From Patescibacteria group bacterium (lineage in GTDB: Bacteria; Patescibacteriota; Patescibacteriia; Patescibacteriales; UBA12465): a stretch of DNA of 64,000 bases. The number at the start of each line of letters is the position of its first letter. The first letter of the stretch is position 1. The notes under the pieces are model-generated. The model had not been told where the DNA came from. It saw only the letters and a program-made list of their open reading frames with translations, and did not search any database. The position numbers were made by a program, and so were the translations under genes. The stretch covers positions 2,647-66,646 of the forward strand of contig JAQVFY010000002.1 of assembly GCA_028696995.1 (NCBI GenBank). Reading direction: 5' to 3'. Positions 1 to 64,000 of the stretch are shown here, in pieces.

Positions 1-471
1 CCATTTTTCTTGAGAATGATAAACTTCACCCAACTCCCAGAAAGCTAAAAAATTTTTATCATCAAGACTAATAACCTCAATTAATTTCTTTTCAGCTTCT
101 AAATAATCACCAGATTTAACAAACTCTTGAGCTGAAGATAATAGAATCTTAATTTTTTCCTCTAAACCAACCGAGGATAAGATTTTTTTATCATCCTTAT
201 CTTTTTGTTTTTGTTTTACTTGACTCAATCTCAACCAAAAAGAACTAGAAATTTTATTAAAAAAATCTAAAATATTATTAAAAAATTTATCTAAAAAAGA
301 AAACTTTCTTTTAATTCTTTCTTTTATTATTTTTTCCTTAATTTTATTCTCTTTCTCCTCGGGAATATTATCAACATCCAAAACCGCCAAAGCCGGAAAA
401 TGACGAAAAATTATAAAAATTATTATCAAAAAAGAAATAGATATAATTATAAGTGGCCAGATATTATACAT
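1..471 (-). CDS. Partial CDS (first 157 codons, continues beyond window start): membrane-anchored TPR-like repeat protein
   Basis: Absent from the track because there is no stop in the window. My minus-strand translation from ATG 471 reads MYNIWPLIIIISISFLIIIFIIFRHF (hydrophobic helix), then SAQEFVKSGDYLEAEKKLIEVISLDDKNFLAFWELGEVYHSQEKW (TPR-like). The frame is open to base 1. The ATG overlaps the tpiA stop. Confidence 0.5.
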   Translation of the reverse strand, partial: MYNIWPLIIISISFLIIIFIIFRHFPALAVLDVDNIPEEKENKIKEKIIKERIKRKFSFLDKFFNNILDFFNKISSSFWLRLSQVKQKQKDKDDKKILSSVGLEEKIKILLSSAQEFVKSGDYLEAEKKLIEVISLDDKNFLAFWELGEVYHSQEKW

Positions 472-1237
472 AGAAAAAATTATTAGCTATTTTCAAAAAA
501 TCTTTAGCCCTCAAACTGCTACTACCAATTAATAAACCAGAAATATCCTCAGAACCTTTAAATTTTTTAAAATTATTAACATTAACACTACCTCCATAAA
601 TAACCCCAAATTCTCGAGGCAAATTATTTTTAAACATGGCGACAATCATTTCTTTAATTTTTTTATGAACCACAATAGCTTCCTTGGCTGAAATATTTTT
701 TCCAGTACCAATAGCCCAAATCGGCTCATAAGCAATAATAATCTTCTTACCGGACAAACTCTTTATTTTAGAGAAGGCCTCTTGCAATTGTTTTTTAATA
801 ACTGCAACAGTTTGACCATTCTTTCTTTGCTTTAAATTTTCTCCCACACATAAAATCGGAATAAGTTTGCTATTTTTAATAATATTTTCCATTTTTAAGG
901 CCATAATTTTATCTTCAGAAAAATATTGTCGCCTTTCACTATGGCCAACTAAAATATATTTACAGCCTAATTTCTCTAAATTTTCTAAAGAAACTTCCCC
1001 AGTATAAGGACCAGAGGAAAAGGGAGAAGTATCTTGAGCTCCATAAAAAATATTTTTATTTTTATTCTTTAAAGATAGCTCCGCTAAAGGTAAAAAATCT
1101 GGTAATAACACAACATCGTTCTTAATGCCTTTTTGAGATCGACCTAGATTTATTTTTTTAGCCAAAGACAAAGATGATTTATAATCTAAATTCATCTTCC
1201 AATTACCAATAATTATAGGACGGATAAAATTTTTCAT
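464..1237 (-). CDS. tpiA: Triosephosphate isomerase
   Basis: Track ORF 464..1315 trimmed to the internal ATG at 1237 (MKNFIRPIIIGNWKMN). TIM motifs present: IIGNWKMN, VGHSERR, AYEPIWAIGTG. Confidence 0.9.
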   Translation of the reverse strand: MKNFIRPIIIGNWKMNLDYKSSLSLAKKINLGRSQKGIKNDVVLLPDFLPLAELSLKNKNKNIFYGAQDTSPFSSGPYTGEVSLENLEKLGCKYILVGHSERRQYFSEDKIMALKMENIIKNSKLIPILCVGENLKQRKNGQTVAVIKKQLQEAFSKIKSLSGKKIIIAYEPIWAIGTGKNISAKEAIVVHKKIKEMIVAMFKNNLPREFGVIYGGSVNVNNFKKFKGSEDISGLLIGSSSLRAKDFLKIANNFFYV

Positions 1238-1241
1238 AATA

Positions 1242-2174
1242 TTATTTATTATTTTTAGACCAATTAATAGTTTTTTTAATTCCTTGATTAAAATCAATTT
1301 GTGGTTTCCAGCCAATAGCGTCTTGAACTCGAGAAAAATCCAAACAACTACGACGCTCTTCTCCCATTTTAGGCTCCAAATATTCCACTTCTACTTTTTG
1401 ATCTAAAGCATTTTCAATAGCCAAAATTATATCCAATAAATTTTTTTCTACTCCAGTACCAATATTAAATTCACCAATAACTCCATCAGTCATAGCTGAA
1501 ATAAAAGCATTAACAACATCATCAACATAAATATAATCCCTGGTTTGAAAACCATCTCCATAAATATAACTTTTTTTACCATTAACAGCATTATCAACAA
1601 AAATAGAAATTACACCAGCCTCTCCCCCTTTATACTGTCGCGGACCATAAACATTAGCTAAACGCAGAGCCACATATTCTTGTCCTAAAACTCGATAATA
1701 ATAATTTAAATACTTCTCAAAACTTAATTTATTTATTCCATAAGGAGAAACGGGATAAGGAGGATAGGTTTCAGGGGTAGGAATTTCCTTAGGAAAACCG
1801 TAAATTGCTCCGCCAGAAGAGGCAAACATTATTTTTTTAACTTTATACTTTTGGCAATTAGATAAAATATTTAAACCACCTAAAATATTAACTTGATTAT
1901 CAAAAATCGGATCTTCCACTGATTTTCTAACATCAATTTGGGCGGCTAAATGATAGACATAATCAAATTTTTCCTCAGCGAAAATAGTAGAAACTTCTGG
2001 ACTAAAAATGTCTAATTGATAAAAAGTGGCCGATTGATTTAAATATTCTTTTTTCCCACTAAACAAACTATCAATAACCACAACCTGATGACCTAATTCT
2101 ACTAATTTATCAACTAAATTAGAGCCAATGAAACCAGCCCCTCCACTTACCAAAATCTTAGACATATAAAACAT
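1242..2174 (-). CDS. NAD-dependent sugar epimerase/dehydratase (UDP-glucose 4-epimerase family)
   Basis: GGAGFIGSNLV Rossmann motif and YGINK (YxxxK) in a 310-aa protein. An alternative ATG at 2165 gives MSKILVSGG. Substrate cannot be called from sequence. Confidence 0.85.
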   Translation of the reverse strand: MFYMSKILVSGGAGFIGSNLVDKLVELGHQVVVIDSLFSGKKEYLNQSATFYQLDIFSPEVSTIFAEEKFDYVYHLAAQIDVRKSVEDPIFDNQVNILGGLNILSNCQKYKVKKIMFASSGGAIYGFPKEIPTPETYPPYPVSPYGINKLSFEKYLNYYYRVLGQEYVALRLANVYGPRQYKGGEAGVISIFVDNAVNGKKSYIYGDGFQTRDYIYVDDVVNAFISAMTDGVIGEFNIGTGVEKNLLDIILAIENALDQKVEVEYLEPKMGEERRSCLDFSRVQDAIGWKPQIDFNQGIKKTINWSKNNK

Positions 2175-2237
2175 TTTAATTAATTATAATCAAATTATAG
2201 TATAATTATCAATTAGAGTAAAGAACGAGGGAAGGCT

Positions 2238-2266
2238 TTGACTTGAAGCTATCTTTTTGTTATAAT
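2238..2266 (+). promoter_or_regulatory. Sigma70-type promoter upstream of gyrB
   Basis: TTGACT (2238-2243), 17-nt spacer, TATAAT (2261-2266), 58 nt upstream of the gyrB ATG. Confidence 0.5.
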
Positions 2267-2323
2267 ATTTATAGATAGAGAGACCCAAAACTATCATTTT
2301 TTATTTAATATAAAAATATAAAT

Positions 2324-4345
2324 ATGACTGAAAAAAAGAATAAAAAAAGCGAATATGGCGCAGATTCAATTACCGTCCTAGAAGGACTTGATCCGGTCAG
2401 AAAGAGACCCGGAATGTATATTGGCTCTACTTCATCAACCGGATTACATCATCTAATTTGGGAAGTAGCTGACAATAGTATTGACGAAGCTATGGCTGGA
2501 TATGCTGATGAAATTAGCGTTACTCTATTAAATAATGGAATGGTTAAAGTCGAAGACAATGGCAGAGGAATTCCTGTAGAAAAACATAAGGTTACTGGAC
2601 TATCAGCTCTAGAAACTGTTTTAACTAAATTACATGCTGGAGGAAAATTTGGTGGCGGAGGATACAAAGTTTCCGGAGGTTTACATGGAGTCGGAGTTTC
2701 TGTAGTTAACGCTTTAAGTGAGTATTTAAGAGCTGAAGTTCATAGAGATGGAAAAGTCTGGATGCAAGAATATAAAATTGGTAAACCGCAAAAAAATATC
2801 AAACAAATTGGAACAACTAAAAAAACTGGAACAATTATTATTTTTAAACCCGATACTACCATTTTCACAGAAACTGAATTCAATTGGGGCAAAATTTTAG
2901 ATCGTTTACGCCAACAAGCTTACCTAACTAAAGGTATTACTATTAATGTTATTGATGAAAGAAAAGACCATTCTCCTAAAAAATATCGTTTTTATTTTGA
3001 GGGCGGAATAAAATCATACGTCAAATCAATGCATCGACAAAAAAATGTCAAACATGACACTGTTTTTTATGTTGAAAAAGAGATTGAAAATTGCAAAATA
3101 GAGGTAGCCCTACAATACAACGATGAATACAACGAAATATCACTACCTTTTGCTAATAATATTTATAATGTTGATGGTGGAACTCACTTAATTGGTTTCA
3201 AAACTGCTCTAACAAGAACTCTAAACTCCTACGCCCGAAACAAAAATATTTTAAAAGAAAAAGACGAAAACCTAACTGGAGACGATGTTCGCGAAGGATT
3301 AACTGCTATCATTAGTGTCAAACTTCCCAATCCCCAATTTGAAGGACAAACCAAGGGGAAGCTAGGAAACGCTGAAATAAAAACCTATGTTGAACAAATT
3401 TTTGGCGAAGCCTTCAGCACCTTTCTAGAAGAAAATCCCAAAGAAGCAGAAAGTATTATAGGAAAATGTTTTCTATCAGCTCAAGCTCGCTTAGCAGCTC
3501 GCACTGCTAGAGCAAGCATCCTGAGAAAAGGAGCTTTGGAAGGCATGACTTTACCAGGAAAACTAGCCGACTGCTCCAGTAATAAAGCCGAACAATGTGA
3601 ATTATATATTGTAGAGGGAGACTCTGCTGGAGGTAGCGCTAAACAAGGACGAGACCGACGCTTTCAGGCAATTTTACCCCTAAGAGGAAAAATATTAAAT
3701 GTAGAAAGAGCTCGCCTCGACAAAATGCTATCCAATAATGAAATAAAAAACTTAGTTATTGCTATGGGAACAAATATCGGTGAACAACTTGATATGGAAA
3801 AACTTCGTTATCATCGTATTATTATTATGACCGATGCTGATGTAGATGGATCTCATATCAGAACCCTACTATTAACCCTATTTTTTAGATATTTCAATCC
3901 CTTAATAACTAACGGCTATATTTATATTGCCCAACCACCACTTTATCAAATCAAAAAAGGAAACAACGCTAAATACGCCTATACCGAAGAAGAAAAATTA
4001 AACATCATCAAGGAATTTGGCGGAGACACCGAAGAAGCTGAAATCACTCAAGATCCAACAGCCGAAGAAATAGAAAATCAAGAAGAAGACGAAAAAAACG
4101 ACAAGAAAAAAGACAAAAAACCAAACAAATTATTTATTCAACGCTACAAAGGTTTAGGAGAAATGAATCCTCAACAACTTTGGGAAACAACTATGGACCC
4201 AGCTACTCGCATCGTTAAACAAGTAACCATAGAAGATGCTGCTTATGCTGACAAAATTTTTGATATGTTAATGGGAGATGATGTTTCTAAAAGAAAACAT
4301 TTTATCCAAACTCACGCTAAAAATGTTTCTAATTTAGATATTTAA
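2324..4345 (+). CDS. gyrB: DNA gyrase subunit B
   Basis: GHKL motifs (EVADNSIDEA, DNGRGIP), TOPRIM (YIVEGDSAGGSAKQGRDR, IMTDADVDGSHI) and QRYKGLGEMNP. An acidic/lysine-rich insert of about 40 aa precedes QRYKGLGEM. Confidence 0.95.
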   Translation: MTEKKNKKSEYGADSITVLEGLDPVRKRPGMYIGSTSSTGLHHLIWEVADNSIDEAMAGYADEISVTLLNNGMVKVEDNGRGIPVEKHKVTGLSALETVLTKLHAGGKFGGGGYKVSGGLHGVGVSVVNALSEYLRAEVHRDGKVWMQEYKIGKPQKNIKQIGTTKKTGTIIIFKPDTTIFTETEFNWGKILDRLRQQAYLTKGITINVIDERKDHSPKKYRFYFEGGIKSYVKSMHRQKNVKHDTVFYVEKEIENCKIEVALQYNDEYNEISLPFANNIYNVDGGTHLIGFKTALTRTLNSYARNKNILKEKDENLTGDDVREGLTAIISVKLPNPQFEGQTKGKLGNAEIKTYVEQIFGEAFSTFLEENPKEAESIIGKCFLSAQARLAARTARASILRKGALEGMTLPGKLADCSSNKAEQCELYIVEGDSAGGSAKQGRDRRFQAILPLRGKILNVERARLDKMLSNNEIKNLVIAMGTNIGEQLDMEKLRYHRIIIMTDADVDGSHIRTLLLTLFFRYFNPLITNGYIYIAQPPLYQIKKGNNAKYAYTEEEKLNIIKEFGGDTEEAEITQDPTAEEIENQEEDEKNDKKKDKKPNKLFIQRYKGLGEMNPQQLWETTMDPATRIVKQVTIEDAAYADKIFDMLMGDDVSKRKHFIQTHAKNVSNLDI

Positions 4346-4349
4346 AAAT

Positions 4350-4793
4350 ATGAATTTATATTTAATAATTTTAACTCCTTTTATTTCTGCTACTATTGCT
4401 CAAATAATAAAAATTTTTCTAGGACAGAGAAATAAAATGAAAATCAAAGATTTTTTCAAAATGACTTATGCTGGAATGCCCTCTGGTCATAGCGCTTTTG
4501 TTGCCTCTCTAGCAACGATAATCGGACTAACAGAAGGATTTAACTCTTCTTTGTTTGCTCTAACCGTAGCCTTCGCCGTTATCGTTATAAATGACGCCCT
4601 GAAACTTCGTCGATATTTAGGCCAACAAGGAGCCATCCTAAATATCTTAATAAAAGACCTAAAAGAAGATCAATTTTTAGATGAAAAATACCCCATCCTC
4701 AAAGAAAGAATCGGGCATACCAAAATAGAAGTTTTAGCTGGAATACTTTTGGGAATTATAATTGGAATAATTATTTTTTTATTAAATAATTAA
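4350..4793 (+). CDS. Divergent PAP2 / acid phosphatase-vanadium haloperoxidase-related membrane protein (DUF212-like)
   Basis: YAGMPSGHSAFVASLAT motif in a small multi-helix membrane protein, 4 nt after the gyrB stop. Confidence 0.65.
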   Translation: MNLYLIILTPFISATIAQIIKIFLGQRNKMKIKDFFKMTYAGMPSGHSAFVASLATIIGLTEGFNSSLFALTVAFAVIVINDALKLRRYLGQQGAILNILIKDLKEDQFLDEKYPILKERIGHTKIEVLAGILLGIIIGIIIFLLNN

Positions 4794-5651
4794 AGATTTT
4801 CCCTCCATTTCTATCGGAATATTTAAATTTAAAATATTTAAAATAGTCGGAGCAACATCCAAATAAGTCCCTGCTGGCGACAACAAACTTAAATCATTAT
4901 TAGGAGCCTCCCCTGAACCAATAACTCGACCCTGATATTTATTACCAATAATCATAAAAGGTACTGGATTAGTACTTCTTTTTTTATTGGCTATACCGGT
5001 TCCCAAATTATAAACATCTTCCGCTCCCCCATAAACTCCTGAAATTATTAAAGTTCCGTCAACACTTAAAACAGTCCGAGCTATTTTATCTAAATTATAA
5101 GAAGTCTCTTCAACTGCCAAAACTGTAGCTGAAAAATCTCCTTGTAAAAATTCACGAGAAATATCAGACAAGGAAGAAAAGATAAAATTATAACGATCAG
5201 ATTTTATATTCTTTATTAATTCATCCACCAAACTACCTTTATTAAAAAAAGACCAAATACCAGAAGAACGCTTATCGCAAACAACCCAGCTCTCATTCAG
5301 AAAACGCTCTGAAGAATTATTAAAAAAAACAGAGAGTAATGGCAAGTCATAACTACTAGCTATCTTCAACTGTCTTAAATTAGCTCGAGAAATAATTTTA
5401 GATAAGCTCAAATTAGAAACATCTTGGCTAATATTTTTTTTACCCAAACCAAGCAAACGATAAGCTTGACTAAGCTTAAAATCACTATCATTTAAGGGAG
5501 TATTAATGATAGTAGCTGGATAATTGGCTACTAAATTCTTAAATCCTAAAATTTCAGCTTTACGAATAGCGTTGTTTTCGATAAAAGAAGAAACTCCCCA
5601 GCCATCAATGGTTAAAAAAACAACTAACTTATTATTCCTAATCGATCTCAT
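4782..5651 (-). CDS. Half-length homologue of cofactor-independent phosphoglycerate mutase (phosphatase domain only, probably non-canonical)
   Basis: The N-terminus LVVFLTIDGWGVS and C-terminus LDVAPTILNILNLNIPIEMEGKSLI resemble the two ends of iPGM. It is only 289 aa and lies last in the pgk-eno operon. Confidence 0.55.
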   Translation of the reverse strand: MRSIRNNKLVVFLTIDGWGVSSFIENNAIRKAEILGFKNLVANYPATIINTPLNDSDFKLSQAYRLLGLGKKNISQDVSNLSLSKIISRANLRQLKIASSYDLPLLSVFFNNSSERFLNESWVVCDKRSSGIWSFFNKGSLVDELIKNIKSDRYNFIFSSLSDISREFLQGDFSATVLAVEETSYNLDKIARTVLSVDGTLIISGVYGGAEDVYNLGTGIANKKRSTNPVPFMIIGNKYQGRVIGSGEAPNNDLSLLSPAGTYLDVAPTILNILNLNIPIEMEGKSLII

Positions 5652-5656
5652 AAAAA

Positions 5657-6919
5657 TTATTTTAAATTTTCTTCAATTTCTAATAAACGATTATACTTAG
5701 CCAACCTTTCGCCTCGACACAAAGAGCCTGATTTAATAAATTCAGCCGAAACAGCTACCGCTAAATCAGCAATAAAGTCATCACAAGTTTCACCGCTACG
5801 ATGGGAAATCATTAATTTATAATTATTATCTTTAGCTAATTTAATAGTTTCCATAGTTTCACTAATACTACCAACTTGATTAGGTTTAATTAAAATAGTA
5901 TTAGCTACTTTGTTTTTTATTCCCATTTTTAAACGATCTTTGTTGGTCACAAATAAATCATCTCCGATCAACATAATCTTATCCCCTAATTCCTTGGTCA
6001 TAATTTTCCAAGAATCCCAATCATCTTCTGCCAAACCATCTTCAATAAACATAAAATTATATTTATTAACCCAATCATGATATAAAGTAATCAAATCATA
6101 GGCCTTTAGACTAGAATTATCCAAAGAAAAAATATATTCCTTCTTTTTATCATCATATAGCTCCGAAGATCCAACATCAGTTCCCATAAAAACATCTCGC
6201 CCCATCTGATAACCAGCGCGAGAACTAGCTAGACTTATATAATTAATAGCATCAATTGTAGAGTCAACATTAGGGGCATAACCACCTTCATTACCAACAT
6301 CGATATCTAAATTATTCTCTTTCAAAACCTTAGACAATTCATGAAAAATTTCAGACCCCATTCGAAGTTTTTCGGAAAAACTAGAAATATTAATATTAGG
6401 AACCACCATAAATTCTTGAAAATCTAAATTAGTATCAGCATGTTTTCCGCCATTAAAAATATTAAAGGATGGAGTTGGTAATTTAAAATCATTATTTTTA
6501 AAACCAAAAGAACTGGCTAAATATTGATATAATTCTTGATTAGAAGCTAAAGCTCCAGCTCGACAAACAGCCATAGAAACCGCTAATATAGCATTAGCTC
6601 CCAACTTACTCTTATTATCAGTCCCATCTAATTTTATCATTTTTTTATCAATCTTTTCCTGATTAAAAACACTTTCTCCAATTAAAACTTTAGCCAAATG
6701 AACATTAATATTATTTACAGCCTTTAAAACCCCTAAGCCACGATAACGCTTAACATCTCCATCTCTTAATTCATGGGCCTCATGAACTCCAGTAGAAGCC
6801 CCTGAGGGAACGGCTGACTTAGCCCATAAACCATTTTCTAAAAAAACCTTAGCTTCGATTGTTGGATTTCCTCGAGAATCCAAAATCTCCCTCCCTATAA
6901 TTTTCACTATTTTTGACAT
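5657..6919 (-). CDS. eno: Enolase
   Basis: SKIVKIIGREILDSRGNPTIEA, SHRSGETCD and KYNRLLEIEE in a 420-aa protein. Confidence 0.95.
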   Translation of the reverse strand: MSKIVKIIGREILDSRGNPTIEAKVFLENGLWAKSAVPSGASTGVHEAHELRDGDVKRYRGLGVLKAVNNINVHLAKVLIGESVFNQEKIDKKMIKLDGTDNKSKLGANAILAVSMAVCRAGALASNQELYQYLASSFGFKNNDFKLPTPSFNIFNGGKHADTNLDFQEFMVVPNINISSFSEKLRMGSEIFHELSKVLKENNLDIDVGNEGGYAPNVDSTIDAINYISLASSRAGYQMGRDVFMGTDVGSSELYDDKKKEYIFSLDNSSLKAYDLITLYHDWVNKYNFMFIEDGLAEDDWDSWKIMTKELGDKIMLIGDDLFVTNKDRLKMGIKNKVANTILIKPNQVGSISETMETIKLAKDNNYKLMISHRSGETCDDFIADLAVAVSAEFIKSGSLCRGERLAKYNRLLEIEENLK

Positions 6920-6947
6920 ATATTTTTATATTAATTTTAAAAAATAA

Positions 6948-8117
6948 TTAATTTATTCCTGGCATTTTTTCTCCGGCTAAATAAGATAACATTGCTCCAC
7001 CACCAGTAGAAACAAAATCCATATATTGACTCATGCCTGACGAGTTAAGGGCCTCCACAGTTTCTCCTCCTCCGCAAACACCAAAAGCTCTGCCACTGGC
7101 ACGAGAAGCTATTTCCCTAGCAATAATTACAGTTCCCTTCTTAAATTTTTCATCCTCAAACATTCCCAGAGGACCATTCCAAACAATAGTTTGCGCCTTT
7201 TTAATATACTGAGAAAATAATAAAATAGTTTCAGGACCAATATCTAAAATACGATCATTATCAGAAATTTCAGCTATCTTTTTAATACTAATAATTGGTT
7301 TTGCAAGAGAAGATTCATCTCGGACCACTACATCTACTGGTAATATTATTTTTTTTGAATTTAAAAATCTTTTTACCAACTTAATTCCATCTTTATCAAC
7401 CAAAGATTTGCCAATATTGAAACCCTGAGCCAAATAAAAATCATTGATCAAAGCTCCTCCTAATAATATATAAGAAGCTTTAGAATATAATTTCTTAATA
7501 ATAGGAATTTTAGTAGAAATTTTAGCTCCACCCATTACTACGACAGAAGGACGTTTAGGATGTAATATTTTATTTAAATTTAAAATTTCTTTCTCCAATA
7601 AAAGACCCATGAAAGATGGCATATTACTGCGAATAGCTGAAATTGAAGAATTCGCTCGGTGAGAAACAGCAAAAGCATCATTAACATAAACATCAGCTAA
7701 AGAGGCCAAAGATTTAGCCAGGCGCTTGCAATTTCTCTCTTCTCCATTATAAAAACGAAGATTATCTAGTAAAAAAATATCTCCACCAGATAAAATCTTT
7801 TTTCTAATTTCACTAAATTTTGAAAATTCTCGATAATCAAAAAAAATAACTTTTTTGTCTAAAATTTTTTCTAAATATTTAGCCACCAGAGCTAAAGAAT
7901 ATTTAGACTCAAAACCATTCTTAGGTTGACCCAAATGACTAGCTAAAACTAGTCGACATTTATTTTTCAATAAGAAATTAATTGTTTCTAAGCTTTGGCG
8001 AATTTTAAAATCTTCCTTGAGCTTTCCTGAACTTAAAACAACATTAAAATCTACCCGTAAAAAAACGGTTTTATCAACTACTTGCCGGTAATTTTTTCGT
8101 AAATTCTTTAATTTCAT
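6948..8117 (-). CDS. pgk: Phosphoglycerate kinase
   Basis: VFLRVDFNV N-terminal motif, GGAKISTKI, and STGGGAMLSYL near the C-terminus, in a 389-aa protein. Confidence 0.95.
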   Translation of the reverse strand: MKLKNLRKNYRQVVDKTVFLRVDFNVVLSSGKLKEDFKIRQSLETINFLLKNKCRLVLASHLGQPKNGFESKYSLALVAKYLEKILDKKVIFFDYREFSKFSEIRKKILSGGDIFLLDNLRFYNGEERNCKRLAKSLASLADVYVNDAFAVSHRANSSISAIRSNMPSFMGLLLEKEILNLNKILHPKRPSVVVMGGAKISTKIPIIKKLYSKASYILLGGALINDFYLAQGFNIGKSLVDKDGIKLVKRFLNSKKIILPVDVVVRDESSLAKPIISIKKIAEISDNDRILDIGPETILLFSQYIKKAQTIVWNGPLGMFEDEKFKKGTVIIAREIASRASGRAFGVCGGGETVEALNSSGMSQYMDFVSTGGGAMLSYLAGEKMPGIN

Positions 8118-8119
8118 AA

Positions 8120-9256
8120 TTATTTCAAATCAATTTTAAAATCTATTAACTCTCCTGAACGTAAAACGGAAACTACTAAGCGCTCTCCAACAACAAAATT
8201 GTTTAAAACATCGTTTAAATTACTGAAATTATCTATTTCATAATTATTTATTTTAACAATTACATCTCCAGCCTCAATTCCCGCTAAATCGGCTAAACCA
8301 TCCTTAACCAAGGCTGGTAAATTATTATTATTAATCCAAGCTCCATAAGCTGGTAAATTTTTCCCAGCAATTTCTCGAAGATCAACATAATAAACACCGA
8401 ACTTAAAAGATTCAACCTTTTTATTCTTCAAAAAACTATAAATTCGAGAACGAAAATCATGAACGGGCAATATATTTAAATTGTTATCAACCAAAGCCAA
8501 AAGATCACCATTTAAATCAAAGAGAAAATTACTCTTAAAATCAGCGGATAAGGTATTATTTAAAGAAATAACGTTTTGAAAATCATCGGAAAATTTAATT
8601 TTATTATCAGAGTCAATAGATTTTAGAAAATTAACCGAAACCTGACCAGAAAAATTATAAGCTATAATACTCTGACCACTTCTTAAACTAGAAACATTTA
8701 CCAAATTTCTAACTGGGAAATTATTAGAATTTTTTATTTTAATAAACATTAAATCTTGATCAAGAGCCTCAACAACTTCCTCAATTTGATAAATTTTCTT
8801 ATCTTTTTTTGATAATAAAATATAAGCATCTTTTTTCTGAGAAATAATTTTAGCAACATTTTCTCTTCCTAAAACATTTAATAAAACCCAACCATCACTA
8901 CTAATTACTAAACCAGACAAAACCTCTTCACCAACAAAATAATCTGCCCGACTAATTTTATCACTATCTTTAGCTACAGGGAAAACACCTAGAACTACTT
9001 CATCCAGATAATTAACAGTCTCATCTATTTTTAAATCTTGACTAACATAAACCTTACGTGGATCCTGAATAACAAAACCAGCACTACTATACTCAGGGGA
9101 ATCTAAATTAATATCTTGGCCAAAACCCCAAAAACCCACCCCTGATTTAGGGGTAAAATAAGAAGACCACAGAATTCCTCCCAAAACCAAGGACACCAGA
9201 ATGGTTAAAAGCAATAATATTGCCAAATTATAAGTATTCTTTTTCATATTGATCAT
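8120..9256 (-). CDS. Membrane-anchored HtrA-like protein with C-terminal PDZ domain; protease triad not evident
   Basis: N-terminal TM helix and a trypsin-fold-like middle region (SDGWVLLNV, DQDLMFIKI). The PDZ-like end reads GIEAGDVIVKINNYEIDNFSNLNDVL...VSVLRSGELIDFKIDL. No GNSGGPL-type serine motif was found. Confidence 0.55.
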   Translation of the reverse strand: MINMKKNTYNLAILLLLTILVSLVLGGILWSSYFTPKSGVGFWGFGQDINLDSPEYSSAGFVIQDPRKVYVSQDLKIDETVNYLDEVVLGVFPVAKDSDKISRADYFVGEEVLSGLVISSDGWVLLNVLGRENVAKIISQKKDAYILLSKKDKKIYQIEEVVEALDQDLMFIKIKNSNNFPVRNLVNVSSLRSGQSIIAYNFSGQVSVNFLKSIDSDNKIKFSDDFQNVISLNNTLSADFKSNFLFDLNGDLLALVDNNLNILPVHDFRSRIYSFLKNKKVESFKFGVYYVDLREIAGKNLPAYGAWINNNNLPALVKDGLADLAGIEAGDVIVKINNYEIDNFSNLNDVLNNFVVGERLVVSVLRSGELIDFKIDLK

Positions 9257-9257
9257 A

Positions 9258-10013
9258 TTAACGCCATTTTATTGTCGAAAACAAGACAAGGAAAAGGGCT
9301 ATTATAAAAATTAAATTATATTTTATTTTTTTATTAGTTAAACTATTTAATAAACTAAATCTCATAAAACTTAAAGAAAAATAATAAGTTATAGCTAAAA
9401 TTAAGCCTAAAAAATTAAAATTGAAAGGAAAGAAAGACAATGCTCCTGCTATAGGAGAAATAGATAATAAAAATAAAAAAGACAAAAACAAACTTTCTTG
9501 ATAATTTTTATTAATAATAAAAATGTTTTGCCAGATAGCTAAAAGTAAAACTAAAACTATAATCAAAAGAGATACCCAGCTAGCAATATTTAAAAAGTAA
9601 TTTAAGCCATAAGCAAAAGACGAAACTAAAAAAACAGAAAGGAGGCCCAAAACATCAGTCCAAGTAGAAAACCCATCGGTAGAAATAGCACTATTTCTAA
9701 GTAAATAACGACTCCAACCTTTAAAATAATAATAAGATAATAATAAACCTAAAAATAAAAATAAAATGACAATTAACTTACTAGCTAATAAACTAGAATA
9801 AAAAAATAAACTATTTATAAAAACCCAAGGCAAAACAAAATAAGAAAATCTGCCCTGACTATTAATAGTTGTTTTTAATTTATAACCATAAAATAAAAAA
9901 ATTAAATTAAAGGCCAGCAGACACCAATAATAAGAACCTGGTAAATAAAAAGCCACCAGAAAAACTAAAATAAACAAAAAATGAAAAAATAGCGTTATTT
10001 TCTTAATTAACAT
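9258..10013 (-). CDS. Polytopic membrane protein, unknown function
   Basis: 251 aa, almost entirely hydrophobic helices. It lies 2 nt upstream of the HtrA-like gene. No motif recognised. Confidence 0.5.
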   Translation of the reverse strand: MLIKKITLFFHFLFILVFLVAFYLPGSYYWCLLAFNLIFLFYGYKLKTTINSQGRFSYFVLPWVFINSLFFYSSLLASKLIVILFLFLGLLLSYYYFKGWSRYLLRNSAISTDGFSTWTDVLGLLSVFLVSSFAYGLNYFLNIASWVSLLIIVLVLLLAIWQNIFIINKNYQESLFLSFLFLLSISPIAGALSFFPFNFNFLGLILAITYYFSLSFMRFSLLNSLTNKKIKYNLIFIIALFLVLFSTIKWR

Positions 10014-10342
10014 CTTAATTTAATTCAAAATTTAAATTTTATACTAATATTATAATATAAAAAAAATAATTAAGCAAAAACCCTAAAAAAATAGATAATA
10101 GTTATTCTTTACAAATAAAAAATCTTATGCTAAGCTAAAAATAAGAGTTATTTTTGACCTCTTTGAAAGTAACTGTTAAATTAAAAACTTTAAAATTAAA
10201 ATCTGTTTTTAGGAAATAACGACAATGACTAACTCCTATAAAAATATCAAATACTCTAAAAATATAAACCAAAATCTAGGCCGAATTGCTATTAATATTG
10301 GTTAATTTGTTGTTTTTATTCCTCCTAAAACATAATAAAAAT

Positions 10343-11857
10343 ATGATATATGCTATCTATTTAGCTTTGGTTGTTGTTGGTTTTTTCGCTGGTTATCTGT
10401 ATTACAAAAAAAGCTCAGCTTCAAAAATAGAAGGAGCCGAAAATAGAGCTGAAAAAATAATAAATGACGCCAAAGCTAAACAAAAAAAATATGAGCTAGA
10501 AGCTCAAGAAAAAGCCTTAAAAATAATTGAAGACTCCAAAAAAGAAGAAGCTACCCGTCGCCGAGAGATAAATGAATTACAAAAAAGACTAGAAGAAAGG
10601 GAAACTTCTTTCTCTCAAAAATTATTAGCTCTTGAAGAAAAACAACAAAAGCTTTATGATAAAGTTAATGAAGTTCAGGATATAAAAGAAAAAATAAAAG
10701 AAATCAAAGAAGAACAATTAAAAAAATTGGAAAAGATTGCCGAAATGACACCAGATCAGGCCAAGGAAATATTACTAAAAAATGTAGAAGAAAAAAATAG
10801 CGAAGACTTGTTAGTCCGAATCAATAAATTAAAAAATGAATCTGACGAAATTATTAAGGAAAAAGCTATGGATATGCTAGCTTTTGTTATCCAAAGACTA
10901 GCTCCTAATTATACTGCTGAACTAACTACTACTACCGTAGACTTGCCAAATGATGAAATGAAAGGCCGTATTATTGGCCGGGAAGGAAGGAATATTAAAT
11001 CTATCGAACAAATGACTGGAGTAGAAATAATTGTTGATGATACCCCAAATGCCATAACCATTTCAGGTTTCTCTTTAATAAGAAGACATGTCGCTAAAAA
11101 AGCTTTAGAATATTTATTAAAGGATGGTCGAATTCACCCTACTAAAATTGAAGATGCTGTCGCTAAAGCTAAAATAGAATTATCAACTGATATTAAAAAA
11201 GCTGGAGACGAAGCTATTTACGAAATAGGTGTTGCTGGTTTTGATCCTAAATTAACTCAAATTATTGGACGTTTAAAATATCGCACCAGTTATGGACAAA
11301 ATGCTCTAGAACATTCTATCGAAGTAGCTCATTTATCAGGAATGCTAGCTAGAGAATTAGGAGCTGACGCTAATATGGCCAAAAAAGCAGGATTACTCCA
11401 TGATATTGGAAAAGCTGTAGATCATGAAGTACAAGGAAATCACACTGAAATTGGGCGAGATATCTTAAAGAAATTCAATATGCCTGAAGAAATTATTACT
11501 CCTGTAGAAACACATCATGATGATAATCCCCCAACACTATTATCTATAATAGTAAAAACAGCCGATGCCATTTCTTCTGCCCGTCCTGGAGCTCGACATG
11601 ATTCTTATGAGAATTATATTCAAAGATTAGAAGAATTAGAAGGGATCGCTAACTCTTTCGAAGGAGTAGAAAAAAGCTATGCTATCCAAGCCGGACGAGA
11701 AGTAAGAATATTTATTTCACCGGAAAAAGTTGATGATCTTAAATCATATGACTTAGCCAGAGATATAGCCAAAAAAATAGAGCAAGAATTAAAATACCCT
11801 GGAGAAATTAAAGTTAATATCATCAGGGAATTAAGAGTTATTGAATATGCCAGATAA
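10343..11857 (+). CDS. rny: Ribonuclease Y
   Basis: N-terminal TM helix, long K/E coiled coil, KH domain (GRIIGREGRNIKSIE) and HD domain (GLLHDIGKA). The track ORF starts at TTG 10286; I prefer ATG 10343 (MIYAIYLALVVV). Confidence 0.9.
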   Translation: MIYAIYLALVVVGFFAGYLYYKKSSASKIEGAENRAEKIINDAKAKQKKYELEAQEKALKIIEDSKKEEATRRREINELQKRLEERETSFSQKLLALEEKQQKLYDKVNEVQDIKEKIKEIKEEQLKKLEKIAEMTPDQAKEILLKNVEEKNSEDLLVRINKLKNESDEIIKEKAMDMLAFVIQRLAPNYTAELTTTTVDLPNDEMKGRIIGREGRNIKSIEQMTGVEIIVDDTPNAITISGFSLIRRHVAKKALEYLLKDGRIHPTKIEDAVAKAKIELSTDIKKAGDEAIYEIGVAGFDPKLTQIIGRLKYRTSYGQNALEHSIEVAHLSGMLARELGADANMAKKAGLLHDIGKAVDHEVQGNHTEIGRDILKKFNMPEEIITPVETHHDDNPPTLLSIIVKTADAISSARPGARHDSYENYIQRLEELEGIANSFEGVEKSYAIQAGREVRIFISPEKVDDLKSYDLARDIAKKIEQELKYPGEIKVNIIRELRVIEYAR

Positions 11858-12152
11858 AAAAAATGTTATCAATCAAAAAGAATTAATTGAGATGATATCT
11901 TCTCAAGTTAATATTGATTTGAGCAAAAAACAAATTGAAAAAACAATAAAAACATTGATCGCTGTTATTATTGAACAACTGAAACAATCAAAAACTATAA
12001 AATTAACTAGTTTTGGAACTTTCACGGTTAAAAACAGATATGCCCGCGGTGGAGTTGATCCCCGAAATCCGGAAAAAAGGATAAAAATTCCCGCAGTAAA
12101 AGTGGCAAAATTTAAAACTGGCAAAAAATTAAAAGACGCCTTAAAAAAATAA
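11847..12152 (+). CDS. hup: HU/IHF-family DNA-binding protein
   Basis: SFGTFTVKNRYARGGVDPRNPEKRIKIPAVKVAKFKTGKKLKDAL matches the HU beta-arm. The track start at 11841 is TTG; ATG at 11847 is more likely. The gene overlaps the rny stop. Confidence 0.85.
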   Translation: MPDKKNVINQKELIEMISSQVNIDLSKKQIEKTIKTLIAVIIEQLKQSKTIKLTSFGTFTVKNRYARGGVDPRNPEKRIKIPAVKVAKFKTGKKLKDALKK

Positions 12153-12160
12153 GGCGCTAA

Positions 12161-12234
12161 GTGTCCATAGCTCAACTGGATAGAGCATCTGGCTTCGGAC
12201 CAGAAGGTTGTGGGTTCAAATCCTGCTGGACACA
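12161..12234 (+). tRNA. tRNA-Arg (anticodon TCG)
   Basis: Cloverleaf by hand. Acceptor GTGTCCA/TGGACAC, D arm GCTC-AACTGGATA-GAGC, anticodon stem TCTGG/CCAGA with loop CTTCGGA, T arm GTGGG-TTCAAAT-CCTGC, discriminator A. No encoded CCA. Confidence 0.9.
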
Positions 12235-12243
12235 CTTTTATAG

Positions 12244-12317
12244 GGCTGGGTAGCTCAGTTGGTTAGAGCGTAGCACTCATAACGCTAAGGTCGAGGGTTC
12301 GAGCCCCTCCTCAGCCA
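12244..12317 (+). tRNA. tRNA with CAT anticodon (elongator Met or lysidine-modified Ile2)
   Basis: Acceptor GGCTGGG/CTCAGCC (one G-T pair), D arm GCTC-AGTTGGTTA-GAGC, anticodon loop CTCATAA, T arm GAGGG-TTCGAGC-CCCTC. It lacks initiator hallmarks: no 1-72 mismatch and no triple G-C in the anticodon stem. Confidence 0.85.
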
Positions 12318-12324
12318 CCCCTTC

Positions 12325-12397
12325 GCGCTGTTAGCTCAGCTGGTAGAGCAGCTCCCTCTTAAGGAGAAGGTCGAAGGTTCGAATCCTTCACGGCGCA
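12325..12397 (+). tRNA. tRNA-Lys (anticodon CTT)
   Basis: Acceptor GCGCTGT/ACGGCGC, D arm GCTC-AGCTGGTA-GAGC, anticodon loop CTCTTAA, T arm GAAGG-TTCGAAT-CCTTC. No encoded CCA. Confidence 0.9.
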
Positions 12398-12399
12398 CA

Positions 12400-12432
12400 A
12401 AAAAACCAATCTTAAATAGATTGGTTTTTTTA
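12400..12432. terminator. Bidirectional intrinsic terminator between the tRNA cluster and the convergent pilin gene
   Basis: AACCAATCT (12404-12412), loop TAAAT, AGATTGGTT (12418-12426). An A-run lies on the left and a T-run on the right. Confidence 0.65.
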
Positions 12433-12454
12433 TTTATCTAACAAAAATTTATAA

Positions 12455-12907
12455 CTAATAACAAGTAGTAGTAGTAGGAATTATCCCTCCAGAAAAAGCA
12501 CATTTGATTCCAGCCGGCATATCAGCCACATTACCACCTAAACAAAATTCAATATAATAATCAGCTCCACTATTCACCTGATTATAAACATAAGAGGAGG
12601 TAGCACAATCACCATCGGCTGGAGTTGGACCATCCGGAACAGTATACATATAAGTATTAGATCCTGTAGCAATAGAAGATCCGGCTGTAACACTAGCTGG
12701 GTATTCACTCTGATCATTAAAATATAATTCTAAAGCAGTTTGTATTTGTCTAATATCAGTTATTCGCTTAGCATCACGAGCCTTACCACGAGCGCTTTGC
12801 AAAGCAACCACCGACAAAGTAGATAATATACCAATAATAGCAATAACAACTAAAAGTTCAATTAAAGTAAAACCTGGCTTTAAAAAATTTGTTTTTTTAT
12901 TAAACAT
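12455..12907 (-). CDS. Type IV pilin-like protein (prepilin N-terminal cleavage/methylation domain)
   Basis: MFNKKTNFLKPG then FTLIELLVVIAIIGILSTLSVVAL. This is a class III signal with G at -1 and E at +5. The C-terminal domain is small and contains Cys. Confidence 0.85.
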   Translation of the reverse strand: MFNKKTNFLKPGFTLIELLVVIAIIGILSTLSVVALQSARGKARDAKRITDIRQIQTALELYFNDQSEYPASVTAGSSIATGSNTYMYTVPDGPTPADGDCATSSYVYNQVNSGADYYIEFCLGGNVADMPAGIKCAFSGGIIPTTTTCY

Positions 12908-12974
12908 AAGATTTTTTTATTTAATAAGTTTTTATTGTAATTTTATTATACCATAAAAAATAAAATAACAAAAA

Positions 12975-14420
12975 TTATTTATTAGCCAATTTTATTATCT
13001 CTTCTTTGACTATTAAACGATCATCCCAAGGAATTTTTTGACCATCAGCTACGCAAATTGCTTGCTCACAACCTTTGCCGGTAATAATTAATAAATCTCC
13101 TTCTTTGGCTAATTGTAAGCCCTTTTTAATAGCCTCGCGTCTATCCAAAATCCTAAATAAATCCATTCCTTCAATTTTACCAGCTTCCTTGGCTCCAACT
13201 GCTACCTGATTGATAATATCCAAAGGATTTTCATCATAAGGATCTTCGTTACTAATAATCACAAAATCAGCTTTTTCCCCAGATATTTGTCCCATAATAT
13301 CACGCCGACTCTTATCACGCCCACCACCGGCTGAACCTAAAATATGAATTATTCTACTCTGATAACCACCCTCTAATAATTTACCTTTAAGAAAATAAAT
13401 CAAATCATACATTTTTTTCATTGCATTTGGCTCATAGGCATAATCCACAATGGTCAAAAAATTCTGTCCAACATCAACTACCTCTAAACGACCAGGGATA
13501 CTTTTTATTTTTTCTAAACCATCAATTATTTTATCTAAATCAATATCTAATAAAAAAGGTAGAGATAATAGAGGCATAGAGTTCCAAACATTAAATTCCC
13601 CCCACAATTTTAAATTTATTTCTCGTCCCGAAAAATTACCATCATGATTTTTTTTAAAAACAAAATCAAAAGACGTTCCTCCTAAAGAAACAGAAATATT
13701 ATTATAAAAAACAGCAAAAATATCTTTATCGTTTCTAACCTTATTAAAATAATAAAATTTTTGCTCGGCCCAAAAAGAAGAAAAATAAAAGGCCTCATCA
13801 TCATCTCCATTAATTATAATTGACTTCTTAATTCGATTTAAATCAATCTTAGACAAATTACTCTTAACCTTAACAACTTTATTTTCATTATTTAAATATT
13901 TAAATTGACAATTTTTTAGATGAACAAATAATTGACCCTTAGCTTTTTTATAATTTTCAAAGCTACCATGAGATTCAATATGTTCAGGATAAATTCCAGT
14001 AAAAACCAAGATATCATAATTTATAAAACGATGACGAAACTGTCTAATACCCTCAGAAGTTGTTTCTATAATCGCATACTGACAATTGTTTTTAACCATT
14101 TGACTTAATATTTTTTGAGTAAAAAAACGACCTACCATAGTCATTTTTTTATTATTTAACCATTCTTTCTCACCATCACTAAACATGGCAGTAGAAGTAT
14201 AACCAGTTTTATAACCAGCTTCATTTAAAGCTTTAGCCATTAAATAAACCGAGCTAGTTTTACCAGAGGTCCCAGTTATACCAATAACAATCAACTTATT
14301 ACTAGGATTACCATAAAAAATAGTAGCTAAATAACTTAAAAAAAAATGATAAGTCGGCTGAATTTTCTTAAACAATTTCTTGGGTATTATTTTTTTTATA
14401 AAAGATAAAAATATACTCAT
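12975..14420 (-). CDS. murE: Mur ligase family, MurE-like (UDP-MurNAc-L-Ala-D-Glu: diamino acid ligase)
   Basis: GITGTSGKTS P-loop, Mur ligase middle and C-terminal domains, 481 aa. The site where I expect the DAP-specific DNPR motif reads EDPY, so amino-acid specificity is unclear. Confidence 0.75.
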   Translation of the reverse strand: MSIFLSFIKKIIPKKLFKKIQPTYHFFLSYLATIFYGNPSNKLIVIGITGTSGKTSSVYLMAKALNEAGYKTGYTSTAMFSDGEKEWLNNKKMTMVGRFFTQKILSQMVKNNCQYAIIETTSEGIRQFRHRFINYDILVFTGIYPEHIESHGSFENYKKAKGQLFVHLKNCQFKYLNNENKVVKVKSNLSKIDLNRIKKSIIINGDDDEAFYFSSFWAEQKFYYFNKVRNDKDIFAVFYNNISVSLGGTSFDFVFKKNHDGNFSGREINLKLWGEFNVWNSMPLLSLPFLLDIDLDKIIDGLEKIKSIPGRLEVVDVGQNFLTIVDYAYEPNAMKKMYDLIYFLKGKLLEGGYQSRIIHILGSAGGGRDKSRRDIMGQISGEKADFVIISNEDPYDENPLDIINQVAVGAKEAGKIEGMDLFRILDRREAIKKGLQLAKEGDLLIITGKGCEQAICVADGQKIPWDDRLIVKEEIIKLANK

Positions 14421-14432
14421 AATAAAATTAAA

Positions 14433-16949
14433 TTAGCGAGAAGAAAACTTACCAAAAAAATCATCAACATCTTTAATAACCTTCTGACTATTTTTTGAAC
14501 GATTTTCTTCTTCCTCTTCTCCCTCTTCTTCTTCCTTGTCTTTATTAATATCATCATTCTCACCCTCAAGCTCCTCACCCTCCTCAACTTCTTGATTCTC
14601 TTGAATATCTTCCTCTTCTTCTTCAATCTCATCTTCTAAATCTCCCTCAAAAACTAAGGTAGTCTCATCCTCAGGATAAAGATAATTATCCGGAGCCTTA
14701 CTCTCACCTTTGTCATGAATTGGAACTGAGGATAAAGAATTAGCAACACTATCTTCATATTGTTCTTTGGATATCATTATTTCTCGAGGTTTAGAACCAT
14801 TAGACGGACCAACAATTCCATTTTCTTCTAGCATATCTAAAATACTAGCAGCTCGAGAATAACCAATACGCAACCTTCTTTGTAAAAAAGAAGTCGAAGC
14901 CTTACCAGCAGCAACAACTATTTCCTTAGCCTCCTCTAATAGCTCATCTTCATCCCCCATAACACCATCTAGACCAACCCCACCGATACCATTAACCTTT
15001 TGCCTATCAACGATTCCTTCTAAATAATCAGCTGAACCATATTTATCTTTAATATAATTAACTATAGATAAAATCTCACTATCATCAACATAAGCACCTT
15101 GAATACGACGAGGTTTTGATAATTCAGCAGTTGAAAAAAGCATATCTCCCTTACCTAATAATTTTTCAGCTCCAGAAGAATCCAGAATAGTTTTAGAATC
15201 AACTGCTGAAGCCACTGAAAAAGCAACACGAGAAGGAGTATTGGCTTTAATTAAACCAGTAATAACATCAACACTAGGCCTTTGAGTCGCTAATATCAAG
15301 TGAATACCTACCGCCCGAGACATCTGAGTAAGGCGAATAACACTACCCTCGATATCTTTAGAAGCAGCCACCATTAAATCAGCTAATTCATCAATAATAA
15401 ACATAATATAAGGAATTTTTTCCTTATTAGAAAAATTATAAGTCTGAATATTTTTCTTTCCAGACTGATTTAAAACTTCATAACGTCTATCCATTTCATT
15501 TAAGCACCAACGTAAAGCATTAATAGTTTTGCTAACATCAGTAATAACTGGAGTCAATAAATGAGGGATACCATTATAAATTGGAAGTTCTACTCTCTTA
15601 GGATCAACCATAATAAAACGTAAATCGGAAGGACTATTTTGATAAAGTAAAGAAACTATAATAGTATTTAAACAAACGGACTTACCAGAATTGGTAGCTC
15701 CAGCTACTAATAAATGAGGCATTTTAGCAATATCATAAACAATATTTCGACCCGAAACATCTTTTCCTAGAGCGGCCATTAAATTGCTCTGACGAAGTTT
15801 AAAGTCTTTATCCTCCAAAATTTCCCTCAAACCAACAATAGCCTTAGTCTTATTAGGAACCTCAATTCCAATCAATGACTTACCAGGAATAGGAGCCTCA
15901 ATTCTAATAGGATGTGCAGCCAAAGCTAGAGAAAGATCATTACTCAAAGCAGTAATGCGAGAAACTTTAATTCCCTCCGAAGGTTTAAATGTATATTGAG
16001 TAACTGTTGGACCAACATTAACCTGCCCCATATCTACCATTATTCCAAAATTTTCTAAAGTTCTTTGAATTATTAAAATATTATTTTCAATATCTCCACT
16101 AGTCGCCTTACTAATTTTATCACTTAAAAGTTCTAAAGGAAGATCTATTTTTATTTTTTTAGTTTTCCAATTAATCTCAGTTTTTCTAGGAACATCCTCT
16201 CTAAAAGAAGAATCTGCCTTTTTTACTACTCCTATTTCTTTCTTAGTAAATAAAATACCCTGCTCCTTGTCTTTAGTAAGATCCTCTTCTTCCTCTTCTG
16301 CAAAATCAACTAATTTACGCTCATCATAGTCAACTAAATTTGATTCTAGCTCATCCTGATATTCCTCTTCCTCACTAGACAAAGATCCCCAAGCAGATTT
16401 AAAAGTCTTATATAAAAAACTTTTATGACCAAATAAATGAGAAAGGGTAATATTAAATAATAAAATAGCTCCAACGATTAAAATTGCTAAAACCACAATC
16501 AAGCCACCCCAAAATCCTAAAATATTTTTTAAAAATAATCCTAAATAAAAACCTAAATATCCACCACCAATCCCTTTTTCAGCACTTAATTCAGCTATTG
16601 AATCTTTAAAGAAAAAATGAAAAATAACTGGAATAAAAATAAAAAACAAAAATAATCCAATATAATTTGAAGTTCGAGGAAAAAATTTTCTTTGACGATA
16701 AAGAGCGATACTTAATACTATTAATAAAACTGGCAAAAACCACTTGGCCCAACCAAAACCTAATAATAAAATTTTATTCAAAAACATACCAAAACTACCC
16801 GAAAGCGAAAACAAACCTAATAAACTAATCAATCCTAAAACAAAAACTATTATTGCTATAATGCTAGTTTTAATATTAACACCCTCTTCCTCTATTTCTT
16901 CATATTCAAGTTCTTCCACCCTTTTTTTGTTTTTTCTTTTCCCAGCCAT
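14433..16949 (-). CDS. ftsK: DNA translocase FtsK
   Basis: N-terminal TM helices, motor domain (LLVAGATNSGKSV Walker A, IIDELADLM Walker B) and gamma wHTH (SFLQRRLRIGYSRAASILDMLEENGIV). An acidic tail of about 110 aa follows. Confidence 0.9.
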   Translation of the reverse strand: MAGKRKNKKRVEELEYEEIEEEGVNIKTSIIAIIVFVLGLISLLGLFSLSGSFGMFLNKILLLGFGWAKWFLPVLLIVLSIALYRQRKFFPRTSNYIGLFLFFIFIPVIFHFFFKDSIAELSAEKGIGGGYLGFYLGLFLKNILGFWGGLIVVLAILIVGAILLFNITLSHLFGHKSFLYKTFKSAWGSLSSEEEEYQDELESNLVDYDERKLVDFAEEEEEDLTKDKEQGILFTKKEIGVVKKADSSFREDVPRKTEINWKTKKIKIDLPLELLSDKISKATSGDIENNILIIQRTLENFGIMVDMGQVNVGPTVTQYTFKPSEGIKVSRITALSNDLSLALAAHPIRIEAPIPGKSLIGIEVPNKTKAIVGLREILEDKDFKLRQSNLMAALGKDVSGRNIVYDIAKMPHLLVAGATNSGKSVCLNTIIVSLLYQNSPSDLRFIMVDPKRVELPIYNGIPHLLTPVITDVSKTINALRWCLNEMDRRYEVLNQSGKKNIQTYNFSNKEKIPYIMFIIDELADLMVAASKDIEGSVIRLTQMSRAVGIHLILATQRPSVDVITGLIKANTPSRVAFSVASAVDSKTILDSSGAEKLLGKGDMLFSTAELSKPRRIQGAYVDDSEILSIVNYIKDKYGSADYLEGIVDRQKVNGIGGVGLDGVMGDEDELLEEAKEIVVAAGKASTSFLQRRLRIGYSRAASILDMLEENGIVGPSNGSKPREIMISKEQYEDSVANSLSSVPIHDKGESKAPDNYLYPEDETTLVFEGDLEDEIEEEEEDIQENQEVEEGEELEGENDDINKDKEEEEGEEEEENRSKNSQKVIKDVDDFFGKFSSR

Positions 16950-16976
16950 ATTATTGTATAAATTTTATTTAAAAAA

Positions 16977-17879
16977 TTAAGAAATAATCTCGTTTATTCT
17001 TCTTAAATGTTTACTATCAATTTTAAACCAATCCCAAGAATTCTGTAAAAATGAAGATCCTCCCTCAAATAAATGAAAATCTGAACCACCAGTGGCAATA
17101 AGATCTAATTTTTCGGCCAAAAATTGACCATACATAACAGCCCCAATGGTATGATGAGGCGACAAAACCTCAATACCGTCCAATCCTAAACCCTTTAATT
17201 TTTCTGTCATATTATTAGCAAATTTATTATTTTTACCAGGATGACAAAAAATTAACTGACCCCCAACACTCTTCTTTATTCGTAAAATCCTTTCGATATC
17301 AATATAGGACTCATTTAGAATACCAATTTTTTTATTAAAAAACAAATCGCCCATAATATCTTCAATTCTTAATGGCAAATCAATTCTTCTTTGATAATGA
17401 GGATTTAATCTTCTTTTAGCTCTAACATTTTTAACAACCAAATTATAATTAAATTTGTTTTCCATTATTTTAGCGGATAGACGATTGATTGGAATATAAT
17501 TTTCAAACTCTGCTAAAATTTTAACGATATTTATTTTAAAACCTCTCTTTTTTAGTTTTAATAAAGAATTTTCAACTAACACCGCTCGACGTTTTCTAGT
17601 AGATTCTAAAATATTCTGTAAATCAGTATTATTTATATCAAAATTATACCAAAGAAAATTCATTTTCCTTCGACCATATTTAATATATAATTCTAAACCA
17701 GGAATTGCTTTAATACCATTTTTTTTAGCTTCATAAAAAAACTCTGATAAACCAGCAGTAGTATTATGATCGGTTAAGGAAGCCACCTTAACTCCCTTCT
17801 TTTTTATAAATTTTACTATCTCTTTAGGACTCAAATAACCATCAGAAAAAGTAGAATGTAATTGTAGATCAATTAACAT
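16977..17879 (-). CDS. PHP-domain metal-dependent phosphoesterase
   Basis: MLIDLQLHSTFSDGYLSP and ASLTDHNTTAG are typical PHP N-terminal His/Asp motifs. 300 aa. Confidence 0.75.
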   Translation of the reverse strand: MLIDLQLHSTFSDGYLSPKEIVKFIKKKGVKVASLTDHNTTAGLSEFFYEAKKNGIKAIPGLELYIKYGRRKMNFLWYNFDINNTDLQNILESTRKRRAVLVENSLLKLKKRGFKINIVKILAEFENYIPINRLSAKIMENKFNYNLVVKNVRAKRRLNPHYQRRIDLPLRIEDIMGDLFFNKKIGILNESYIDIERILRIKKSVGGQLIFCHPGKNNKFANNMTEKLKGLGLDGIEVLSPHHTIGAVMYGQFLAEKLDLIATGGSDFHLFEGGSSFLQNSWDWFKIDSKHLRRINEIIS

Positions 17880-17882
17880 AAA

Positions 17883-20105
17883 TTATTTTAATTTAAATTT
17901 TTTCTTAATATCAGCAATTAGAGGTTCAGCTCTATCTGGCTTGGGATTATAACGAAGCAACCAAAAAACTGCCGTTCTAAAAGATGTCCAACAATAATAC
18001 AGTTTAATTCTCTCCTTTAATCTAATATTATAGTTAATCTTAGCACTTCGACAATAAGTAGTAATAAAAATATCAATTATTTTTCTAACATAAGATCTAT
18101 TATAATTAAATTTTATTAATTTATACTCCAATTGCTGAATAAAAGACCCTAAATCACGAGCAAAATCTGAAGGACAAATGTCAGTAAAATCGATCATCGC
18201 TATTTTTTGACGACCCATTTTTATAATATTTTCCGGATGAACATCTCCATGTATCAACCACCTCTTAGAACTAAGATTAAAAAAATCTTCTTCCAATTCA
18301 ATTAAATAATCATAAATTTTCTTCAAATCTTTAACATACTTATCGTCATATTTATCTTTAACATTTTTTAAAACTTGATTATAGCCAGGAACAACTGTTT
18401 TAATTCTGCTATTTCTCTTATTAAAACTAATTATATCGGAAATTGGAGTTTTATGCAATTTTGCCAACCATTCCGCTGTTTTTTTCACAACTTTTTCTAC
18501 CTCTTTTTTTTCATTATTTTTAATAAAAGTTAATAAATCATCACCCTTAACTCCTCGATAAAAAGAGGCATTAAAATGTTTAGAATAAAACAAAGGCTTA
18601 GGAATTGTTAAAAAACCCTTAGAAAAACCATGCTCCCACAAATAACTCAAATTATCATAGACATTTTTCCTTGGTTCACTAGAATGAGCGGTACAAAAGA
18701 AAGACAAAGACTTAATATTTTTCTTTGATTTCCCGCCAATTTTAGGGATAAAGAAGGTTTTAAATTCTAAAACAACATGATAAGTTGTTTGCCAGATATA
18801 ATCCTTGTGATAAATTATTTTTATTCTTTCGATTTTTTTAAAATCAGGATAAAGTGGTAATATTTTTTTAGTAAAAAGATTTCTAACATAACTTTCACTC
18901 AATAATCTATTAATCTTATTATTACTCTTTAATTTATTGCGAGAATGATAAGACCAATGTTTACTCCAAACAGCTTTTTTAATCGCTACAAAAATATTTT
19001 CTGATTTAATTTTCTCGGCATAAGAAGTAGAATTTTCTAAAGACCGAATAGAGCGAATTAACTCATTAGCCCCTCTTTCGATTTCATCTGGATTCCAAGC
19101 TTGAGGACCAAAATTATGCTTGAAATCATTAGCACTAGCCCACCAAAAAGTACAACTAGCCAAACCCCTTACTAGATGCCAACGAAACCAATTGTAATTA
19201 ATATCATCTCTATTTTTTTCACCAATATTAACAGCTAAATTAACCAATTTCCAAAGTTTAGTATGAATTTCGTTATTTTTATCACTCCAAAGACGAAAAG
19301 GTTGTTTGGCTAATAACTCTTTTTCAGTTGATTCCCAATTACTTTTTCGAATCGTAATTTCCTCTATTTTTTTAAACTTAGAAATATAAGCAGAAATCAG
19401 AGATGTTTTTAATAATTTATTAGTTAAAACTTTTTCTAGCTTCCCATTATTATCATTATGTCTCAATCCATATAACTCTCCATCAGTAGCACTAATAATA
19501 ACTCGATCATCATTTTTATTCTTAATTTTACTTGTTAATATTTTTTCAATTTCATCAGGCACATAACAATTAGAAAATTTCCTAGAACGGAAAATAATTT
19601 TTAAAGCACTATTTTTATCAATATAAACATTTTCAGGAACAATCTTCTTGCGTCCCTGATAAGAAATTTCATCTAATATCAACCATTTATAACCAAGCTT
19701 CTTAACAATTTTGGCAACTTCAGAACTATAGGCCATTTCCGGAAGAAAAAACCCCTTCAATTTAGCTTTGGGAAAATACTTTTTAATTATTTCCTCATTT
19801 TCTTTAATTTGATCGCAAACCTCCCTTTTATTAACTAAAGGTAATAAAGCATGATAAGCAGCTGATCCGGTTAATTCAATTTGACCTCGCTCTAATAAAT
19901 TATTAATTTTTTCTATCAAATCAAAATATTTTAATTCTACTAAACGAGAAATTAAACAACCTGAAATATTAATATTAAATTTAATATCAGGATTATCCTC
20001 TAAGGCCTGAATAACCCTCTTGTAACTAAGCTCCACAGCTTCTTTTATTTTATAATAATCAGAATTAGCTGGTTGATACCAATGTAAAAAATTAATCCAC
20101 AACAT
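17883..20105 (-). CDS. Fusion protein: N-terminal GH57-family glycoside hydrolase domain plus C-terminal APH/choline-kinase-like phosphotransferase domain
   Basis: GH57-like regions: LHWYQP, RGQIELTGSAAYH, FFLPEMAY, SATDGELYG. Kinase motifs: LIHGDVHPENII (HGDxHxxN) and MIDFTD. 740 aa, immediately downstream of glgA. Confidence 0.65.
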   Translation of the reverse strand: MLWINFLHWYQPANSDYYKIKEAVELSYKRVIQALEDNPDIKFNINISGCLISRLVELKYFDLIEKINNLLERGQIELTGSAAYHALLPLVNKREVCDQIKENEEIIKKYFPKAKLKGFFLPEMAYSSEVAKIVKKLGYKWLILDEISYQGRKKIVPENVYIDKNSALKIIFRSRKFSNCYVPDEIEKILTSKIKNKNDDRVIISATDGELYGLRHNDNNGKLEKVLTNKLLKTSLISAYISKFKKIEEITIRKSNWESTEKELLAKQPFRLWSDKNNEIHTKLWKLVNLAVNIGEKNRDDINYNWFRWHLVRGLASCTFWWASANDFKHNFGPQAWNPDEIERGANELIRSIRSLENSTSYAEKIKSENIFVAIKKAVWSKHWSYHSRNKLKSNNKINRLLSESYVRNLFTKKILPLYPDFKKIERIKIIYHKDYIWQTTYHVVLEFKTFFIPKIGGKSKKNIKSLSFFCTAHSSEPRKNVYDNLSYLWEHGFSKGFLTIPKPLFYSKHFNASFYRGVKGDDLLTFIKNNEKKEVEKVVKKTAEWLAKLHKTPISDIISFNKRNSRIKTVVPGYNQVLKNVKDKYDDKYVKDLKKIYDYLIELEEDFFNLSSKRWLIHGDVHPENIIKMGRQKIAMIDFTDICPSDFARDLGSFIQQLEYKLIKFNYNRSYVRKIIDIFITTYCRSAKINYNIRLKERIKLYYCWTSFRTAVFWLLRYNPKPDRAEPLIADIKKKFKLK

Positions 20106-20108
20106 ATT

Positions 20109-21578
20109 TTAATTCTTAATTTTTAAAGCTTTTTTATATAACTCTACATATTTTCTAGCGGGAATCTCCCAACTACTAGATTTATGCATTGCTCGAACAA
20201 TTAATTCTTCCCAAGTTTTTTTATGTTTATAATTTTCTAAAGCTCGAGCAATAGCTCCAAAAAAAGCAAACTCATCTTCCATTTTAAAAACAAAACCTGT
20301 CCCTTTATTAGTCAAAGGACTAAAATTATCAACAGTATCACGCAAACCACCAACCCCTCTGACAATAGGAATAGCACCATAACGCATAGCTATCATTTGA
20401 TTTATTCCACAAGGCTCAAAATATGAAGGAAGAATAAAAAAATCAGAAGCCGAATAAAGCAAAGTTTCTTTATCGGAATTAACTTGAAAAGGTAGCCATA
20501 ACATTTTTTTGGGATATTTCTTTTGCATCCTCTTTAATTCTTTAATATAGTCAGAATCACCATCTCCCATAAATATCATCTGCAAATCCAAACGCAAAAC
20601 ATAAGGTAATATTTTTAAAATAACATCGAAACCCTTTTGATGAGCTATTCGAGAAGTAGAACAAAATAGAGGAAGATCCTCATCAACAGTAAGACCAAAT
20701 TTCTTTTGTAAATATTTTTTATTTTCACTTTTAAGCTGATAACTTTCAAAATTATACTTCCTAAACAAACCTTTGTCCTTCTGCGGATTATAAGAATTAT
20801 AATCAATGCCATTAATAATTCCAAACAAGCGATCTTCCTTATTCTTTAAAATACGATGCAAATCCTGACCAAATTTCTTAGTCATAATTTCTTCGCGATA
20901 TCTCTCGCTAACAGTATTAATAATGTCAGCTGACAAAATAGCTCTTTTAGCAAAATTAATATTTAAAAGATCAGGATCATTAAAAGAAGGAAGTTTTTTA
21001 CGACCATAATCCTTTTTTTCAGCAGGAACACTATACCAAGGACGACTCATTTGAAAAGCTAAATTATGAATAGTAAAAATTGTTTTAGTTTCTTGTAAAT
21101 TCTTAGTATAACGATAATTATTTTTTATAAAATAAGGAATCAGACCGGTATGCCAATCATGACAATGAATAATATCAGGGACCTGCTCTAATAAATTAAT
21201 TAACTTCAAAGAAGCAATATTAAGAATTAAAAATCTAATATTATCCCGATGGGAAATATAAATCTTTTTTAAACTTGAAAAGTGCTCTTTATTTTCAATA
21301 AAATAAACTGGTAAACCATTGATCAATTGCCCCTGCCAAAAATTAACTAAAATAGAATTTTCCTTATCAATTATTATATTAACATCCTTAAAAATTAATT
21401 TAAGATTATAATTCTTCTTATCAATTATTTTTCCATAAAGTGGAGTAATAATAGAAACTTTATGTCCCAAGCGAAACAAAGCTTTAGGCAAACTTCGAGT
21501 AACATCTCCTAAGCCCCCAGTTTTAGAAAATGGAGAAACTTCAGAAGTAATATGAATTATATTTAACTTTTTTGGCAT
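20109..21578 (-). CDS. glgA: Glycogen/starch synthase (GT5)
   Basis: HITSEVSPFSKTGGLGDV N-terminal motif, and EPCGINQM in the C-terminal Rossmann half. 489 aa. Confidence 0.9.
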   Translation of the reverse strand: MPKKLNIIHITSEVSPFSKTGGLGDVTRSLPKALFRLGHKVSIITPLYGKIIDKKNYNLKLIFKDVNIIIDKENSILVNFWQGQLINGLPVYFIENKEHFSSLKKIYISHRDNIRFLILNIASLKLINLLEQVPDIIHCHDWHTGLIPYFIKNNYRYTKNLQETKTIFTIHNLAFQMSRPWYSVPAEKKDYGRKKLPSFNDPDLLNINFAKRAILSADIINTVSERYREEIMTKKFGQDLHRILKNKEDRLFGIINGIDYNSYNPQKDKGLFRKYNFESYQLKSENKKYLQKKFGLTVDEDLPLFCSTSRIAHQKGFDVILKILPYVLRLDLQMIFMGDGDSDYIKELKRMQKKYPKKMLWLPFQVNSDKETLLYSASDFFILPSYFEPCGINQMIAMRYGAIPIVRGVGGLRDTVDNFSPLTNKGTGFVFKMEDEFAFFGAIARALENYKHKKTWEELIVRAMHKSSSWEIPARKYVELYKKALKIKN

Positions 21579-21607
21579 GATTTTATTATCTTATTGTCTT
21601 AAAATAT

Positions 21608-22090
21608 TTAAATTTTAATGCTAGAAGCACAAATAGCAGCCGCTAAAGCATCGGCCGCATCATCTGACCGAGGAGCTTCTTTTAATTTTAATATTATTTT
21701 AACCATCTTTTTAACTTGATTCTTATCTCCGCGACCAAAATTACAAACACCCTGCTTAATCTGCAAGGGCGTAAGTTCTAATAAACTAATATTATTTTTC
21801 TTAATATTTAAAAGCACCACCCCCCGAGCCTGACCAACTATTAAAGCGGTTTTAGCATTAGTATTAAAAAATAATTTTTCCACCGAAACAATGTCGGGCC
21901 GATATTTTTTTATCAACAAATTAAGTTCCTTATCTAGAACCTCTAGGCGACTAGGAAGGTCATCTTGAGCTCGAGTCTTGATAGTCCCAAAATCTAAACA
22001 AATTAATTCACTTTTGTCAACCGAAATAACCCCAAAACCAGTATCAGCAATTCCCGGATCTAATCCTAAAATAATCTTCTTTTTGATCAT
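21608..22090 (-). CDS. ruvC: Holliday junction resolvase RuvC
   Basis: ILGLDPGIADTGFGVI with the catalytic Asp, and a C-terminal DAADALAAAIC motif. 160 aa. Confidence 0.9.
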   Translation of the reverse strand: MIKKKIILGLDPGIADTGFGVISVDKSELICLDFGTIKTRAQDDLPSRLEVLDKELNLLIKKYRPDIVSVEKLFFNTNAKTALIVGQARGVVLLNIKKNNISLLELTPLQIKQGVCNFGRGDKNQVKKMVKIILKLKEAPRSDDAADALAAAICASSIKI

Positions 22091-22094
22091 AAAA

Positions 22095-22778
22095 TTATTT
22101 TTGTATTAAAGTTCCCTTAAATTTCTGGCCAGAAAAATAATTATCTAAATTTGATAAATTCTGACCATTAAGGACTAAGACTTTTTTATTTTTCTGCTGA
22201 CAACGAAGAGCTGCCACCGGATCAAAAGGAGCGTTCATCCCAGGAGTCCAATTTTCCCCTACTATTTTCAAAAATTTTGACCAGCTCATTTCTTTTATTT
22301 TTTTAGCATTGGGAAATTTATTAGGATTTTTATCATAAACATAATCAATATTGGATAAGTTAATTATTTTCTTAATCCCATAAATTTCAGCTAACAAAAC
22401 AGCCACAAAATCAGAAGAATTTCCTGGTAAATACCCACCAGAAAAAACCAAGGGTTTATTACTTTTAACCTTAATCTTAGGATTAATTATCAATTTCTCA
22501 AAAGCTAAGTCTCCAAAAATAGATTTAAGCAAATAAGCATTCAATTGAGTAGCCTTTATCCCAATGAAATCTTGATCACGCTCAATAATTATTGAATTAA
22601 TTTTTTTAGCAGAGGCAACATATTGTCGCGCAACGCTTCCTCCGCCAACTACAATAATAAACTTATCGCCTTTTTCAACCCGATCTTCAATCAATCTTTT
22701 AAATTTCTTTAGAAAACTAATATTAACTCCATCTTTTAGAGAGACAATAGATCCTCCCAAGGATAGAACATAGAACAT
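22095..22778 (-). CDS. pyrH: UMP kinase, archaeal-type (amino-acid kinase fold)
   Basis: LSLGGSIV then VVGGGSVARQY in a 227-aa protein. The pattern fits the short archaeal PyrH form better than the bacterial KLSGE form. This is from recollection. Confidence 0.65.
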   Translation of the reverse strand: MFYVLSLGGSIVSLKDGVNISFLKKFKRLIEDRVEKGDKFIIVVGGGSVARQYVASAKKINSIIIERDQDFIGIKATQLNAYLLKSIFGDLAFEKLIINPKIKVKSNKPLVFSGGYLPGNSSDFVAVLLAEIYGIKKIINLSNIDYVYDKNPNKFPNAKKIKEMSWSKFLKIVGENWTPGMNAPFDPVAALRCQQKNKKVLVLNGQNLSNLDNYFSGQKFKGTLIQK

Positions 22779-22783
22779 AATTT

Positions 22784-23839
22784 TTATTTATTTTCTTTTT
22801 TATTATAAGCTTCCAAAATTTTAAACCGAACTTCTTTTAATAATTTTTCCTGAGATTTTAATTGGTTTTTGGCATTTTCTCGACCAACTCCCAATTTATT
22901 TTCTCCAAAACTATAAGAATTTCCAGATTTTTTAATAACATCGTATTCAACTCCCAAATCTAATAAATCCCCAGCTACAGAAATACCTTCATTATACATA
23001 ATATCAAATTCAGCAACCTTAAAAGGAGCTGCTACTTTGTTTTTAACGATTTTAGCTTTTACCCTATTTCCAATGATCTTTTCACCTTGCTTAATTTGAG
23101 CATTACGACGAACTTCAACCCGAACAGAAGAATAAAATTTCAAAGCATTTCCACCGCTAGTAGTTTCGGGATTACCAAAAAATACTCCAATCTTGTTTCT
23201 AATTTGATTAATAAAAATGACTACTGTTTTAGACTTAGCAATAATTCCAGTTAATTTTCTCAAAGCTTGACTCATGAGTCGAGCCTGAAGACCCATATGT
23301 TGGTCACCCATATCACCCTCTATTTCTTTTTGAGGGACTAAAGCAGCAACACTATCTACTACTACCACATCGACAGCATTAGAGCGAACCAATGTTTCTA
23401 CTATCTCCAAGGCTTGTTCTCCAGTATCGGGCTGAGAAATGAGCATTTCCTTGATATTTATACCAATTTTCTCAGCATAATCAGGATCTAAAGCGTGCTC
23501 AGCATCAACAAAAGCAGCCACTCCCCCAGTTTTTTGTACTTCCGCTACGATATGCTGGGCTAAAGTAGTTTTTCCAGAAGATTCCGGTCCAAAAATCTCA
23601 ATAACTCTTCCACGGGGAACGCCCCCTACTCCAAAAGCTAAATCCAAAGATAAACATCCAGTAGAAATAGCATCAACATTGGTTTTACGAGCATCACCAA
23701 AACGCATAATAGAACCCTCGCCAAACTTATTTTTAATTTGTTCCATAGCCAATAAAGTCGCCTCTACTTTCCCACTATGAGAACTCTTAGAATCTGATTT
23801 TAATTCTTTTGTTTCTTTTACTTTCTTTTCTTTCAACAT
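22784..23839 (-). CDS. recA: Recombinase RecA
   Basis: [11 protein letters not shown] Walker [16 protein letters not shown]. Confidence 0.97.
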
Positions 23840-23990
23840 AATTTTTCTATAATTATAAATTTAAAAAAATATAATTATTTATATTTAATAATAAAAAATA
23901 AATTAATAATATTATACAAATTACTTAATAAAAATAAAGAAAATTAATTTTAAATTTATTATAAATTAATAATTAAAAATTCTAAAATAT

Positions 23991-26597
23991 TTAATCACAA
24001 GGATTAACACTAGGAACACCATTACAACAATAGGGCTCTTGGGCTGTGGCTGAACAATTAAGACCAACACTAGGTTTAAAACAATTCTGATAAATATCTT
24101 TAACACCCGATCCAATTTGTGGAAAATAACTAGCTCCTTCAAAGAATTGAGCATGATTAATATAAGCATTGGTCTTATCTGGCTCCCCATCCAAGGGAGT
24201 GTCATCAATATTTTCTGCTCCTATCCAATAACCAACCAATTGACCGCTAAGTAAATTTATCAAACGATGAGCAACATCACCAATACCATTATTCATAATA
24301 ATTTCTCCAGTACGCAAGGTGCTAGCCATCATTAGTTTATTAAATCCAATTTTAACTGGAGCCCATAAATCAATATTGACATCATCTATTCCTGGGAAAA
24401 TAGAGGTTATCTGAGGAGGATCAGATTCTATTTTATCATTTATCCAAAAAGACCAAGACAAATTATCTCCACTTCCAGGCACAACACTATTCTTATAGTA
24501 AAAAGAGGCTGGCCCATTAGAATAACCATCACTATTTCCATCAAAAGAATTAAAAGAAGCATCTACTACCCCACTATTAGCATTAATATCAGCTAAAGAA
24601 TAAAATTTTCCATTACTATCAGTACAAATATTATTGGTACAAGTAGAAAAAGGGCTTTTATTGGAGCAATTACTATTATCTCCAGAACAATTAAATAAAT
24701 TAGAAGCCTCTATCTCTACTTTTAAATTACTATCTGATGGTAAACAATAAATATCCTCCCCGCAAGCATTAACTCCACAAAGATTATCAGATTTAAACTC
24801 AACGGTCTTGTAATCAGAAGAAATTTGAAATCGACCCGACAAAAAATTACCAACACAAGAAGAATTATTGCATTTTAAAGATCGACAATCACCACCTTGT
24901 GAACATACTTCTCCATTATCTTTAGCTGAAGCACTATTGTTCACAATTCTAATAGTATCAAAAATCTCATAACTCTCTCCTGAAACTCTTAAAGGATTAA
25001 TTGCCTCGTTGAAATTTATTTGAATAATACTATTCATGGGCTTGTCTTTTTTATCGTTAATATTTACAGATTCAACCGAGTTAGCTCCGCCAGAAAAGGG
25101 CTGAATAACAATTTTGTTAGAATCTGAAGAACTAACAGAAAAAAGATTTCCATTAAGACCGGCTATTTTATTAGTTAAATTAATTACCCCTGCTGTAGTA
25201 GATAAAACAGCCTCAATAGATGAATCAAGTGTATTTATAGCATTAACTAAATTAGTAGCCGTCTCAGTCACACTAGCTCCAATTTTAATATTAGAACCAG
25301 AATTATTACCATTGGTAAAATTATACATTAATGAATTTAAAATTACATAATCACTTTCAACTTTTTTGCTAACTTCAACATCCCAGGAATTACCAGCTAT
25401 CACGCTCGGGTTTGTTATATTCGAAGGAATTAACTTAAAATAACCAGTAAAATCAAAGACGTTAGAAACAGGAATAATATCAAAAACTCCCAAAGAAATA
25501 TTTCCACTACTAGAATCCTTACCAAATAATTGAGCCTTGTTTCCATTAGAATCAACCACAACCTCAAAAGAAGTATAATTTCCGTTATAAGTACCAAGAA
25601 TTGAAACATTGGCCGGAACTGACCCTGGTAAAGGAGTAACAGAAACGACACTAGCTGGCTGATAAGTGTTAAAATTATTAGTCAAAAAACTTATAGAGGC
25701 AGTAGCTGGAGTAGCACTTATTATAGATAAACTATCTTTAAGATTATCGGGTTGAGGAAAAATACTATTTATTTTAGGTGGAGTCAAATCTAAAACATTG
25801 CTAACCTCAAAATCCCATAAGAAATAATTACCGGAACAATTATCAAAAATACTACGACTTTCATCAACCACTAAAATATCGTTAGTAAAATAAACAATAT
25901 AATTAGTAAAACTATTTTCATTGCCCAAATAATTACTAGGTGTAAAAGTAAATATTTTATTATCTAAAGTATTAACCGAAAAACCAGTTGACTGAGAACA
26001 AGTTTTTTTATCAACGTCAAAATCACCCTCTTCGCAAATAATTACACTAGAGGTCGAAATAGTAGAAGAAGAAACTTCCTCTTTAAAAGTCGCCATAATC
26101 ATAGTATTTCTAGGAACAGCCTTTTGTCGAGGAGCTGGATAAACGCTCTCTAAACTACAAGCCCCAATAGCTCCTAAACCATTTTGAAAAAAAGCCTGAC
26201 CTGGAGAAATATTGCCGTTATTAGACTGTCCATCAGAAAACAAACTTCTAAAAATAAAAGTAACAATACCCCAAGCTGATAAAACTATAATCAAACCAAT
26301 AAGAGCATTTTTTAAAACTCTCTTAGCCTTAGATACTTTTTCCTCATTGCCTTCAGAAGTCATCCACAAAAATCCTCCAAATATAGCTAAAGAAACCGCA
26401 ATAATAGCTAAAAATCCTAAAGCTACATTTATAATTTTAACAATAATTGATCGAGGATCAGTAGATTCTAAAACAATAGTATTATCAACCGCTTCTATTC
26501 CTAAAGAATCACTGGCTAAAACAAACTTGCTAGCCAGAATTAAAAAAAACAAAAGAATAAAAGAAAACAATAAAAATATTTTTCTATTTTTCATCAT
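23991..26597 (-). CDS. Giant Cys-rich surface protein with N-terminal signal peptide plus TrbC/VirB2-like (T4SS-pilin-like) two-helix membrane module
   Basis: Signal peptide MMKNRKIFLLFSFILLFFLILA. Two helices, IINVALGFLAIIAVSLAIFGGFLWM and ALIGLIIVLSAWGIVTFIF, flank SEGNEEKVSKAKRVLKN. About 740 aa of S/N/T-rich sequence with Cys clusters follows. Confidence 0.6.
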   Translation of the reverse strand: MMKNRKIFLLFSFILLFFLILASKFVLASDSLGIEAVDNTIVLESTDPRSIIVKIINVALGFLAIIAVSLAIFGGFLWMTSEGNEEKVSKAKRVLKNALIGLIIVLSAWGIVTFIFRSLFSDGQSNNGNISPGQAFFQNGLGAIGACSLESVYPAPRQKAVPRNTMIMATFKEEVSSSTISTSSVIICEEGDFDVDKKTCSQSTGFSVNTLDNKIFTFTPSNYLGNENSFTNYIVYFTNDILVVDESRSIFDNCSGNYFLWDFEVSNVLDLTPPKINSIFPQPDNLKDSLSIISATPATASISFLTNNFNTYQPASVVSVTPLPGSVPANVSILGTYNGNYTSFEVVVDSNGNKAQLFGKDSSSGNISLGVFDIIPVSNVFDFTGYFKLIPSNITNPSVIAGNSWDVEVSKKVESDYVILNSLMYNFTNGNNSGSNIKIGASVTETATNLVNAINTLDSSIEAVLSTTAGVINLTNKIAGLNGNLFSVSSSDSNKIVIQPFSGGANSVESVNINDKKDKPMNSIIQINFNEAINPLRVSGESYEIFDTIRIVNNSASAKDNGEVCSQGGDCRSLKCNNSSCVGNFLSGRFQISSDYKTVEFKSDNLCGVNACGEDIYCLPSDSNLKVEIEASNLFNCSGDNSNCSNKSPFSTCTNNICTDSNGKFYSLADINANSGVVDASFNSFDGNSDGYSNGPASFYYKNSVVPGSGDNLSWSFWINDKIESDPPQITSIFPGIDDVNIDLWAPVKIGFNKLMMASTLRTGEIIMNNGIGDVAHRLINLLSGQLVGYWIGAENIDDTPLDGEPDKTNAYINHAQFFEGASYFPQIGSGVKDIYQNCFKPSVGLNCSATAQEPYCCNGVPSVNPCD

Positions 26598-26680
26598 AAA
26601 ATATATATTATTTATAAATTGATAACAAATTGCTTAATTGCAATTTTTATATTATTATTATAACATATAAAATAAAATAA

Positions 26681-28141
26681 TTGAAGGATATGACTATAGA
26701 GCGAGTAATTAAAAAAGCCCAAGAAATAAATCCGGAATTAGATACTAAAATTATAGAAAGGGCCTATAAATTCGCCGAAGAAGCCCATCGAGGTCAAAAC
26801 AGAAAAAGTGGCGAACCATATATTGAGCACCCCCTCCATACAGCTTTTAATTTAATCCAAATTAAAGCAGATTTAAGTACTATTATAGCCGGTATCTTAC
26901 ACGATGTTCCCGAAGATACCAATAAAACCCTAGAAGATATACGAAAAGAATTTGGAGATGAAGTTGCTGAATTAGTAGAAGGAATAACTAAATTAGGTAA
27001 AATAAAATATCGTGGAATAACTCGCTATCGAGAAAACCTTAGAAAAATGTTCTTAGCTATGGTGGATGATATTAGAATAATGTATATAAAATTCTGTGAT
27101 CGTCTTCATAATCTTAGAACCTTAGACGCCCTTCCAGAAAACAAACAACAAAGAATAGCTACTGAAACTCTAGAAATCTACGCTCCTATCGCTGGACTTA
27201 TAGGTATTTGGCATCTTAAATGGCAAATGGAAGATATTTGTTTCAAATATTTATTTCCTAAAGAATACAAACAAATAGAATATAAATACGAAATTGAAAA
27301 AAAATCAGAACGCAACCAGTTTTTTCAAAAAGTTAAAAATATTTTAGAAGAAGAATTAAAAAAAACAAAAATTAATTACGAAATTAGCGCCCGCTTTAAA
27401 CATCTCTACAGCATTTGGAAAAAAATGCAAATCAAAGAAAGAAAATTTGATGAAATTTATGATGTTTTTGCTTTAAGAGTGGTAGTCGAAAACATTGAGG
27501 ATTGTTATAAGGTTTTAGGGATAATTCATAATATTTGGAAACCAATAACTGATCGCTTTAAAGATTATATCGCCCTGCCCAAACCCAATGGTTATCGCAG
27601 TTTACATACCACTATAATTGGCCCTGACAATAAAGCTACTGAATTCCAAATTAAAACTAAAGAAATGCACGAAGAATCTCTTTATGGATCTCAAAATCAC
27701 TGGAATTATAAAAACGAAACATCTAAATATGAAAAACCTAATTGGATTAAAGAAATTCTAGAAATACAGAAAGAAAACCAAAATACCGAAAATTTTATTA
27801 AAGAAATAAAATCAAATATTTTCCAAAATAGAATTTTTGTTTTTTCTCCTAAAGGGGATGTTATTGAATTACCTGACAAAGCCACTCCTATTGATTTTGC
27901 CTATGCTATTCATACTGACATCGGAAATAAAGCTTCGCAAGTCTTAATTAACGAAAAAATAAGTACCCTAGACCACGAATTAAAAAATGGAGATTTAGTA
28001 GAAATAATAATAGAAAAAGATAAAAAATATCCCGATAATCAATGGTTAAATTTTGTTAAAACTAAACACGCTAAAGACAGGATTAAACAATACTCACAAA
28101 AAGGAACTTTTGATAAATTTAAAAAAATATTCTATAAATAA
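26681..28141 (+). CDS. rel: Bifunctional (p)ppGpp synthetase/hydrolase (Rel/SpoT homologue, short form ending after the TGS domain)
   Basis: HD domain (GILHDVPEDT), synthetase (RFKDYIALPKPNGYRSLHTTI) and TGS (IFVFSPKGDVIELPDKATPIDFAYAIH). The track start is TTG 26681; an in-frame ATG lies at 26690. Confidence 0.9.
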   Translation: MKDMTIERVIKKAQEINPELDTKIIERAYKFAEEAHRGQNRKSGEPYIEHPLHTAFNLIQIKADLSTIIAGILHDVPEDTNKTLEDIRKEFGDEVAELVEGITKLGKIKYRGITRYRENLRKMFLAMVDDIRIMYIKFCDRLHNLRTLDALPENKQQRIATETLEIYAPIAGLIGIWHLKWQMEDICFKYLFPKEYKQIEYKYEIEKKSERNQFFQKVKNILEEELKKTKINYEISARFKHLYSIWKKMQIKERKFDEIYDVFALRVVVENIEDCYKVLGIIHNIWKPITDRFKDYIALPKPNGYRSLHTTIIGPDNKATEFQIKTKEMHEESLYGSQNHWNYKNETSKYEKPNWIKEILEIQKENQNTENFIKEIKSNIFQNRIFVFSPKGDVIELPDKATPIDFAYAIHTDIGNKASQVLINEKISTLDHELKNGDLVEIIIEKDKKYPDNQWLNFVKTKHAKDRIKQYSQKGTFDKFKKIFYK

Positions 28142-28145
28142 AACA

Positions 28146-28176
28146 AAAAACCGATATTATTAATACCGGTTTTTAT
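28146..28176. terminator. Bidirectional terminator between rel and rpsU
   Basis: AAAACCG (28147-28153) pairs with CGGTTTT (28167-28173), with further imperfect inner pairing. A-runs and T-runs flank both sides. Confidence 0.5.
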
Positions 28177-28196
28177 ATAATAAAAAAAATAAAAAA

Positions 28197-28421
28197 CTAC
28201 CTAGTATCTTTTAATTTACCAGTCTTTCTCAAATATTCGAACTTCTTGCCTAATTCTAATCTAGCTAAGGCTGACTTCTTTAACTGAACACTAGTTTTTT
28301 CTTTTGAATAAGTCCGCTTCTTTTTAAAAGAATCTAATCTTTTATTATTCTTTAGGCTACTTTTAAAACGTCTTAAAAACGCTTCAAAACTTTCACCCTT
28401 TTTCCTCTTTAAATCTGCCAT
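28197..28421 (-). CDS. rpsU: 30S ribosomal protein S21
   Basis: 74-aa basic protein with GESFEAFLRRFKSSLKNNKRL, S21-like. Confidence 0.8.
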   Translation of the reverse strand: MADLKRKKGESFEAFLRRFKSSLKNNKRLDSFKKKRTYSKEKTSVQLKKSALARLELGKKFEYLRKTGKLKDTR

Positions 28422-28520
28422 AAAGACACCTACCTTTCTATTTATAACTCAAAATGAGTCAATCTTAAATAAATTAATATATTAAGTAATATATCACACT
28501 ATTTTATTATTTTCAAGCCC

Positions 28521-29918
28521 CTATTGAGAAATTTCTTTTTCTAAACGACGAACCAAATCTTTTTGAGCAATGATCTCTTGAACACCAGAATCAGTACCTC
28601 TAAATAAAATAGTTCCCTCATTTAATTCTTTTTTTCCTAAAATTAATACTATTTTAGCTTTAAAAACTCGAGCTTCTTCTAATTGATCTTTTAAACCATC
28701 AAGATGAAAAGCCTGCTTAACATTAAATCCTTTGCTTAATAATTCTTTAAATAAAAACATCGATTTAGCTTTAGCGCAAGCGTCAATTTGAGCTAAAAAA
28801 ATAACATCTTTATCATCAGAAATAAATAAATTATTTTCTTTAGATTTAATTAAAGTTCTCTCAATTCCACCACTAAAACTCAAAAAGGAAATATCTTTGT
28901 TGGCCAAACAAGAAAAAAGACTATCGTAATGCCCTCCACGTCCCAAAGCAAGCTTAGAATTTAGTTCTCCATTTTTATCAATAGGCCAAATTTCAAAAAT
29001 AAGGTCATTATAATAACCCAAATCTTTTACTAAATAAGGATTAAAATTATAATTAATATCCATCTCATCTAAAAATTCCATAGTTTTATAAAAACGAGCA
29101 TTAGAATCCTCAGATAAAAAGTCGATAATTTGAGGCATATCACTTCTAACTTTCAAACAACCCTCTTCCTGACATTCTAAAAGTAAAGCTGGAGATTTTA
29201 TAATATTTTTTTTACATTCATTACAAAGTTTACTTCGACGACCACGCTCCTTTAAAAATTTAGAAAATTTATGCAAGAAATCTTTTTGACATTCAGAATT
29301 ACCGAGACTATTTATTTGAACTTGTACATCAATTTGTAATTCTTTAAAAATATTGTAAATTAAAAAAATCAAAAAAGCATCAGAAACTGGTTTAGAATCG
29401 TTTAAAATACTAAAATTAAATTGATTAAATTGACGATATATTCCACCTCTAATTTTCTCTTGACGAAAAACTGGACCTAGAGCAAAAAGTTTAATAGGTT
29501 TTTCTAAATTATTCAAACCTCCGTGATCGACAAAAGCTCTAGCTAAACCATGAATTAAATCGGGACGTAAAACTATTTTTTCGAGACTCTTCTGCTCAAT
29601 CTCAAAAAGAATTTTTTTCTTATCTTTATTAAAAATTTTTTTATACAAACCAGCATCCTCAATAATAGGATATTCCACTCTAGAAAAACTATAGCAATTT
29701 GCAGTTTCTTCGATCTTTTTTAAAATTGGAAATAAAAATTTATAATCAAAAGCTGAAAAATCTTTAGTTCCTAGAAGACGAAAAAAACTAGCTGAATTTT
29801 TTTTAGTTTTATTTTTATCAGTTTTAATTCCTTTCTTAACTGATAATTTCTTAGGAATATTTTTTTTAGTATTATTGCTAACTATTTTCTTTTTTCTACC
29901 CATATTTTTAATTAACAA
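28521..29918 (-). CDS. hisS: Histidyl-tRNA synthetase with lysine-rich N-terminal extension
   Basis: Class II motif 2 (FRQEKIRGGIYRQFNQFNF), LRPDLIHGLARAF, motif 3 region (GRGGHYDSL) and a C-terminal anticodon-binding domain. The first 45-50 aa are K-rich and low-complexity. Confidence 0.8.
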   Translation of the reverse strand: MLIKNMGRKKKIVSNNTKKNIPKKLSVKKGIKTDKNKTKKNSASFFRLLGTKDFSAFDYKFLFPILKKIEETANCYSFSRVEYPIIEDAGLYKKIFNKDKKKILFEIEQKSLEKIVLRPDLIHGLARAFVDHGGLNNLEKPIKLFALGPVFRQEKIRGGIYRQFNQFNFSILNDSKPVSDAFLIFLIYNIFKELQIDVQVQINSLGNSECQKDFLHKFSKFLKERGRRSKLCNECKKNIIKSPALLLECQEEGCLKVRSDMPQIIDFLSEDSNARFYKTMEFLDEMDINYNFNPYLVKDLGYYNDLIFEIWPIDKNGELNSKLALGRGGHYDSLFSCLANKDISFLSFSGGIERTLIKSKENNLFISDDKDVIFLAQIDACAKAKSMFLFKELLSKGFNVKQAFHLDGLKDQLEEARVFKAKIVLILGKKELNEGTILFRGTDSGVQEIIAQKDLVRRLEKEISQ

Positions 29919-29935
29919 ATAAAATTTGTTATATA

Positions 29936-30499
29936 TTAATTATTGAAATTATAAATATTAGAATACTTAAATAAAGTTAAGCGACTAAAGGGCCAACCAC
30001 GAAACAAAACCTTCCCAGTAATAAAACTATCTTTTAAAGGGCCAAAAGTTCTAGAATCTTTGGAGGCATAACGGTTATCCCCTAAAACAAAATATTCGTC
30101 TTCACCCAAGGAAATAAGCTCATCAACTAGACTATAAGTTTTAACGCTATCAGATAAATAAAAACCTTCATCTAATTTAAAGCCTGTAGGATTATCAGAA
30201 TTATAAATAAAAATTTCTCCATCAATCATTTTGATTATTTCTCCAGGTAAAGCTACGACTCTTTTAATAAAGTATTCTTGAGGATTTTGTGGATAACGAA
30301 AAACAATCACCTCACCTCTTTGAGGTTTATTAAAACGATAAGATATTTCATCAATAATTAAATATTCATGATCATGAAAAGTCGGCTCCATAGAAGCTCC
30401 TTTAACATAAAAAGGTTGAATGATAAAATACCTAATTGGTAATATTATAATTAATGATATTACTACAACTTTCAATAATTCAAAAAAGTTTTTCAACAT
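29936..30499 (-). CDS. lepB: Signal peptidase I
   Basis: N-terminal TM helix, GASMEPTF (catalytic Ser), KRVVALPGE (Lys) and GDNRYASKDSR. Confidence 0.85.
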   Translation of the reverse strand: MLKNFFELLKVVVISLIIILPIRYFIIQPFYVKGASMEPTFHDHEYLIIDEISYRFNKPQRGEVIVFRYPQNPQEYFIKRVVALPGEIIKMIDGEIFIYNSDNPTGFKLDEGFYLSDSVKTYSLVDELISLGEDEYFVLGDNRYASKDSRTFGPLKDSFITGKVLFRGWPFSRLTLFKYSNIYNFNN

Positions 30500-30592
30500 A
30501 AGAAGGGCAATTTAAACGAATATTAATATCCGAAAAAATAAAATAATTTTTAAATATTATATTTGATATGTTAACAAAAATTAACTTAAAAA

Positions 30593-31666
30593 TCAAATAA
30601 TCAACATTGCATCGCCATAACTAAAAAATCTATAATTTTCGGCAATAGCTTTTTTGTAGATATCTAAGGTTTCTTCTCTACCAATTAATGCACTAATCAT
30701 CAATAATAGGCTTGATTTGGGTAAATGAAAATTGGTTATTAAACTATCAACAATTTTAAATTGATAACCGGGATAAATAAATATATCAGTGGAAAAATTA
30801 ATAGCTTTAGAAACCGCATGCCAACCTACAAGGTTAGCTATACGCGAGGGATCCAAGATCTTCTTAAAAAGACTTTCTAATATGCGGGCTGAAGTTGTGC
30901 CAACGGCAATAATACGTCTTCCCTCTTTTTTGGCTTGAATTATCTTTTGTAAAACCTCTAAAGAAATTTCGACCTCTTCACTATGCATTTGATGCTCCCT
31001 AATATCTTCAGTCTTAATTGGCAAAAATGTTCCTAAACCGACATGCAAAGTCCCCTCTAATATTTCTACGCCTTTTCCTTTTATTTTCTTCAATAATTTT
31101 TCAGTAAAATGAAGACCAGCCGTCGGAGCGGCTGATGACCCCAATTTTTCATCATTAGCATAAATAGTTTGATAATTTTTAATATCATTTTTATTCTTTT
31201 TATCTCTTTTAATATAAGGAGGTAATGGAGTTTGTCCAATTTTTTCTACAATCTTAATAAAATCATCATATTTTTGATCAAAAGAAAGGTGCCAAACATC
31301 ATCCTTTTTTTCTATAACCTGAGCTTTTAAATTTTTAATCAAATCTAATTCTAACCCAGGGCGAACTTTCCCGCCAATTAAACACTCCCAAGTATTTTTT
31401 TTCTTATCAATGTTTTTCAATAAAAAAATTTCTATTTTTCCACCTGTTTTTTTATAAGCTTCTAAGCGAGCTGAAAAAACTTTGGAATTATTTACAAATA
31501 AAATATCACCGGGGTTTAGATAATCAATAATGTCATAAAATTTTTGATGTTCAATTTTTTTGTTCTCTCTATTGTAAATTAAAAGACGGGAATGATCCCG
31601 CGGGTTGACTGGCTCTTGAGCGATAAGCTCTTTTGGCAGATTGTAATCGAAATCGGATAATTTCAT
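30593..31666 (-). CDS. queA: S-adenosylmethionine:tRNA ribosyltransferase-isomerase
   Basis: MKLSDFDYNLPKELIAQEP is a canonical QueA start. The C-terminal YRFFSYGDAMLI also fits. Track ORF (TTG 31699) trimmed to ATG 31666. Confidence 0.9.
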   Translation of the reverse strand: MKLSDFDYNLPKELIAQEPVNPRDHSRLLIYNRENKKIEHQKFYDIIDYLNPGDILFVNNSKVFSARLEAYKKTGGKIEIFLLKNIDKKKNTWECLIGGKVRPGLELDLIKNLKAQVIEKKDDVWHLSFDQKYDDFIKIVEKIGQTPLPPYIKRDKKNKNDIKNYQTIYANDEKLGSSAAPTAGLHFTEKLLKKIKGKGVEILEGTLHVGLGTFLPIKTEDIREHQMHSEEVEISLEVLQKIIQAKKEGRRIIAVGTTSARILESLFKKILDPSRIANLVGWHAVSKAINFSTDIFIYPGYQFKIVDSLITNFHLPKSSLLLMISALIGREETLDIYKKAIAENYRFFSYGDAMLII

Positions 31667-31682
31667 AGAATAATAAAACCAA

Positions 31683-31781
31683 ATCCATAAATTAGGCAAA
31701 ATTTATGGATCGATAATCCATAAATTTGTCAAATTTTATGGAGTGGCAATCCATAAATTAGGGTAAATTTATTCTTTTTGA
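31683..31781. repeat. Three tandem 33-bp units, each an inverted-repeat site ATCCATAAATT-N6-AATTTATGGAT
   Basis: ATCCATAAATT starts at 31683, 31716 and 31749, an exact 33-bp period. Units 1 and 2 carry the partner half-site AATTTATGGAT / ATTTTATGGAG; unit 3 is degraded (AAATTTATTC). Confidence 0.8.
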
Positions 31782-31822
31782 CTAAATTTGAGGTATTCTG
31801 GACTAAATATTAATGTTTTAAT

Positions 31823-32818
31823 CTATTCAGACTTTAGGTGCTTAATAGCTTTATCGGTAGCAATTCGTCCACGAGGAGAACGATCTAAAAAACCAATTTG
31901 CATTAAATACGGCTCATAAACATCTTCAATAGTGGCCATATCTTCTCCAGTAGCCGCAGCCAAAGTATTAATCCCAACTGGTCCTCCACCAAATTTTTCA
32001 ATAATAGTATTTAATATTTTTCTATCGACATAATCCAGACCATATTCATCAACATTTAAAATTTCAAAAGCTCTTAAACAAATTTCCTTATCAATAACTC
32101 CACGACCTTCCACTTCTGAAAAATCGCGAACTCTTTTAAGTAAACGATTAGCGATACGGGGAGTACGTCTCGATCTTTCGGCTATCAAATTTCCAGCCTC
32201 ACCTTCTATTTCGATATTTAAAATTCCAGCACTACGATTTATAATTTTATGGATATGATCGTGTTCATAAAAATCCAAGTGATGAATAATGCCGAATCTA
32301 TCGCGAAGTGGAGCTGATAACATACTCGCTTTAGTTGTTGCCCCAATGATTGTAAATTTTGGTAAATCTAAACGCAAAGTTCGTGCCCCCGGACCTTTAC
32401 CCATTATCAAATCTAAAGCATAGTCTTCCATGGCAGGATATAGAATTTCTTCAATAGCTTTATTAAGTCGATGAATTTCGTCAATAAATAAGATATCGCC
32501 TTCACTTAGATTAGTTAAAATTGCTGCTAAATCGCCACTTTTTTCAATAGCTGGACCAGAGGTTACTTTTATATTTGCCTTTAATTCATTAGCTAAAACA
32601 TGAGCTAAGGTTGTTTTACCTAAACCCGGAGCCCCATAAAACAAAACATGCTCAATGGGTTCATTGCGCTTCAGGGCGGCTTTGATGGTAATATTTAAAT
32701 TAGTTTTAACACCATCTTGGCCAATGTATTCGCTAAAAGACTTGGGGCGTAAGCTCAAATCAAAAGCCTTGTCGCCATTAGTCTCACTTGGATTTATAAT
32801 TCTATCGTTTTCGTTCAT
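31823..32818 (-). CDS. ruvB: Holliday junction branch-migration helicase RuvB
   Basis: [13 protein letters not shown] Walker [25 protein letters not shown]. Track ORF (TTG 32917) trimmed to ATG 32818 (MNENDRI). The extension is an F/I/L-rich readthrough of AT-rich DNA. Confidence 0.95.
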
Positions 32819-32919
32819 AAAATAGAATCTATTATTAATAAAAAACAAAAAAGAATAATTAATAAAAAATATTAATAATACTAACCTTATAATAACACTA
32901 AATAAGGTCTTAAACAATC

Positions 32920-32948
32920 TTGACTTTTTTATAAAATAATGATAATAT
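32920..32948 (+). promoter_or_regulatory. Candidate promoter for ORF 33097
   Basis: TTGACT (32920-32925), 17-nt spacer, TAATAT (32943-32948). Confidence 0.35.
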
Positions 32949-33008
32949 TACCTATTAAAATTAGTTCCTTGAAAAACATTGGTTTTTCTTGATGAATACA
33001 GAAAAATT

Positions 33009-33061
33009 AGGTTAATTTTTAAGTTTATTTAAGAAATTTATTTAAATTTAAAAATTAACCT
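33009..33061 (+). promoter_or_regulatory. Perfect 14-bp inverted repeat in the leader of ORF 33097
   Basis: AGGTTAATTTTTAA (33009-33022) and TTAAAAATTAACCT (33048-33061) with a 25-nt spacer. The repeat ends 36 nt before the ATG. Confidence 0.45.
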
Positions 33062-33096
33062 GATTATCAATAATATCAACCAAAAAAGAAAAAACC

Positions 33097-33936
33097 ATGA
33101 AAAAAATTATCAGGTCTTATTTTCTCGCCTTCGCTGAAGAAACGGGAAGAAAAAATTTTGTTTTTTTTATCGTTTTAATTATAGTAGTCTTAATTTTAAT
33201 GCTATGCAATCACAGCATCATTAATAAAGACTATCTTGATCAAAAAGATATTCTAATTTTTCTGCTCGCATTTGGGATACCAATACTTAATTACATTTTA
33301 TGTAAAAAGGTTAAATCAATTTTTATTTCCATGCCACCGTATGAGAATGCCCGACATGACAGCGCTACAATTCAATTAATTATTCAACAGATAATTACTC
33401 AACGGGAAGGATCCAGGATTATATTCAAACAAAAAAGGGAGAAAATAAAATTCAACAAACCAATTTGGGGTAAAGGTATCATTAAGAAACTAAAAACTAC
33501 TGACCAACAATCAAACTGGACATGGAATGATGTTGAAACAATGGAAGAAAATATTCTAGTGATTAAAACCAAAATCTCTGGAAGATGGAAAAACTCCACC
33601 ATTGAAATCCCGGTAAAAATAAAAATTCAAACCAACAAAGACTTTAATCCCATCGAAGTTTTCGACAAAATTCAATCTCCGGACGACCAGGAAGTGGTGC
33701 ACCTGCCGAAATACTTCCGGCATATTTTTAAAAACATAAACGAAAAAAATCAGGAAAAAATCCAAAAACTAATTACAGATTACGCCGAAATGAAAATTTC
33801 TGAATCAATTTTGATTAGTGAAGTCATCGACCTCCTGATTTTCCCGGAAAGACCTTTTTCTAATGTGAAGAATGTCCAAATATGTCTAGAGGCTCCAGAA
33901 GCCTCATCCTGCAAAGGAATGGTCTGCGGAAAATAG
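33097..33936 (+). CDS. Hypothetical membrane protein (two N-terminal TM helices)
   Basis: 279 aa with no recognisable motif. The 3-prime half is visibly richer in G+C than the 5-prime half. A clean terminator follows. Confidence 0.5.
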   Translation: MKKIIRSYFLAFAEETGRKNFVFFIVLIIVVLILMLCNHSIINKDYLDQKDILIFLLAFGIPILNYILCKKVKSIFISMPPYENARHDSATIQLIIQQIITQREGSRIIFKQKREKIKFNKPIWGKGIIKKLKTTDQQSNWTWNDVETMEENILVIKTKISGRWKNSTIEIPVKIKIQTNKDFNPIEVFDKIQSPDDQEVVHLPKYFRHIFKNINEKNQEKIQKLITDYAEMKISESILISEVIDLLIFPERPFSNVKNVQICLEAPEASSCKGMVCGK

Positions 33937-33947
33937 CAACAAAAACA

Positions 33948-33973
33948 AAGGAAGCCAATGCGCTTCCTTTTTT
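33948..33973 (+). terminator. Intrinsic terminator of ORF 33097
   Basis: AAGGAAGC, loop CAATGC, GCTTCCTT, followed by a T-run (33968-33973). Confidence 0.7.
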
Positions 33974-33978
33974 AATTA

Positions 33979-34044
33979 AAGTGTCTAAAAAAATATTACT
34001 TTTATAACATCGGATGTCGAAAAAGACATTACTTTTATGACATC
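33979..34044. repeat. Two tandem 33-bp units (26/33 identical)
   Basis: Unit 1 (33979-34011) is AAGTGTCTAAAAAAATATTACTTTTATAACATC. Unit 2 (34012-34044) is GGATGTCGAAAAAGACATTACTTTTATGACATC. Compared base by base by hand. Confidence 0.75.
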
Positions 34045-34048
34045 TACC

Positions 34049-34067
34049 TACTGTCTAAACTCACAAA
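34049..34067. repeat. Left copy of exact 19-bp direct repeat TACTGTCTAAACTCACAAA
   Basis: Identical to 35463-35481, which is the stop codon plus last codons of the helicase-nuclease gene read on the opposite strand. Confidence 0.85.
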
Positions 34068-34248
34068 AAATAATGGTAATTATTTTCTTGGCCCACTAAA
34101 TCAAGCTAAGAAAAGGAAAAATAATAAAAAGAAAAGAGAAAAAGGAGAAAGAGAGAACTCTCAACCAGCGCTAAAGCACTGACTGAGTAAGGAATATTGA
34201 TTATTAAACCCAACTTCGTCGCGTTTTGTACGACTACAGCGAAGTAAA

Positions 34249-35292
34249 TCAATTCTGAAGACAGCGAACTGAAAAACCGTAGATCTGATCATTACTACTA
34301 GTGTTAATAACAGCGTGACCAGAGAGAATATAGTGATCCCAAGCACCAGATCCCTCAACCGAAGACGACCAAAAGAGAGCATAGTCAGCAATACCATCAA
34401 AAAAACCATCGGCATCGCGACCACCAGCTGATAAGGCCGTGAAACCAGATTCATTAGTAGCTCCAGTATTAGGAGAATTCCAGTGAGTGGTTCCAACTTC
34501 TTTCATTTTGCCTCCAGCTACTAACGTTCCCCCTAAATAATTAATCAAAGTAACCCATTCGGAGTTAGATGGTATATGCCATCCTGAGGGACAAATTCCT
34601 TGATTTAGCTCAGTAGTAATTCCACACATAGATTGAGTCCATTGATATAATCCTCCATAAATATCACAATTACCTTCTAAATTATTATAACAATATTTTT
34701 CTATATTAGCACAACTTGTTCCCTGATCGCTAGAACCGTTCACCATAGTACCAATATTTAAATTTTTAGCCATCCAACATTGAGTACCAATCTGAACCGT
34801 AGGATAAAAATTTGAATCTCGAGAGTCTATTAAATTATCGCCGCAAGCCCAGGGGGTTAGAGTGGTTATACCACTAGGGCTAGCGACTTTAACCCCTTCG
34901 CCCAATCCTCCGACCCCTGATCCTGTACAGAATGTTATAGTATAAGTTGAACCGTCGGTTGATTCATAAATATAATTATTATCACTTTCAATACATTCTC
35001 CGTCTTGAGGAGTTGGGGCGGTTGGTACTGTTGCCATATAGGTTACTCCGGCTGTAGCAATAAAACTATCTATTTCCCCAGTTAAAGGATATGTTCCGTG
35101 ATCGCTTATATATAAAGATAAGGCTGTTTGAATTTGTCTAATATCAGCCATTCTTTTAAGATCTCTAGCGCGACCTCGAGCATTCTGTAAAGATACTACG
35201 GCAAGAGTTGCTAAAATACCGATAATAGCGATTACCACTAATAACTCTATTAGTGTAAAAGCGAGTTTATTAGATTTAAATTTTTTAAACAT
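34249..35292 (-). CDS. Type IV pilin N-terminus fused to a Fibrobacter succinogenes major paralogous (FISUMP) domain
   Basis: MFKKFKSNKLA then FTLIELLVVIAIIGILATLAVVSL. C-terminal motifs: QCWMAKNLNIGT, GGLYQW, CPSGWHIPSNSEWVTLINYLGG, AGGKMKEVGTTHW, NESGFTALSAGGR, ALFWSSS, GFSVRCLQN. Confidence 0.8.
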   Translation of the reverse strand: MFKKFKSNKLAFTLIELLVVIAIIGILATLAVVSLQNARGRARDLKRMADIRQIQTALSLYISDHGTYPLTGEIDSFIATAGVTYMATVPTAPTPQDGECIESDNNYIYESTDGSTYTITFCTGSGVGGLGEGVKVASPSGITTLTPWACGDNLIDSRDSNFYPTVQIGTQCWMAKNLNIGTMVNGSSDQGTSCANIEKYCYNNLEGNCDIYGGLYQWTQSMCGITTELNQGICPSGWHIPSNSEWVTLINYLGGTLVAGGKMKEVGTTHWNSPNTGATNESGFTALSAGGRDADGFFDGIADYALFWSSSVEGSGAWDHYILSGHAVINTSSNDQIYGFSVRCLQN

Positions 35293-35461
35293 AAATTCTA
35301 TTTTTATTTATATATAATGATAAAATTTCTCTTGTCACTCTCGCAAAAGCAGAAAACCAAACACCTACCGAGTATTAATAAAATCCTCGATTTAATCACA
35401 TATAGCCTTCGGCTACGCGACTAGTAAGGATGACGATAAAAAATAATAAATCGAAATAGCT

Positions 35462-38437
35462 TTACTGTCTAAACTCACAAATCCCTTTAAAATCACAAAA
35501 ATCACAAGTAAAAGACGAGGGTTTTGGCAAAAATTGCTTTTTTCTAATTTCTGCTACGCTATCAAGCAGCCACTCCTCCATTTTTTCAATATCCTTATCT
35601 TTAGCCTCAAAACTCAACTTTTGTCCATTCTCTAAATAATAATAACTCAGCTTATCAACTTTTATCCCAAAAGAAGCTTCAGCAACCATTTTATACAAAA
35701 CTAACTGTCGTTTATCATCAGTTTCCAACTTATCCTTACCAGAACCAGTCTTATAATCAATAATCTCAAAATTGCCCTCACCTATTTTATCAACTCGATC
35801 AATCTTTCCTTTAATTAAAAAATCTTGAAATTTAAAACGAAAATCTTTTTCTAAAAAATAAATCTCCGGCAAATTCTCACTCATTAAATCATTGAAAAAA
35901 TTTTTCAATAAATCCAAACCCTTCTGCCAATACTCATCTCGTTTTTGCTTACTGCCATAACCCTCATCCTGCCAAAACTTTTTATACAACTCTAACAATT
36001 TTTTCTCGCTTAATTTACTTTTCAAATCACCTTCTTTTTTAACAGAAGAAAACAAATCAGCTTGCATATTATTATTAGCAATAATTGGAAGTAAAAAATT
36101 ATATAAAGTATCATGGATAACTCGTCCAAAAGTTAAACTGGGTTTATCTTCGGAAGATGGAATTTTTAAAATATGAGCATATTTATATTGCAAAGGACAT
36201 TTATCAAAAGCAGCAAACTGAGAAAAAGAAAAATGAGCCGGTAATTGATAATCTTCTTTTTTCTCTAATTTAGGCTTTTCTTCGCTTATAACTTTTAAAT
36301 CTTTCAAAAATTCCAGACTTGAAAAATCAATTTTATCTACTACCTCTAAATCTAAACCAGCCTCTTTAATAAAAGCTGACGGTCTTTTTTCACGTGCCCC
36401 ACCAAAATCCTTGGCGCTAGTTAAAAATAATCCTTCCTTAGCTCGAGTTAAGGCTACATAAAACAAGCGGCGTTCTTCTTCAATATGAAAATTATCATTT
36501 TCAGAAATTTTTTCCTTAATTAAGGCTGGATGAATACTTATTTTTTCAACCCTAGAATCACTAGGAAAGCGACGCTCTACCAAATCCACTAAAAAAACAT
36601 ATTTAAATTCCAAACCCTTAGCCGAATGAACAGTCATTACCTTAACCGTGTCAACATCAACAAAATCATTTTTAAGTCCACCCGTATCACCAGCCTCTAA
36701 CTCAAATTCCAAGGCTTCAATAAAATCTTTAAGGCGCAAATCTTCCCCATTCTCTTCAAACTTTTTTATTTTTTGATAAAATTGATTAATATATGAAAAA
36801 GTTTCCCTATCTCTTTCGTGATGCAAATTTTTTAAAATCTCACTATCATAAATGAACTTAATAAAAATAAAACTTGGTTTTTTATCACCGACAAAAGCTG
36901 AATGGTTTTTTATTAAACTCAATAATTTATTAATTTTAGGAAAAGACTCAGCACTAAGCCCCTTAACCTTATCAATATTTTCCAAAGCTTCATATAGAGA
37001 CCAATAATTTCTCTTAGCGAAAGAATTTAAATTCACCAAATCAATATTGGAAATTTTAAAAGCCTCCATATTTAAAACCCGAAACAAAGCCGAAGATTCT
37101 TTATAATTATCAAGTAATTTAAAATATGAAATGATATCCAAAACTATTGCCTTATAATACAAACCGCGAAGAGACACAAAATGATTCGGGATATTAAGGC
37201 GACTGAGATCCTTAGAAAAAATATCAGCTGTGTTATTAGTTCGAGATAAAATAGCAAAGTCTGACCAATTAGTCTCCGGCTCTTTTTCATAAATTTCCAT
37301 TATCTTAGCTGAAACAAAATTTAACTCATCTGATTGAATTGAAAAATTAATAGCGGATACAGCCGGATTTTTGCTAGAAAACTTTAAGCGAGATTTTAAT
37401 TTTTTATTAATATTTAATTTAACCTCTAAACGATTGGGGTCATTGTTTTTGATAAATTTATAAGCCACGTCCAAAATTTCTTGACGGGAACGATAATTAT
37501 TACTCAAAATTATTTCCTTAGTATTAGGAAAATCATCCTTAAATTGCATAATATTAGAAATTGAGGCTCCGCGAAATTTATAAATAGACTGATCATCATC
37601 ACCCACAACCATTAAATTATTTTTACCTTCTGCCAATAATTTTATCAACTCATATTGAGCTAAATTAGTATCCTGAAATTCATCAACCATCAAATATTTA
37701 AACTTATCCTTTAAAATTTTAGAAATATTAGGACGAGTTTTAAATAATTTAATAGTATAATTTATCAAATCACCAAAATCTAAAAAATTATTTTCTATTA
37801 ATAATTTATTATATACATTATAGGAATTAGATAACTCTTTTAATCTCTCTAATTCCAAAGCCTCCTCAATATCATCTATTTCCCTGCCTGAATTTTTCTG
37901 CATTTTTTTATCCAAACTATCAACTAATTTTTGATAATCTTCACTGGAAATATTTTCGTCTTTTAGACGTGAAAAATGCGATAATAATTCGGCAATAAAT
38001 TTATTGGGGTTACCAGAAGAATGATAATATTTTAAATTTAATTTTTCTAGATTTTTTTTCAAAAAAACCCATTGAGCAGTACTATCCAATAATTTAAACT
38101 CGGGATTTAAACCAATCTCTAGTCCATATTGACGCAAAATTCTCTCTGCAAAGCCATGAAAAGTATGTATCCATAAATCAACATAACCATAAGGTAAAAT
38201 TTTGTCAGCTCGCTCGATCATTTCATTAGCTGATTTTTCAGTAAAGGTTGTTAATAATATTTCATCAGTCTTAAGCTTCTTTTCCATTATTAAATAAGCT
38301 AAGCGATTGATTAAAACAGTAGTCTTTCCGGTCCCAGCGCCAGCTACTACCAAAAGCGGACCCTTATCATGTTTAACAGCTAATAATTGCTCTTTATTCA
38401 ATTTTTTCAATTCTTCATTCATATTTATATATACCAA
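35462..38437 (-). CDS. UvrD/PcrA-type superfamily 1 helicase fused to a C-terminal PD-(D/E)XK nuclease with Cas4/AddB-type 4-Cys cluster
   Basis: LLVVAGAGTGKTTVL Walker A, MVDEFQDTN, VMTVHSAKGLEF. Nuclease region: IDRVDKIGEGNFEIIDYKTG, QLVLYKM. Cys pattern: one Cys in FDKCPLQYKY plus CDFCDFKGIC. Confidence 0.85.
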   Translation of the reverse strand: MVYINMNEELKKLNKEQLLAVKHDKGPLLVVAGAGTGKTTVLINRLAYLIMEKKLKTDEILLTTFTEKSANEMIERADKILPYGYVDLWIHTFHGFAERILRQYGLEIGLNPEFKLLDSTAQWVFLKKNLEKLNLKYYHSSGNPNKFIAELLSHFSRLKDENISSEDYQKLVDSLDKKMQKNSGREIDDIEEALELERLKELSNSYNVYNKLLIENNFLDFGDLINYTIKLFKTRPNISKILKDKFKYLMVDEFQDTNLAQYELIKLLAEGKNNLMVVGDDDQSIYKFRGASISNIMQFKDDFPNTKEIILSNNYRSRQEILDVAYKFIKNNDPNRLEVKLNINKKLKSRLKFSSKNPAVSAINFSIQSDELNFVSAKIMEIYEKEPETNWSDFAILSRTNNTADIFSKDLSRLNIPNHFVSLRGLYYKAIVLDIISYFKLLDNYKESSALFRVLNMEAFKISNIDLVNLNSFAKRNYWSLYEALENIDKVKGLSAESFPKINKLLSLIKNHSAFVGDKKPSFIFIKFIYDSEILKNLHHERDRETFSYINQFYQKIKKFEENGEDLRLKDFIEALEFELEAGDTGGLKNDFVDVDTVKVMTVHSAKGLEFKYVFLVDLVERRFPSDSRVEKISIHPALIKEKISENDNFHIEEERRLFYVALTRAKEGLFLTSAKDFGGAREKRPSAFIKEAGLDLEVVDKIDFSSLEFLKDLKVISEEKPKLEKKEDYQLPAHFSFSQFAAFDKCPLQYKYAHILKIPSSEDKPSLTFGRVIHDTLYNFLLPIIANNNMQADLFSSVKKEGDLKSKLSEKKLLELYKKFWQDEGYGSKQKRDEYWQKGLDLLKNFFNDLMSENLPEIYFLEKDFRFKFQDFLIKGKIDRVDKIGEGNFEIIDYKTGSGKDKLETDDKRQLVLYKMVAEASFGIKVDKLSYYYLENGQKLSFEAKDKDIEKMEEWLLDSVAEIRKKQFLPKPSSFTCDFCDFKGICEFRQ
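35463..35481. repeat. Right copy of exact 19-bp direct repeat TACTGTCTAAACTCACAAA
   Basis: Lies inside the 3-prime end of CDS 35462..38437 (encodes ...CEFRQ stop). Confidence 0.85.
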
Positions 38438-38445
38438 TAAAAAAA

Positions 38446-39429
38446 CTAAACCTCACTAATTACATCAAAATTTTTATAACTACCGACAACTGAATAACCA
38501 AAAACTTTAACATTTTTATTTATATTTTTTATTTTCTTGGCCACCTCATTTAAAGTTGCCCCTGAACCAGTGGCATCATCGATAATTAAGACATTGCCTT
38601 TTATCTCTTGACTGGGCTTAACAGAAATAGTTTCATTGGCATTTATAATTCTGTCCTCTAGCTTTCTAAGTGTTTTTTGAGGAATCTTTATATCACCGGA
38701 AGTTTTACTGATAATAATATTTTCCAATTCAATATTTAACTCTTTTTTAAAAACATCCATAAATTGAATTTTCCTGTCTATAGTTGGGGGTATAAAACCA
38801 ACGAAATCTATCTTTTTTTTATTTATTATTTTTTCTATTGCCGGATTAACAATTCTAACAATCTCCTTAATAATTTTTTTATCCTGAGATGTTTTACCTA
38901 AGTAAACCAATTGTCCTAATTTAGTTTTTCCAAAATAATCAAAAGTATAGAAATCACTAAAATATATATCATCTAAATAAACTTTATTTTTTCCGGCCAA
39001 TATTTTATTTTTAGCAGAAAATAGTTCATCTTTTTTATTTTTATTTAATACTTTTAATTTTTTATAAAAATTATCTTTTTCTTTTTCAAAATCAAAATTA
39101 TTTTTCTCGCACCAAGTACTAAAACCGTCTATTCCTCGAATTATATCACCATTGGGAGATAAATAGATATAATTTTGTTCAATAAAATAATCTTTAATAC
39201 TTTTAACTACAAGATTTTTATCTTTATTTAATTTAATAGAGTAGTAAACCTTTGGAGTGTTGCCATTTTTCTTAATCAAATCCTCATCTAAAAGTCGGGT
39301 TAAATGTTTATATATATTCTTAATAGATATTTTAGAAATTTTAACAATTTCCGATGATCGAATCGGTCCAAATTTTTCTATTATTTCTAGAATTTTAATT
39401 GTTTCTTTTGATAAATTGTTCATGTCCAC
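38446..39429 (-). CDS. Winged-HTH domain plus C-terminal phosphoribosyltransferase (PRT) domain protein (PurR/ComF-like architecture)
   Basis: N-terminus IKILEIIEKFGPIRSSEIVKISKISIKNIYKHLTRLLDEDLIKK (wHTH-like). C-terminal PRPP-loop-like VLIIDDATGSGATLNEVAKKI. The track start is GTG 39429; ATG 39423 is probable. Confidence 0.6.
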   Translation of the reverse strand: MDMNNLSKETIKILEIIEKFGPIRSSEIVKISKISIKNIYKHLTRLLDEDLIKKNGNTPKVYYSIKLNKDKNLVVKSIKDYFIEQNYIYLSPNGDIIRGIDGFSTWCEKNNFDFEKEKDNFYKKLKVLNKNKKDELFSAKNKILAGKNKVYLDDIYFSDFYTFDYFGKTKLGQLVYLGKTSQDKKIIKEIVRIVNPAIEKIINKKKIDFVGFIPPTIDRKIQFMDVFKKELNIELENIIISKTSGDIKIPQKTLRKLEDRIINANETISVKPSQEIKGNVLIIDDATGSGATLNEVAKKIKNINKNVKVFGYSVVGSYKNFDVISEV

Positions 39430-39486
39430 ATTATAGCAGGTTAATATTAACCCGTCAATATTAACCCCTATTATTAAACTTATTCC

Positions 39487-39514
39487 TTGTCATTCCAGCA
39501 AAGGCTGGAGTGAC
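39487..39514. repeat. Short hairpin element TTGTCATTCCAGC-AAAG-GCTGGAGTGAC
   Basis: 11-bp stem (one G-T pair) with a 4-nt loop. The core is related to 45256-45280, and more weakly to 35332-35353. Confidence 0.55.
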
Positions 39515-39525
39515 AAAAAGGGGGT

Positions 39526-40797
39526 TTACTTAATCTTTAAAATACTACTGATTTTCTTATCGTCCTTTACATCCCCAATAACTGCCAAATTCAAACTTTT
39601 ATTTACAAATAAATTTTTTGCTACTCTTCGAATATCTTGATCTGAAACTTTTTTGAATTTTTTTAAAGTCTCTTCCGGTGAAGAAAATTTATCTCTTGTC
39701 GGAAATTGACGGCCATACCAAGTGCTAAAATCATCACTTCCCTCCATCGAAACTATCAGTTTTCCAGTCAATAAATCTTTGGCTCTTTTTAATTCTTTGG
39801 CTGAAACTAATTCATTTTTTAATTTTTGATATTCACTTAAAATAACCGTAACAGCCTCTTCAAATTTATCTTTTGGAACGCCTGCCTGCACAGTAAGATA
39901 TCCGCAATCACTATAAAACTCGGTATTAGCCCGAACATAATAAGCCAAGCCACGACGCTCTCGAAGTTCAATAAATAAACGAGAGCTCATCGATCCGCCC
40001 AAAATAATAGATAGCAACTTCAAAACTACCTCATCTTTATGATTAGCAGGAACTGTCCTAAAACCCAAAGACAAAGTCATCTGATCGGTCTTTTTTGTTT
40101 TTATTTTATAATTAGCTTTACTTTGCTTCTCAACTACCTTGCTCTTATTCTTGTAATTATTCTTTAAAATTCCGGCAAATTTCTCTTCTAATATTTTTTT
40201 AATTTCTTTAACTGAAAAATCTCCTGCTAAAAATAATCCGGCACTTTTGACGCCATACTGAGTTTTAAAATAATTAATAAAATCTTCTCGCTTAAAACTC
40301 ATAACGTTTTCCTTGCTTCCAATAGTATCCCAACCAGCAGGAGTATCTCCATATAAACAAGATTCAAAAACATCTTCAATATGCATCATCGGATTATCTT
40401 CATACATGTTCATTTCTTCAATAATTACACCTTTCTCCCTTTCAATTTCATCACTATCAAATTTTGAATTTGTTAACATATCTCCTAAAACATCAACGGC
40501 TATCCCAATTTTATTTTTAGGAGTTTTCACATAATAACCTGTATATTCTTTTCCGGTAAAGGCATTGAACTCGGCTCCAATAGAATCCAACTCGGCTGAT
40601 AAACTCAAAGTATTTGGACGTTTAATAGTACCTTTAAAAAACATGTGCTCCAAAAAATGAGATAAACCCGAAGTTTTTCTGTCCTCATATTTAGATCCCG
40701 TCTTATACATCACTAAAACAGTAGCCGTCTTAAATTGAGGAAGTTTTATTAAAAAAACAGGCAAACCATTTTTGAGCTTAAATTCAGAAATTTTCAT
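39526..40797 (-). CDS. M16-family zinc peptidase (pitrilysin/insulinase-like)
   Basis: HFLEHMFFKGT (HxxEH inverted zincin motif) in a 423-aa two-domain protein. Confidence 0.85.
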   Translation of the reverse strand: MKISEFKLKNGLPVFLIKLPQFKTATVLVMYKTGSKYEDRKTSGLSHFLEHMFFKGTIKRPNTLSLSAELDSIGAEFNAFTGKEYTGYYVKTPKNKIGIAVDVLGDMLTNSKFDSDEIEREKGVIIEEMNMYEDNPMMHIEDVFESCLYGDTPAGWDTIGSKENVMSFKREDFINYFKTQYGVKSAGLFLAGDFSVKEIKKILEEKFAGILKNNYKNKSKVVEKQSKANYKIKTKKTDQMTLSLGFRTVPANHKDEVVLKLLSIILGGSMSSRLFIELRERRGLAYYVRANTEFYSDCGYLTVQAGVPKDKFEEAVTVILSEYQKLKNELVSAKELKRAKDLLTGKLIVSMEGSDDFSTWYGRQFPTRDKFSSPEETLKKFKKVSDQDIRRVAKNLFVNKSLNLAVIGDVKDDKKISSILKIK

Positions 40798-40926
40798 AAG
40801 AAATTTTAAACAATAAAATCAAGCCTTTTCTTGAATTATTATAGTTTAATTAGTGTTAAAAGTTAGTTTATTTTAATTCTATCATATATTTGCTATAATT
40901 AAAATATAATAATTTAATAGAAAATT

Positions 40927-41643
40927 ATGGCTTACAAAATCAAGGATCATAATCTAATAATCAACCGTAATAAAAAATACAATATTGTCGCTGTTAGAGA
41001 CCGAGCTGAAGACGACAAGCCCAGAGAAAAGATGCTAAAATCTGGCGTAGAAAGTCTTAGTTCAGCCGAACTATTAGCTATCATCCTAAACTCTGGCACC
41101 AAAAAAGAAGAAGTTTTAAATATGGCTCATCGGATTTTAAAAGAATACGGCAAGAATGCCATTATTAATGAAAAAAATCCCAACAACTTAGAAAAGGAAT
41201 TTGGATTACCATTAGTAAAGTCCTGTCAAATTGTAGCTTGCTTTGAATTAGGTCGAAGATTTTTCAAAGAAGAAAAAACTGGAACAATAACTATTAGAAA
41301 TGCCAAACAAGCTTTTGAACATTTAAAGGACATGACTAAATTAAATAAAGAGAATTTCCGAGGACTGTATTTAAATAGTCGCTACAAATTAATTCATAGT
41401 GAAACTATTTCAGTCGGAACAATTGATGCTAGTATCATTCATCCGCGCGAAGTTTTCCGTCCTGCCATTGAGCATGGCGCTAGCGCTATAATTGTAGCCC
41501 ACAATCACCCCTCCGGAACATTAAAAGCTACTACTGAAGATTTAGAGGTTACTAAAAAACTACAAGAAGCTGGAGAATTATTGGGAATCGAAGTATTGGA
41601 TCATCTTATCATCTCTAAAAGTAAATTCATTAGCCTCGTTTAA
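40927..41643 (+). CDS. radC: RadC-like JAB/MPN domain protein
   Basis: HNHPSG JAMM motif, upstream helix-hairpin-helix-like LSSAELLAIIL. 238 aa. Confidence 0.9.
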   Translation: MAYKIKDHNLIINRNKKYNIVAVRDRAEDDKPREKMLKSGVESLSSAELLAIILNSGTKKEEVLNMAHRILKEYGKNAIINEKNPNNLEKEFGLPLVKSCQIVACFELGRRFFKEEKTGTITIRNAKQAFEHLKDMTKLNKENFRGLYLNSRYKLIHSETISVGTIDASIIHPREVFRPAIEHGASAIIVAHNHPSGTLKATTEDLEVTKKLQEAGELLGIEVLDHLIISKSKFISLV

Positions 41644-41666
41644 GATAATTATTTTAAAATTAAAAT

Positions 41667-41897
41667 ATGAATAAAGATTACAAAATTAGTCCGTCTTTTT
41701 ATTTAATACACGATAAAAAAAGTGTTAATTTTCATGTTAAAAAAAATGATTATTTTGGAACTCTAGCGACTATTATAGAGCTGATAAATCAAGATAATGT
41801 TTTGGAAAATAAGGAAGAATTAAAAAAATTATTGAAACGATTAAAAAAAGATCTATTGTATTTGCAAGAAAATTTTATTATTAAGAAAAAAATTTAA
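41667..41897 (+). CDS. Small hypothetical protein
   Basis: 76-aa ORF 23 nt after radC, followed by a terminator. No motif recognised. Confidence 0.35.
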   Translation: MNKDYKISPSFYLIHDKKSVNFHVKKNDYFGTLATIIELINQDNVLENKEELKKLLKRLKKDLLYLQENFIIKKKI

Positions 41898-41940
41898 TCT
41901 TAAAAGACTAATAACAATCATCTAATTTTTTACCAATTAA

Positions 41941-41973
41941 AAAAACCTGAATTAAATCAGGTTATTTTTTTTG
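41941..41973. terminator. Bidirectional intrinsic terminator
   Basis: AACCTGA (41944-41950), loop ATTAAA, TCAGGTT (41957-41963). A T-run follows and an A-run precedes. Confidence 0.7.
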
Positions 41974-41985
41974 TTTTTATTTTAA

Positions 41986-42975
41986 CTAGTCGCAGTACAT
42001 GCTTCTGACTCTTTCAACTACCGAAGTAAGAATAAATGGATCCACGTTTGATGCTTTAGTAGCGTGAGACTTTTTTGTCCCCCAAGAATACATTGCTCCC
42101 CCATCGTGACTAAACCAGCCCTCTGCTTCTCCGGCATTGGAAACGACCTCCTTTATTTCTTCATGGTCAGCTCGAAACTTATTGCTAATTTTTTTTTCAT
42201 TTAGAATAATGCCCAAGTCAAACCCATCTAAGTAAACGTAGCAGGACATTTGGAGCTTATCAAAAATAATAGAAGACGCTGAAAAAACATCATCTCTTCC
42301 GCTATTATTGATATACAAGGCTGTTTTACCAATAATGGTAGTATTATTAATAACATCGGTCCGAAATCGACAATTTATGAATTCATCGGTTATTACATAA
42401 TAACCATCAAAATCTTCAAAAAGCCTCTCACAAATAGCAAAATAATCATCGGGTCGTATTACACTCTGATACCGCCAGGTAAAAAACCAGCCTGCAAAAT
42501 GCTTCTGGCTAATATCGTTTATACCCCTAAACTGGTTCTCGGAGGCATACTTGTAACCATGGCTGTCGTGAGCATCTATTAGAGTAACCATTTTCCACAA
42601 TATTTTCTTAACGTTATCATCTCCATAGAAATTAAAAAGTTCATAAAGACAAGAATGAACAGTTTCATTTCTTTTATTTAAAGATCCTTTTACCCCCTGG
42701 CCATTAACTGAGATGTCTAGGGCCAAATCTCCCGGCTCCAAAGGACCCTTCCAACCAGCTGGAACAAACATTATTTTGGGCAATTCATCGCCCCTTTTTA
42801 TTCCCAGCAAAAATCTAGTGGTAAACCAGAGAGACGCTATGGCATCTAGATCTGGTCTTTTGTGAGTGATAAGCCTCTTAACTCCAACCCTCAAAGCTTC
42901 AGAGATGATTTCTGAATACTCCCCTCGGCCAGAATTTGTAACAAATCTTCTGTTTTTTCTCTTGATTTCTTCCAT
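41986..42975 (-). CDS. Orphan protein with distant DHH-phosphoesterase-like motifs
   Basis: ITHKRPDLDAIASLW resembles the DHH-family HxxPDxDAIGS motif, and LIDAHDSHG resembles the DHH motif region. G+C is elevated (hand count 42061-42120 = 30/60). The function call is weak. Confidence 0.4.
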   Translation of the reverse strand: MEEIKRKNRRFVTNSGRGEYSEIISEALRVGVKRLITHKRPDLDAIASLWFTTRFLLGIKRGDELPKIMFVPAGWKGPLEPGDLALDISVNGQGVKGSLNKRNETVHSCLYELFNFYGDDNVKKILWKMVTLIDAHDSHGYKYASENQFRGINDISQKHFAGWFFTWRYQSVIRPDDYFAICERLFEDFDGYYVITDEFINCRFRTDVINNTTIIGKTALYINNSGRDDVFSASSIIFDKLQMSCYVYLDGFDLGIILNEKKISNKFRADHEEIKEVVSNAGEAEGWFSHDGGAMYSWGTKKSHATKASNVDPFILTSVVERVRSMYCD

Positions 42976-43021
42976 TTTTCATTCGGTTTTTATTATTTAT
43001 ATTCTATTATTAATTTACAAT

Positions 43022-44377
43022 TTAACCATGAACCTTATCATATTTAAAATAAAATGTCAAGCCAAATAAGAAAAACATAAATAATAACCCAAAAGGCAAG
43101 CTCCACAACCAATGATCAAAAGCCATAAATACAAAAATACCTATAAATAAAGGGAAATAATGAACCTGCAAAACGTTTTTTTTAATTATATAAAATATAA
43201 AGAGTAAAAATAAAATGAACCCCCATAAGCCTATTTCCGCTAAAGATAATAAAAAAGTATTATGAACAGGCTGAGCTTGATAAGACTCCCAAGTTGGATT
43301 TAATTCTAAAACCTTATTATGATAGGCTCCTAAACCAACTCCCAACCAAGGATTGCTCTTTATTATTTTAGAAGCTTCCCCTATTTGCTCAGACCTTTCA
43401 CTAATAGAAATTTTCTCTAAACGAGAAGAAAGCTTAAATCTATTTACTATAAGAGGCTTAAAAATAATAAAAAATAGCAAAATTGAAGTTAAACAAAAAA
43501 TAAAAATAGGGTAATATTTTTTAAAACTATTTTTATTAAATAATGAAGTCAAAAACAAAAAAATCAATGATAATCCCAGGGCCAAAAAAGCGCTACGAGA
43601 AAAAGAAACCATCAAGGCGATTATAAAAATCAACAAAACAAAATAAAACAATATTTTACGCCCTCGATATTTTTTGTTTCGTTCACCTTCCTTAAATCCT
43701 GAACTTACTTTATTATTTAAACTAGAAAATTCTAAGTAAGGATCAATTACTAATAATAAAATCACGAAAAATATTGCAAAAAACATCAAAGCACCAAAGA
43801 CATTAGGATGATCAGTGGCTCCATAAGCTCTAACGAAACGCCCCAAATCATTTTCTAAAACCGAAACACCCAAAACAGAGGCCTCATGACTAGCTATTCC
43901 CAAATATTTATTAGAAAAACTTTTTTGACTAAAAAACTGAAAAATTCCTAAAGAAGCTTGAAATAAAAGAGCTGACAAAAATATCAAAATTATTTTTTTA
44001 AAGTTAAATTTGAATTGAGTCATTAAAAACAAAAGACCAAAAGATAATAAAAATAAAATATATTTAAAAATAGACACTGCTCTCACACTAGAGGCAAAAA
44101 TAGAAAGAAAAATAAAAAATTCCATCCCAGCTAAAGCTACCCAATATTTAGCAAAATCAAAATTATTTATCGCTTCATTCCTCTTATATTTAAAAAAATA
44201 AAAAATAAATATTATTAAAATTAAGGCTAATAATAAATAATTAAAATATAAGGCAATTTCATTATAATTTGTCTCTGCTGGCACAATAATTAATTTTGTC
44301 TGCCAAACAAAAGTAAAAACAAATAAATAGAAAAGGTATTCAATTATTTTTTCTAAAATTTTCTTCATATTTATCAA
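43022..44377 (-). CDS. O-antigen ligase / Wzy_C-family polytopic membrane protein
   Basis: More than 10 predicted helices. An external loop is followed by PVHNTFLLSLAEIGLWGF, typical of the Wzy_C family (xHNxxLxxxxExGxxG). Confidence 0.75.
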   Translation of the reverse strand: MINMKKILEKIIEYLFYLFVFTFVWQTKLIIVPAETNYNEIALYFNYLLLALILIIFIFYFFKYKRNEAINNFDFAKYWVALAGMEFFIFLSIFASSVRAVSIFKYILFLLSFGLLFLMTQFKFNFKKIILIFLSALLFQASLGIFQFFSQKSFSNKYLGIASHEASVLGVSVLENDLGRFVRAYGATDHPNVFGALMFFAIFFVILLLVIDPYLEFSSLNNKVSSGFKEGERNKKYRGRKILFYFVLLIFIIALMVSFSRSAFLALGLSLIFLFLTSLFNKNSFKKYYPIFIFCLTSILLFFIIFKPLIVNRFKLSSRLEKISISERSEQIGEASKIIKSNPWLGVGLGAYHNKVLELNPTWESYQAQPVHNTFLLSLAEIGLWGFILFLLFIFYIIKKNVLQVHYFPLFIGIFVFMAFDHWLWSLPFGLLFMFFLFGLTFYFKYDKVHG

Positions 44378-45230
44378 TAAAAAACAAACGCTTGTCTTCT
44401 AAAAATAGTTTTATAATATTATCCTCTAAAACAACCCCCGAAGATTTGCCGGCCTGATTTTTTAATTCTCTAGGCATAATATTTAATTGAATTTTTTTTA
44501 ATATTTTTTCAATAAATCCAGGAGAAATAGTCTTAAATTCAAAAGGCGTAATACTTAATTGAAATGACTGGGAAAAATTTGGTAAATATTTTTTTAACCA
44601 AGAATTTTCTTGATAAAATTTGCTAAAAATATTTTTTTTATCATAAATAGGTTCTAATCCAACCAACCAATAAATAAAATAAAGATCCTTATCGTTTAAT
44701 AAATATTTTTCTAAATTTAAGTTATCAGAACTAATATAAAAACTAAGGCAAATTTTATCTTTCTTTGTTTTATGATTAGGTCTAAGATGTAAAATTTTAG
44801 CCAAAAAAGTACAAAAAAATCTAGTCAACCAAATTTTACCAGATTTCGTTATAATAAAAAAATCAATATCACTGCTTTCTCTTAAATTGTGATCACCAAT
44901 AATATTGGAAATTGCTACGCCAGAAACAGAAGGTATTTTCGATATTAATTTACTAAATTTCTTGGCTCGTTTTATTTTTTTCTTAAAATAATTAAAGCGC
45001 TTGAATCTTTCCTCTATTATATCTTCCCGCCCAGATAAATAATAAAGACCATTTTTGTTTTTTATCTTGTCTGAAAAATTTTCTAATTCTACAATCACAT
45101 CATTTAATTTACAGGAATAATTTATATATTTAAAAATTTCGAAAATGGTCAAAGGATGAGAAAATAAATCAAACCAAGTAATGGTTTTCAAAATTTCTGT
45201 TCTTAAGTTTTTATTTTTAATATTTTCCAT
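44340..45230 (-). CDS. Nucleotidyltransferase-fold protein, unknown substrate
   Basis: VSGVAISNIIGDHNLRESSDIDFFIIT fits the pol-beta-type NTase G[SG]...DxD pattern. It overlaps the downstream Wzy_C gene by 29-38 nt. Confidence 0.45.
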   Translation of the reverse strand: MENIKNKNLRTEILKTITWFDLFSHPLTIFEIFKYINYSCKLNDVIVELENFSDKIKNKNGLYYLSGREDIIEERFKRFNYFKKKIKRAKKFSKLISKIPSVSGVAISNIIGDHNLRESSDIDFFIITKSGKIWLTRFFCTFLAKILHLRPNHKTKKDKICLSFYISSDNLNLEKYLLNDKDLYFIYWLVGLEPIYDKKNIFSKFYQENSWLKKYLPNFSQSFQLSITPFEFKTISPGFIEKILKKIQLNIMPRELKNQAGKSSGVVLEDNIIKLFLEDKRLFFIDKYEENFRKNN

Positions 45231-45255
45231 CTACTTTTTATTATTCCGATATCTT

Positions 45256-45280
45256 TTGTCATCCCAATGAAAGTTGGAAT
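45256..45280. repeat. Short hairpin element TTGTCATCCCAAT-GAAA-GTTGGAAT
   Basis: Shares TTGTCATYCCA with 39487-39514. The stem is kept through partly compensatory changes (GC...GC versus AT...GT). Confidence 0.45.
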
Positions 45281-45316
45281 CCGGCTTTTACTAGGGGTAA
45301 TAAGTAAGGAATAGCT

Positions 45317-46402
45317 TTAGTTCTTCGGTCTATCTATCTCCAAAATTTCTACTTCCGATTTTTTATCAGTAATACGAGCTACATCTTTGTCTATTTTTTT
45401 AAACTCTTTATAGGCACTATTATAATGATTAACAGTAGTGGACATGCTATTTCCTAATTTCTTCATAAAATCATCATAGCTCAATAAATGCCGACTTAAA
45501 TTTTCCACATTTTTCCTAATATTTTTAGCCCCCTCTTCGATTTGTAAAGCACGCAAACCCTGTAAAATAGTTTGTAAATAGGCGGCGAAAGTTGTAGGAG
45601 AAACGATGATTACTCTTTTTTCACCAAAAGCATAATCAACTAAACTGCGAGTATTAACCTTAACAGCTCCGACTTCATTTATCAATAAATCATAATAAAT
45701 AGCCTCAGCTGGAATAAACATTAAAGCAAAGTCCATGGTCCCCTCCTTAACTCGAATATATTTAGAAGTTTCGTCAATTCTCTTTTTTAGATCATTGCGA
45801 AATTCCTTTTCTAAAATTGCTTTTTTATCAACGTCATCTTCACTTAAAATTCGATTATAATTATCTAGTGAAAACTTGGCATCAACAGGGATAAGCCCCT
45901 CTTTAGTAGTAATAACAGCATCAACAATATCTCCATCCTTAAATTGATACTGCAAAGTATAGGCAGTTGGGGGTAAAATATTCTCTAAAACCAATTTTAA
46001 TCCCGCCTCACCTAAATTTCCTCGCTTTTTCTGATTAGTCAAAACTTTTTCTAAATTATTTAATTGCTGAGAAAAACCAACAACCTGTTTATTAGTCTCA
46101 TCTAATTTAGTTAGTTTTTCAGTAATTTCAGAAATTAATTTAGATGATTGATTAGAAATACCTTGAATTAATTGACTAGATTTATAAGAGCTTTCTTGAT
46201 TAGCTTTATGAGTCTCACTTAGTTTCCGATCTAATTCTTGACGCAGGTTTTCATTTTGTCGACTAAGTTCACTTAGCTTTTCTGCTAAAACTAATAATTT
46301 CTCATCGGATTTACCACCTGAGGCATTTTTGAAAAATAAGTAAATCAAAAAACCTATTCCTAAAACTAGAAGAATTAATAAAAAGATAGCAAAACTAGTC
46401 AT
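45317..46402 (-). CDS. rmuC: DNA recombination protein RmuC
   Basis: N-terminal TM helix, long coiled coil, and a C-terminal RmuC region (FALMFIPAEAIYYDLL, VIIVSPTTFAAYLQTI). Confidence 0.85.
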   Translation of the reverse strand: MTSFAIFLLILLVLGIGFLIYLFFKNASGGKSDEKLLVLAEKLSELSRQNENLRQELDRKLSETHKANQESSYKSSQLIQGISNQSSKLISEITEKLTKLDETNKQVVGFSQQLNNLEKVLTNQKKRGNLGEAGLKLVLENILPPTAYTLQYQFKDGDIVDAVITTKEGLIPVDAKFSLDNYNRILSEDDVDKKAILEKEFRNDLKKRIDETSKYIRVKEGTMDFALMFIPAEAIYYDLLINEVGAVKVNTRSLVDYAFGEKRVIIVSPTTFAAYLQTILQGLRALQIEEGAKNIRKNVENLSRHLLSYDDFMKKLGNSMSTTVNHYNSAYKEFKKIDKDVARITDKKSEVEILEIDRPKN

Positions 46403-46441
46403 ATTTTTATTATTGGAAAAAATAAAATTAAAAAATAAAAA

Positions 46442-46756
46442 TTATTCCCAATTAAATTTAATGTTATTGGCTTTTTCTAAAATATCAATCATAAAAGAAA
46501 CCGAAGCATTGCCACCTTTTTTTAAAATCATCTTGTCGGGAAATTTTTTAAAAATCGGAACTAAAAATTCATCCCCCCAAGAAGGTGAAATAGAGGCCAA
46601 ATCTGAAAAATCAATATAGATTTTATCTTTCTTGTTGTAATTTTCTAAATTAGAAGAAAAAGCCATCAGAGCCTCGCGACCGGATTGTCTAGAATTTAAA
46701 ATAATGCCAAATTTTTTTAATTCAATAATCATATTTTTAAAAATTAATTTTTGCAA
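46442..46756 (-). CDS. Small STAS-like protein (DUF4325-like)
   Basis: About 96-104 aa. IIELKKFGIILNSRQSGREA...IYIDFSDLASISPSWGDEFLVPIFKKF fits the STAS-like small-partner pattern, from recollection. Alternative start ATG 46732. Confidence 0.5.
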   Translation of the reverse strand: MQKLIFKNMIIELKKFGIILNSRQSGREALMAFSSNLENYNKKDKIYIDFSDLASISPSWGDEFLVPIFKKFPDKMILKKGGNASVSFMIDILEKANNIKFNWE

Positions 46757-47462
46757 AACATCCTCTAAAATATTTCTTAGCTTTTTTTATTTTTACTTCC
46801 TTGTTTTTGTCATCTAGCGCTAAATAAGCTTGTCCACTTTGAAAATATAAACTTATTTTACTGTCCACTACAACATTTTTAACAAATTTTAAACCATTGC
46901 CCCGACTTTCGGGAGATCGACCTGAAATAACTTCAGTAAAAGCTTTTTCTAAGGCCATAAAATCATCGGACAAATCTAAAATAACCTTTCTCAAACTAGA
47001 AAAAATTCCTTGCCCCTTATCAATTAAAAAAAATTCTCTTTTTTCTAAATCATAAGCAAAAAATATTCCTACTGCCTGAGGCCAATTTCCAATATTGTGA
47101 TCAAAGGAATTATTACCAATTTCGCCCACAACTGCCAAAATTAAAGAAATTAAATTTTCATCAATTTTTAATCTATTTAATTCTGATTGTAATTTATAAA
47201 GTCGTCCTTGAAAAATATAGGAATCCGGACAATAGAACAAAGTATTTGGACAAATATCTGAATTATCATTCATCCATTTCTGAGCAAAAAAATCAATATT
47301 TTTCAATAAAAAACTCTCCAATTGTAAAAAATCATAACGACGATGACTTCCTTTCTTTGGATTAATTGGTTTTATTTTACCGGCCTTTTCCCATCTTCTG
47401 AGAGTATCAGGATTCACTCCCAAGAAATCGGCAGCCTCATTTATTTTTAATTCTTTATTCAT
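46737..47462 (-). CDS. MerR/excisionase-type HTH fused to GHKL (histidine-kinase-like) ATPase domain
   Basis: HTH: LKINEAADFLGVNPDTLRRWEKAGKIKPI. Bergerat-fold motifs: GEIGNNSFDHN (N box), IDKGQGI (G1), SRGNGLKFV (G2). 241 aa. Confidence 0.65.
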   Translation of the reverse strand: MNKELKINEAADFLGVNPDTLRRWEKAGKIKPINPKKGSHRRYDFLQLESFLLKNIDFFAQKWMNDNSDICPNTLFYCPDSYIFQGRLYKLQSELNRLKIDENLISLILAVVGEIGNNSFDHNIGNWPQAVGIFFAYDLEKREFFLIDKGQGIFSSLRKVILDLSDDFMALEKAFTEVISGRSPESRGNGLKFVKNVVVDSKISLYFQSGQAYLALDDKNKEVKIKKAKKYFRGCFAKINF

Positions 47463-47468
47463 ATTAAT

Positions 47469-47497
47469 ATTATATCATAGTCGCAAAATCTATGCAA
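47469..47497 (-). promoter_or_regulatory. Promoter of the HTH-GHKL gene, geometry implies a leaderless mRNA
   Basis: Minus strand: TTGCAT (47497-47492), 17 nt ending in TGA, TATAAT (47474-47469). Only 6 nt (ATTAAT) lie before ATG 47462 and there is no SD. Confidence 0.45.
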
Positions 47498-47523
47498 GAT
47501 GACAAATTTTAAAATAGCATAAT

Positions 47524-47541
47524 TTAGCTAATTTTAGCTAA
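47524..47541. promoter_or_regulatory. Two 8-bp palindromes TTAGCTAA spaced 10 bp apart (operator-like)
   Basis: TTAGCTAA at 47524-47531 and 47534-47541, upstream of the HTH-GHKL promoter. Confidence 0.35.
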
Positions 47542-47584
47542 AAAGTGTATTTTATGGTTAAAAGTAATCTTAAAAAATCTATGC

Positions 47585-47616
47585 AAAAAAGAGGCCTATT
47601 TTCAAGCCTCTTTTTA
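47585..47616 (-). terminator. Intrinsic terminator of gyrA
   Basis: AAGAGGC (47589-47595) pairs with GCCTCTT (47606-47612). T-runs are present on both strands. Confidence 0.7.
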
Positions 47617-47638
47617 CTATTTTACAAAGCTCTAAATC

Positions 47639-50600
47639 CTAAACGTAAGTAACACTAGCCACGCAGTCATTTGCGTCTTTAAAGCGCATAATGCGGACTC
47701 CCTGGGTATCACGGCCCAATTCATTAACTGACTTATATGGCAAACGAATAACCTGCCCCTTATCGGAAATAATTATCAAATCCTTACCCTCCATGTTGTC
47801 CTTATTTATCACAAAGGCGTTACTAATTTTTCCGGTTTTATCGGTAACCTTAGCAGTACGAATACCACTGCCTCCACGACCCTGTAATTTATATAAATCC
47901 AAATCAGTTCTTTTTCCATAACCTTGATCCATAATAGTTAAAATCTGATAACTACGCTTAACTCCTTTTTCAACTTTTATAACCCCCATCCCAACAACAA
48001 TATCTCCCTTTTTCAATTTAATACCACGAACACCCGAAGCATTACGACCCATGTCACGCACCTCTTTTTCAGCAAAACGAATAGCTTGCCCATTGGCACT
48101 TATCAAACTAATATGGTCAGATCCAGAAGTTGGCTTACACCAAATCAATTTATCATCATTTTTTATCTTAATCGCTATCAAACCACTACGTCGGACATTA
48201 GAGAAAGCATTAATTTGTACTTTTTTAACTAAACCTTGTTCAGTAGCAAAGAATAAATAATTATAGGCAGCTATTTTATCCAAAGGTAAAATAGAGGTAA
48301 TTTTTTCTCCGCCAATTAATTGCAAGAAATTAACAATTGGAGTTCCCTTGGCGGTGCGAGAGGCCTGAGGAATTTCATGAGCTTTTAATTGAAAAACTCG
48401 ACCCTTGGTGGTAAAAAATAATATATCATTATGAGTTTGAGTAATAAACATGAAATCGACGCTATCCTCTTCTTTGGTGGTCAAACCAATAACACCCTTA
48501 CCTCCACGAGCTTGGACCTTAAAAGTATCAGGGTCTAAACGTTTAATATAGCCATCACGAGTCATCATTACCATTGTTTCTTCGTTTGGAATCAAATCTT
48601 CAACATTAAAACTCTTAACTCCATGAGCTACCACTTGGGTACGACGTTCATCACCAAATTTCTCTCCCAATTCTGTAATCTCAGTTTTAATAATATTTCT
48701 AATCTTGGCCTTAGAAGCTAAAATAGCTTCTAATTCTTTAATCAATTTTAATTTTTCCTTTAACTCATCCTCAATTTTAATCCTTTCCAAATTAGCCAAA
48801 CTTTGCAATCTCATCTCCAAAATAGCTATAGCCTGTCTTTCAGATAATTTAAATTTCTTTATCAAATTTTCTTTAGCTACATCCTTATCTTTAGATGCCT
48901 TAATAACTTTAATAACCTCATCAATATTTTTTAAAGCAATCATCAAGCCCTCTAAAATATGGGCCCTATCTTTGGCTTTATTTAATTCAAATTCAGTACG
49001 ACGATAAACTACTTCTTGGCGATGTTTAATATATTCCTCTAAAACCATTTTCAAAGTCAAAACCTTGGGCTGAATTCCATCAATCAAAGCTAACATATTA
49101 ACATGAAAAGTGCTTTGCAAAGCAGTGTTTTTATACAAACTATTTAATATTTTCTTAGGATAAGAATCTTTTTTAAGATCTAAAACAATGCGAACCCCTT
49201 CTTTATCAGACTCATCACGCAAACCCTTAACTCCGTCTAATTTTTTATCTTTAACCAAGTCGGCAATTTTTTCTACTAAGGTTGCCTTATTAACTTGATA
49301 AGGAATTTCGGTAATAATTATTTGAAAATTACCATTTTTATCTTCTTTAATATCAGCTCGACCACGACAAACTATTCCCCCTTTGCCGGTAGCATAAGCA
49401 TTTAAAATATCTTTTTTATCATAAATAATTCCACCAGTTGGGAAGTCCGGCCCCTTAACATGTTCCATTAAGTCTTCTACTGTAGATTCTGGTTTATCAA
49501 TCAATAAGTTTATAGCTCCAATCAATTCACTTAAATTATGAGGAGGAATATTAGTAGACATACCGACAGCAATTCCCATGCCTCCATTTAATAATAGGTT
49601 AGGTAATTTCGCTGGCAAAACCTGAGGCTCTTTTTGTGAACCGTCGTAATTAGGTATAAAATTAACGGTATTTTTATCAATATCAAATAATAATTCCTCA
49701 GTAATAGCTGATAATTTAGCCTCGGTATTATGATTTATGAAGCCATTAGCTATAAAGGAATGACAAGGGCTATCAACTTTAATAGAAAAAACATTTTCCT
49801 TGTCTTTCAAATTTTCCTTTGACTTAACTTGATTGAAAAAGTAATTATTCTTTAATAAATAATCAATCATTTTTAAATCTGAAGAATTTAAGATGCTCTT
49901 TAATTGATTATAATTTTTTCTTAAACTATTATAACGATCAAAATTGTTCTCAACTATAAAACTATTTTTATAATTTGATCTTAAATAATTATTTAAAAAT
50001 GGAATAAAGTCATTATGACTCAAGCGAGTAGTATTGATTTCCGAGATCTTAGATAAAATTCCTCTTTTACGTTGAGAAAAAAAGTTAATGTTTTTTTGAA
50101 AATTTACAATACTATCAACTCCGGAAATTATTAATTTATAGCAAGCATTTCTCTTATCCTGATAAGGAGAAGTAGTAACTACACCAAAATTCAATAAAAC
50201 TGTTTTTAATTGACTGATAAGTTTCTTGCTTTTAGAATTATAAGTCAGCTCAATAGACTGACCTGAATGTCTTTTGTCTTTTTTAAAAGAAACAGAACCA
50301 TCTCCCTCAAATAATGCTTGCAAAAAAGAAGAAATAACTACTCGGCTAGACATTAAAACAGAAAAAGGAATTTCCTTTGCGTCAGATTTTTTAGAAGACA
50401 ATCCAATTTCTTTCAAAAACTCAACAATATTTTTTTCATAAATACAAAGTTCTGGACAATTACCCTTTAAAATTCTTTCATATAATTTAACTTCCGGAAA
50501 TTGCTGAGAAATTATATTTTTAACTTTATTATAAAAATCTTTATCGGAATTACAAAAGAAAAATTTATTTTGATGATAAGACCCTTCTGACACTAAAGCT

Positions 50601-51565
50601 CCTAAAAGAAAAGCTAAGTCTTTAGTCATCTTTTTAGGTAGAGTAATTTTTTTACTCTTAATATTTTCTAAAGGATAAAATTTTTCTAAATCCAAATCAT
50701 CTTTAGAAAATAAAGACGCTCCTCGACTTAAAGGTAAATAATCATTTTTATTAATATTTTCTAAGGTTTTCCAATAAAAATAGGGTTGACCAAATTCGTT
50801 TAAGCCCCACAATAATAGAGGATGATTATATGAACCACGAATTTCATAACCCTGCTCAGTGCTTATTTTTACAATCTCATGCTTGCCAGAATTAAAAAAT
50901 TTAATAGCTGGTTTTATTTTCCCTTGATAATTTAAAATATTTATCTTTATTTTCTCTTCACTTTTTTTGGATAATGAATTTATTTCTACTAGACCTCGAT
51001 CAGTTAAAAGTAGCGTATCGCCAGTAATACAATACCTCATCGCCGCCGCACTATCACCGTCCATAGAACCAAAGTTTCCTTGACCCCGAACCAGCGGATA
51101 ACGCATCGAAAAGTCCTGCGCCATACGAACCATAGAATCATAAACAGCACTATCGCCATGAGGATGATATTTACCTAAAACTTCTCCAACCACTGTAGCT
51201 GATTTACGAAATTTAGCATTGGCCTTTAAACCAATATCCCACATCGCATACAAAATACGACGATGAACCGGTTTCATACCATCACGAGCATCCGGCAAGG
51301 CTCGAGAAACAATAACACTCATAGCATAATCCAGATAAGATGAGCTCATTTCTTCACTAATAGATTGATTTTGCACAACGCCAAATTCAGTTTGACGACG
51401 ACCATTACCATTTGTTTCTGTCGACTCTTCAATTGGATTATTTTCAACAACATCCTCAGAAATATCTTTAGAAATTTCCTTATCAGTACTCTTAGAAATA
51501 TCTTTTTTAGCTGGCTTAGCTGAATTATCAGCTATAGTCTTCTTATTTTTATCTGATTTCTTCAT
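47639..51565 (-). CDS. gyrA: DNA gyrase subunit A, interrupted by an in-frame intein
   Basis: Extein motifs [32 protein letters not shown] and AAMRY then TEAKLS, plus C-terminal beta-pinwheel repeats. 1308 aa including the 435-aa intein. The N-terminal extension of about 65 aa is K/E/S-rich. Confidence 0.95.
49727..51031 (-). mobile_element. GyrA intein with LAGLIDADG homing-endonuclease domain, inserted after the catalytic Tyr
   Basis: Residues 179-613 start [11 protein letters not shown] directly after AAMRY and end FINHN directly before TEAKL. LAGLIDADG blocks are [14 protein letters not shown] and [12 protein letters not shown]. Boundary codons were verified on the sequence (TGT at 51031-51029, AAT at 49729-49727). 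Confidence 0.9.
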
Positions 51566-51618
51566 TTTTATATAAAATTAAATTTATTAATAAAACTATT
51601 TTGATATTATTCTTTATT

Positions 51619-52113
51619 TTATTCTCCGAGCTTTTTTTCCAATTCTTCAATCCTTTTTTTTAATTCCTTAATAGCTTGGTCACTCTCATCAAGCTCGGGA
51701 TATAAAATTGGATCGGAAGAACTACTATTTTTGTCGTCTATTACTTCATCGGTACTAGAGGCTGTGGTGCTAGCACTTTCATTTTCAATTTTATAATTAA
51801 GAGCCTCAATTATTTTTCCTAAATCATCATCGTTCAACGAGGCCTCTTCTTCTAATTTCGGCTCCTCGGCTTTTTCCAACAAAGATGAAAACTCGGAAAA
51901 AGCTAAATTCATTTTTTCTCCCGAATTAGAAACTCCCATGCTATCTAGGTCATCAGAAAAAGCAACACTTTTAGAAAAAACGTTTTTAATATTAATTGAC
52001 CAAACAACAAAAAAAGAGAGAGTAACCACTATTACAAAAAGCATCAACCAAAAACGACTATCTCGTTCTTTTATAATACCCTTTAATTTCTGTTTCCAGT
52101 TTTTGCCTTTCAT
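51619..52113 (-). CDS. Hypothetical membrane-anchored acidic protein
   Basis: One TM helix (FWLMLFVIVVTLSFFVVW), then an acidic/Ser-rich region and a terminal coiled-coil-like IKELKKRIEELEKKL. It lies between ndk and gyrA. Confidence 0.45.
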   Translation of the reverse strand: MKGKNWKQKLKGIIKERDSRFWLMLFVIVVTLSFFVVWSINIKNVFSKSVAFSDDLDSMGVSNSGEKMNLAFSEFSSLLEKAEEPKLEEEASLNDDDLGKIIEALNYKIENESASTTASSTDEVIDDKNSSSSDPILYPELDESDQAIKELKKRIEELEKKLGE

Positions 52114-52166
52114 TTTATTATTTTTATTAACTAATAATTATAAATTATAGAAAAGGTTATATACGA

Positions 52167-52775
52167 TTATTCTTTAATACCGTCCAAATTAATATCATAT
52201 AATATTTGTTCTGATACTAAACGATATTTTAAAATTTCTTCATCATTAAACCACAACTTTATTTCTCTCTGAGCCTCTTCCGGTGAATCAGAACAATGAA
52301 TTAAATTGCGCACAGCTCGACTATCTAAATTTGATAATTCATAAGAATCCAAAGTTAAGTCTCCACGAATAGTACCAACATCAGAAGTGGTTGGTTCAGT
52401 TCCTCCCACAATCTTTTTAACAATAGCTACGGCTTGATTACCCTCAAAAATCATCGGAACTATTGGACCACAGGTCATAAATTTTACCAAGGCTCCAATA
52501 ATATCACGGCCATATTCAATAGCCTCTTTTTCTATCGGCATACCAGATTTTTCCATATTCTCTAAAACTTTCTGCCCTTTCTCTAAAAACCATTTTTCAT
52601 CTTTATTATAATGTTTCCAACATTGATCATCGTTGGCTATAATCATTTTCATAGCAGTCATTTTCAAACCAGTTCGCTCAATTCTAGAGATCAATTCACC
52701 GACTAGAGTTCTTTGAACAGCATCGGGCTTTAAAATTACAAAAGTTTGCTCTTTTTTAGGATTAACTGTACTCAT
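52167..52775 (-). CDS. ndk: Nucleoside diphosphate kinase (long form with internal insertions)
   Basis: TFVILKPDAVQR, GTIRGD, NLIHCSDS (active-site His). Track ORF trimmed to ATG 52775 (MSTVNPKK). About 202 aa. Confidence 0.85.
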   Translation of the reverse strand: MSTVNPKKEQTFVILKPDAVQRTLVGELISRIERTGLKMTAMKMIIANDDQCWKHYNKDEKWFLEKGQKVLENMEKSGMPIEKEAIEYGRDIIGALVKFMTCGPIVPMIFEGNQAVAIVKKIVGGTEPTTSDVGTIRGDLTLDSYELSNLDSRAVRNLIHCSDSPEEAQREIKLWFNDEEILKYRLVSEQILYDINLDGIKE

Positions 52776-52877
52776 ATTTTTTCTATTAATGTTATTAAAA
52801 TATTTCTTTTTAAATCTTTTTAATTTCTGATTATCAGAGAAAAATCTTAAAAACAATATTTATTAATTATTTTTATT

Positions 52878-53522
52878 TTAAATATTAAAAACTATTAAAC
52901 GCATGTCTTCAGTCGGTAAATCTTTTTTATTTATTTTTAATTTATCTTCATAGTTTGGCTCAATGCCTAACTCTTTAATAAATTTATCAACTCCTTCAAT
53001 GTCTATTTTTAAATCCTTAGTCTTGTAGTGCATCGGAATAACAATACGTGGCTCAATTTGAGAAATAACTTCAACTGCCTTCTTAGCATCAATAGTATAT
53101 TTACCTCCCACTGGAATAAATAATATATCTACGCCCCCTAATTTTTCTAACTGCTTATTATCCAAAACATCTCCCAAATCTCCCAGGTGAGCCAAGCTAA
53201 GTCCCTCAATATCAAAACGAAAAATAATATTGTCTCCACGATCAGATCCTTGTTTATCATCATGATAAGAACGGACCCCTTCAATAATAACACCAGAAAT
53301 ATCAAACTCTCCAGCTGTATCAACTACAAAAGGTTTGCCTCGCAAAGAAGAAACGTTATTATGATCATGATGATCATGACTAACAGAAACGATATCAGCC
53401 TCGATATTAGGCACCTTTAAACCAATTTCCTTAGTAAAGGGATCAGTGATAATGCTAATATTTTTATCACTTATTTTTTCCTCTATTTTAAAACAAGAAT
53501 GACCGAGCCAAGTAATATTCAT
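52878..53522 (-). CDS. Metallo-beta-lactamase-fold hydrolase (UPF0173-like)
   Basis: MNITWLGHSCFKIE, SHDHHDHNN and IPMHY in a 214-aa protein. Confidence 0.8.
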   Translation of the reverse strand: MNITWLGHSCFKIEEKISDKNISIITDPFTKEIGLKVPNIEADIVSVSHDHHDHNNVSSLRGKPFVVDTAGEFDISGVIIEGVRSYHDDKQGSDRGDNIIFRFDIEGLSLAHLGDLGDVLDNKQLEKLGGVDILFIPVGGKYTIDAKKAVEVISQIEPRIVIPMHYKTKDLKIDIEGVDKFIKELGIEPNYEDKLKINKKDLPTEDMRLIVFNI

Positions 53523-53749
53523 ATAATAAAAATTTAAAAATAAATTATTTTAAGAAATACTAGATTGACAAAAAGGCAATCTAAAATTATTGTTAAGAAT
53601 ATTATTTTAAAGACAAAAAGCCAATTTTTATTAGCCTTTTATTGACTGAAAACTCCTTTAAATTAGGCTGAAATTAACTATTTGAATCTGTCTAGTCAGC
53701 GCTGATTGAAAGGGTAAAATAATATAAAATAAATAATATTTCTATAATA

Positions 53750-53778
53750 ATTATAGCAAAAAATGAAATGGTGGTCAA
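53750..53778 (-). promoter_or_regulatory. Consensus-like promoter firing toward the MBL/ndk/gyrA gene string
   Basis: Minus strand: TTGACC (53778-53773), 17 nt ending in TGC, TATAAT (53755-53750). The next start codon downstream is 53522, implying a leader of about 220 nt. Confidence 0.5.
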
Positions 53779-53785
53779 TGATATA

Positions 53786-53819
53786 AAAATAAAAAAGTGC
53801 CTGATTGCTCAAGCACTTG
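53786..53819 (-). terminator. Intrinsic terminator of CDS 53845..54993
   Basis: Minus strand: AAGTGC...GCACTT stem followed by TTTTTTATTTTT. The GC palindrome GGGGCCCCTTGGGGGG lies just upstream. Confidence 0.6.
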
Positions 53820-53844
53820 GGGGCCCCTTGGGGGGACGGAAACT

Positions 53845-54993
53845 CTATCTGGACTCCCAACGATCCCTACGAAGATTCACCCCGTAGACGTTCTTGCTTC
53901 CAATGGGAAGATAAAGAATCTTCGTTTCCTTAAACTTATTGCCATAGACAATAGTTGGAATTGAAGACTCCTTCAACCGCAGCTTGAGAGTCTTACCTGG
54001 CGCTATATTATAGCTTTTCCAGGTAACTCCCTCAAAGGCATCCGTCCGGAGGTCAACCTCCGTTTTTCTCCCCTTGGCGATATATTCGTCGGGGATGAAG
54101 ACAGTCACGTCTTCGTTGCGCGTGTTGCGCATCTTGACGAGAGTCCTCTTACCGGAAAACGTCGCTTTCCCTTCATCAGCAAATGCTAATGGGTTAAAGG
54201 AAGATTTTTCCAGAATGACCTCTCCTTTAGAGATAAAGGCAGTAACACGTTCCTCGCCCGATATCCCGTTGGGAAGCCCCAGACGACAAATGAAATCGTA
54301 AACCCCGTCCGGCATCATAGCTGGGGCCAAAAATTCAAGGTTGCCCTTGTCATTGGCCTTGATAACCATATTCACGTTCCACTGCTTATTTTGCAGTGAG
54401 AAGGTGAATCCGACAGGAGATTCAACCTTCAACGTTAAAACGTTGAGGCCGAGGTCGGCGGAGGTGATGGTGGCTCTAGCCAAAATGTCGTCACCATCTG
54501 GCTCGGAATTTTGGTCAAAGTTGATTTCAAGCAACTTCTTCACTCTTTCCCCGGTAAATGGATTAGTGAATTCGGCCTGGACCAAGAGCTTCTTGGCCTT
54601 GACATCCTTCAAAATGGAAGAATAAAGCAAGGCCGAGTCTGAGCTGGCACAGGTTGTGGTCGGCGCGGTGGCGAGCTGGTAGACATCGCCAATCTTGACG
54701 ACCCGGCTCACGAATGTGAACTGGGCGGTGCTCTTGTTGACGATGTTCGAAAACTCAATCCGGTTCCGGATGGTTCCGAAATTGCCGGAAAGATAATTCT
54801 CTTGGTAAGCCGGACTTTCCCGCAGGACCAGGTCCTTTAGGATAGTCTTGTTTTCAATTTCGATGTTGCCCACGAAGGACTTCATCTCAATCGGTAAACT
54901 ACTGATTGACCTGGACGGTGTGGTCTCCTGTGCCATCAAAAAAATCGGCACAAAAAAAACAAAAACAAACAAAATTCCAAAAAATTTTTTCAT
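53845..54993 (-). CDS. Secreted protein of unknown function (G+C-rich island gene 1)
   Basis: Signal peptide MKKFFGILFVFVFFVPIFLMAQ. The RBS AGGAG lies 8 nt upstream. 382 aa with no recognisable motif. G+C is far above the window background. Confidence 0.65.
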   Translation of the reverse strand: MKKFFGILFVFVFFVPIFLMAQETTPSRSISSLPIEMKSFVGNIEIENKTILKDLVLRESPAYQENYLSGNFGTIRNRIEFSNIVNKSTAQFTFVSRVVKIGDVYQLATAPTTTCASSDSALLYSSILKDVKAKKLLVQAEFTNPFTGERVKKLLEINFDQNSEPDGDDILARATITSADLGLNVLTLKVESPVGFTFSLQNKQWNVNMVIKANDKGNLEFLAPAMMPDGVYDFICRLGLPNGISGEERVTAFISKGEVILEKSSFNPLAFADEGKATFSGKRTLVKMRNTRNEDVTVFIPDEYIAKGRKTEVDLRTDAFEGVTWKSYNIAPGKTLKLRLKESSIPTIVYGNKFKETKILYLPIGSKNVYGVNLRRDRWESR

Positions 54994-55012
54994 GATACAG
55001 TCTCCTATTTTT

Positions 55013-55112
55013 ATTGGTTAGTTTAAAATTTAATTGTCTTGCAAATCAACAAAAAATGATATTAAATCAAATAAAATCATTGACTTGCTAGACAATTAAA
55101 ATATTAACCAAT
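55013..55112 (-). promoter_or_regulatory. Long imperfect inverted repeat forming an extended stem-loop in the leader of CDS 53845..54993
   Basis: The left arm ATTGGTTAGTTTAAAATTTAATTGTCTTGCAA (55013-55044) pairs with the right arm TTGCTAGACAATTAAAATATTAACCAAT (55085-55112). An inner AATGAT...ATCATT pair lies in the loop. Confidence 0.5.
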
Positions 55113-55141
55113 CTTGTTAATGTACCTAATTTTAACTTGAA

Positions 55142-55170
55142 ATTATAGCATATAAGCATTTTTTTGTCAA
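55142..55170 (-). promoter_or_regulatory. Consensus sigma70 promoter P1 (island gene 1)
   Basis: Minus strand: TTGACA-aaaaaatgcttatatgc-TATAAT, a 17-nt spacer with TGC giving an extended -10. Confidence 0.65.
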
Positions 55171-55393
55171 TAGAGGTATAAAATAGCTTAAAATAGGGGT
55201 TTTTATCAAAAAAATAAAAATTAAAAAATTATTATAATATCTTTATATTTTAAAAATTAAATATTTTAAACAATTAAAAATTTGCTTTGCGCACTTTTTA
55301 TATAAAATTTAATGACTGTTTCTGACTATTAATACTTATTATTTTAATTAAAATAAATATTTTTACTAACTGAATTTAAATAATAAATTCTAC

Positions 55394-55424
55394 TAATAAA
55401 AAAGCAGAGATTTCTCTCTGCTTT
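55394..55424 (-). terminator. Intrinsic terminator of CDS 55444..56148
   Basis: AAGCAGAGA (55402-55410), loop TTTC, TCTCTGCTT (55415-55423). The minus-strand transcript ends in a T-run. Confidence 0.75.
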
Positions 55425-55443
55425 ACCACGATTTGACTGAACC

Positions 55444-56148
55444 TTACCTGGTTCTGTCAAGGATGCCTTGCATGGCATCCATCGTAGCGATGGCCCTTTC
55501 CATCCCGCTTGAGCAGGAGGAAGTGGGGGCTGGTGTCGGAGCCGGAACTGACTGTGGAGCGGTAACCCGCTCAACCAATGCTTGGTTGAGCTGATCCTGC
55601 TGAGCATTACGCTCAGTTTGTTCCTGCTGGCCCCTCTCCAACTTACTGATCCGCCCCGAATTGGAGCGGGACCGACGATCAGCACTTCCGGCCAAGGCTT
55701 TGGCTCTCTCGGCTTCATCTTTGGCCAGATTGGCTCTGGTTTGAGCATCACTGGCCTCAATCTGGGCCTTGTCACCCCCCCTCTCAACATTTCTGTTGAT
55801 AAGGAAGCTGGCCACAAAGATGGCCAAGATCAATCCTCCGACAATAGCTGCAACTGCCCACCAGTTAACCACTGGGGAATTAACAACAGCAACGGCGTTA
55901 GCATTGTTGCCTTGTGCTGGGTTTGGCTGTGGCTGTGGTTGTGGTACAGGTGCTGGCTGTGGAGCCGGTTGCGGCTGTGGCTGCGGTACCGGTTGCGGTT
56001 GTGGCTGTGGAGCCGGTTGCGGTTGTGGCTGTGGCTGTGGAGCCGGTTGCGGTGCTGGTGCTGGCTGTGGAGCCGGTGCCGGTTGCGGCTGTGGTTGCGG
56101 TGTAGACGGAATATCGATGTAAGTTCCGTCCGGAAGATGAATTCTCAT
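55444..56148 (-). CDS. Bitopic membrane protein with P-Q/P-A repeat region and coiled-coil-like C-terminal half (G+C-rich island gene 2)
   Basis: Track ORF (TTG 56235) trimmed to ATG 56148, which has AAGGAGG 7 nt upstream. Sequence: MRIHLPDGTYIDIPST, then 63 residues of PQ/PA/PV repeats, the TM helix WWAVAAIVGGLILAIFVASFLI, then a Q/E/R/A-rich tail. Confidence 0.65.
   Translation of the reverse strand: MRIHLPDGTYIDIPSTPQPQPQPAPAPQPAPAPQPAPQPQPQPQPAPQPQPQPVPQPQPQPAPQPAPVPQPQPQPNPAQGNNANAVAVVNSPVVNWWAVAAIVGGLILAIFVASFLINRNVERGGDKAQIEASDAQTRANLAKDEAERAKALAGSADRRSRSNSGRISKLERGQQEQTERNAQQDQLNQALVERVTAPQSVPAPTPAPTSSCSSGMERAIATMDAMQGILDRTR
55912..56100. repeat. Degenerate 6-nt tandem repeats encoding the (P-Q/A/V)n tract
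   Basis: The plus strand reads GGCTGTGGCTGTGGTTGTGG...GGTTGCGGCTGTGG. All six frames are open here, which generates the WLWLW, GCGCG and VAVVA shadow ORFs in the track. Confidence 0.85.
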
Positions 56149-56311
56149 AATAACCTCCTTTTTTTTATTGTTTTGTAAATGAATTTGCTGGTCATTTGAA
56201 GTTATAAACAAATAATGCTTTATCAAAAAATACAAGAAAATGTCTATAAACTCAAATAACCAGTAAATTCAAAAACCTTTTTGTCAAAGTTCTATTTTTA
56301 ATTAACTGAGA

Positions 56312-56340
56312 ATTATAGCATATAGACAAAAATTTGTCAA
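56312..56340 (-). promoter_or_regulatory. Consensus sigma70 promoter P2 (island gene 2)
   Basis: Minus strand: TTGACA-aatttttgtctatatgc-TATAAT, followed by TCTCAGTT. Confidence 0.65.
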
Positions 56341-56457
56341 TACTACATAAAGCCTATAAAAACGGGCTATTTTAAAGTTTTCTAAAATATTATTAAAAAA
56401 ATTATTGAAAAAAAATAAATTTAAAATACCCTACTAATAAGAAGAATTTTACTGGCC

Positions 56458-56486
56458 TTGACTTTTTTTAATAAGTATGCTATAGT
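56458..56486 (+). promoter_or_regulatory. Near-consensus promoter P3 (island gene 3), divergent from P2
   Basis: TTGACT-ttttttaataagtatgc-TATAGT, followed by TCTCAGTT. The TATGCTATARTTCTCAGTT block is shared with P2. Confidence 0.6.
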
Positions 56487-56520
56487 TCTCAGTTGTGATT
56501 TAAAATTCTTTAACAAACAA

Positions 56521-56585
56521 TTAAAGTCTCTTTAGAGAATAGGAAGGCGGTTTTTCGTTCTTTTTATTTTCTAAAGAGATTTTAA
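56521..56585 (+). promoter_or_regulatory. 16-bp stem hairpin in the leader of CDS 56615..57199
   Basis: TTAAAGTCTCTTTAGA (56521-56536) pairs with TCTAAAGAGATTTTAA (56570-56585), with one G-U pair. The loop is 33 nt. The hairpin ends 30 nt before the ATG. Confidence 0.55.
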
Positions 56586-56614
56586 TTAAAAACAAACCAA
56601 AAAAAGGAGAGAAC

Positions 56615-57199
56615 ATGGCAACTATCACAAAAAAAAACGAAATCAGCGACGCCGATGTCGCCAAGATGATCAAAAAAATGGAATCCGGCTACCCCATCCA
56701 CAATGAAAAGGGGGTAATGATCGGAATCGAAATCGAAGGCGGAGAAAGCGTTATGATCTCCAACTGGGAGCACAAGGTGCTCGCTGTCTTCGAAAACGTC
56801 CGTTTCAGGACACCGCGGGAAGACGATCAGTACCTTAAATTTGTCGACACGGCGGTCACCCTGACCAGAGGTGGCAAAATTCTGGAAATTCCGGGATACT
56901 GGAGAAGGGGTGTGTGGATCGCCAAGAAATTGGTGACCGTCACCTATCGGATGGCTGGCCAAATGTCCGCTAAAAGCGTACCGATCGGAGTGGACGCGGT
57001 AGGTAAAGTAGAAATCCGCGAATCCAGCAACTCCCACACAGGAGAAAAAAGGATAATCATAGATTACTACTTTTACCCCTCCCCCGTGCAAACCTTCTAC
57101 GAGGTAAAAATCGGAGGAAAAAAAAGGGAGAGTACCGTATTCTCCAAACCCATCCCTGGAACCGAAGAACTTATTGTCGTCAACAAAATCGGAAAATAA
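56615..57199 (+). CDS. Soluble protein of unknown function (G+C-rich island gene 3)
   Basis: AGGAGA RBS 6 nt upstream, own promoter and terminator. 194 aa with no recognisable motif. Preferred over the antisense ORF 56582..57220, which has no signals. Confidence 0.6.
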   Translation: MATITKKNEISDADVAKMIKKMESGYPIHNEKGVMIGIEIEGGESVMISNWEHKVLAVFENVRFRTPREDDQYLKFVDTAVTLTRGGKILEIPGYWRRGVWIAKKLVTVTYRMAGQMSAKSVPIGVDAVGKVEIRESSNSHTGEKRIIIDYYFYPSPVQTFYEVKIGGKKRESTVFSKPIPGTEELIVVNKIGK

Positions 57200-57222
57200 T
57201 TTCCGACCAGTTGACGCCACAC

Positions 57223-57260
57223 AAAAAGCCCAGACATCAAATCTGGGCTTTTCTTATTTT
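57223..57260. terminator. Bidirectional terminator between island gene 3 and glyQS
   Basis: AAGCCCAGA (57226-57234), loop CATCAAA, TCTGGGCTT (57242-57250). T-runs follow on both strands. Confidence 0.75.
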
Positions 57261-57272
57261 AAAATTTATTTA

Positions 57273-58694
57273 CTAATCATTAATCTTCCCCTTCAAATAA
57301 CTTACCAAGTTACTAATATTTATTCTCTTCTGCTTCATAGTATCGCGATCACGCAAAGTCACATCTCCTTTTTCTAAACTATCAAAATCAACTGTTATAC
57401 AATACGGTGTTCCAATTTCATCCTGACGACGATAACGCTTTCCAATATTACCGTTATCATCAAACTCGCAACGCCATTCTTTTTTCAAAATATCAAAAAT
57501 TTCCTTAGCCTTAGCTACCAGCTCGGGCTTGTTTTTTAATAATGGAAAAACCGCTACTTTGATAGGAGCTAATTTCGGAGCTAATTTCAAAACTATCCGA
57601 CTATCTTCCCCTTCCAAGGACTCTTCATTATAAGCATCACATAAAACCGCCAAAAAAGTCCGCCCCACACCAGCTGAAGTTTCCACCACGTAAGGAATAA
57701 ATTTTTTATTATCACTAGGATCCAAATAACTCAAATCTTGCCCCGAATGATCACTGTGCTGAGTCAAATCATAATCACCACGATTATGAATTCCTTCTAA
57801 CTCCTTGAAACCAAAAGGAAAATTATACTCAATATCATAAGCTTCCTTAGCATAAAAAACCAGATTTTCGTGTTGATGCCATTTCAAGTTTTCTTCTCTG
57901 ATACCCAAATCTAAATAAAACTTCCAACGTAAATCCTTCCATTCTTCATAATATTTTTCACTCTCATCAGGAGAAACAAAATACTGCATTTCCATTTGTT
58001 CAAATTCGCGAGTACGAAATATAAATTGCCGGGCGGTAATTTCATTACGAAAAGCCTTGCCAATTTGTGCAATACCAAAAGGAATCTTAACTCGAGTTGA
58101 ATCCAAAACATTTTTATAATTAACATAAATTCCCTGACAAGTTTCTCCCCGCAAATAGACTGGTTCTTTATCTATGTCGCCAGTAAAATTTCCCAAATTT
58201 GATTTAACTAATAAATTAAAATTCTTACTTTCACTAAAATCCTGAGCTCCACAATTAGGACACTTTATTTTATCTTTATTTTTCAAAAATATTTTATTAA
58301 TCTCCTCTTCGGTCATCTTCTCATCAGCCATAATTCCATAATCTTCTAAAAGAGCATCGAGACGCAAACGACTATGACATTTTTTACATTCGATCAAAGG
58401 ATCAGAAAAGCCTTTAACATGCCCAGAAGCCTCCCAAACCTTGGGACTCATAAAAATAGCACTATCTAAGCCAACAACATCATCACGAAATTGGGTCATA
58501 TTTTTCCACCAAATATTCTTAATATTATTAGCTAACTCTACCCCATAAGGGCCGAGATCATAGACAGCTGAAAAACCTTTGTAAATCTCCGAGGATGAAA
58601 AAACAAAACCACGACGCTTACACAGTGAAACAATTTTCTCCAAGCCATCATCTTTTCCAACCTCAGTTTTAAGTGAATTTATTTTTTTTGACAT
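57273..58694 (-). CDS. glyQS: Glycyl-tRNA synthetase (dimeric class II type)
   Basis: KRRGFVFSSSEIYKGFSAVYDLGPYGVEL, FRNEITARQFIFRTREFEQME and a C-terminal anticodon-binding domain. 473 aa. Confidence 0.92.
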   Translation of the reverse strand: MSKKINSLKTEVGKDDGLEKIVSLCKRRGFVFSSSEIYKGFSAVYDLGPYGVELANNIKNIWWKNMTQFRDDVVGLDSAIFMSPKVWEASGHVKGFSDPLIECKKCHSRLRLDALLEDYGIMADEKMTEEEINKIFLKNKDKIKCPNCGAQDFSESKNFNLLVKSNLGNFTGDIDKEPVYLRGETCQGIYVNYKNVLDSTRVKIPFGIAQIGKAFRNEITARQFIFRTREFEQMEMQYFVSPDESEKYYEEWKDLRWKFYLDLGIREENLKWHQHENLVFYAKEAYDIEYNFPFGFKELEGIHNRGDYDLTQHSDHSGQDLSYLDPSDNKKFIPYVVETSAGVGRTFLAVLCDAYNEESLEGEDSRIVLKLAPKLAPIKVAVFPLLKNKPELVAKAKEIFDILKKEWRCEFDDNGNIGKRYRRQDEIGTPYCITVDFDSLEKGDVTLRDRDTMKQKRINISNLVSYLKGKIND

Positions 58695-58730
58695 ATATTA
58701 TTTTATTAATTTAAAAATTTTAATATTTTA

Positions 58731-60413
58731 TTAAATTTCATCCAAACTATCAATACCCAAAAGACCTAAGGCGTTTTCCGCCACCAAAGCAATAGCTCCC
58801 ATAAAAATCAAACGAGCTTTCTTAGTATCTTTCTCGGATGATAGAACCTTAACATTCTGATAATAATCGCTAAATAATTTAAAAAGTTCAAACAAATACT
58901 TAGCAATCTCACTAGGATCAAAATTGTCCCCAGCACGTTTAACTATATCTGAATATTTTGCTAACTTCAAAGAAATTTTCTTCTCATAATCAGTTTTTAG
59001 ATTGCTAAAATCAACCCCTTTAACGCCCCTAAGTTTAAATCTAGATTTTTTTAAAATACTTTTAATACGAACTAAGCCATACAAAATATACAGAGCGCTA
59101 AAACCATCAAATTTAATTGCTTCTTCCATACTAAAAGTGATAATTTTCCGAGGTGAAACTTTTAGCATCTCAAATTTCAAAATAGCAATAGTTAACAACT
59201 CACAATTTTTCTTAATTTTTTTATCACTCCAATCTGGATGTCTTTTTTTGCTTTCTATTATTAATTTATCTAAAACTTTTTCATATAAATCATAAAAAGA
59301 AATAGCATTACCCGAACGAGAAGACATCATTCCCTCGGGTAAAGTAATAAAATCATAAGATAAATGTTTAAAATTTTGCCTATAACCAAGTAAACTTAAA
59401 ACTTTAAATAATTGTTTAAAATACAAGCTCTGTCGAACATCAACCACTACAAAAGAATTTTTCAATTTCTTAAAATCTTTAAATTTTCTCTCAGCCAAAG
59501 CTAGGTCAGCCACTGGATAAAGAGCTGTCCCATCACTTCTAATAATCGGCAAAACACCTAAGTCATATTTTTCTAAATCAGCAATAATTGCTCCCTCACT
59601 TTGGCGTAAAACTCTTTTTTTAATAAGGTGCTTAACCATTTCTTTCCCCTGATCAATTACTTCACTTTCAAAATAATTTTTCTTAAATTTTATTTTCAAT
59701 TTTTTATAAATTCCATTAAATTCCCCAAGGCTAATCTTTCTGGTTTTCCGCCAAACCTTATAATTCTCACCACGACAAGCCTCGATATCAGACATAATTT
59801 TAGAAATTTCCCTTAATAAATCAGGATTTTCTTCTATTTCCTTTACCGTTTCGCTATAACATTTATTTAAATCTGGATTATGAGATTTTTTGTAATTCCA
59901 AATAGCTTTAGCCGTATGAATACCAAAATCATTAATATAAGAAACGGGGTAAGAATTAAAACCATTAGCCCTGTGCAAACGACACAGAGAATCCCCCAAT
60001 GAAATATTTCTCAAATGACCAATGTGAAAATTTTTATGAGTGTTTACATTGGAAAATTCAAAAATACTGAGATCGCCATCACCGTCACTATTTTGACCAT
60101 AATCTCGACCACGAGAAAAAATATTTCCCAATAATTCTGTTATTAAAAAATTAGGTTTAATAAAAAAATTTAAATAAGGTCCAGCAATTTCTATCTTTTC
60201 TAAAATATTCATTAAATCATCTCGATCTAATAAATCTTCTTTTATTTTTTCGGCAATTTCTACTGGAGACATTTTTTTCTCCTGCGATAACTTAAATAAC
60301 GGCCAAGAAAAATCACCTAAATCACTGTTTGGCGGATAAACCAAATCATCCTCGGAAATATTTAAAGCCTCAGCTATTTTAATTTTAATTTTATCTAAAA
60401 TCATAAAAAACAA
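58731..60413 (-). CDS. argS: Arginyl-tRNA synthetase
   Basis: NVNTHKNFHIGHLRN (HIGH), MSSRSG (KMSK-like) and a C-terminal DALR-type helical domain. 560 aa. An alternative ATG lies 3 codons in. Confidence 0.9.
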   Translation of the reverse strand: MFFMILDKIKIKIAEALNISEDDLVYPPNSDLGDFSWPLFKLSQEKKMSPVEIAEKIKEDLLDRDDLMNILEKIEIAGPYLNFFIKPNFLITELLGNIFSRGRDYGQNSDGDGDLSIFEFSNVNTHKNFHIGHLRNISLGDSLCRLHRANGFNSYPVSYINDFGIHTAKAIWNYKKSHNPDLNKCYSETVKEIEENPDLLREISKIMSDIEACRGENYKVWRKTRKISLGEFNGIYKKLKIKFKKNYFESEVIDQGKEMVKHLIKKRVLRQSEGAIIADLEKYDLGVLPIIRSDGTALYPVADLALAERKFKDFKKLKNSFVVVDVRQSLYFKQLFKVLSLLGYRQNFKHLSYDFITLPEGMMSSRSGNAISFYDLYEKVLDKLIIESKKRHPDWSDKKIKKNCELLTIAILKFEMLKVSPRKIITFSMEEAIKFDGFSALYILYGLVRIKSILKKSRFKLRGVKGVDFSNLKTDYEKKISLKLAKYSDIVKRAGDNFDPSEIAKYLFELFKLFSDYYQNVKVLSSEKDTKKARLIFMGAIALVAENALGLLGIDSLDEI

Positions 60414-60417
60414 ATAA

Positions 60418-61635
60418 CTATTTTATTTTTGTCTTAACAAACAAACGTTTGCCTCTCTGAATTATTAAAGCATCTTTTAATTCCACTTCTAAACCAACAT
60501 CTCCCACAGCCTGCTCATCAACTTTTATACCTCCCTGCTCTATTAAACGTCGCGCTTCACCCTTACTGCTAACCAATTTTACAGCAAGTAATAAATCGAC
60601 AATATTCATTTTACCTGGAGACAGATAAACCTCTGGTAAATCAGCAGGAATCTCTTTTTTTTGAAAAGTGTTTATAAAATGCTCTTGCGCTTTTTTAGCT
60701 AAATTTTCGCCATAATATATTTTAACAATTTCATAAGCTAAACGCATTTTTAAATCTTTGGGATTAATTTCATTTCTCTCCATTTTGCCCTTCATCTCCA
60801 AAATCTCAGACATATCAACCCGGGTACATAATTCCATAGCATTAATAATAAGGCCATCAGCCCAAGACATCACCTTGCCAAACATTTCAGTGTTGCTTTC
60901 ATTTAAAAAGACAGCATTGCCCTCACTTTTTCCCATTTTATTACCATGATCATCAGCTAATAACTTCATAGTCAAAACAAATTTTTCTTTGTGATTAATA
61001 GCTTTTTGCAAATCACGTCCACATAACATATTGAACATCTGATCATTTCCGCCTATCTCCAAATCAACATTCATAGCCACACTATCATAGCCCTGAGCTA
61101 AGGGGTATAAAAATTCATGTAAATATATCGGACGATTTTCTTCTAAGCGTTTTTGAAACATATCACGCTGAATCATTTGTTGAACAGTAAAATGAGAAGA
61201 CAATTCTATCAAATCCTTAAAGCTTAATTTGTCATTCCACTTACTATTGCGTAAAACTTTAGCCTTGTTTTTTCCAGAAAATTTCAAAAAAGCTGAGGCC
61301 TGCTTTTTATAAGACTTAGAATTATTTTTAACTTCATCTCTAGTCATTTTCTTGCGCACCGCCCCTTTATCAGTCGGATCTCCAATCATTCCAGTAAATT
61401 CGCCAATTAAAAAAATAACCTCATGTCCCAGATCCTGAAATTGACCTAACTTATTGATAGAAATAGCATTACCAATATGTAAAGAAGAGGCACTCGGATC
61501 ATACCCACAATATAATTTTATTCGTTCACCGCTCAATAATTTCTTTTTTAAAGTCTCTTTATCTGGATATACTTTTTCCACTCCTCTCTCCAAGAGCTCG
61601 TCTATCTTTTTTTCATCTACTATGATTTTTCCCAT
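60418..61635 (-). CDS. tyrS: Tyrosyl-tRNA synthetase
   Basis: SLHIGNAI (HIGH), KMGKS and a C-terminal S4-like domain (EARRLIEQGGIKVDEQAV). 405 aa. Confidence 0.92.
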   Translation of the reverse strand: MGKIIVDEKKIDELLERGVEKVYPDKETLKKKLLSGERIKLYCGYDPSASSLHIGNAISINKLGQFQDLGHEVIFLIGEFTGMIGDPTDKGAVRKKMTRDEVKNNSKSYKKQASAFLKFSGKNKAKVLRNSKWNDKLSFKDLIELSSHFTVQQMIQRDMFQKRLEENRPIYLHEFLYPLAQGYDSVAMNVDLEIGGNDQMFNMLCGRDLQKAINHKEKFVLTMKLLADDHGNKMGKSEGNAVFLNESNTEMFGKVMSWADGLIINAMELCTRVDMSEILEMKGKMERNEINPKDLKMRLAYEIVKIYYGENLAKKAQEHFINTFQKKEIPADLPEVYLSPGKMNIVDLLLAVKLVSSKGEARRLIEQGGIKVDEQAVGDVGLEVELKDALIIQRGKRLFVKTKIK

Positions 61636-61793
61636 ATTTTTAATATTTTTTATTTAAAAGCCTAATATTCATTAATATTGTATATTATTTATTGCTTTTT
61701 GGCAAACTGAAATTAAACCTATTTTTCTTTTACATTTTTAAAAAATATGTTATAATTTTAATATAAATTAATTTAAAATTAAATTTTAAAATT

Positions 61794-62780
61794 ATGCTAT
61801 CTTATCGAGCTATCTTAAAACAATCTTGGAGAATATCATGGAAATACAAATTTCTGTGGTTTTTTGGTTTTTTTGCTTCCCTTATCAGCTTCACTGCTGA
61901 ATTTAAAATTATCGCTCGTTCCATCAACCAAGAATCGGGCATCAGATCCCTCAATAATATTAAAATGTTTTTAAACACTGGTGTCTTTTCAAAAGATGCT
62001 TGGCTCAATATCTTAGGAATGCTAAAAACTGATCCTAAATCGATTCTAATGCTATTTTTAGTATTAATTATTATTCTAGCTATTATAATTTTCTTCGCTT
62101 GGTTATCAACTGCTTCACAAATTGGAATAATTAATTCTGTTGATAAAATAATAAAAAACAAAAAAGATAAACTCAATATTAAAAGTGCCCTAAAAAGAAG
62201 TCACCGCAAATTCTGGCCAGTATTTATCATGAATCTGGTTATGTCTATAATAATAAACTTAATTTATATCTTAATCAGTTTCTTATTAGTATTAGTAATT
62301 ATTAAAAACCAAGCTCTATCCAGCTTGATATACGGATTTATTTTTATTATCTTTATCCCAATTTCCCTATTTATTTCATTTATTATTAAATACGCTATCG
62401 CCTCAATGGTTATTGAGAATAAAAAATTCTTTCCAGCCTTACAACAAGGATGGAAATTATTTTTTAATAATTGGTTAATTAGCATAGAAGTAGCTATTAT
62501 TTTATTCTTCATAAATGTTCTAGTTTTAATATTACTTTCCGTTATTTCATTTATTGGCTTCTTCTTATTCTTCAGTTTAGCTTTATCCACTATCTTTGTT
62601 CTTTCTTCTGGATTCTTGTTCTGGCTGGTTTTAATAATCGGATTTTTACTAATCTTAGCTATCATGATTCTAGGGGGATCACTACTAAACGTTTTTCAAA
62701 TAAGCTCTTGGACTGATCTCTTTATTCGAATTCGAGAAGGCGGTGCTTCCAGTAAAATAGAAAGAATTTTCCAGGATTAA
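61794..62780 (+). CDS. Polytopic membrane protein, unknown function
   Basis: 328 aa with several long hydrophobic helices. It lies directly upstream of the pilB-like ATPase, an 18-nt gap. Confidence 0.5.
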   Translation: MLSYRAILKQSWRISWKYKFLWFFGFFASLISFTAEFKIIARSINQESGIRSLNNIKMFLNTGVFSKDAWLNILGMLKTDPKSILMLFLVLIIILAIIIFFAWLSTASQIGIINSVDKIIKNKKDKLNIKSALKRSHRKFWPVFIMNLVMSIIINLIYILISFLLVLVIIKNQALSSLIYGFIFIIFIPISLFISFIIKYAIASMVIENKKFFPALQQGWKLFFNNWLISIEVAIILFFINVLVLILLSVISFIGFFLFFSLALSTIFVLSSGFLFWLVLIIGFLLILAIMILGGSLLNVFQISSWTDLFIRIREGGASSKIERIFQD

Positions 62781-62798
62781 AAAATTAAAAAACAAACC

Positions 62799-64000
62799 AT
62801 GAGTGAATTTGACTCTATTTCTAGCTTGCTCAAAGAAGATAAAGATGATTCTAGTCCTCAAGCTAAATTTCTAAGCAAGCAACAAGAAATAAAAAACAAA
62901 GAAATAGAAAGACAAACACAGGCCCAAGCTCAAGCTCTCGGCCTGTCTTATATTGATTTATTTGGCTTCCCGATTAGCCCTGAAGCAATTTCTCTAATAC
63001 CCGAAGAATCTGCTATAAAAAATAAAGTGGTCTGTTTTTTTTATGATGGTGAAAATATTCGTATTGCTACTAGCAACCCGAAAAATCCAGAAGTAGAAAA
63101 AATTACTCAAACAATAAATAAACAATACTTTACTAAAAGTAATCTTTACCTAATTTCTGACAATAGCCTTAAACATGCTCTAAGTTTATACAAAACACTT
63201 CCTAAAATCAAAAAGAATATCAAGGGAATAGAAATAACCGAAGAAAATTTAAAAAATTTTGAAAATATTATAACCGATTACAAAAGCTTAAATACAAAAA
63301 TAAATGAAGTAAACATTTCTGATGTAGTTACCCTAATTTTAGCCACCGCTCTAAAATCAAATGCCAGTGATGTTCATATCGAAGCCGAAAGTGAAGGTAT
63401 TGTAGTCCGCCTTAGAATTGATGGTGTCTTACAAGAAGCAGCTACCATCAATAAAGGCAAATGGAAAAAAATAATCTCTCGTATGAAAATGTTGGCAGGA
63501 GTAAAAATAAATATTGAAGATAAACCACAAGACGGACGCTATTCAATCTTCTTAGAAAACGATCATATTGATGTTCGTTCTTCCTTTTTACCAACAGCTT
63601 TTGGCGAAAGTGTAGTTATGCGTCTACTACGTTCTAGCTCGTCTGGACTATCATTTGATGATTTAGGAATCAGACCCCAGGCTCTAGAAATACTTAAAAA
63701 AGAAATAAGTAGGCCCAATGGATTAGTTTTAACCACCGGACCAACTGGTAGTGGAAAAACTACTACACTATACGCTATTTTAAATAAATTAAATCAACCT
63801 AATACCAAAATAATTACCCTAGAAGATCCCATTGAATACCAATTAGAAGGCATTAGCCAAAGCCAAATTGATCCTAAAAAAGATTATACTTTTGCTTCTG
63901 GCTTGCGCTCTATTTTACGCCAAGATCCCAACATTGTTATGGTTGGAGAAATTAGAGACATAGAAACAGCCGAAATATCAGTCCAAGCTAGTTTAACTGG
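62799..64000 (+). CDS. pilB: Type II/IV secretion ATPase (PilB/GspE family), 3-prime partial
   Basis: Absent from the track because there is no stop in the window. ATG at 62799 gives MSEFDSISSLLKED. N-terminal GSPII-like domain (LGLSYIDLFGFPISPEAISLIPEE), ASDVHIE, and Walker A LTTGPTGSGKTTTLYA at about 63730. The frame is open to the window end. Confidence 0.9.
   Translation, partial: MSEFDSISSLLKEDKDDSSPQAKFLSKQQEIKNKEIERQTQAQAQALGLSYIDLFGFPISPEAISLIPEESAIKNKVVCFFYDGENIRIATSNPKNPEVEKITQTINKQYFTKSNLYLISDNSLKHALSLYKTLPKIKKNIKGIEITEENLKNFENIITDYKSLNTKINEVNISDVVTLILATALKSNASDVHIEAESEGIVVRLRIDGVLQEAATINKGKWKKIISRMKMLAGVKINIEDKPQDGRYSIFLENDHIDVRSSFLPTAFGESVVMRLLRSSSSGLSFDDLGIRPQALEILKKEISRPNGLVLTTGPTGSGKTTTLYAILNKLNQPNTKIITLEDPIEYQLEGISQSQIDPKKDYTFASGLRSILRQDPNIVMVGEIRDIETAEISVQASLT

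What the first reader, a model, noticed from the sequence alone, without database searches (positions are those of the whole stretch)
4782..5651. Glycolytic operon ends in a half-size iPGM homologue with apparently degenerate metal ligands
Seen: the operon order on the minus strand is pgk, eno, then this 289-aa ORF. Its two ends match the two ends of cofactor-independent phosphoglycerate mutase: TIDGWG near the N-terminus, and TNPVPFMII and LDVAPTILNxLNLxIPxEMEGKSLI near the C-terminus.

From memory, iPGM is about 510 aa, with a phosphotransferase domain of about 230 aa inserted between the two halves of the phosphatase domain. That insert is missing here. Where I expect ADHGN the ORF reads GVYGG. 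The His before TNPVP reads Arg, and the GNSEVGH serine region reads NDSDFKL.

Inference: either a pseudoenzyme or regulator retained in the operon, or a minimal phosphatase with a new role. No other PGM is visible in this window.
Basis: partly seen in the sequence, partly recalled or inferred. Interest (0 to 1): 0.55.

Follow-up and report, generated by a model that had tools for sequence, protein, structure and literature searches.

The report
Half-size, catalytically dead iPGM relative
The last gene of this glycolytic operon encodes a conserved half-size relative of cofactor-independent phosphoglycerate mutase that has lost its substrate-binding domain and almost all its metal ligands, so this group of tiny-genome bacteria keeps it for something other than the textbook reaction.

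Summary
Window 4782-5651(-) encodes a 289-aa protein, 5 nt after eno, in the cluster TM protein-PDZ-pgk-eno-ORF. It is the alkaline-phosphatase-like core of iPGM (AF2 pLDDT 91; best PDB matches are iPGMs). The ~230-aa transferase domain is replaced by a ~10-residue linker. Five of six Mn ligands, K336 and the GNSEVGH motif are gone.

It is not a private pseudogene. There are 68 protein clusters (33-96% identical) and 33 GTDB species of Parcubacteria/Falkowbacteria-like Patescibacteria, all with the same synteny. dN/dS is 0.06-0.21, the same range as pgk and tpi.

Relatives carry two canonical iPGMs in tandem after eno (A and B). The short form shares the ~16-residue insertion (EAPNNDLSLL) specific to B. 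Intermediates exist: A plus a short B with an intact metal site, A plus a partly decayed short B, and a full-length but decayed form.

The best reading is a non-catalytic pseudoenzyme descended from paralogue B. I infer a binding or regulatory role linked to enolase or PGK. I found no other PGM in the window or in the 12-21 kb loci around the short genes. Whole genomes could not be scanned, so who performs 3PG<->2PG here is open. This is a new variant of a known kind, of moderate interest.

The parts
4782..5651 (-). 289-aa iPGM-core-only protein: a domain-deleted, metal-ligand-less descendant of paralogue B of gpmI
   Evidence: ORF. Pfam PF01676 only. AF2 pLDDT 91 and Foldseek best hits are iPGM, E ~1e-17. 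68 homologous clusters. dN/dS 0.06-0.21.
5406..5444 (-). Junction (residues ~70-82, KKNISQDVSNLSL): a short linker where the ~230-aa phosphotransferase domain of iPGM would be inserted
   Evidence: The HMM of full-length iPGMs matches positions 1-~55 and ~309-525 only. PDB alignments. Block-mean pLDDT dips to 72 for residues 71-80.
5025..5039 (-). GVYGG (residues 205-209) in place of the ADHGN metal-ligand motif (D444, H445)
   Evidence: Sequence. Alignments.
4959..4985 (-). KKRSTNPVP (residues 223-231): R225 replaces the ligand H462 and K224 replaces a conserved Glu
4875..4937 (-). Insertion specific to paralogue B (residues ~239-259, YQGRVIGSGEAPNNDLSLLSP). It is absent from the A-type and from Geobacillus iPGM, and holds several of the family's invariant or near-invariant residues
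   Evidence: Column conservation: G241, D253 and S255 are 94-100% conserved in B-type and in short forms, and are gapped or variable in A-type. The pattern [ED][AP][PL]NND[LI]S[LS][LI] retrieved 33 species.
5657..6919 (-). eno (420 aa), 5 nt upstream of the short ORF
   Evidence: Pfam Enolase_N and Enolase_C. Adjacent to the short gene in every related locus that extends upstream of it.
6948..8117 (-). pgk (389 aa)
   Evidence: Pfam PGK, E 1e-122. Synteny.
8120..9256 (-). 378-aa protein with a C-terminal PDZ domain, upstream in the same gene cluster
   Evidence: Conserved synteny.
9258..10013 (-). 251-aa multi-pass membrane protein, first gene of the same-strand cluster
   Evidence: No Pfam hit. 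Conserved in the nearer relatives.
4350..4793 (+). Convergent DUF212 (divergent PAP2) membrane protein gene. Its 3' end overlaps the short ORF's 3' end by 12 nt. It is a conserved downstream neighbour and is not claimed as functionally linked
464..1315 (-). tpiA: another glycolytic gene nearby, in conserved synteny

Best explanation
The ORF is a pseudoenzyme derived from a cofactor-independent phosphoglycerate mutase.

Shown:
- Related Parcubacteria carry two canonical gpmI genes in tandem directly after eno, called A and B here. B is marked by a ~16-residue insertion (EAPNNDLSLL).
- The window protein carries the B insertion and sits in the same slot.
- It has lost the whole phosphotransferase domain, which supplies all the glycerate-binding residues.
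- It has also lost 5 of the 6 Mn ligands, K336 and the GNSEVGH nucleophile motif.
- It still folds as the alkaline-phosphatase-like core.
- It is kept by purifying selection as strong as that on pgk and tpi.
- It lies 5 nt downstream of eno in a five-gene same-strand cluster.

Inferred:
- The former active-site positions differ between subfamilies of the short form. What stays conserved is the fold, the B-specific insertion and the C-terminal helix. The retained function is therefore probably non-catalytic.
- The most likely role is as a binding partner (scaffold, stabiliser or regulator) of a glycolytic partner such as enolase or PGK. The protein would use surfaces that paralogue B already had.
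- The 3PG<->2PG step is then done by an unlinked enzyme or is missing.
For: Architecture and fold.

Loss of catalytic residues. The window protein reads D16 / K336->D / D403->S / H407->L / D444->V / H445->Y / H462->R. Every canonical-only invariant is lost in the near subfamily.

No new conserved polar constellation: the family-specific conserved residues are F37, Y64, K96, F103, W122, I244, N251 and N252.

Family and selection:
- 68 clusters down to 33% identity and 33 GTDB species.
- Identical synteny PDZ-pgk-eno-short-(DUF212, gyrB) in the related loci as far as each extends.
- dN/dS is 0.06-0.21, against eno 0.02-0.13, pgk 0.05-0.27 and tpi 0.09-0.29 in the same genome pairs.

Descent from paralogue B:
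- Tandem canonical A+B in L044 and L038.
- The insertion is shared with B only.
- tblastn gives 33% identity (3e-33) to B against 26% (4e-12) to A.

Intermediates:
- eno-A-short with an intact metal site and Ser->Cys (L047).
- pgk-eno-A-short, partly decayed, followed by DUF212-gyrB (L049).
- eno-full-length decayed form-DUF212-gyrB (L043).

Precedent that lineage-specific iPGM loops mediate partner binding: cyanobacterial iPGAM-PirC (PMC12077085).
Against: - No partner or binding has been shown. The role is inferred from what is and is not conserved.
- The gene sits exactly where the real PGM gene sits, in an operon whose products (PGK, enolase) need a PGM between them.
- No other PGM was found in the 64-kb window or in about 40 loci of 6-21 kb around short genes.
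- Jaffe et al. [quoted passage not shown] This leaves room for a cryptic catalytic role.
- In the near subfamily D16, S61, Y64, Y207, K224 and R/K225 are conserved around the old site. They could form a metal-free phosphate-binding pocket.
Confidence: 0.6

Rival explanations
1. The short protein is still the cell's phosphoglycerate mutase, or another phosphotransferase or phosphatase. It would work by a non-canonical, metal-poor mechanism, possibly intermolecular with a bisphosphate cofactor as in phosphopentomutase, or in complex with enolase or PGK.
For: - It occupies the gpmI slot after eno in every species.
- It is selected as strongly as pgk and tpi.
- No other PGM was seen in the window or flanks.
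- PGM is reported absent from some Parcubacteria clades.
- D16 and S61 are retained, and Lys/Arg replace E461/H462 in the near subfamily.
Against: - All glycerate-binding residues (H123, R153, D154, R185, R191, R261, R264) went with the transferase domain.
- Five of six metal ligands and K336 are replaced.
- The replacements differ between the near and far subfamilies. H462 is R/K in one and L/M/I in the other, H445 is Y in one and G/A in the other, and K336 is D in one and R in the other. No common catalytic site therefore exists across a family that shares the same synteny.
Confidence: 0.2
2. It is a non-catalytic sensor that binds a phosphorylated metabolite (3PG, 2PG or PEP) in the remnant pocket and thereby regulates something. 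This is a special case of the pseudoenzyme reading, with a ligand rather than a protein as the key partner.
For: The near subfamily conserves Ser, Tyr, Lys and Arg at former active-site positions (S61, Y64, Y207, K224, R225). It is linked in an operon to enzymes that make and use phosphoglycerates.
Against: Those positions are not conserved in the far subfamily. The substrate-binding domain is gone. No DNA-binding or signalling domain is attached.
Confidence: 0.12
3. It is one half of a split enzyme, and a separately encoded transferase domain reconstitutes iPGM.
For: Domain-level gene fission is common in reduced genomes. The deletion is precise at the two hinges.
Against: No ORF matching iPGM positions 80-308 exists in the window or in any of the ~40 short-only loci. 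The metal ligands needed on the phosphatase half are missing anyway.
Confidence: 0.03
4. It is a decaying remnant (pseudogene) of gpmI with no function.
For: Loss of a domain and of catalytic residues is what decay looks like.
Against: - The ORF is intact in 33 species and 68 clusters, with a conserved length of 258-300 aa.
- dN/dS is 0.06-0.21.
- AF2 predicts a confident compact fold.
- The gene is translationally coupled to eno.
Confidence: 0.02

Closest known systems
Cofactor-independent phosphoglycerate mutase GpmI/iPGM (TIGR01307; PF01676 + PF06415; structures 1EJJ, 2IFY, 5VPU)
   Same: It is homologous over the whole phosphatase (alkaline-phosphatase-like) core. Foldseek gives E ~1e-17 and TMq ~0.8, and the family profile matches 1EJJ at E 7e-43. 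It occupies the same gene slot after eno as canonical gpmI. It keeps D12, the NAI helix, the NPVP strand and the C-terminal APTIL helix.
   Different: It has no transferase domain. Five of six Mn ligands, K336 and the GNSEVGH motif are lost. It scores 75.8 bits against a cutoff of 330.65. It therefore fails the defining features of the family.
Paralogue B of Parcubacteria iPGM (for example L038 5038-6654 and L044 10001-11602; P0235 and P0254 are annotated Ca. Falkowbacteria)
   Same: It shares the B-specific insertion GxxxGxxEAPNNDLSLLxPxG, and it sits directly after eno and before DUF212.
   Different: B is 530-540 aa, has all catalytic residues and evolves slowly (61-93% identity among the listed 120 hits). 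The window protein is 289 aa and decayed.
Short iPGM-core proteins with an intact metal site (P0128, P0142, P0155, P0160 with Ser62->Cys; P0170 with Ser; P0134 keeps 5 of 6 ligands)
   Same: They have the same domain excision (HMM positions ~1-80 plus ~309-525) and the same slot after eno, or after eno-A.
   Different: They keep D12, K336, D403, H407, D444, H445 and H462 and may still be phosphotransferases. The window protein keeps only D12.
Phosphopentomutase DeoB and archaeal apgM (other PF01676 members)
   Same: They have the same core fold but are weaker structural matches: 3M7V and 4N7T at E ~3-4.5e-9, and 2ZKT at 1.4e-9.
   Different: They have their own cap domains and full metal sites. 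There is no sequence-level hit in NCBIfam.
Dead-paralogue pseudoenzymes in general (for example trypanosomatid AdoMetDC prozyme; from my own knowledge)
   Same: It is an enzyme homologue that lost catalytic residues but is kept under selection beside its pathway.
   Different: Here a whole domain is also deleted, the active paralogue (A) is no longer adjacent, and no partner is known.

Membership tests
iPGM / GpmI (TIGR01307) | Two-domain architecture with the PF06415 phosphotransferase domain inserted in the core | tested here: not met
   No PF06415 hit. The HMM matches positions 1-~55 and ~309-525 only.
iPGM / GpmI (TIGR01307) | Score at or above the curated family cutoff | tested here: not met
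   75.8 bits against 330.65. PRK05434 scores 70.6 against 862.
iPGM / GpmI (TIGR01307) | Six ligands of the two Mn2+ ions (D12, D403, H407, D444, H445, H462) | tested here: not met
   Only D12 (D16) is kept. The others read S, L, V, Y and R.
iPGM / GpmI (TIGR01307) | Nucleophile Ser62 in GNSEVGH, plus K336 in ETEK | tested here: not met
   The motif reads FKLSQAY. S61 is one residue off register and is not conserved in the far subfamily. K336 is D102. The region does not align significantly to 1EJJ.
iPGM / GpmI (TIGR01307) | Glycerate-binding residues H123, R153, D154, R185, R191, R261, R264 | tested here: not met
   All lie in the deleted domain.
iPGM / GpmI (TIGR01307) | 3PG<->2PG mutase activity | not testable with these tools
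   Needs an enzyme assay or complementation.
Metalloenzyme superfamily domain (PF01676) / alkaline-phosphatase-like core fold | Domain match above the gathering score, and the alpha/beta core fold | tested here: met
   51.2 bits against 24.3. AF2 pLDDT 91 and pTM 0.91. Foldseek to iPGM cores and other AP-superfamily members.
Metalloenzyme superfamily domain (PF01676) / alkaline-phosphatase-like core fold | Bimetal site | tested here: not met
Pseudoenzyme (dead homologue kept under selection) | Loss of residues essential for the ancestral chemistry | tested here: met
Pseudoenzyme (dead homologue kept under selection) | Purifying selection and conservation across species | tested here: met
   dN/dS 0.06-0.21 over 17 genome pairs. 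33 species with the same synteny.
Pseudoenzyme (dead homologue kept under selection) | Demonstrated absence of catalysis and a defined non-catalytic role | not testable with these tools
   Needs biochemistry and interaction assays.
dPGM (TIGR01258) / apgM (TIGR00306) | Sequence membership | tested here: not met
   No NCBIfam hit to either. No RHG[EQ][ST] motif anywhere in the window.

The most novel reading that the evidence does not exclude
This Falkowbacteria-like clade has no conventional PGM of any type. In that case the metal-less, single-domain protein, alone or bound to enolase or PGK, supplies the 3PG<->2PG step by a new mechanism. Otherwise these cells run a lower glycolysis that is interrupted at PGM, with the pseudoenzyme serving the rewired pathway. 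My evidence does not exclude this. No other PGM was seen in the sequence I could read, and a published survey found PGM 'absent' in some shallow Parcubacteria clades.
Probability: 0.12. Interest if true: 0.85.

Novelty: new variant of a known kind. Interest (0 to 1): 0.55.

Why it matters
1. Annotation. [quoted passage not shown] Metabolic reconstructions of Patescibacteria will therefore either wrongly close or wrongly open lower glycolysis. This family is a candidate explanation for the 'too divergent' PGM gap noted by Jaffe et al. 2020.

2. Evolution. The loci give an unusually complete series in tiny genomes:
- tandem active paralogues;
- loss of the transferase domain, apparently more than once;
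- stepwise loss of metal ligands;
- loss of the active neighbour.

3. Physiology. It turns the question of whether these episymbionts have a continuous path from 3PG to PEP into a testable one. A few enzyme assays and whole-genome HMM scans would answer it.

Tried and rejected
Searches for a second PGM:
- A second iPGM, a stand-alone transferase domain or a histidine-phosphatase PGM in the window: none found. I used an HMM of 81 full-length iPGMs on six-frame ORFs, an RHG[EQ][ST] motif scan, and Pfam on 45 ORFs.
- The same iPGM HMM on all 52 fetched loci: only the expected genes.
- A canonical iPGM elsewhere on the large contigs that carry short forms (901,513; 895,742; 742,870; 740,209; 372,379; 331,145; 300,047; 288,435 bp). 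I compared 'longest_contig' values in the hit lists for B-type and A-type queries. The trick works: at least 12 contig lengths are shared between the A and B lists, which reflects tandem A+B. No short-form contig appears in either list. The lists are capped at 120 hits (down to ~59-61% identity), so this is weak negative evidence only.
- Identifying genomes through NCBI names and accessions: the names are truncated. I learned only that P0001 is MDD3711072.1, locus tag PHP37_00480.

Other dead ends:
- Foldseek against afdb50: the library was not available.
- Literature on a truncated or pseudoenzyme iPGM, or on Falkowbacteria glycolysis: nothing found.
- The context of degenerate full-length P0110: the contig was too short to say anything.

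Rejected readings:
- Pseudogene, on dN/dS.
- Split enzyme, because there is no partner ORF and no ligands.
- Assembly artefact, because independent assemblies from NCBI, JGI, ENA and Logan agree.

Not attempted:
- Enolase-short complex prediction.

Full report
**1. The observation**

The window is ~30% GC. Its best protein matches come from Patescibacteria MAGs. The ORF product is identical to NCBI MDD3711072.1, locus tag PHP37_00480, annotated 'hypothetical protein', on a 74,983-bp contig.

On the minus strand lie five tightly spaced genes:
- a 251-aa membrane protein (9258-10013);
- a 378-aa PDZ protein (8120-9256);
- pgk (6948-8117);
- eno (5657-6919);
- the 289-aa ORF (4782-5651).

The gaps between them are 1, 2, 28 and 5 nt. 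No credible terminator lies between the genes.

Pfam finds only the Metalloenzyme core (PF01676) and no iPGM_N. The NCBIfam iPGM model scores 75.8 bits against a cutoff of 330.65. Against solved structures, residues 8-49 and 82-288 align to residues 4-45 and 316-510 of G. stearothermophilus iPGM. The phosphotransferase domain (HMM positions ~80-308) is replaced by about ten residues.

An AlphaFold2 model built on 68 homologues is confident (pLDDT 91, pTM 0.91). Its best PDB matches are iPGMs (E ~1e-17, TMq ~0.8), followed by other alkaline-phosphatase-superfamily cores.

**2. Catalytic residues**

I aligned 216 short and full-length relatives to a canonical reference. The window protein keeps D12 (as D16) but reads D at K336, S at D403, L at H407, V-Y at D444-H445 and R at H462. 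All seven substrate-binding residues of the transferase domain are absent.

A column-by-column comparison used 80 B-type and 60 A-type canonical iPGMs. Every position that is invariant only in canonical enzymes is lost in the window's subfamily. These positions include G-N-S-E-x-G-H, E-T-E-K-x-A-H, D403, H407, D444, H445, N447 and H462.

The canonical motif aligns to F58...Y64. S61 is one residue off register and becomes Asn in distant members. H66 is an invariant Tyr.

Residues conserved specifically in the short family are F37, Y64, K96, F103, W122, I244, N251 and N252. None of these suggests a new catalytic constellation. The old active-site positions carry different residues in the near and far subfamilies.

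**3. It is a family under selection, not a private pseudogene**

- The 5.8-billion-protein search gave 68 clusters of 258-300 aa, 33-96% identical, plus the identical P0001. All are from Patescibacteria.
- A profile search of 1.84 billion representatives gave 814 hits below 1e-30. About half of the best 150 are short forms.
- A scan of GTDB species genomes found 33 loci. Where titles are informative, they read Ca. Falkowbacteria, Parcubacteria or Patescibacteria.
- All but one of these loci (L038, treated in section 4), plus six metagenome loci, show the order PDZ-pgk-eno-short followed by convergent DUF212 and gyrB, as far as each locus extends.
- Nei-Gojobori dN/dS over 17 genome pairs is 0.06-0.21 for the short gene. 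In the same pairs eno gives 0.02-0.13, pgk 0.05-0.27 and tpi 0.09-0.29.

**4. Where it came from**

In Shapirobacteria a canonical gpmI follows eno.

In closer relatives, two canonical iPGMs follow eno in tandem. L044, on a 903,786-bp contig, reads pgk-eno-A(517 aa)-B(533 aa)-DUF212. L038 reads eno-[inserted element]-A(532)-B(538). All catalytic residues are intact in both copies.

B, but not A, carries an insertion of about 16 residues, GxxxGxxEAPNNDLSLLxPxG. The short family carries it too, and it holds several of the family's invariant residues. The window protein is also closer to B than to A: 33% identity (3e-33) against 26% (4e-12).

Several intermediates exist:
- L047 reads eno-A(529)-short(303). 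The short form has all six metal ligands and Cys at the nucleophile position.
- L049 has the same downstream synteny as the window. It reads pgk-eno-A(532, canonical)-short(294, partly decayed)-...-DUF212-gyrB.
- L048 and the window clade read eno-short-DUF212-gyrB, without A.
- L043 reads eno-P0096-DUF212-gyrB. P0096 is full-length, but both of its domains are decayed.
- L051 reads eno-short with a fully canonical phosphatase site.

Among the 50%-identity representatives, 6 of 69 short forms keep all six ligands and 45 keep two or fewer. Of 73 full-length forms, 36 keep all six and 22 keep three or fewer.

A rough NJ tree places the intact-site short forms apart from the window family. This suggests, but does not prove, more than one domain loss.

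**5. How it most likely works**

Shown:
- The protein cannot use the iPGM mechanism. That mechanism needs a Mn-activated phospho-Ser and a transferase domain that holds and re-orients glycerate.
- The protein is nevertheless maintained like a housekeeping gene and is translationally coupled to eno.

Inferred:
- Selection preserves the fold, the B-specific insertion and the C-terminal helix, but not the old pocket. The retained function is therefore probably non-catalytic.
- The most likely role is binding to a partner in the same pathway (enolase or PGK), as a scaffold, stabiliser or regulator.
- Lineage-specific iPGM loops are known to mediate partner binding in cyanobacteria, where iPGAM binds PirC (PMC12077085). 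This makes the idea reasonable but does not prove it.
- My confidence is about 0.6 for 'non-catalytic pseudoenzyme derived from B' and about 0.85 for the descent alone.

**6. The open point**

The PGK and enolase genes are both under strong constraint, and the pathway between their products needs a PGM. I found none in any of the following:
- the 64-kb window;
- any flank around a short gene;
- the contig-length comparison, in which none of the large short-form contigs appears in the top-120 hit lists for A- or B-type iPGM. This test is weak because the lists are capped.

Jaffe et al. [quoted passage not shown] The window protein would fall below their iPGM threshold (75.8 bits against 164.4). 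One genome in their set is the source of locus L029, which carries the short form.

Whole genomes could not be scanned with these tools. A cryptic catalytic role (about 0.2) or a truly PGM-less pathway therefore remains possible.

**7. Comparison with what is known, and novelty**

The protein is homologous to iPGM but fails every defining feature of that family except the core fold. It should not be annotated as gpmI. NCBIfam has no dedicated model for it, and no paper describing it was found.

It is a new variant of a known kind: a domain-deleted pseudoenzyme derivative of a glycolytic enzyme.

Interest is moderate (0.55). Pseudoenzymes are common, but several features make this one worth a bench test:
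- the conserved operon slot;
- the graded evolutionary series;
- the recurrent loss of the same domain;
- the unresolved PGM step in a whole clade of episymbiotic bacteria.

Noticed in passing
L044 8384-11602; L038 3456-6654; also L045, L046: Related Parcubacteria with genomes of about 0.9 Mb keep two fully canonical iPGM genes in tandem after eno (A ~517-532 aa, B ~533-538 aa with a ~16-residue insertion). At least 12 contig lengths are shared between the A-type and B-type hit lists, so the duplication is widespread. Why a minimal genome keeps two iPGMs is unexplained.
   Followed up: partly
P0128/L047 8001-8912; P0142, P0155, P0160; P0170/L051 2701-3585: Other short (domain-deleted) iPGM cores keep all six metal ligands. 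Several have Cys in place of the nucleophile Ser. These could be active phosphotransferases of unknown specificity.
   Followed up: partly
P0096/L043 1654-3225; P0110, P0135, P0140 and others: Many full-length (~520 aa) iPGM homologues in the same profile search have lost metal ligands and transferase-domain arginines. Active-site decay is therefore not restricted to the short forms.
   Followed up: partly
window 47639-51565 (-): The gyrA gene (1308 aa) is interrupted by an intein with a LAGLIDADG homing-endonuclease domain (Pfam Intein_splicing and LAGLIDADG_3).
   Followed up: no
window 53845-57220: Three GC-rich islands (GC 0.49-0.60 in a ~30% GC genome) coincide with three ORFs that have no Pfam hit. 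One is a 382-aa secreted protein. One is a 263-aa protein with a long PQ/PA repeat, a TM helix and a coiled-coil tail (55444-56235, -). One is a 194-aa ORF (56615-57199, +). No rRNA or Rfam family is there. They may be foreign or host-interaction genes.
   Followed up: partly
window 17883-21578 (-): A 740-aa fusion of a GH57 glycoside hydrolase with an APH-type kinase domain lies next to a glycogen/starch synthase. This suggests that glycogen metabolism feeds the glycolytic genes.
   Followed up: no
L038 2588-3425: Two small ORFs are inserted between eno and the first gpmI: a 170-aa ORF that looks by eye like an ImmA/IrrE-type protein (not scanned) and a 106-aa membrane ORF. They break the usual eno-gpmI adjacency.
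   Followed up: no
window 4782-4793: The short ORF and the convergent DUF212 (divergent PAP2) gene overlap by 12 nt at their 3' ends. DUF212 and gyrB are the downstream neighbours in nearly all related loci that extend that far.
   Followed up: no
window 52167-52856 (-): Nucleoside diphosphate kinase is 229 aa long and matches the NDK model in two stretches. It is longer than the 135-position NDK model, and the extra sequence is unexplained.
   Followed up: no
record titles: Many GTDB species genomes that carry this Patescibacteria locus are titled 'uncultured Gammaproteobacteria bacterium' in their records. These labels are evidently wrong.
   Followed up: no
L043 261-1605: The enolase next to the decayed full-length iPGM homologue P0096 is split into two frames. 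This is either a frameshift or an assembly error.
   Followed up: no

Follow-up and report, generated by a model that had tools for sequence, protein, structure and literature searches.

The TrbC/VirB2/TraA conjugative pilins (PF04956) of Gram-negative T4SS, as in the T-, N- and F-pilus, are small proteins, with mature forms of 64-74 aa that carry no cargo, and they consist of two hydrophobic helices joined by a positively charged connection. In the T-pilus structure, the positively charged inter-helix loop lines the lumen, while the C-terminal Gly121 is the outermost residue (bioRxiv 10.1101/2022.04.28.489814), so that any C-terminal cargo would point outward. In Patescibacteria, VirB2-like pilins (PF18895), as in Ca. 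Southlakia epibionticum and the TM7x arrays, combine a signal peptide with a two-helix hairpin, measure ~120-190 aa, often form tandem arrays and are frequently located beside virB4 (PMC10633639, PMC12102498); within an array they diverge strongly, with a mean identity of 25% (PMC12102498). It is puzzling that a single-membrane bacterium should have an essential T4SS and so many VirB2-like pilins. As to envelope building and host attachment in the ultra-small CPR/Patescibacteria, the composition of the envelope has been described as unknown (PMC5220378), and a T4SS survey across the phylum found no PrgB-type adhesins (PMC12102498), which leaves the adhesin role vacant.

The protein described here, from an ultra-small Falkowbacteria-like bacterium, carries a hairpin of this type at the N-terminus of a large ectodomain. 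Its gene lies in a 64-kb stretch of DNA (64,000 nt, the whole of which is hereafter called the window) and is an 868-codon ORF with an ATG start, which, including the stop codon, occupies positions 23991..26597 of the minus strand according to the ORF list, the translation and an identical NCBI protein, deposited as 'MAG: pilin [Patescibacteria group bacterium]'. The original prediction had placed the ORF correctly, leaving its strand unstated, and all the peptides that it quoted are present in the 868-aa translation: SEGNEEKVSKAKRVLKN (aa 81-97), GEVCSQGGDCRSLKCNNSSCVG (aa 562-583), NCSGDNSNCSNKSPFSTCTNNICTD (aa 636-660) and EPYCCNGVPSVNPCD (aa 854-868). The gene is real and conserved; a chance ORF was dismissed because it extends over 2.6 kb in a genome of 31% GC and has more than 120 full-length homologues, with identities of 37-63%. 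Upstream, a promoter-like -35/-10 pair (TTGTTA, 17 nt, TATATT; 26600..26628, minus strand), recognized by consensus match only, sits in the 83-bp divergent spacer common to the pilin gene and relA/spoT. A simple scan found no terminator between the gene and recA.

At the N-terminus, a signal peptide followed by a two-helix module had been proposed, and both were recovered. The signal peptide (MMKNRKIFLLFSFILLFFLILASKFVLA, aa 1-28, 26514..26597, minus strand) is supported by its sequence, with an h-region at about residues 8-27, by an AF2 helix at residues 5-23 and by residue A28, which is at least 90% conserved in the orthologue alignment and after which we infer cleavage. Next comes a short, predicted extracellular segment (aa 29-47, 26457..26513, minus strand), delimited by the orthologue alignment and by comparison with small pilins; the conserved D47-P48-R49 motif at its end is common to the small stand-alone pilins. 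The VirB2/TrbC-type pilin hairpin itself (aa 48-119, 26241..26456, minus strand) is defined by PF18895, NF045849, the AF2 model and conservation. In the model, helix 1 spans residues 48-79, the turn TSEGN residues 80-84 and helix 2 residues 85-119; the beginning of helix 2, after the turn, is basic (K87, K90, K92, R93 and K96), K92 being at least 90% conserved.

HMM searches bore out the pilin-like character attributed to this module. PF18895 (T4SS_pilin) matched the 868-aa protein at 38.9 bits against a cut-off of 26.6 (E 9.5e-10), and NF045849, the NCBIfam mycoplasma-ICE pilin-like family, matched at 44.4 bits against a cut-off of 40 (E 9.6e-12). All 42 aligned orthologues matched PF18895 and eight of them matched PF04956 TrbC/VirB2 (best E 5.4e-6), a model that the window protein itself did not reach at E≤0.01. 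A Foldseek search of the PDB with the hairpin model (pLDDT 80.6) returned nothing at E≤0.001, just generic helical hairpins, and the hairpin sequence profile recovered no solved pilins from PDB sequences. Typical T4SS pilins are small proteins of ~60-130 aa when mature, essentially the hairpin; with 868 aa, of which 749 follow helix 2, the window protein does not conform to this size. No second pilin module was found in the window, where the next-best match had an E-value of 0.086. The N_methyl motif (PF07963) of type IV pilins has no match in the 868-aa protein; matches to this motif occur in two other window proteins, at 12455-12907 and 34249-35292.

The original prediction also regarded the hairpin as a recurrent N-terminal module, and a hairpin-only search agrees with this, yielding 29,115 cluster representatives from proteins of 117 to 3,663 aa, small stand-alone pilins included. 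Small pilins of 131-134 aa have the same motifs (DPR, GFLGIIAV, WMTxxGNEE and AK..L..A.IGL), and the identity of small stand-alone pilins to the window hairpin is 52-61%; judged by sequence, the window hairpin and the small stand-alone pilins of Patescibacteria are one and the same module. Some proteins hold 2-17 covalently linked hairpins, which we read as a sign of side-by-side hairpin packing.

Beyond the hairpin, the AF2 model (mean pLDDT 86.3) continues into beta-rich domains, whose coordinates are all given on the minus strand. The ectodomain, with ~740 aa and ~80 kDa, is acidic (pI 4.33) and contains, in addition to three Big_5/SbsA-type Ig-like domains, one beta-sandwich and one small alpha/beta domain. 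It is joined to the hairpin by an S/G/N-rich linker of ~25 residues (aa 120-144, 26166..26240, from pLDDT and the alignment) with a short helix at 132-143; this linker is flexible, with pLDDT <50 at residues 120-133, and poorly conserved (26% pairwise identity). Ig-like domain 1 (aa 145-270, 25788..26165) matches Big_5 (PF13205) with E 4.9e-12 in the whole protein and 7.8e-10 as an isolated segment, and contains Cys 147, 188, 200 and 254. The all-beta domain 2 (aa 271-398, 25404..25787), which is defined by AF2 and has no family match, was called the most variable region, at 32% pairwise identity. The small alpha/beta domain 3 (aa 399-505, 25083..25403; AF2 secondary structure) shows a weak likeness to the domain that phage tail sheath proteins expose (profile against PDB 8fop, E 0.0021); a phage sheath protein was also matched in the BFVD viral library, and this likeness is the only reproducible, though weak, signal for the domain. 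An assignment to Flagellin_IN (E 1.2, together with a visual likeness of motifs) was rejected, the family being matched by none of 32 orthologue segments.

The second Ig-like domain (aa 506-722, 24432..25082), a divergent Big_5, is supported by a weak Big_5 match to its N-terminal strands (E 0.12), by invariant columns and by cysteine conservation; its predicted extent comes from motif reading. It has two Cys-knot inserts, at 565-581 and 637-658, and the invariant motifs CGVNxCGExIYCLP and NSxDGN. The latter had been considered as a calcium-binding loop, and is probably, more simply, the usual D-x-A-G-N-like motif that ends Big_5 domains. The third (aa 723-868, 23994..24431), defined by a Big_5 match and invariant columns, reaches E 0.0076 in the window protein and 2e-13 at the equivalent place in an orthologue (L049), and bears a GSGVxDIYQNCxKPS motif and an invariant C-terminal tail of cysteines (839, 848, 857, 858 and 867). 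Big_5 was matched by all 42 orthologues. Cysteines do occur in four clusters, as had been noted, 12 of them invariant, and the split of these into 7 + 5 would suggest either a single bridge between domains or free thiols; to call the protein Cys-rich, however, was an overstatement, as the 20 cysteines amount to 2.7% of the ectodomain. About 20% of orthologues lack the cluster at 565-581, which is an insert.

A match of the ectodomain to a known enzyme family would have spoken against its being a surface adhesin, and none emerged from Pfam or NCBIfam, whichever threshold was applied. Foldseek of the AF2 model returned SbsC, CopC and the Ig-like domains of LdtMt2 and no enzyme core, and the ectodomain is Ig-like, not an enzyme. 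Among solved structures, the S-layer protein SbsC matches best (E 2e-7), with TM-scores of just 0.11-0.13, so that the match reflects shared Ig-like beads and not a common architecture. No SLH or cell-wall-binding domain was detected in the protein or its orthologues (Pfam, E≤0.01). Segment matches to GbpC (E 0.017), TraU (E 0.16) and RP854 lay far under their cut-offs, were not reproduced and were set aside as noise; antibody heavy-chain and 'Pizza' designer-protein matches, obtained when PDB sequences were searched with profiles of the hairpin and of the protein as a whole, were short and spurious.

We analyzed the conservation and genomic context of the gene across related genomes. An orthologue is carried by about 501 species-level genomes, and relA synteny is kept at 73 of the 77 loci with enough flank, which together mark it as a vertically inherited chromosomal gene. 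It is apparently single-copy, lies in a housekeeping setting and is almost always divergent from relA/spoT, and the flanks of related loci comprise relA, hisS, lepB, queA and ruvB, and also recA or giant surface proteins. No T4SS gene (virB4, virB6, virB3 or coupling protein) was found among the ORFs of at least 100 aa in the 64-kb window, all of which were scanned, and around 80 related loci only relA..ruvB or recA housekeeping neighbours were recognized, with no T4SS genes seen. Within the protein, the hairpin is the most conserved region, with 60% mean pairwise identity against 32-49% in the ectodomain domains. Hypervariable regions, which the original prediction had proposed to look for in related genomes, did not appear anywhere along the protein in the orthologue alignment, and this argues against a diversifying host-specificity factor.

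At 61 of the 80 related loci, the next gene encodes a second protein of ~1,500-2,200 aa with the same hairpin. Hairpin identity between the short protein and this giant partner is 0.69 within a locus and 0.58 across loci; the within-locus value was reached by none of 10,000 permutations, and the own-locus partner is the best hairpin match in 30 of the 61 loci. These identities indicate that the hairpins of the two proteins co-evolve within genomes. Gene conversion, instead of functional co-adaptation, could be responsible for the similarity within loci; the same-residue codon identity is 0.52 versus 0.43. The giant partner is absent from the window lineage, where recA takes its place, and the co-evolution argument is thus borrowed from relatives.

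On balance, we lean towards regarding the 868-aa protein as a modular VirB2-type pilin, in which a pilin hairpin anchors or displays a large Ig-like surface protein. It would be exported by Sec and lose its signal peptide after A28; the hairpin would then insert in the membrane with its basic turn in the cytoplasm, or facing the lumen in an assembled pilus, and with both ends outside, such that all residues C-terminal of helix 2 would be displayed outside the cell. Since the hairpin is the same as that of small pilins, is better conserved than the rest of the protein and co-evolves with that of the giant in related genomes, we infer that it does more than anchor passively. It would most likely pack against other pilin hairpins or be handled by pilin/T4SS machinery, and the Ig-like chain would thereby be kept on the surface of the cell, or else on the exterior of a pilin assembly. 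The most likely role would be that of an envelope or attachment structure, conserved and constitutive in the Falkowbacteria-like lineage, which would bind either its partner protein or some conserved ligand and would not act as a variable host-specificity determinant. As for the adhesin or tip protein of the original prediction, a candidate host-interaction factor, an adhesin role seems plausible; a fast-evolving adhesin is not what the protein looks like.

A rival proposal along the lines of the original prediction, which we consider unlikely, is that a T4SS extracts and polymerizes the hairpin, alone or with small pilins, to make a pilus subunit or tip adhesin whose Ig-like chain decorates or caps a host-contacting filament. 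The close identity to small stand-alone pilins and the outside position of the VirB2 C-terminus on the T-pilus (bioRxiv 10.1101/2022.04.28.489814) are in line with it; both VirB2-like pilins and pilin arrays that are essential have been documented for Patescibacteria (PMC12102498; PMC10633639), the adhesin role left vacant in the phylum survey would be filled, and type IV pili have established modular pilins with grafted adhesin modules (PMC8179133). However, no T4SS gene is linked to this gene in the window or was seen at related loci, the ectodomain is conserved and not diversified, and reviews still term pilus formation by Patescibacteria VirB2-like proteins a possibility (PMC12857230).

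We find it similarly doubtful that the hairpin is a mere membrane anchor, exapted to hold an envelope coat in which the Ig-like chain, joined by the giant partner in genomes that have one, self-assembles into a periodic, S-layer-like surface layer of groundwater CPR cells. One would not expect a passive anchor to be conserved better than any other region or to co-evolve with the anchor of a neighbour, the likeness to SbsC is very low by TM-score, no SLH or cell-wall-binding domain was found in Pfam, and as many as 20 cysteines are atypical among bacterial S-layer proteins. In favour of such a coat stand the SbsC match itself, the SbsA-type Ig domain that Big_5 represents, the acidic ectodomain and the conserved, syntenic, apparently single-copy gene in its housekeeping setting; moreover, CPR cells, which lack an outer membrane, have been seen to bear an outer layer that is periodic (3.8 and 10 nm; PMC7906910), and the composition of their envelope is termed unknown in the literature (PMC5220378). 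Very improbable is a membrane-tethered extracellular enzyme or nutrient-capture protein, in which a catalytic or metal-binding site would be made by the invariant His777, His815 and Tyr836-Gln837-Asn838-Cys839 together with the Cys clusters. Invariant polar and His residues do cluster in the last domain, and the copper-binding Ig-like CopC is a good local match (TM 0.79 to the target, 21% identity). Nevertheless, the enzyme-family searches described above were negative, the Foldseek TM-scores to LdtMt2 are low and the length of the alignment corresponds to its Ig-like domains and not to its catalytic domain, and the conserved motifs appear, from motif reading, to fall at the usual structural positions of Big_5 domains.

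It is conceivable, though we rate this as quite unlikely, that in Patescibacteria the VirB2-type hairpin, besides building pili, serves as a general surface-display or anchoring device, with cargos from a few residues to >3,500 aa, and that the relA-linked pair (~890 and ~1,950 aa), with its co-evolving hairpins, assembles through them into an envelope superstructure dependent on the essential T4SS, either the periodic surface layer of groundwater CPR cells or a 'bottle-brush' filament with Ig-like chains. This large family of proteins, with a pilin hairpin and a big Ig-like ectodomain, offers concrete candidates for cargo of the pilin machinery and for cell-surface components; it is conserved and chromosomally syntenic, and has a giant partner and co-evolving hairpins. 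Functional tests will be indirect, as the lineage is uncultivated. Our results also indicate that HMM-based counts of 'VirB2-like pilins' lump true small pilins with giant surface proteins.

Compared with the described Patescibacteria VirB2-like pilins, the window protein has the same signal peptide and two-helix hairpin and passes the same HMM, but it is several times their length, with an ectodomain of 740 aa; no T4SS genes are linked to it, and it is well conserved where the arrays diverge. Its hairpin also scores above the cut-off for the pilin-like conjugal transfer proteins of mycoplasma ICEs, Mbov_0395 and MMCAP2_0565 (NF045849), and both groups come from single-membrane organisms; that family, however, has an 80-position model and comprises a small ICE-encoded protein, whereas here the module forms the N-terminal part of a large protein whose gene is chromosomal and lies outside any mobile element. 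With the classical TrbC/VirB2/TraA pilins it has in common the two hydrophobic helices and their positively charged connection, a layout in agreement with the T-pilus structure, yet it carries a large cargo, misses PF04956 and recovers no solved pilin by sequence or fold. The modular type IV pilins, such as PilB of Streptococcus sanguinis (PMC8179133), follow the same design, with an adhesive module C-terminal to the pilin module. This is a functional analogy, as type IV pilins are an unrelated superfamily with a class III signal peptide bearing the N-methylation motif absent here, a single long helix and a different assembly machine. Finally, the Big_5 'beads on a string' are shared with Geobacillus SbsA/SbsC; SbsC is attached by its N-terminal domain, through binding to a cell-wall polymer, and has no membrane hairpin, whereas the window protein combines a membrane hairpin with Cys-knot inserts.

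The 868-codon ATG open reading frame on the minus strand of the window (23991..26597) encodes a conserved surface protein. Its N-terminus exceeds the cut-offs of T4SS-pilin models, and its ectodomain forms a chain of Ig-like domains without enzyme signature. An ORF of 2.6 kb is far from a chance occurrence, because the window has a GC content of 31%. All four peptides quoted in the original prediction were found in the translation (aa 81-97, 562-583, 636-660 and 854-868), which confirms the ORF described there. An identical protein is present in NCBI, labelled 'MAG: pilin [Patescibacteria group bacterium]', and automated annotation already uses the names 'pilin' and 'Ig-like domain-containing protein' for proteins of this kind. 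Full-length homologues numbered more than 120, with lengths of 820-1,002 aa and identities of 37-63%. The term Cys-rich needs tempering: the 20 cysteines do fall into four clusters, but they represent just 2.7% of the ectodomain. Among 42 orthologues, 12 of the 20 are invariant, and the Cys knot at residues 565-581 is an insert absent in about 20%.

Searches with pilin models placed the N-terminal module above two thresholds. Pfam PF18895 (T4SS_pilin) covers residues 51-115 (E 9.5e-10, 38.9 bits versus a gathering score of 26.6), and NCBIfam NF045849, the 'Mbov_0395 family pilin-like conjugal transfer protein' of mycoplasma ICEs, covers residues 50-116 with 44.4 bits versus a cut-off of 40. 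PF18895 is matched by all 42 aligned orthologues and TrbC/VirB2 (PF04956) by eight of them, with a best E-value of 5.4e-6. In the AF2 model, a signal-peptide helix (residues 5-23) and a disordered stretch precede two helices (48-79 and 85-119) separated by the turn TSEGN. Conservation of A28 in at least 90% of the orthologue alignment fits a signal-peptidase site; in the same alignment, helix 2 begins basic and K92 is nearly invariant. This layout is that of VirB2, TraM and TraA, which have two hydrophobic helices and, between them, a positively charged segment along the lumen of the pilus (bioRxiv 10.1101/2022.04.28.489814). In the PDB, the hairpin-only model (pLDDT 80.6) matched nothing more specific than generic helical hairpins, and the hairpin sequence profile recovered no solved relative.

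The original prediction had also described this hairpin as a recurrent N-terminal module. This is supported by phmmer: with aa 40-122 as the query and 1.84 billion cluster representatives as the target, it gave 29,115 matches at E<=1e-3, of which 5,001 reached E<=1e-10. Three groups appear among the best 150 of the 29,115: small stand-alone pilins (e.g., 131 and 134 aa) that are 52-55% identical over the hairpin, proteins of 500 to 3,663 aa whose single hairpin is N-terminal, and proteins carrying 2-17 hairpins in tandem after one signal peptide, such as P0121 (555 aa), P0130 (239 aa) and P0128 (1,775 aa). Fused gene calls were considered for P0121 and P0130 and rejected, as their linkers run without a break and contain no internal signal peptide; both therefore resemble true 'poly-hairpin' membrane proteins.

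Confidence is high for the full-length AF2 model (mean pLDDT 86.3, pTM 0.66), which resolves the extracellular part, after a low-confidence and poorly conserved linker (aa 120-144), into an Ig-like chain. It comprises a Big_5 domain (aa 145-270, E 4.9e-12), an all-beta domain (aa 271-398), a small alpha/beta domain (aa 399-505) and two divergent Big_5 domains. The former of these (aa 506-722, E 0.12) carries Cys-knot inserts and the invariant motifs CGVNxCGExIYCLP and NSxDGN, and the latter (aa 723-868, E 0.0076) the invariant motif GSGVxDIYQNCxKPS and a five-Cys tail; in the orthologue at locus L049 this last domain reaches a Big_5 E-value of 2e-13. With a pI of 4.33 the ectodomain is acidic, and Ser and Asn are abundant in it. 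No sequence relative of the protein was found in the PDB. LdtMt2, also among the best Foldseek matches in the PDB, had low TM-scores and was aligned over a length consistent with its Ig-like domains, and structural matches in a viral library were a tail sheath protein and phage proteins that carry SbsA Ig-like domains.

The gene lies among housekeeping genes, with recA, an amino-acid-kinase-family protein, ruvC, glycogen synthase, a GH57 protein and ftsK downstream, and a divergent relA/spoT followed by hisS, lepB, queA and ruvB upstream. Among genomes scanned at one per species, 501 encode a relative; many are titled Falkowbacteria, and they include the complete chromosome CP066698.1. Of the 77 loci whose upstream flank is long enough, 73 have the divergent relA/spoT neighbour, usually followed by hisS-lepB-queA-ruvB. 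The gene is vertically inherited and chromosomal, not cargo of a mobile element or T4SS island. Elsewhere in the window, an intein with a LAGLIDADG homing-endonuclease domain interrupts GyrA (47639-51565, minus strand; 1,308 aa in total), a 740-aa protein with GH57 glycoside-hydrolase and APH-type phosphotransferase domains (17883-20105, minus) adjoins glycogen synthase, three successive ORFs of 382, 263 and 212 aa (53845-57220, minus) lack Pfam matches, and several ORFs overlap on both strands around 55344-56235.

Most Falkowbacteria-type relatives (61 of 80 loci) carry a second same-strand ORF bearing the same hairpin immediately after the orthologue. This partner is mostly about 1,500-2,200 aa long where complete, and its hairpin scores 98-128 bits with the HMM built here. 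The 1,903-aa partner at L049:12698-18409, truly cysteine-rich and with TIG, Big_5 and fn3-like domains, is homologous to the window protein only over the first ~129 residues (46% identity); another of this type lies at L012:12751-18630. In L049 a third gene follows (18426-22097), encoding a secreted, Cys-rich protein of 1,223 aa with a He_PIG Ig-like match and no hairpin. The window lineage lacks this partner: in its clade and in four other loci, recA directly follows the short gene. The 64-kb window contains no second pilin module. One MAG, assembly CAYGOK01, contains two complete syntenic copies of relA, short and giant gene on separate contigs (L030 and L068); true paralogy is a less likely source of this than a bin in which two strains are mixed. 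Many loci with clear Patescibacteria synteny, including L001, L003 and L004, are titled 'uncultured Gammaproteobacteria bacterium', and one 'Bacillota bacterium'; these names are evidently wrong.

The hairpin is the most conserved region (mean pairwise identity 60%, versus 32-49% for ectodomain domains and 26-35% for linkers). Hairpins of adjacent short and giant genes are more alike within a locus (0.69) than across loci (0.58), or than orthologous hairpins between genomes (short 0.62, giant 0.59). None of 10,000 pairing permutations reached the observed value, and in 30 of the 61 loci the best hairpin match was the own-locus partner. Where residues are identical, identical codons are enriched as well (0.52 versus 0.43), so gene conversion or shared codon bias may contribute. 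Whatever the cause, which could be concerted evolution or co-adaptation, the two hairpins are kept alike within a genome. No hypervariable region was found along the protein in the orthologue conservation profile, domains 2 and 3 being merely the least conserved; together with the synteny among housekeeping genes, this conservation speaks against a variable determinant of host specificity.

The protein would be exported by Sec, with cleavage probably after A28, and the hairpin would insert with both ends outside, displaying the ectodomain outward via a flexible linker. The C-terminal residue lies farthest out in the T-pilus (bioRxiv 10.1101/2022.04.28.489814), so a C-terminal extension would point away from the membrane or pilus. 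Because the hairpin is conserved, near-identical to small pilins, homogenised within genomes with the partner's hairpin and covalently repeated elsewhere, we infer that it is probably not a passive anchor; these features together suggest packing with other hairpins or handling by the pilin machinery.

We lean slightly towards a modular VirB2-type pilin that displays the ectodomain on the cell surface and has a conserved role in the envelope or in attachment. We regard a true pilus subunit or tip adhesin as unlikely. A T4SS and the pilin series belonging to it are essential in Ca. Southlakia epibionticum (PMC10633639; PMC12857230); no VirB4, VirB6, VirB3 or coupling protein was found among window ORFs of at least 100 aa. 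An S-layer-like coat is comparably doubtful: S-layer SbsC was the top Foldseek match in the PDB (E 2e-7) with a TM-score of 0.11-0.13, and cryo-TEM of groundwater CPR cells showed pili and a periodic surface layer without an outer membrane (PMC7906910), in an envelope whose composition has been called unclear (PMC5220378). That the protein is a tethered enzyme or metal-binding protein seems very improbable; CopC was among the best PDB matches (TM 0.79 to target), and neither Pfam nor NCBIfam searches of the protein and its orthologues returned an enzyme family. The original prediction of a large adhesin or tip protein on a pilin-like anchor was correct in its pilin-type module and general architecture, and an adhesin or host-factor role is plausible as a candidate only.

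VirB2-like pilins, including PF18895, are widespread in Patescibacteria, where they are often arranged in arrays and close to virB4 (PMC12102498); that survey treats VirB2 as a small protein, reports PrgB-type adhesins as not detected and, in the passages searched, does not mention large pilin fusions. The literature searched gave no description of large pilin-hairpin-anchored proteins, the relA-linked gene pair or hairpin co-evolution. Type IV pili include well-established modular pilins, in which an adhesin module is grafted onto a pilin module (PMC8179133); their resemblance to the window protein is an analogy from an unrelated pilin superfamily. The same window encodes two type IV pilin-like proteins with an N-terminal methylation motif (12455-12907 and 34249-35292, both minus strand), the second of which (347 aa, Fib_succ_major domain) is itself a modular type IV pilin.

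Follow-up and report, generated by a model that had tools for sequence, protein, structure and literature searches.

The tandem palindromes between ruvB and queA in the 64,000-nucleotide stretch analysed in this study (the window) are, judged by sequence, an orphan by descent of an array that in other genomes stands directly 5' of a gene for an AAA_14/DUF4143 ATPase of the PDC-S01 type. We believe, with a probability of roughly 0.6, that the array is the orphaned cis-regulatory module (operator repeats with an embedded promoter) of a mobile one-gene PDC-S01 cassette, and that this module is probably bound by the winged helix of the cassette's own product for autorepression. The local array is a relic, yet it reveals a cis-element shared across phyla by a very abundant and uncharacterised family of defence candidates.

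Studies have catalogued DUF4143/COG1373 as a PD-(D/E)xK family of unknown function (PMC3424549). PDC-S01, in which an ATPase is fused to a PD-(D/E)xK domain, is reported to be the fourth commonest defence candidate in prokaryotes, and most such candidates still await experimental validation (PMC12988326). In rumen genomes it is the most frequent single locus (PMC13356809). No description of the palindromic element was found in the literature on DUF4143, COG1373, PDC-S01 and the motif, which was covered in part, and the matches were only censuses and primer or CodY-box coincidences. The motif is nearly constant beside one PDC-S01 subfamily, and it offers a testable handle on how these proteins read sequence, how their expression is held down and how they enter housekeeping operons. 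For annotation, the lesson is that striking tandem palindromes before a housekeeping gene can be the footprint of a lost mobile gene.

Layout of the array in the window

The features of the locus are given below, where L202 is the corresponding locus of a related Patescibacteria metagenome-assembled genome (MAG).

31682 to 31780, no strand: whole array, three tandem 33-bp units (TRF and repeat search)
31683 to 31710, no strand: unit 1, closest to queA, ATCCATAAATT-AGGCAA-AATTTATGGAT, a perfect 11-N6-11 palindrome
31716 to 31743, no strand: unit 2, ATCCATAAATT-TGTCAA-ATTTTATGGAG, two arm mismatches, orthologous to the promoter-proximal unit of L202
31749 to 31776, no strand: unit 3, ATCCATAAATT-AGGGTA-AATTTATTCTT, degenerate right arm
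31727 to 31732, minus strand: TTGACA in the unit-2 loop (TGTCAA on the plus strand), reading toward queA
31670 to 31699, minus strand: candidate relic promoter, TTGCCT (31694-31699, unit-1 loop), 18 nt, TATTAT (31670-31675), from a scan with 9 of 12 matches
30593 to 31666, minus strand: queA, S-adenosylmethionine:tRNA ribosyltransferase-isomerase, 357 aa, start MKLSDFDYNLP (open reading frame; Pfam PF02547 on the identical L001 product)
31823 to 32821, minus strand: ruvB, 332 aa, start MNENDRII (open reading frame; 88.8% amino acid identity to the L202 gene, which carries RuvB_N/AAA_lid_4/WHD_RuvB)

Because ruvB and queA are both on the minus strand, the array is flanked by the ruvB stop (31823-31825) on one side and the start of queA on the other. 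As had been predicted, it fills the queA upstream region and begins 17 bp from the ATG at 31666-31664. The half-site ATCCATAAATT occurred exactly at 31683, 31716 and 31749 on the plus strand and at 31700-31710 on the minus strand. TRF reported 31682-31772 with a period of 33, 2.8 copies and a score of 119, the top-scoring long-period array in its part of the window, and the repeat search placed the starts of the 33-nt copies at 31682, 31715 and 31748, with identities of 100%, 79% and 73%, respectively, and detected an inverted repeat of 11/11 with a 6-nt gap. Compared with ATCCATAAATT-N6-AATTTATGGAT, units 1, 2 and 3 had 0, 2 and 3 mismatches, respectively, and the right arm of unit 3 retained AAATTTAT alone, which is about half of it. 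The original prediction had described three copies at 33-bp intervals, an inverted partner 6 nt downstream in units 1 and 2, a partial partner in unit 3 and a TTGACA on the queA strand in the unit-2 spacer, and all of these were found again in our analysis. The 28-bp palindromes are spaced by just 5 bp, the unit-to-unit spacing is 33 and 33 bp, and the DNA hairpin of unit 1 had an energy of -7.3 kcal/mol.

When up to 3 mismatches were allowed, the full pattern had no further site in the 64 kb and occurred 0 times in 100 dinucleotide shuffles, so the expected enrichment over shuffled sequence was confirmed. The bare 11-mer with 1 mismatch allowed was seen 12 times in the window against 7.6 expected, with no enrichment outside the array. 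Since the 11-mer is at chance level elsewhere, the signal is the array and not a dispersed motif. The earlier suggestion of a decayed small repeat element holds in so far as the array, being orphaned, is a remnant, but not as a dispersed repeat, because the window has a single locus.

The candidate relic promoter resembles the cassettes found elsewhere in layout, with weaker hexamers and a nearer ATG than is typical of them. Its -10 ends 3 nt before the queA ATG, too near for a standard leaderless start, and it may therefore yield no translatable queA mRNA. We do not claim it as the driver of queA, since functional leaderless cassettes leave more room between the -10 and the ATG. Insertion of unit 1 has moved the TTGACA of unit 2 in the window away from any good -10.

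The motif, its partner gene and the intact cassettes

The pattern TCCATAAAWT-N6-AWTTTATGGA was scanned in one genome per species, covering 185,579 species. The original prediction had proposed to scan the genome for other copies; the window gave none elsewhere, and the scan across species gave at least 119 loci in public genomes. These loci come from many phyla, including Patescibacteria, Chloroflexota, Bacteroidota, Gamma- and Deltaproteobacteria, Spirochaetota, Nitrospirota, Omnitrophota and Ignavibacteriota, and several of them have two exact copies precisely 33 bp apart. The general palindrome is yTCCATAAATT-N6-AATTTATGGAr, and the window units carry its half-site and, after the 6-nt loop, its inverted partner. 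By a rough estimate, about 2 matches are expected by chance at equiprobable bases; the figure would reach some tens only if the AT-richness of the window applied to all DNA. We recognised a noise class of 18 isolated AAAAT/ATTTT-type palindromes, for example before a CTP-synthase-like gene (read from its N-terminus) in Prevotella.

An AAA_14/DUF4143 ATPase homolog was found within 250 bp of the motif in 78 of the at least 119 loci listed, and in 72 of those 78 the array was immediately 5' of the ATPase gene; the genes on the other flank of the array differ between loci. The partner gene product has about 375 aa and the N-terminus MIKRxYExLxxYLxPNKVLxIYGPRRVGKTT, and it matched Pfam AAA_14 (1e-26), DUF4143 (2e-38) and the PADLOC PDC-S01 model PDLC04789 (E=1e-145). 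The motif-adjacent ATPases diverge to about 57% median identity across phyla, with the motif almost constant. When loci were retrieved by protein, 8 of 8 independent loci (L202, L203, L205, L213, L215, L216, L217 and L218, with ATPases 61-100% identical to P0001, the ATPase of L202) could be seen to carry units in the roughly 110 bp before the start codon. Their neighbourhoods were unrelated: ruvB/queA, an IS110 region, dnaB/sigma factor, MFS/glycosyltransferase, rpoC/ftsK, a second DUF4143 gene and ybeY.

The tally of units, made on 72 arrays (the listed ATPase-adjacent arrays and the window array), gave 1, 2, 3, 4 and 5 units phased at 33 bp at 18, 43, 7, 3 and 1 loci, respectively, and the spacing was 33 bp in nearly all multi-unit arrays at other loci. 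A logo built from 193 distinct units showed conserved arms (positions 2-11 and 18-27) with the same consensus as the window half-site, a conservation that is partly circular because the loci were collected by the exact motif, and a nearly unconstrained 6-nt loop and 5-nt spacer. The TCCAT cores are 21 bp apart inside a unit and 12 bp apart over the junction, and they recur with a period of 33 bp, or about 3.1 turns. The outermost pair of arm positions was complementary in 106 cases against 60 expected, a covariation that is compatible with a symmetric protein and with hairpin or cruciform extrusion alike.

The arrays overlap promoters. A TTGACA with at most 1 mismatch was centred on a unit loop of the gene strand in 36 of the 72 arrays; 28 of these 36 had a -10 at 16-18 nt, and in 20 of the 28 the ATG followed 4-8 nt past the -10, which implies that such cassettes are probably transcribed into leaderless mRNAs. 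A typical example is L007, with CTCCATAAATT-TTGACA-AATTTATGGAG-TTAAGG-TATACT-CCGCTT-ATG. With the -35 in the unit loop, the right arm of the proximal unit occupies the promoter spacer, and the distal units are upstream of the promoter, outside the regulated transcript. This layout was present in only about half of the cassettes. TTGACA-like loops were also found on the opposite strand in 25 of the 72 arrays, and a deltaproteobacterial group has one palindrome that abuts the ATG.

Several smaller observations were made on the cassettes. In one closely related cassette group, the ATPase coding region itself contains a further site resembling the motif, with at most 4 mismatches in 20 positions (L017:348, L104:7412 and L110:3569); its distance downstream from the upstream unit is 100 bp, about 3 x 33. 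In L104, array and promoter are present twice (3292-3360 and 7440-7540), inverted, 4.2 kb apart and identical up to the ATG. Since one copy enters the ATPase and the other unrelated sequence, the start codon is the exact point at which the control module was duplicated or recombined. The contigs L030 and L038 of one MAG (JAIPIE01) end in or beside the same array with a common adjoining promoter sequence, which suggests that assemblies break at palindromic arrays and that MAG censuses may under-count them.

P0001 was modelled with AlphaFold (AF2) at high confidence (pLDDT 88.6, pTM 0.88). Besides the AAA+ core and its helical lid, the model shows a winged helix at residues 196-265 (helix-helix-helix-strand-strand) and, C-terminal to it, an alpha/beta domain in which a D...E-x-K signature was read from the sequences. 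The best PDB folds by Foldseek were RuvB, ORC/Cdc6, Apaf-1, RFC and MuB, all of them AAA+/winged-helix proteins, and a search of solved structures by sequence gave P-loop matches only and no close relative.

The motif was absent at four plasmid homologs with 44-49% identity (from Trichlorobacter lovleyi, Desulfosarcina BuS5, Bacteroides finegoldii and Treponema saccharophilum), which have other direct or inverted repeats at the same upstream place. Second, more distant paralogs in L009, L036, L056 and L110 likewise have other upstream repeats. The recognition helix of the motif-bearing proteins starts with D-V/T/I-K-T, with the one exception of DTAT in L023, and those of the four plasmid proteins start with SKNT, NNET, SKTT and DSLT; the basic wing GFSRNLRKE is common to all aligned proteins. 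In this small sample, the recognition-helix differences fit a putative reading by each subfamily of its own upstream repeats.

Repeats of other kinds before PDC-S01 genes were seen at several places: three direct TTTCATTTnGCCG repeats at L009:~560-740, ATTTGAC/GTCAAAT palindromes at L056:~3655-3760 and, at L211:~1400-1490 and L212:~1370-1450, two GTAAAAWTCGCCAWTTAA copies about 33 bp apart on the B. finegoldii plasmid and two TCGAAAATTATTATAATATTT copies on pTS1 of T. saccharophilum. These suggest a general rule for the PDC-S01 family that each gene has its own repeats upstream.

Descent of the array and proposed mechanism

The related locus (L028/L202, contig JBBACQ010000004.1) is collinear with about 22.7-42 kb of the window. 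The common gene order is RadC, M16 peptidase, UvrD/PDDEXK helicase, a 280-aa membrane protein, RuvB and QueA, followed by S26 peptidase, HisRS, RelA/SpoT, a pilin-Big_5 protein and RecA. In L202, the interval between ruvB and queA consists of a spacer of about 26 nt, two units, a consensus promoter TTGACA(loop)-17-TATAAT, whose -35 corresponds to the TTGACA of window unit 2, and a gene for a 370-aa ATPase, whose TAA stop overlaps the queA ATG (TAATG). In the window, tblastn found no ATPase homolog in the 64 kb, nothing is left of an ATPase open reading frame, and queA follows directly after the array. The tblastn matches were P-loop noise only; a weak one at 63702-63953, at the end of the window, was rejected as the ATPase gene because its translation was read as that of an unrelated secretion-type ATPase.

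The two L202 units are orthologous to window units 3 and 2. Unit 1 has no counterpart in L202 and is therefore an extra unit in the window, and the degenerate arm of unit 3 is also present in L202 and is therefore an ancestral common feature, not new decay. Between the window and L202, RuvB and QueA are 88.8% and 71% identical in amino acids, respectively, and 4-fold sites are 41-44% identical, which means saturated. Units 3 and 2, including the degenerate arm, are identical at 55 of 58 nt (95%), and the remaining spacer between ruvB and the array could not be aligned. Such array identity against saturated 4-fold sites points to either a recent loss of the gene or continued constraint. The constraint could stem from a paralogous ATPase in trans or from a role in queA expression.

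Conservation before queA in relatives, which the original prediction had proposed to check, was not observed. The motif was present at 0 of 80 metagenome queA loci, from a QueA scan in which most loci had at most 50% identity and close relatives were lacking (L028/L202 came from the DNA-pattern scan). In L121, the nearest of the 80, whose QueA is 58% identical, the ruvB stop is followed by TT and the queA ATG, with neither array nor intergenic region, and in L202 the array precedes the ATPase.

We consider it the most economical history that a cassette was inserted between ruvB and queA in the common ancestor of the window and L202, that the window lineage precisely lost the open reading frame, and that one unit was duplicated. 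On the two genomes compared, the alternative polarity, with the open reading frame inserted behind a pre-existing array, may also hold. The window array is not alone in its state: among the at least 119 loci listed, arrays lie beside 5'-truncated ATPase fragments in L033, L047 and L069, and at least 8 internal arrays with several units lie farther than 250 bp from any ATPase (L006, L025, L045, L061, L066, L091, L097 and L113). By descent, the window array belongs with the orphans, like L025, L066, L097 and L113.

Two further observations concern these genomes. The ATPase stop overlaps the start of the downstream gene at L213:2622-2625 (a glycosyltransferase gene) and at L202:11113 (queA), and from this overlap the inserted gene was spliced into the host operon with the geometry of translational coupling. 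A 347-aa protein with a prepilin-type N-terminus (FTLIELLVVIAIIGILA), encoded at 34249-35292 on the minus strand, is missing from L202, so that the two genomes differ by a second single gene.

The ATPase was taken as the binder because it is the sole gene that travels with the motif across phyla, the genes of the other flank being variable. From this co-transfer, the promoter overlap, the predicted winged helix and the recognition-helix differences, we infer that the PDC-S01 winged helix may bind the operator. The cassette would then be a single PDC-S01-type gene, encoding an AAA+ ATPase, lid, winged helix and PD-(D/E)xK nuclease, with the array directly 5' of it. The protein's own winged helix would bind each palindrome as a symmetric pair, AAA+ oligomerisation would bridge adjacent units to give cooperative occupancy, and the potentially toxic nuclease gene would be silenced by autorepression once the promoter unit is occupied. 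After insertion between ruvB and queA, precise deletion of the ATPase open reading frame and duplication of one unit would have left the array and the relic promoter fused to the queA ATG. Such an orphan array would act only through a paralogous ATPase in trans, or through its promoter or hairpins.

Alternative readings and comparable systems

The array may also be a pure relic, a non-functional leftover of the lost cassette that nothing binds and that is drifting to decay. Its origin would be the same as that of the orphaned regulatory module. We hold this to be possible, if rather doubtful. The window has no ATPase homolog, the eight or more orphans and the three arrays beside truncated fragments mean that such remnants recur, and some orphans, for example L066, look decayed. 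However, units 3 and 2 have kept their identity to L202 despite the saturated 4-fold sites, unit 1 is a perfect palindrome and the defect of unit 3 is ancestral, a combination that agrees only with a very recent loss or with continued constraint.

It is also conceivable that the arrays, beyond being autorepressor sites, are an assembly platform for an AAA+/winged-helix/nuclease oligomer and that orphans keep a function under selection. They might do so through loading by a paralog encoded elsewhere, which would connect host genes, queA among them, to a defence or stress response or would mark 'self' DNA, or as target or junction sites of the cassette between operons. We regard this as unlikely.

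A reading based on mobility or targeting, which we judge quite unlikely, takes the palindromes as recognition, assembly or cleavage sites of the PD-(D/E)xK nuclease, and hence as a cassette end or a target of homing or recombination, instead of or besides an operator; the orphan would be an emptied or target site. The unrelated neighbourhoods of close homologs (dnaB/sigma factor, rpoC/ftsK, ybeY, MFS/glycosyltransferase and ruvB/queA) are consistent with it, as are the boundaries of presence and absence that are precise to the open reading frame, namely the overlap of ATPase stop and queA ATG in L202 and the duplicate up to the ATG in L104. L096 and L099 have an array on either side of the gene and L059 has one 3' of it, and in L033, L047 and L069 deletions extend into the gene from the array, all of which points in the same direction. 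However, arrays are normally only 5' of the gene, palindromes by themselves promote deletions, and the cassettes have no linked integrase or transposase. At the naive site L121 an array is missing altogether, which indicates that the array comes with the gene and is no pre-existing target, and the motif was found in just 1 of 2.9 million viral contigs.

We consider it improbable that the units act at the RNA level, folding into hairpins on a ruvB-queA transcript and thereby ending or attenuating read-through or hiding the queA start. The minus-strand RNA does fold at -34.5 kcal/mol (z = -3.4), and the unit-1 hairpin is followed by UUUGGUUUUAUUAUU right before the queA AUG. However, the low folding energy results from the palindromes, from which weak A/U-rich hairpins follow automatically, there are only 2 G-C pairs in the stems, and the scan for terminators made no call. 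In cassettes with the -35 in the loop, the units are at or upstream of the promoter and therefore outside the regulated mRNA. With Rfam 15, three tRNAs alone passed the threshold in the window and none of these was in the array region, where the best match was sub-threshold miRNA-hairpin noise (29 bits against a cut-off of 83).

The original prediction of a cooperative operator array for queA holds in its operator-type architecture for a symmetric binder and fails as control of queA. That a host HTH regulator controls queA through a dedicated cooperative operator is very improbable and largely refuted, since, against an array that fills the queA upstream region with promoter-like hexamers on the queA strand, none of the 80 queA loci has the motif, ruvB and queA abut in L121, the L202 array precedes the ATPase and not queA, and the motif follows PDC-S01 across phyla.

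Several other identities were rejected. A phage origin was discarded on the single viral contig with the motif and on the distance of the ATPase homologs in phage records (at most 45% identity). A replication origin, iteron or DnaA-box cluster was rejected because the GC skew stays negative over the whole window without an inflection and there is no adjacent dnaA or rep; a CRISPR array because the 28-bp palindromes are just 5 bp apart and no cas gene is apparent among the neighbouring open reading frames; and an intrinsic terminator because the scan made no call. REP/BIME or MITE elements of the dispersed type were excluded by the single locus of the full pattern in 64 kb and the chance level of the 11-mer, and a pair of NrdR boxes by a sequence that differs from the 16-bp acaCwAtATaTwGtgt and by the flanks ruvB and queA.

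The arrangement read here as an autorepressing operator can be compared with known systems. In C-box systems of the C.PvuII and C.AhdI type, tandem palindromic operators overlap the promoter of the binder's own gene, transcripts are often leaderless, and the C-protein circuits autoregulate a potentially toxic nuclease system on a mobile unit. Similarly, the PDC-S01 arrays are tandem palindromes over the promoter of the presumed binder gene, in some cassettes with a predicted leaderless layout, and with a mobile nuclease gene. In contrast, the PDC-S01 motif is unrelated to the C-boxes and a small C protein of the Xre type is lacking; the effector, a fusion of AAA+, winged-helix and nuclease domains, is itself the presumed binder, and arrays go up to 4-5 units at a strict 33-bp period.

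NrdR boxes are tandem palindromes about three helical turns apart before ribonucleotide reductase operons in many phyla, and they are bound cooperatively by NrdR, a nucleotide-regulated oligomeric repressor. The PDC-S01 palindromes are likewise in tandem, about 3 turns apart and spread across many phyla, but they are 28 bp long and of a different sequence, have no nrd gene near them and move with a mobile gene instead of a housekeeping regulon. As with Orc1/Cdc6 and ORB elements or DnaA and DnaA boxes, an AAA+/winged-helix ATPase is encoded beside repeated DNA elements that look cognate, whereas the uniformly negative GC skew gives no sign of an origin, the cassette is inside housekeeping operons and the protein has a nuclease domain. 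Autoregulators of the BrxR/CapW type (wHTH/WYL proteins) use palindromic operators to hold anti-phage loci low until a trigger arrives. PDC-S01 arrays resemble these in having putative palindromic operators at the promoter of a defence-candidate gene, and differ in that BrxR and CapW are separate small proteins, whereas no separate regulator is linked to PDC-S01 and the DNA-binding domain is inside the candidate effector. The TCCATAAATT-type 33-bp palindromic array of PDC-S01 thus falls outside the sequence and context definitions of the C-box, NrdR and initiator-array systems.

The window has other repeats as well. An unrelated tandem direct repeat with a 33-bp period, GTCTAAAAAAATATTACTTTTATAACATC / GTCGAAAAAGACATTACTTTTATGACATC, was found at 33982-34044 (TRF score 98). 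The 279-aa membrane-protein gene and a pilin-like gene converge on the intergenic region that contains it, and a GC hairpin and T-run terminator at about 33950-33980 directly precedes it. On the minus strand, an open reading frame at 55444-56235 contains a long (PQ/PA)n low-complexity repeat beginning PQPQPQPAPAPQPAP, which accounts for the GC-rich block (about 0.41) and the 6-, 24- and 30-bp TRF arrays at 55924-56094.

Follow-up and report, generated by a model that had tools for sequence, protein, structure and literature searches.

How does a single type IV pilin gene come to lie directly against the end of a helicase-nuclease gene, between two exact copies of that end? Patescibacteria rely on type IV pili for host attachment and DNA uptake, and their pilin-FISUMP gene families are large and change fast. 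The gain and loss of these pilins is poorly documented, because nearly all genomes are metagenome bins. We address the question in a patescibacterial stretch of 64,000 nucleotides (the window). An earlier note on this DNA had described a 19-bp repeat bracketing a pilin-FISUMP segment and had proposed that an element integrated at the 3' end of the helicase gene and restored it, or that a long target duplication arose; as checks, it named the chance expectation of the 19-mer, further copies of it, and the empty site in relatives. The features of the locus are as follows.

33097-33936, plus strand: orf279, a convergent gene for a hypervariable membrane protein; left bound of the site
33947-33970, no strand assigned: bidirectional terminator hairpin, common to orf279 and, ancestrally, the helicase gene
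33982-34044, minus strand: flank A, two tandem copies of a conserved palindromic motif (TGTnnnAAAAGTAATGTnTTTTTnnACA)
34049-34067, no strand assigned: left repeat copy, intergenic; relic of the original helicase terminus
34068-35462, minus strand: inserted DNA, 1,395 bp (1,414 bp with one repeat copy)
34160-34187, minus strand: terminator-like hairpin with a 12-bp stem, downstream of the pilin gene
34249-35292, minus strand: pilin-FISUMP gene encoding 347 aa; N-terminal methylation motif of type IV prepilins plus a Fib_succ_major domain
35293-35462, minus strand: leader from helicase stop to pilin start, 170 nt, with promoter-like hexamers
35463-35481, no strand assigned: right repeat copy, the last five codons plus the TA of the functional helicase stop
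35462-38437, minus strand: helicase-nuclease target gene, encoding a fusion of a UvrD-type helicase with a PD-(D/E)XK (AddB/Cas4-like) nuclease

The exact 19-mer TACTGTCTAAACTCACAAA occurs at 34049-34067 and at 35463-35481, 1414 bp apart from start to start, and these are its only two matches in the window on both strands with up to 3 mismatches allowed. The identity spans exactly 19 bp; the bases beside the copies differ (c/t before, a/t after). The right copy is indeed the 3' end of the helicase gene: it is the reverse strand of ..I-C-E-F-R-Q plus the TA of the stop in the open reading frame at 35462-38437. The left copy, correctly described as intergenic, reads TT TGT GAG TTT AGA CAG TA on the reverse strand and is followed by G, which gives an in-frame TAG stop. 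The functional helicase stop is now TAA, and its final A is the first base of the insert. The cassette thus lies between the TA and the G of the old TAG stop, and the helicase reading frame is unchanged.

The repeat is far beyond chance. Exact repeats of at least 19 bases within 2 kb arise in 1.3-1.7% of Markov-simulated windows (300 per model), and the chance that this particular word recurs within +/-2 kb is about 1e-7. Relatives of the helicase provide an empirical null: across about 75 of them, the gene's own end is repeated downstream over at most 12 bp, versus 13 bp in the upstream control, and none carries a duplication of the helicase end.

Relatives also record the uninterrupted site. 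The ancestral locus reads helicase...TTTGTGAGTTTAGACAGTA-G-gtaga, followed by two copies of the palindromic motif, the terminator, and orf279. In L091, a near-identical strain from a sibling run (Logan SRR22315506), the site is uninterrupted and reads GGGATTTGTGAATTTAGACAGTAGgtaggTGTCATAAAAG...; the last 135 codons (405 nt) of its helicase share 95.6% nucleotide and 98.5% amino acid identity with the window, and it aligns at 98% across the reconstructed junction. The same uninterrupted site (...TTTAGAGCTTAGgtagaTGT...) is present in L089, a species at 84% amino acid identity that is collinear with the window at 85%. The helicase genes of both end in ...TTTAGACAG/GCT TAG gtag(a/g) TGT..., equivalent to the left copy plus the left flank of the window, and removal of the 1,414 bp from the window brings both loci into collinear alignment with it. 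These collinear empty sites show the left copy to be the old gene end. The proposal of integration with regeneration is borne out at both sites: the alignments support an insertion of 1,414 bp at the helicase 3' end that regenerated this end and duplicated 19 bp. The insertion is recent.

The left flank tells the same history. At least 10 relatives have flank A as the natural neighbor of their helicase stop; in L005, L006, and L017, the two motifs come after this stop and reach into the start of a gene for an AAA_14/DUF4143 ATPase. The bidirectional terminator hairpin is conserved in L007, L008, L089, and L091, and the gene order helicase-ruvB-queA is conserved.

The bracketed DNA holds what the earlier note had listed, the pilin-FISUMP gene with its upstream region and a terminator-like hairpin, and ends in a 92-nt tail. 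Both Pfam assignments of the pilin exceed their cutoffs: N_methyl (PF07963) at E=5e-7 and 29.4 bits (cutoff 21.2), and Fib_succ_major (PF09603) at E=2e-35 and 123 bits (cutoff 33.9). Its nearest homologue among 5.8e9 proteins is merely 57% identical. The cassette is single-copy in the window, and no second copy was found in any collection searched. The gene had also been flagged as elevated in G+C, which holds in the literal sense (0.386 versus 0.31) and fails as a sign of foreign DNA: the excess resides at codon position 2 (0.476), and GC3 (0.239) equals the window mean (0.243), so the raised G+C is an amino acid effect and there is no foreign-composition signal. Within the leader, the best promoter match is TAGACA-17-TATTAT, with the -35 box drawn from the repeat itself; leader promoter matches are not enriched relative to shuffled sequences. 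The leader matches no Rfam family and has a folding z-score of -0.75. Neither leader nor tail has a homologue at the relatives' loci.

Contigs of the source sample, SRR22315504, carry a further signal. Logan assemblies use k=31, discard singleton k-mers, and simplify the graph (PMC12424806). We label the left flank plus repeat A-R, the cassette X, and the repeat plus helicase side R-B. Logan contig L001 (1,455 bp) corresponds to window positions 34038-35492, and at each of its ends the repeat is offset by 11; contig L002, which terminates at precisely 34067, shares a 30-nt overlap with L001. Branching at the repeat in a k=31 graph would produce exactly these breaks. Because these ends fit A-R joined to non-X, and non-X joined to R-B, they indicate that a second allele, empty or with another cassette, coexists with the filled allele in SRR22315504. 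The junction sequence relevant to this polymorphism is TTTATGACATCTACC-TACTGTCTAAACTCACAAA-TCCCTTTAAAATCAC. A circularized cassette would instead be joined as AAATCGAAATAGCTT-TACTGTCTAAACTCACAAA-AAATAATGGTAATTA, and its k-mers would give contig ends at 34049, 35481, and 34078; the observed ends (34038/35492 and 34067) argue against a circular junction in that sample.

Could there have been no insertion at all, with the two copies reflecting coincidence, a regulatory motif common to both places, or a chimeric assembly in which unrelated DNA was joined through the 19-mer? AT-rich genomes yield occasional long exact repeats, and the window holds three other 19-20-mer repeats, all of low complexity. 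The repeat includes TAGACA, a -35-like hexamer, and the 19-mer is present elsewhere, in L003, L004, and L092. These last matches, which answer the check for further copies, all lie in unrelated contexts and are as numerous as chance predicts; the repeat statistics speak against a chance match at the locus. Both filled junctions are present in the independent k=31 assembly of the raw reads, in which 11 nt of flanking DNA runs unbroken into the insert on each side. We regard the absence of an insertion as barely credible; it is refuted by the filled junctions in the Logan contigs and by the collinear empty sites of L089 and L091, where the left copy corresponds to the old gene end.

What, then, placed the cassette there? 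One candidate is dedicated site-specific integration, where the 19-mer would be the att core (attL/attR) of a recombinase, tyrosine or serine, whose gene lies in another part of the genome or on a helper element, and the cassette would be a cargo-only, cis-mobilizable (CIME-like) unit able to excise and re-integrate at the helicase 3' end. The anatomy fits: direct repeats regenerate the 3' end of a conserved gene, the site is empty in relatives, and such 3'-end integration is the classic signature of tyrosine-integrase elements. The same sample carries a second allele, and the position just past the helicase stop is taken by different pilin cassettes in L007 and L085, a hint that the site is preferred. 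By definition, CIMEs have lost their integration genes and kept attL and attR (PMC5704250). In several respects, the locus departs from this picture. Phage_integrase, Resolvase, and DDE (transposase) domains have no match in any ORF of at least 120 aa in the 64-kb window, and the 1.4 kb holds no remnant of element genes. The 19-mer lacks dyad symmetry; arm-type repeats were looked for and none found; and genome, metagenome, and viral collections contain no match to it in a related context. The L007 cassette and five other neighboring pilin genes have flanking repeats of at most 11 bp, and the contig ends in the source sample agree with A-R-B rather than a circle junction. We therefore consider dedicated integration possible but doubtful. 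Nothing points to a cargo-only cassette mobilized in trans, or to a decayed element: the 64 kb yielded no recombinase, the insert lacks terminal inverted repeats, and the searched collections gave no second copy. An integrase acting in trans is a less probable candidate.

A more ambitious version deserves mention. Within the clade, pilin-FISUMP genes are present, missing, or exchanged at the sites to either side of the helicase; both flanks are a hot spot of pilin turnover. A trans-acting site-specific system might move single-gene pilin-FISUMP cassettes by recognizing the stop-codon region of conserved housekeeping genes, with the 19-mer as core and the helicase flanks as a platform for varying surface adhesins. 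If true, an ultra-small episymbiont would possess an integron-like cassette system with its own promoters; we hold this to be highly improbable.

With moderate confidence, we favor a one-off Campbell-type (single-crossover-like) insertion over 19 bp of homology, recent and polymorphic, from a relative whose cassette abuts the helicase. The incoming DNA would have carried the last 19 nt of the helicase gene together with the pilin cassette; the putative donor would be a close relative whose pilin cassette already directly followed its own helicase stop codon. Recombination with the chromosome across those 19 nt would then have duplicated the anchor. A single crossover between a circularized fragment and the chromosome has this documented outcome, duplication of the homologous anchor (PMC3240628). 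The arrangement expected of a donor is seen with other pilin cassettes in L007 and L085, where they occupy just this position. The duplicated anchor ends inside the stop codon, and its other border falls within a stretch of 7 T. The distal edge may mark where donor and recipient homology ends, and the T-run at the proximal edge may mark an illegitimate joint. A repeat ending inside the stop codon is more simply explained by such a homology limit than by a dedicated att core. The Campbell-type insertion would need no dedicated mobility enzyme, and precise loss via the repeat could restore the ancestral site. Against it, 19 bp is very short for RecA-dependent recombination. A donor with the same cassette beside its helicase was not found in the searches, where the nearest pilin is the 57% homologue; the cassettes abutting the helicase stop in L007 and L085 differ from the one in the window, and their leaders are not homologous to its leader. 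The locus records a single event only, and its mechanism stands without replication.

The exactness of the duplication, abutting the insert on both sides, also brings to mind a staggered break whose 19-nt overhangs were filled in around a 1,395-bp fragment, through a trans-acting transposase or a one-off repair after DNA uptake. Insertion sequences that make unusually long duplications are known (the IS1634 group). Here, the ends carry no terminal inverted repeats (11/24 terminal positions match, not above the AT-rich background), the window encodes no transposase, and the cassette is single-copy, with only a distant relative of its pilin. A staggered break would not explain why the duplication has its edge within the stop codon. 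We judge this course unlikely.

Several known systems invite comparison. Like 3'-end integrative elements and CIMEs (PMC5704250), the locus has flanking direct repeats, one of which restores the end of a conserved gene; relatives retain an empty site, and the insert contains no integration gene. Unlike them, the insert is 1.4 kb with one cargo gene, no relic of element genes, and no integrase found nearby; evidence of circle excision is absent, the core does not recur in other genomes, and the repeat ends in a stop codon. Campbell-type insertion and homology-facilitated illegitimate recombination (HFIR; PMC3240628) share foreign DNA beside a homologous anchor, duplication of that anchor, and a short microhomology at the joint, here putatively the T-run; they differ in that the duplications in PMC3240628 span 109-950 bp, versus a 19-bp anchor here, and in that the donor here is putative. 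Classical HFIR usually deletes recipient DNA, whereas this locus gained a duplication.

The pilA region of Pseudomonas aeruginosa carries variable pilin alleles at a fixed site between conserved flanking genes, and exchange at such loci is generally attributed to homologous recombination in the flanking DNA, which leaves no duplication. The sides of the helicase resemble them in holding different pilin alleles per strain at a fixed site; the difference is that one event here left a 19-bp duplication recording the joint. Integron cassettes are likewise single-gene units without a recombinase at a defined site. In contrast, this cassette has its own leader and terminator, and its duplication of 19 bp is much longer than the integron core site of 7 bp. 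The cassette end showed no recognizable attC-like imperfect palindrome, and no intI gene or attI site was found in the window; the sole strong hairpin in the cassette is the terminator-like one, with a 12-bp stem, at 92 nt from the end.

The gene gain is real and its kind is familiar. It gives the strain an additional type IV pilin whose FISUMP head is lectin-like, a likely surface adhesin variant. The locus offers a clean case at base-pair resolution, with a filled allele, two orthologous empty sites, and within-sample polymorphism, and it illustrates how one adhesin gene, bringing its own leader and terminator, can settle next to a core repair gene without damaging it. If driven by an enzyme, the insertion would indicate a new cassette system; if it was a one-off recombination, it would be a useful, ordinary gene gain by short homology in a naturally competent lineage.

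The genes on either side of the cassette merit brief description. The helicase-nuclease carries the Pfam domains UvrD-helicase, UvrD_C, and PDDEXK_1, and the protein is a 100% match to an NCBI Patescibacteria protein; its true start is probably the ATG at 38422 rather than the annotated start. The window also encodes RecA and RuvB/RuvC. On the far side, orf279 belongs to no Pfam family, and only five homologues were found; relative to L091, it shares 57-75% nucleotide identity, while its flanks share 95-98%.

The pilin-FISUMP gene of the window lies in a cassette bracketed by two exact copies of a 19-bp direct repeat, as an earlier note on this DNA had observed, and the right copy is the end of a helicase gene. 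The 19-mer TACTGTCTAAACTCACAAA occurs at 34049-34067 and at 35463-35481; there is no third match in the 64-kb window with up to 3 mismatches allowed. Identity spans exactly 19 bp, and the neighbouring bases of the two copies differ on either side. Read on the reverse strand, the right copy is TT TGT GAG TTT AGA CAG TA and supplies the final codons (…I C E F R Q) plus the first 2 stop-codon bases of ORF 35462-38437, a UvrD-type helicase fused to a PD-(D/E)XK nuclease (Pfam). The DNA between the copies is limited to the pilin-FISUMP gene, a leader, a hairpin, and a tail.

Features of the site
33097-33936 (+), orf279, a convergent membrane-protein gene
33982-34044, pair of palindromic motifs in flank A, the DNA left of the left repeat copy
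34049-34067, left repeat copy
34068-35462 (-), cassette, 1,395 bp (1,414 bp counting one repeat copy)
34249-35292 (-), pilin-FISUMP gene in the cassette, 347 aa, with a prepilin N-methylation motif and a Fib_succ_major (FISUMP) domain
within the cassette, leader of 170 nt
within the cassette, terminator-like hairpin with a 12-bp stem
within the cassette, tail of 92 nt
35463-35481, right repeat copy
35462-38437 (-), helicase gene

The repeat is a real duplication, as simulations, a single-word probability, and an empirical control in relatives establish. Calculation of the chance expectation, which had been proposed with the original observation, places the repeat far beyond it. An exact repeat of at least 19 bases within 2 kb arose in 1.3-1.7% of Markov-simulated windows, and one of that length with at least 6 G/C bases, at any position, in 1.3%; recurrence within 2 kb of exactly this word has a probability of ~1e-7. 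The few other exact 19-20-mers in the window are A/T runs or belong to a tandem array. For the empirical control, the last 40 bp of the gene plus the next 15 bp were sought downstream at ~75 loci encoding helicase relatives: recurrences reached 12 bp at most, compared with 13 bp for the upstream control and 19 bp for the window. A scan of genome, metagenome, and viral collections for the 19-mer returned no related locus, only 3 unrelated matches at chance level. One, on a plasmid-like contig (L003, 1500-1620), falls in an iteron array of repeated AAAGTACTGTCTAAACCCCGTC whose last unit holds the 19-mer exactly; given the size of the collection, we judge this a chance match. The others fall within ORFs, one of 679 aa (L004) and one of 870 aa on a high-GC viral contig (L092), and all 3 were rejected as related loci.

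The window helicase matches P0001 of an NCBI Patescibacteria MAG at 100%, and the cassette pilin is MDD3711096.1. The gene order helicase-ruvB-queA is kept across Patescibacteria and Falkowbacteria, often with the genes directly adjacent; in closer relatives the helicase-ruvB gap is variable.

Content after the helicase gene in relatives (helicase aa identity in brackets)
L005, L006, L017, L009 (74-83%): AAA_14/DUF4143 ATPase gene
L007 (85%): a different pilin-FISUMP cassette, then orf279
L085 (92%): L007-type leader directly after the stop
L089 (84%) and L008 (76%): orf279 only
L090 (81%): other small ORFs

Upstream of the helicase there is a pilin-FISUMP gene in L007, L090, L086, and L087, nothing in L089, and an HTH/PRTase-like gene in the window. 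Since both sides vary among relatives, both helicase flanks are a hot spot of gene turnover. The second variable site, which separates the M16 peptidase gene from the helicase (38446-39429), is filled in the window by a low-GC (0.25) HTH + PRTase-like gene, with no flanking repeat above 9 bp. The other pilin cassette type (L007 8960-9210; L085 3154-3189) starts immediately after the stop codon of the helicase with TTGACC-17-TATAAT, which surrounds a G9 run, followed in L007 by a GC-rich leader of ~200 nt with many inverted repeats (CGTGCC…GGCACG).

Judged by sequence comparison, the left repeat copy is the old end of the helicase gene. L005, L006, and L017 carry a TTGACT-17-TATAAT promoter behind the helicase stop and then a palindromic motif (TGTATAAAAAGTAATGTATTTTTATACA) in 2 tandem copies, with the second copy overlapping the ATPase start codon. 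The same motif pair lies 5 bp left of the left repeat copy in the window, and L007 has one motif copy after its pilin cassette. In the window, where the ATPase gene is missing, the pair is probably an operator-like relic. The tandem motif (TGTnnnAAAAGTAATGTnTTTTTnnACA) occupies 33982-34044 in the window and 3003-3064 in L005, and is also found in L006, L017, L007, and L089. In at least 10 relatives, homologues of the 112 bp left of the repeat lie immediately downstream of the helicase gene; the cassette leader and tail have none at these helicase-downstream loci.

Uninterrupted sites, for which the earlier note had advised a search, are present in L091 and L089. The helicase end of L089 reads …ATT TGT GAG TTT AGA GCT TAG gtaga TGTTTAAAATTAACGTC and the left copy of the window …TGT GAG TTT AGA CAG TAG gtaga TGTCATAAAAGTAATGTC; the window minus 34068-35481 aligns collinearly with L089 at 85%. 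The closer site, L091, is a 1,756-bp Logan contig from SRR22315506, a sibling run of the sample holding the window's strain, and its identity to the window across the final 135 helicase codons is 95.6% (nt) and 98.5% (aa). It runs from GGGATTTGTGAATTTAGACAGTAGgtaggTGTCATAAAAG… straight into the motif pair, a terminator, and an orf279 allele. Against the reconstructed empty site, whose junction is TTTATGACATCTACC TACTGTCTAAACTCACAAA TCCCTTTAAAATCAC, L091 has an identity of 92-100% for the helicase portion, 98% over the junction, and 95% for the flank. The ancestral stop is TAG, as in L091, L089, and L085; the insert sits between the TA and the G of this stop and begins with an A, by which the stop is restored as TAA. 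The adjacent orf279 (33097-33936) is hypervariable, with only 5 homologues among 5.8e9 proteins. Its L091 allele is ~50% (aa) and 57-75% (nt) identical to that of the window, the DNA on both sides 95-98%; the sharp borders near 33160 and 33946 look like allelic replacement of the membrane-protein gene.

The site appears to be polymorphic within a single sample. An exact match to the pilin protein is on record for one Logan contig, the 1,455-bp L001 from SRR22315504; it corresponds to window 34038-35492, with the repeat 11 nt in from either end. The same sample contains L002, which encodes the exact orf279 protein; this contig stops at 34067, where the left copy has its final base, and its overlap with L001 is exactly 30 nt. 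Logan builds its assemblies as de Bruijn graphs with k=31, discarding singleton k-mers, and Minia3 adds SPAdes-style simplification (PMC12424806). A 19-bp repeat (R) alone cannot create a branch at k=31. Contig ends 11 nt beyond R on both sides, with a neighbour that stops where R stops, exactly match the expectation for, and require, a second successor of the 31-mer formed by 12 nt of flank A plus R and a second predecessor of the 31-mer formed by R plus 12 nt of the helicase side (B). Therefore, reads of A-R-B (empty) or A-R-X2-R-B (another cassette, X2) coexist with the filled allele, and from this graph structure we infer a second allele, empty or with another cassette, in the SRR22315504 population. 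The A-R-B bridge measures 41 bp, under the 150-bp reporting limit of Logan. A circle junction, AAATCGAAATAGCTT TACTGTCTAAACTCACAAA AAATAATGGTAATTA, would instead place ends at 34049, 35481, and 34078, and the observed ends differ; flank A reads …TGACATCTACC before the repeat. Three other short Logan pilin-FISUMP contigs from other samples (L086-L088), taken as controls, have no end repeats. A chimeric MAG assembly is excluded because both filled junctions are contiguous in raw-read k-mers (L001, L002). Exact-protein look-ups of the helicase (2 start codons and P0001) and of the 327-aa neighbour gave no record. The two empty sites and the branch within the sample confirm the insertion at the helicase 3' end that the earlier note had read from the repeat, and we consider the insertion itself, its recency, and its polymorphism very probable.

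Composition had also been cited in favour of insertion, wrongly. The pilin gene has a G+C of 0.386 versus 0.31 for the window, and the excess comes from codon position 2 (0.476), reflecting a Gly/Ala/Thr/Ser-rich protein; its GC3 (0.239) equals the mean over 47 ORFs (0.243). The raised G+C is therefore no evidence of foreign origin and is compatible with a donor of similar composition. The pilin-like gene at 12455-12907 has the same pattern. The real compositional outliers of the window are 3 ORFs at 53845-57220, with G+C 0.47-0.54, GC3 0.47-0.59 (window mean 0.24), and no Pfam match; the middle one has a long (PQ/PA)n tract encoded by a tandem array at 55918-56101.

Marks of a dedicated mobile element were not found. 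No ORF of at least 120 aa in the 64 kb has a recombinase or transposase domain; terminal inverted repeats of the cassette were rejected; arm-type or other internal repeats gave only low-complexity matches; and the 19-bp core has no dyad. No other copy of the cassette turned up, and the closest pilin in a set of 5.8 billion proteins is 57% identical. There is no flanking repeat above 11 bp around 6 other pilin-FISUMP genes in relatives, and no flanking repeat of the helicase end in the ~75 relatives. A viral origin was rejected, as the FISUMP-domain relatives in IMG/VR are all distant (35-52% identity across the FISUMP portion, the best covering only 61 residues).

We tentatively favour, at slightly short of even odds, a one-off Campbell-type event across the 19 bp, because the repeat ends inside the stop codon and the L007 and L085 cassettes abut the helicase stop. 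A donor 'helicase + cassette' and an empty recipient would cease to be homologous inside the stop codon, where the repeat would then end; L007 and L085 make such donors plausible. The other repeat edge lies in a run of 7 T and may be a microhomology joint. When a circularised fragment recombines with the chromosome by a single crossover, the homologous anchor is known to become duplicated, and classical homology-facilitated illegitimate recombination combines one homologous end with 3-10-bp microhomology at the other (PMC3240628). The main rival, which treats the repeat as an att core for an integrase gene located elsewhere, as in a CIME-like element (integration genes lost, attL and attR kept; PMC5704250), fits the anatomy equally well and, with recombinase searches spanning 64 kb of the genome, keeps an appreciable though lower probability. 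The lack of a recombinase in those 64 kb and of a related-context 19-mer in the three collections speaks against it. The evidence neither supports nor excludes the earlier reading of a cassette mobilised in trans or a decayed element. Target duplication at a staggered break comes third. The locus is a well-resolved case of a known type of event, in which gene gain next to the 3' end of a core gene leaves a short duplication.

The likely effect of the insertion is one more surface adhesin or pilus variant. The cargo protein is type IV pilin-like with a FISUMP head, and its family is very large and fast-evolving in Patescibacteria (3,825 matches at E<=1e-20). FISUMP domains are reported as targets of diversity-generating retroelements (PMC11661182); this link was rejected here, with no template-like repeat of the gene in the window and no reverse-transcriptase match. 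The leader has promoter-like hexamers, the best taking its -35 box (TAGACA) from the repeat, without enrichment over shuffles; a known RNA element or structured leader was rejected (no Rfam match above noise, folding z-score -0.75). As no terminator separates them, read-through from the helicase into the pilin gene is possible. The repeat also permits precise cassette loss.

Other pilus-related genes of the window encode a 150-aa pilin with the N_methyl motif only, 55% identical to the N-terminal 146 residues of the cassette pilin (12455-12907), and an 868-aa protein with T4SS_pilin and Big_5 domains (23991-26597). Elsewhere, gyrA (47639-51565) is split by an intein that carries a homing-endonuclease domain of the LAGLIDADG type (Pfam Intein_splicing + LAGLIDADG_3), and the queA-ruvB spacer (31682-31780) holds 3 tandem 33-bp units, each an inverted repeat (AATCCATAAATT…AAATTTATGGAT).
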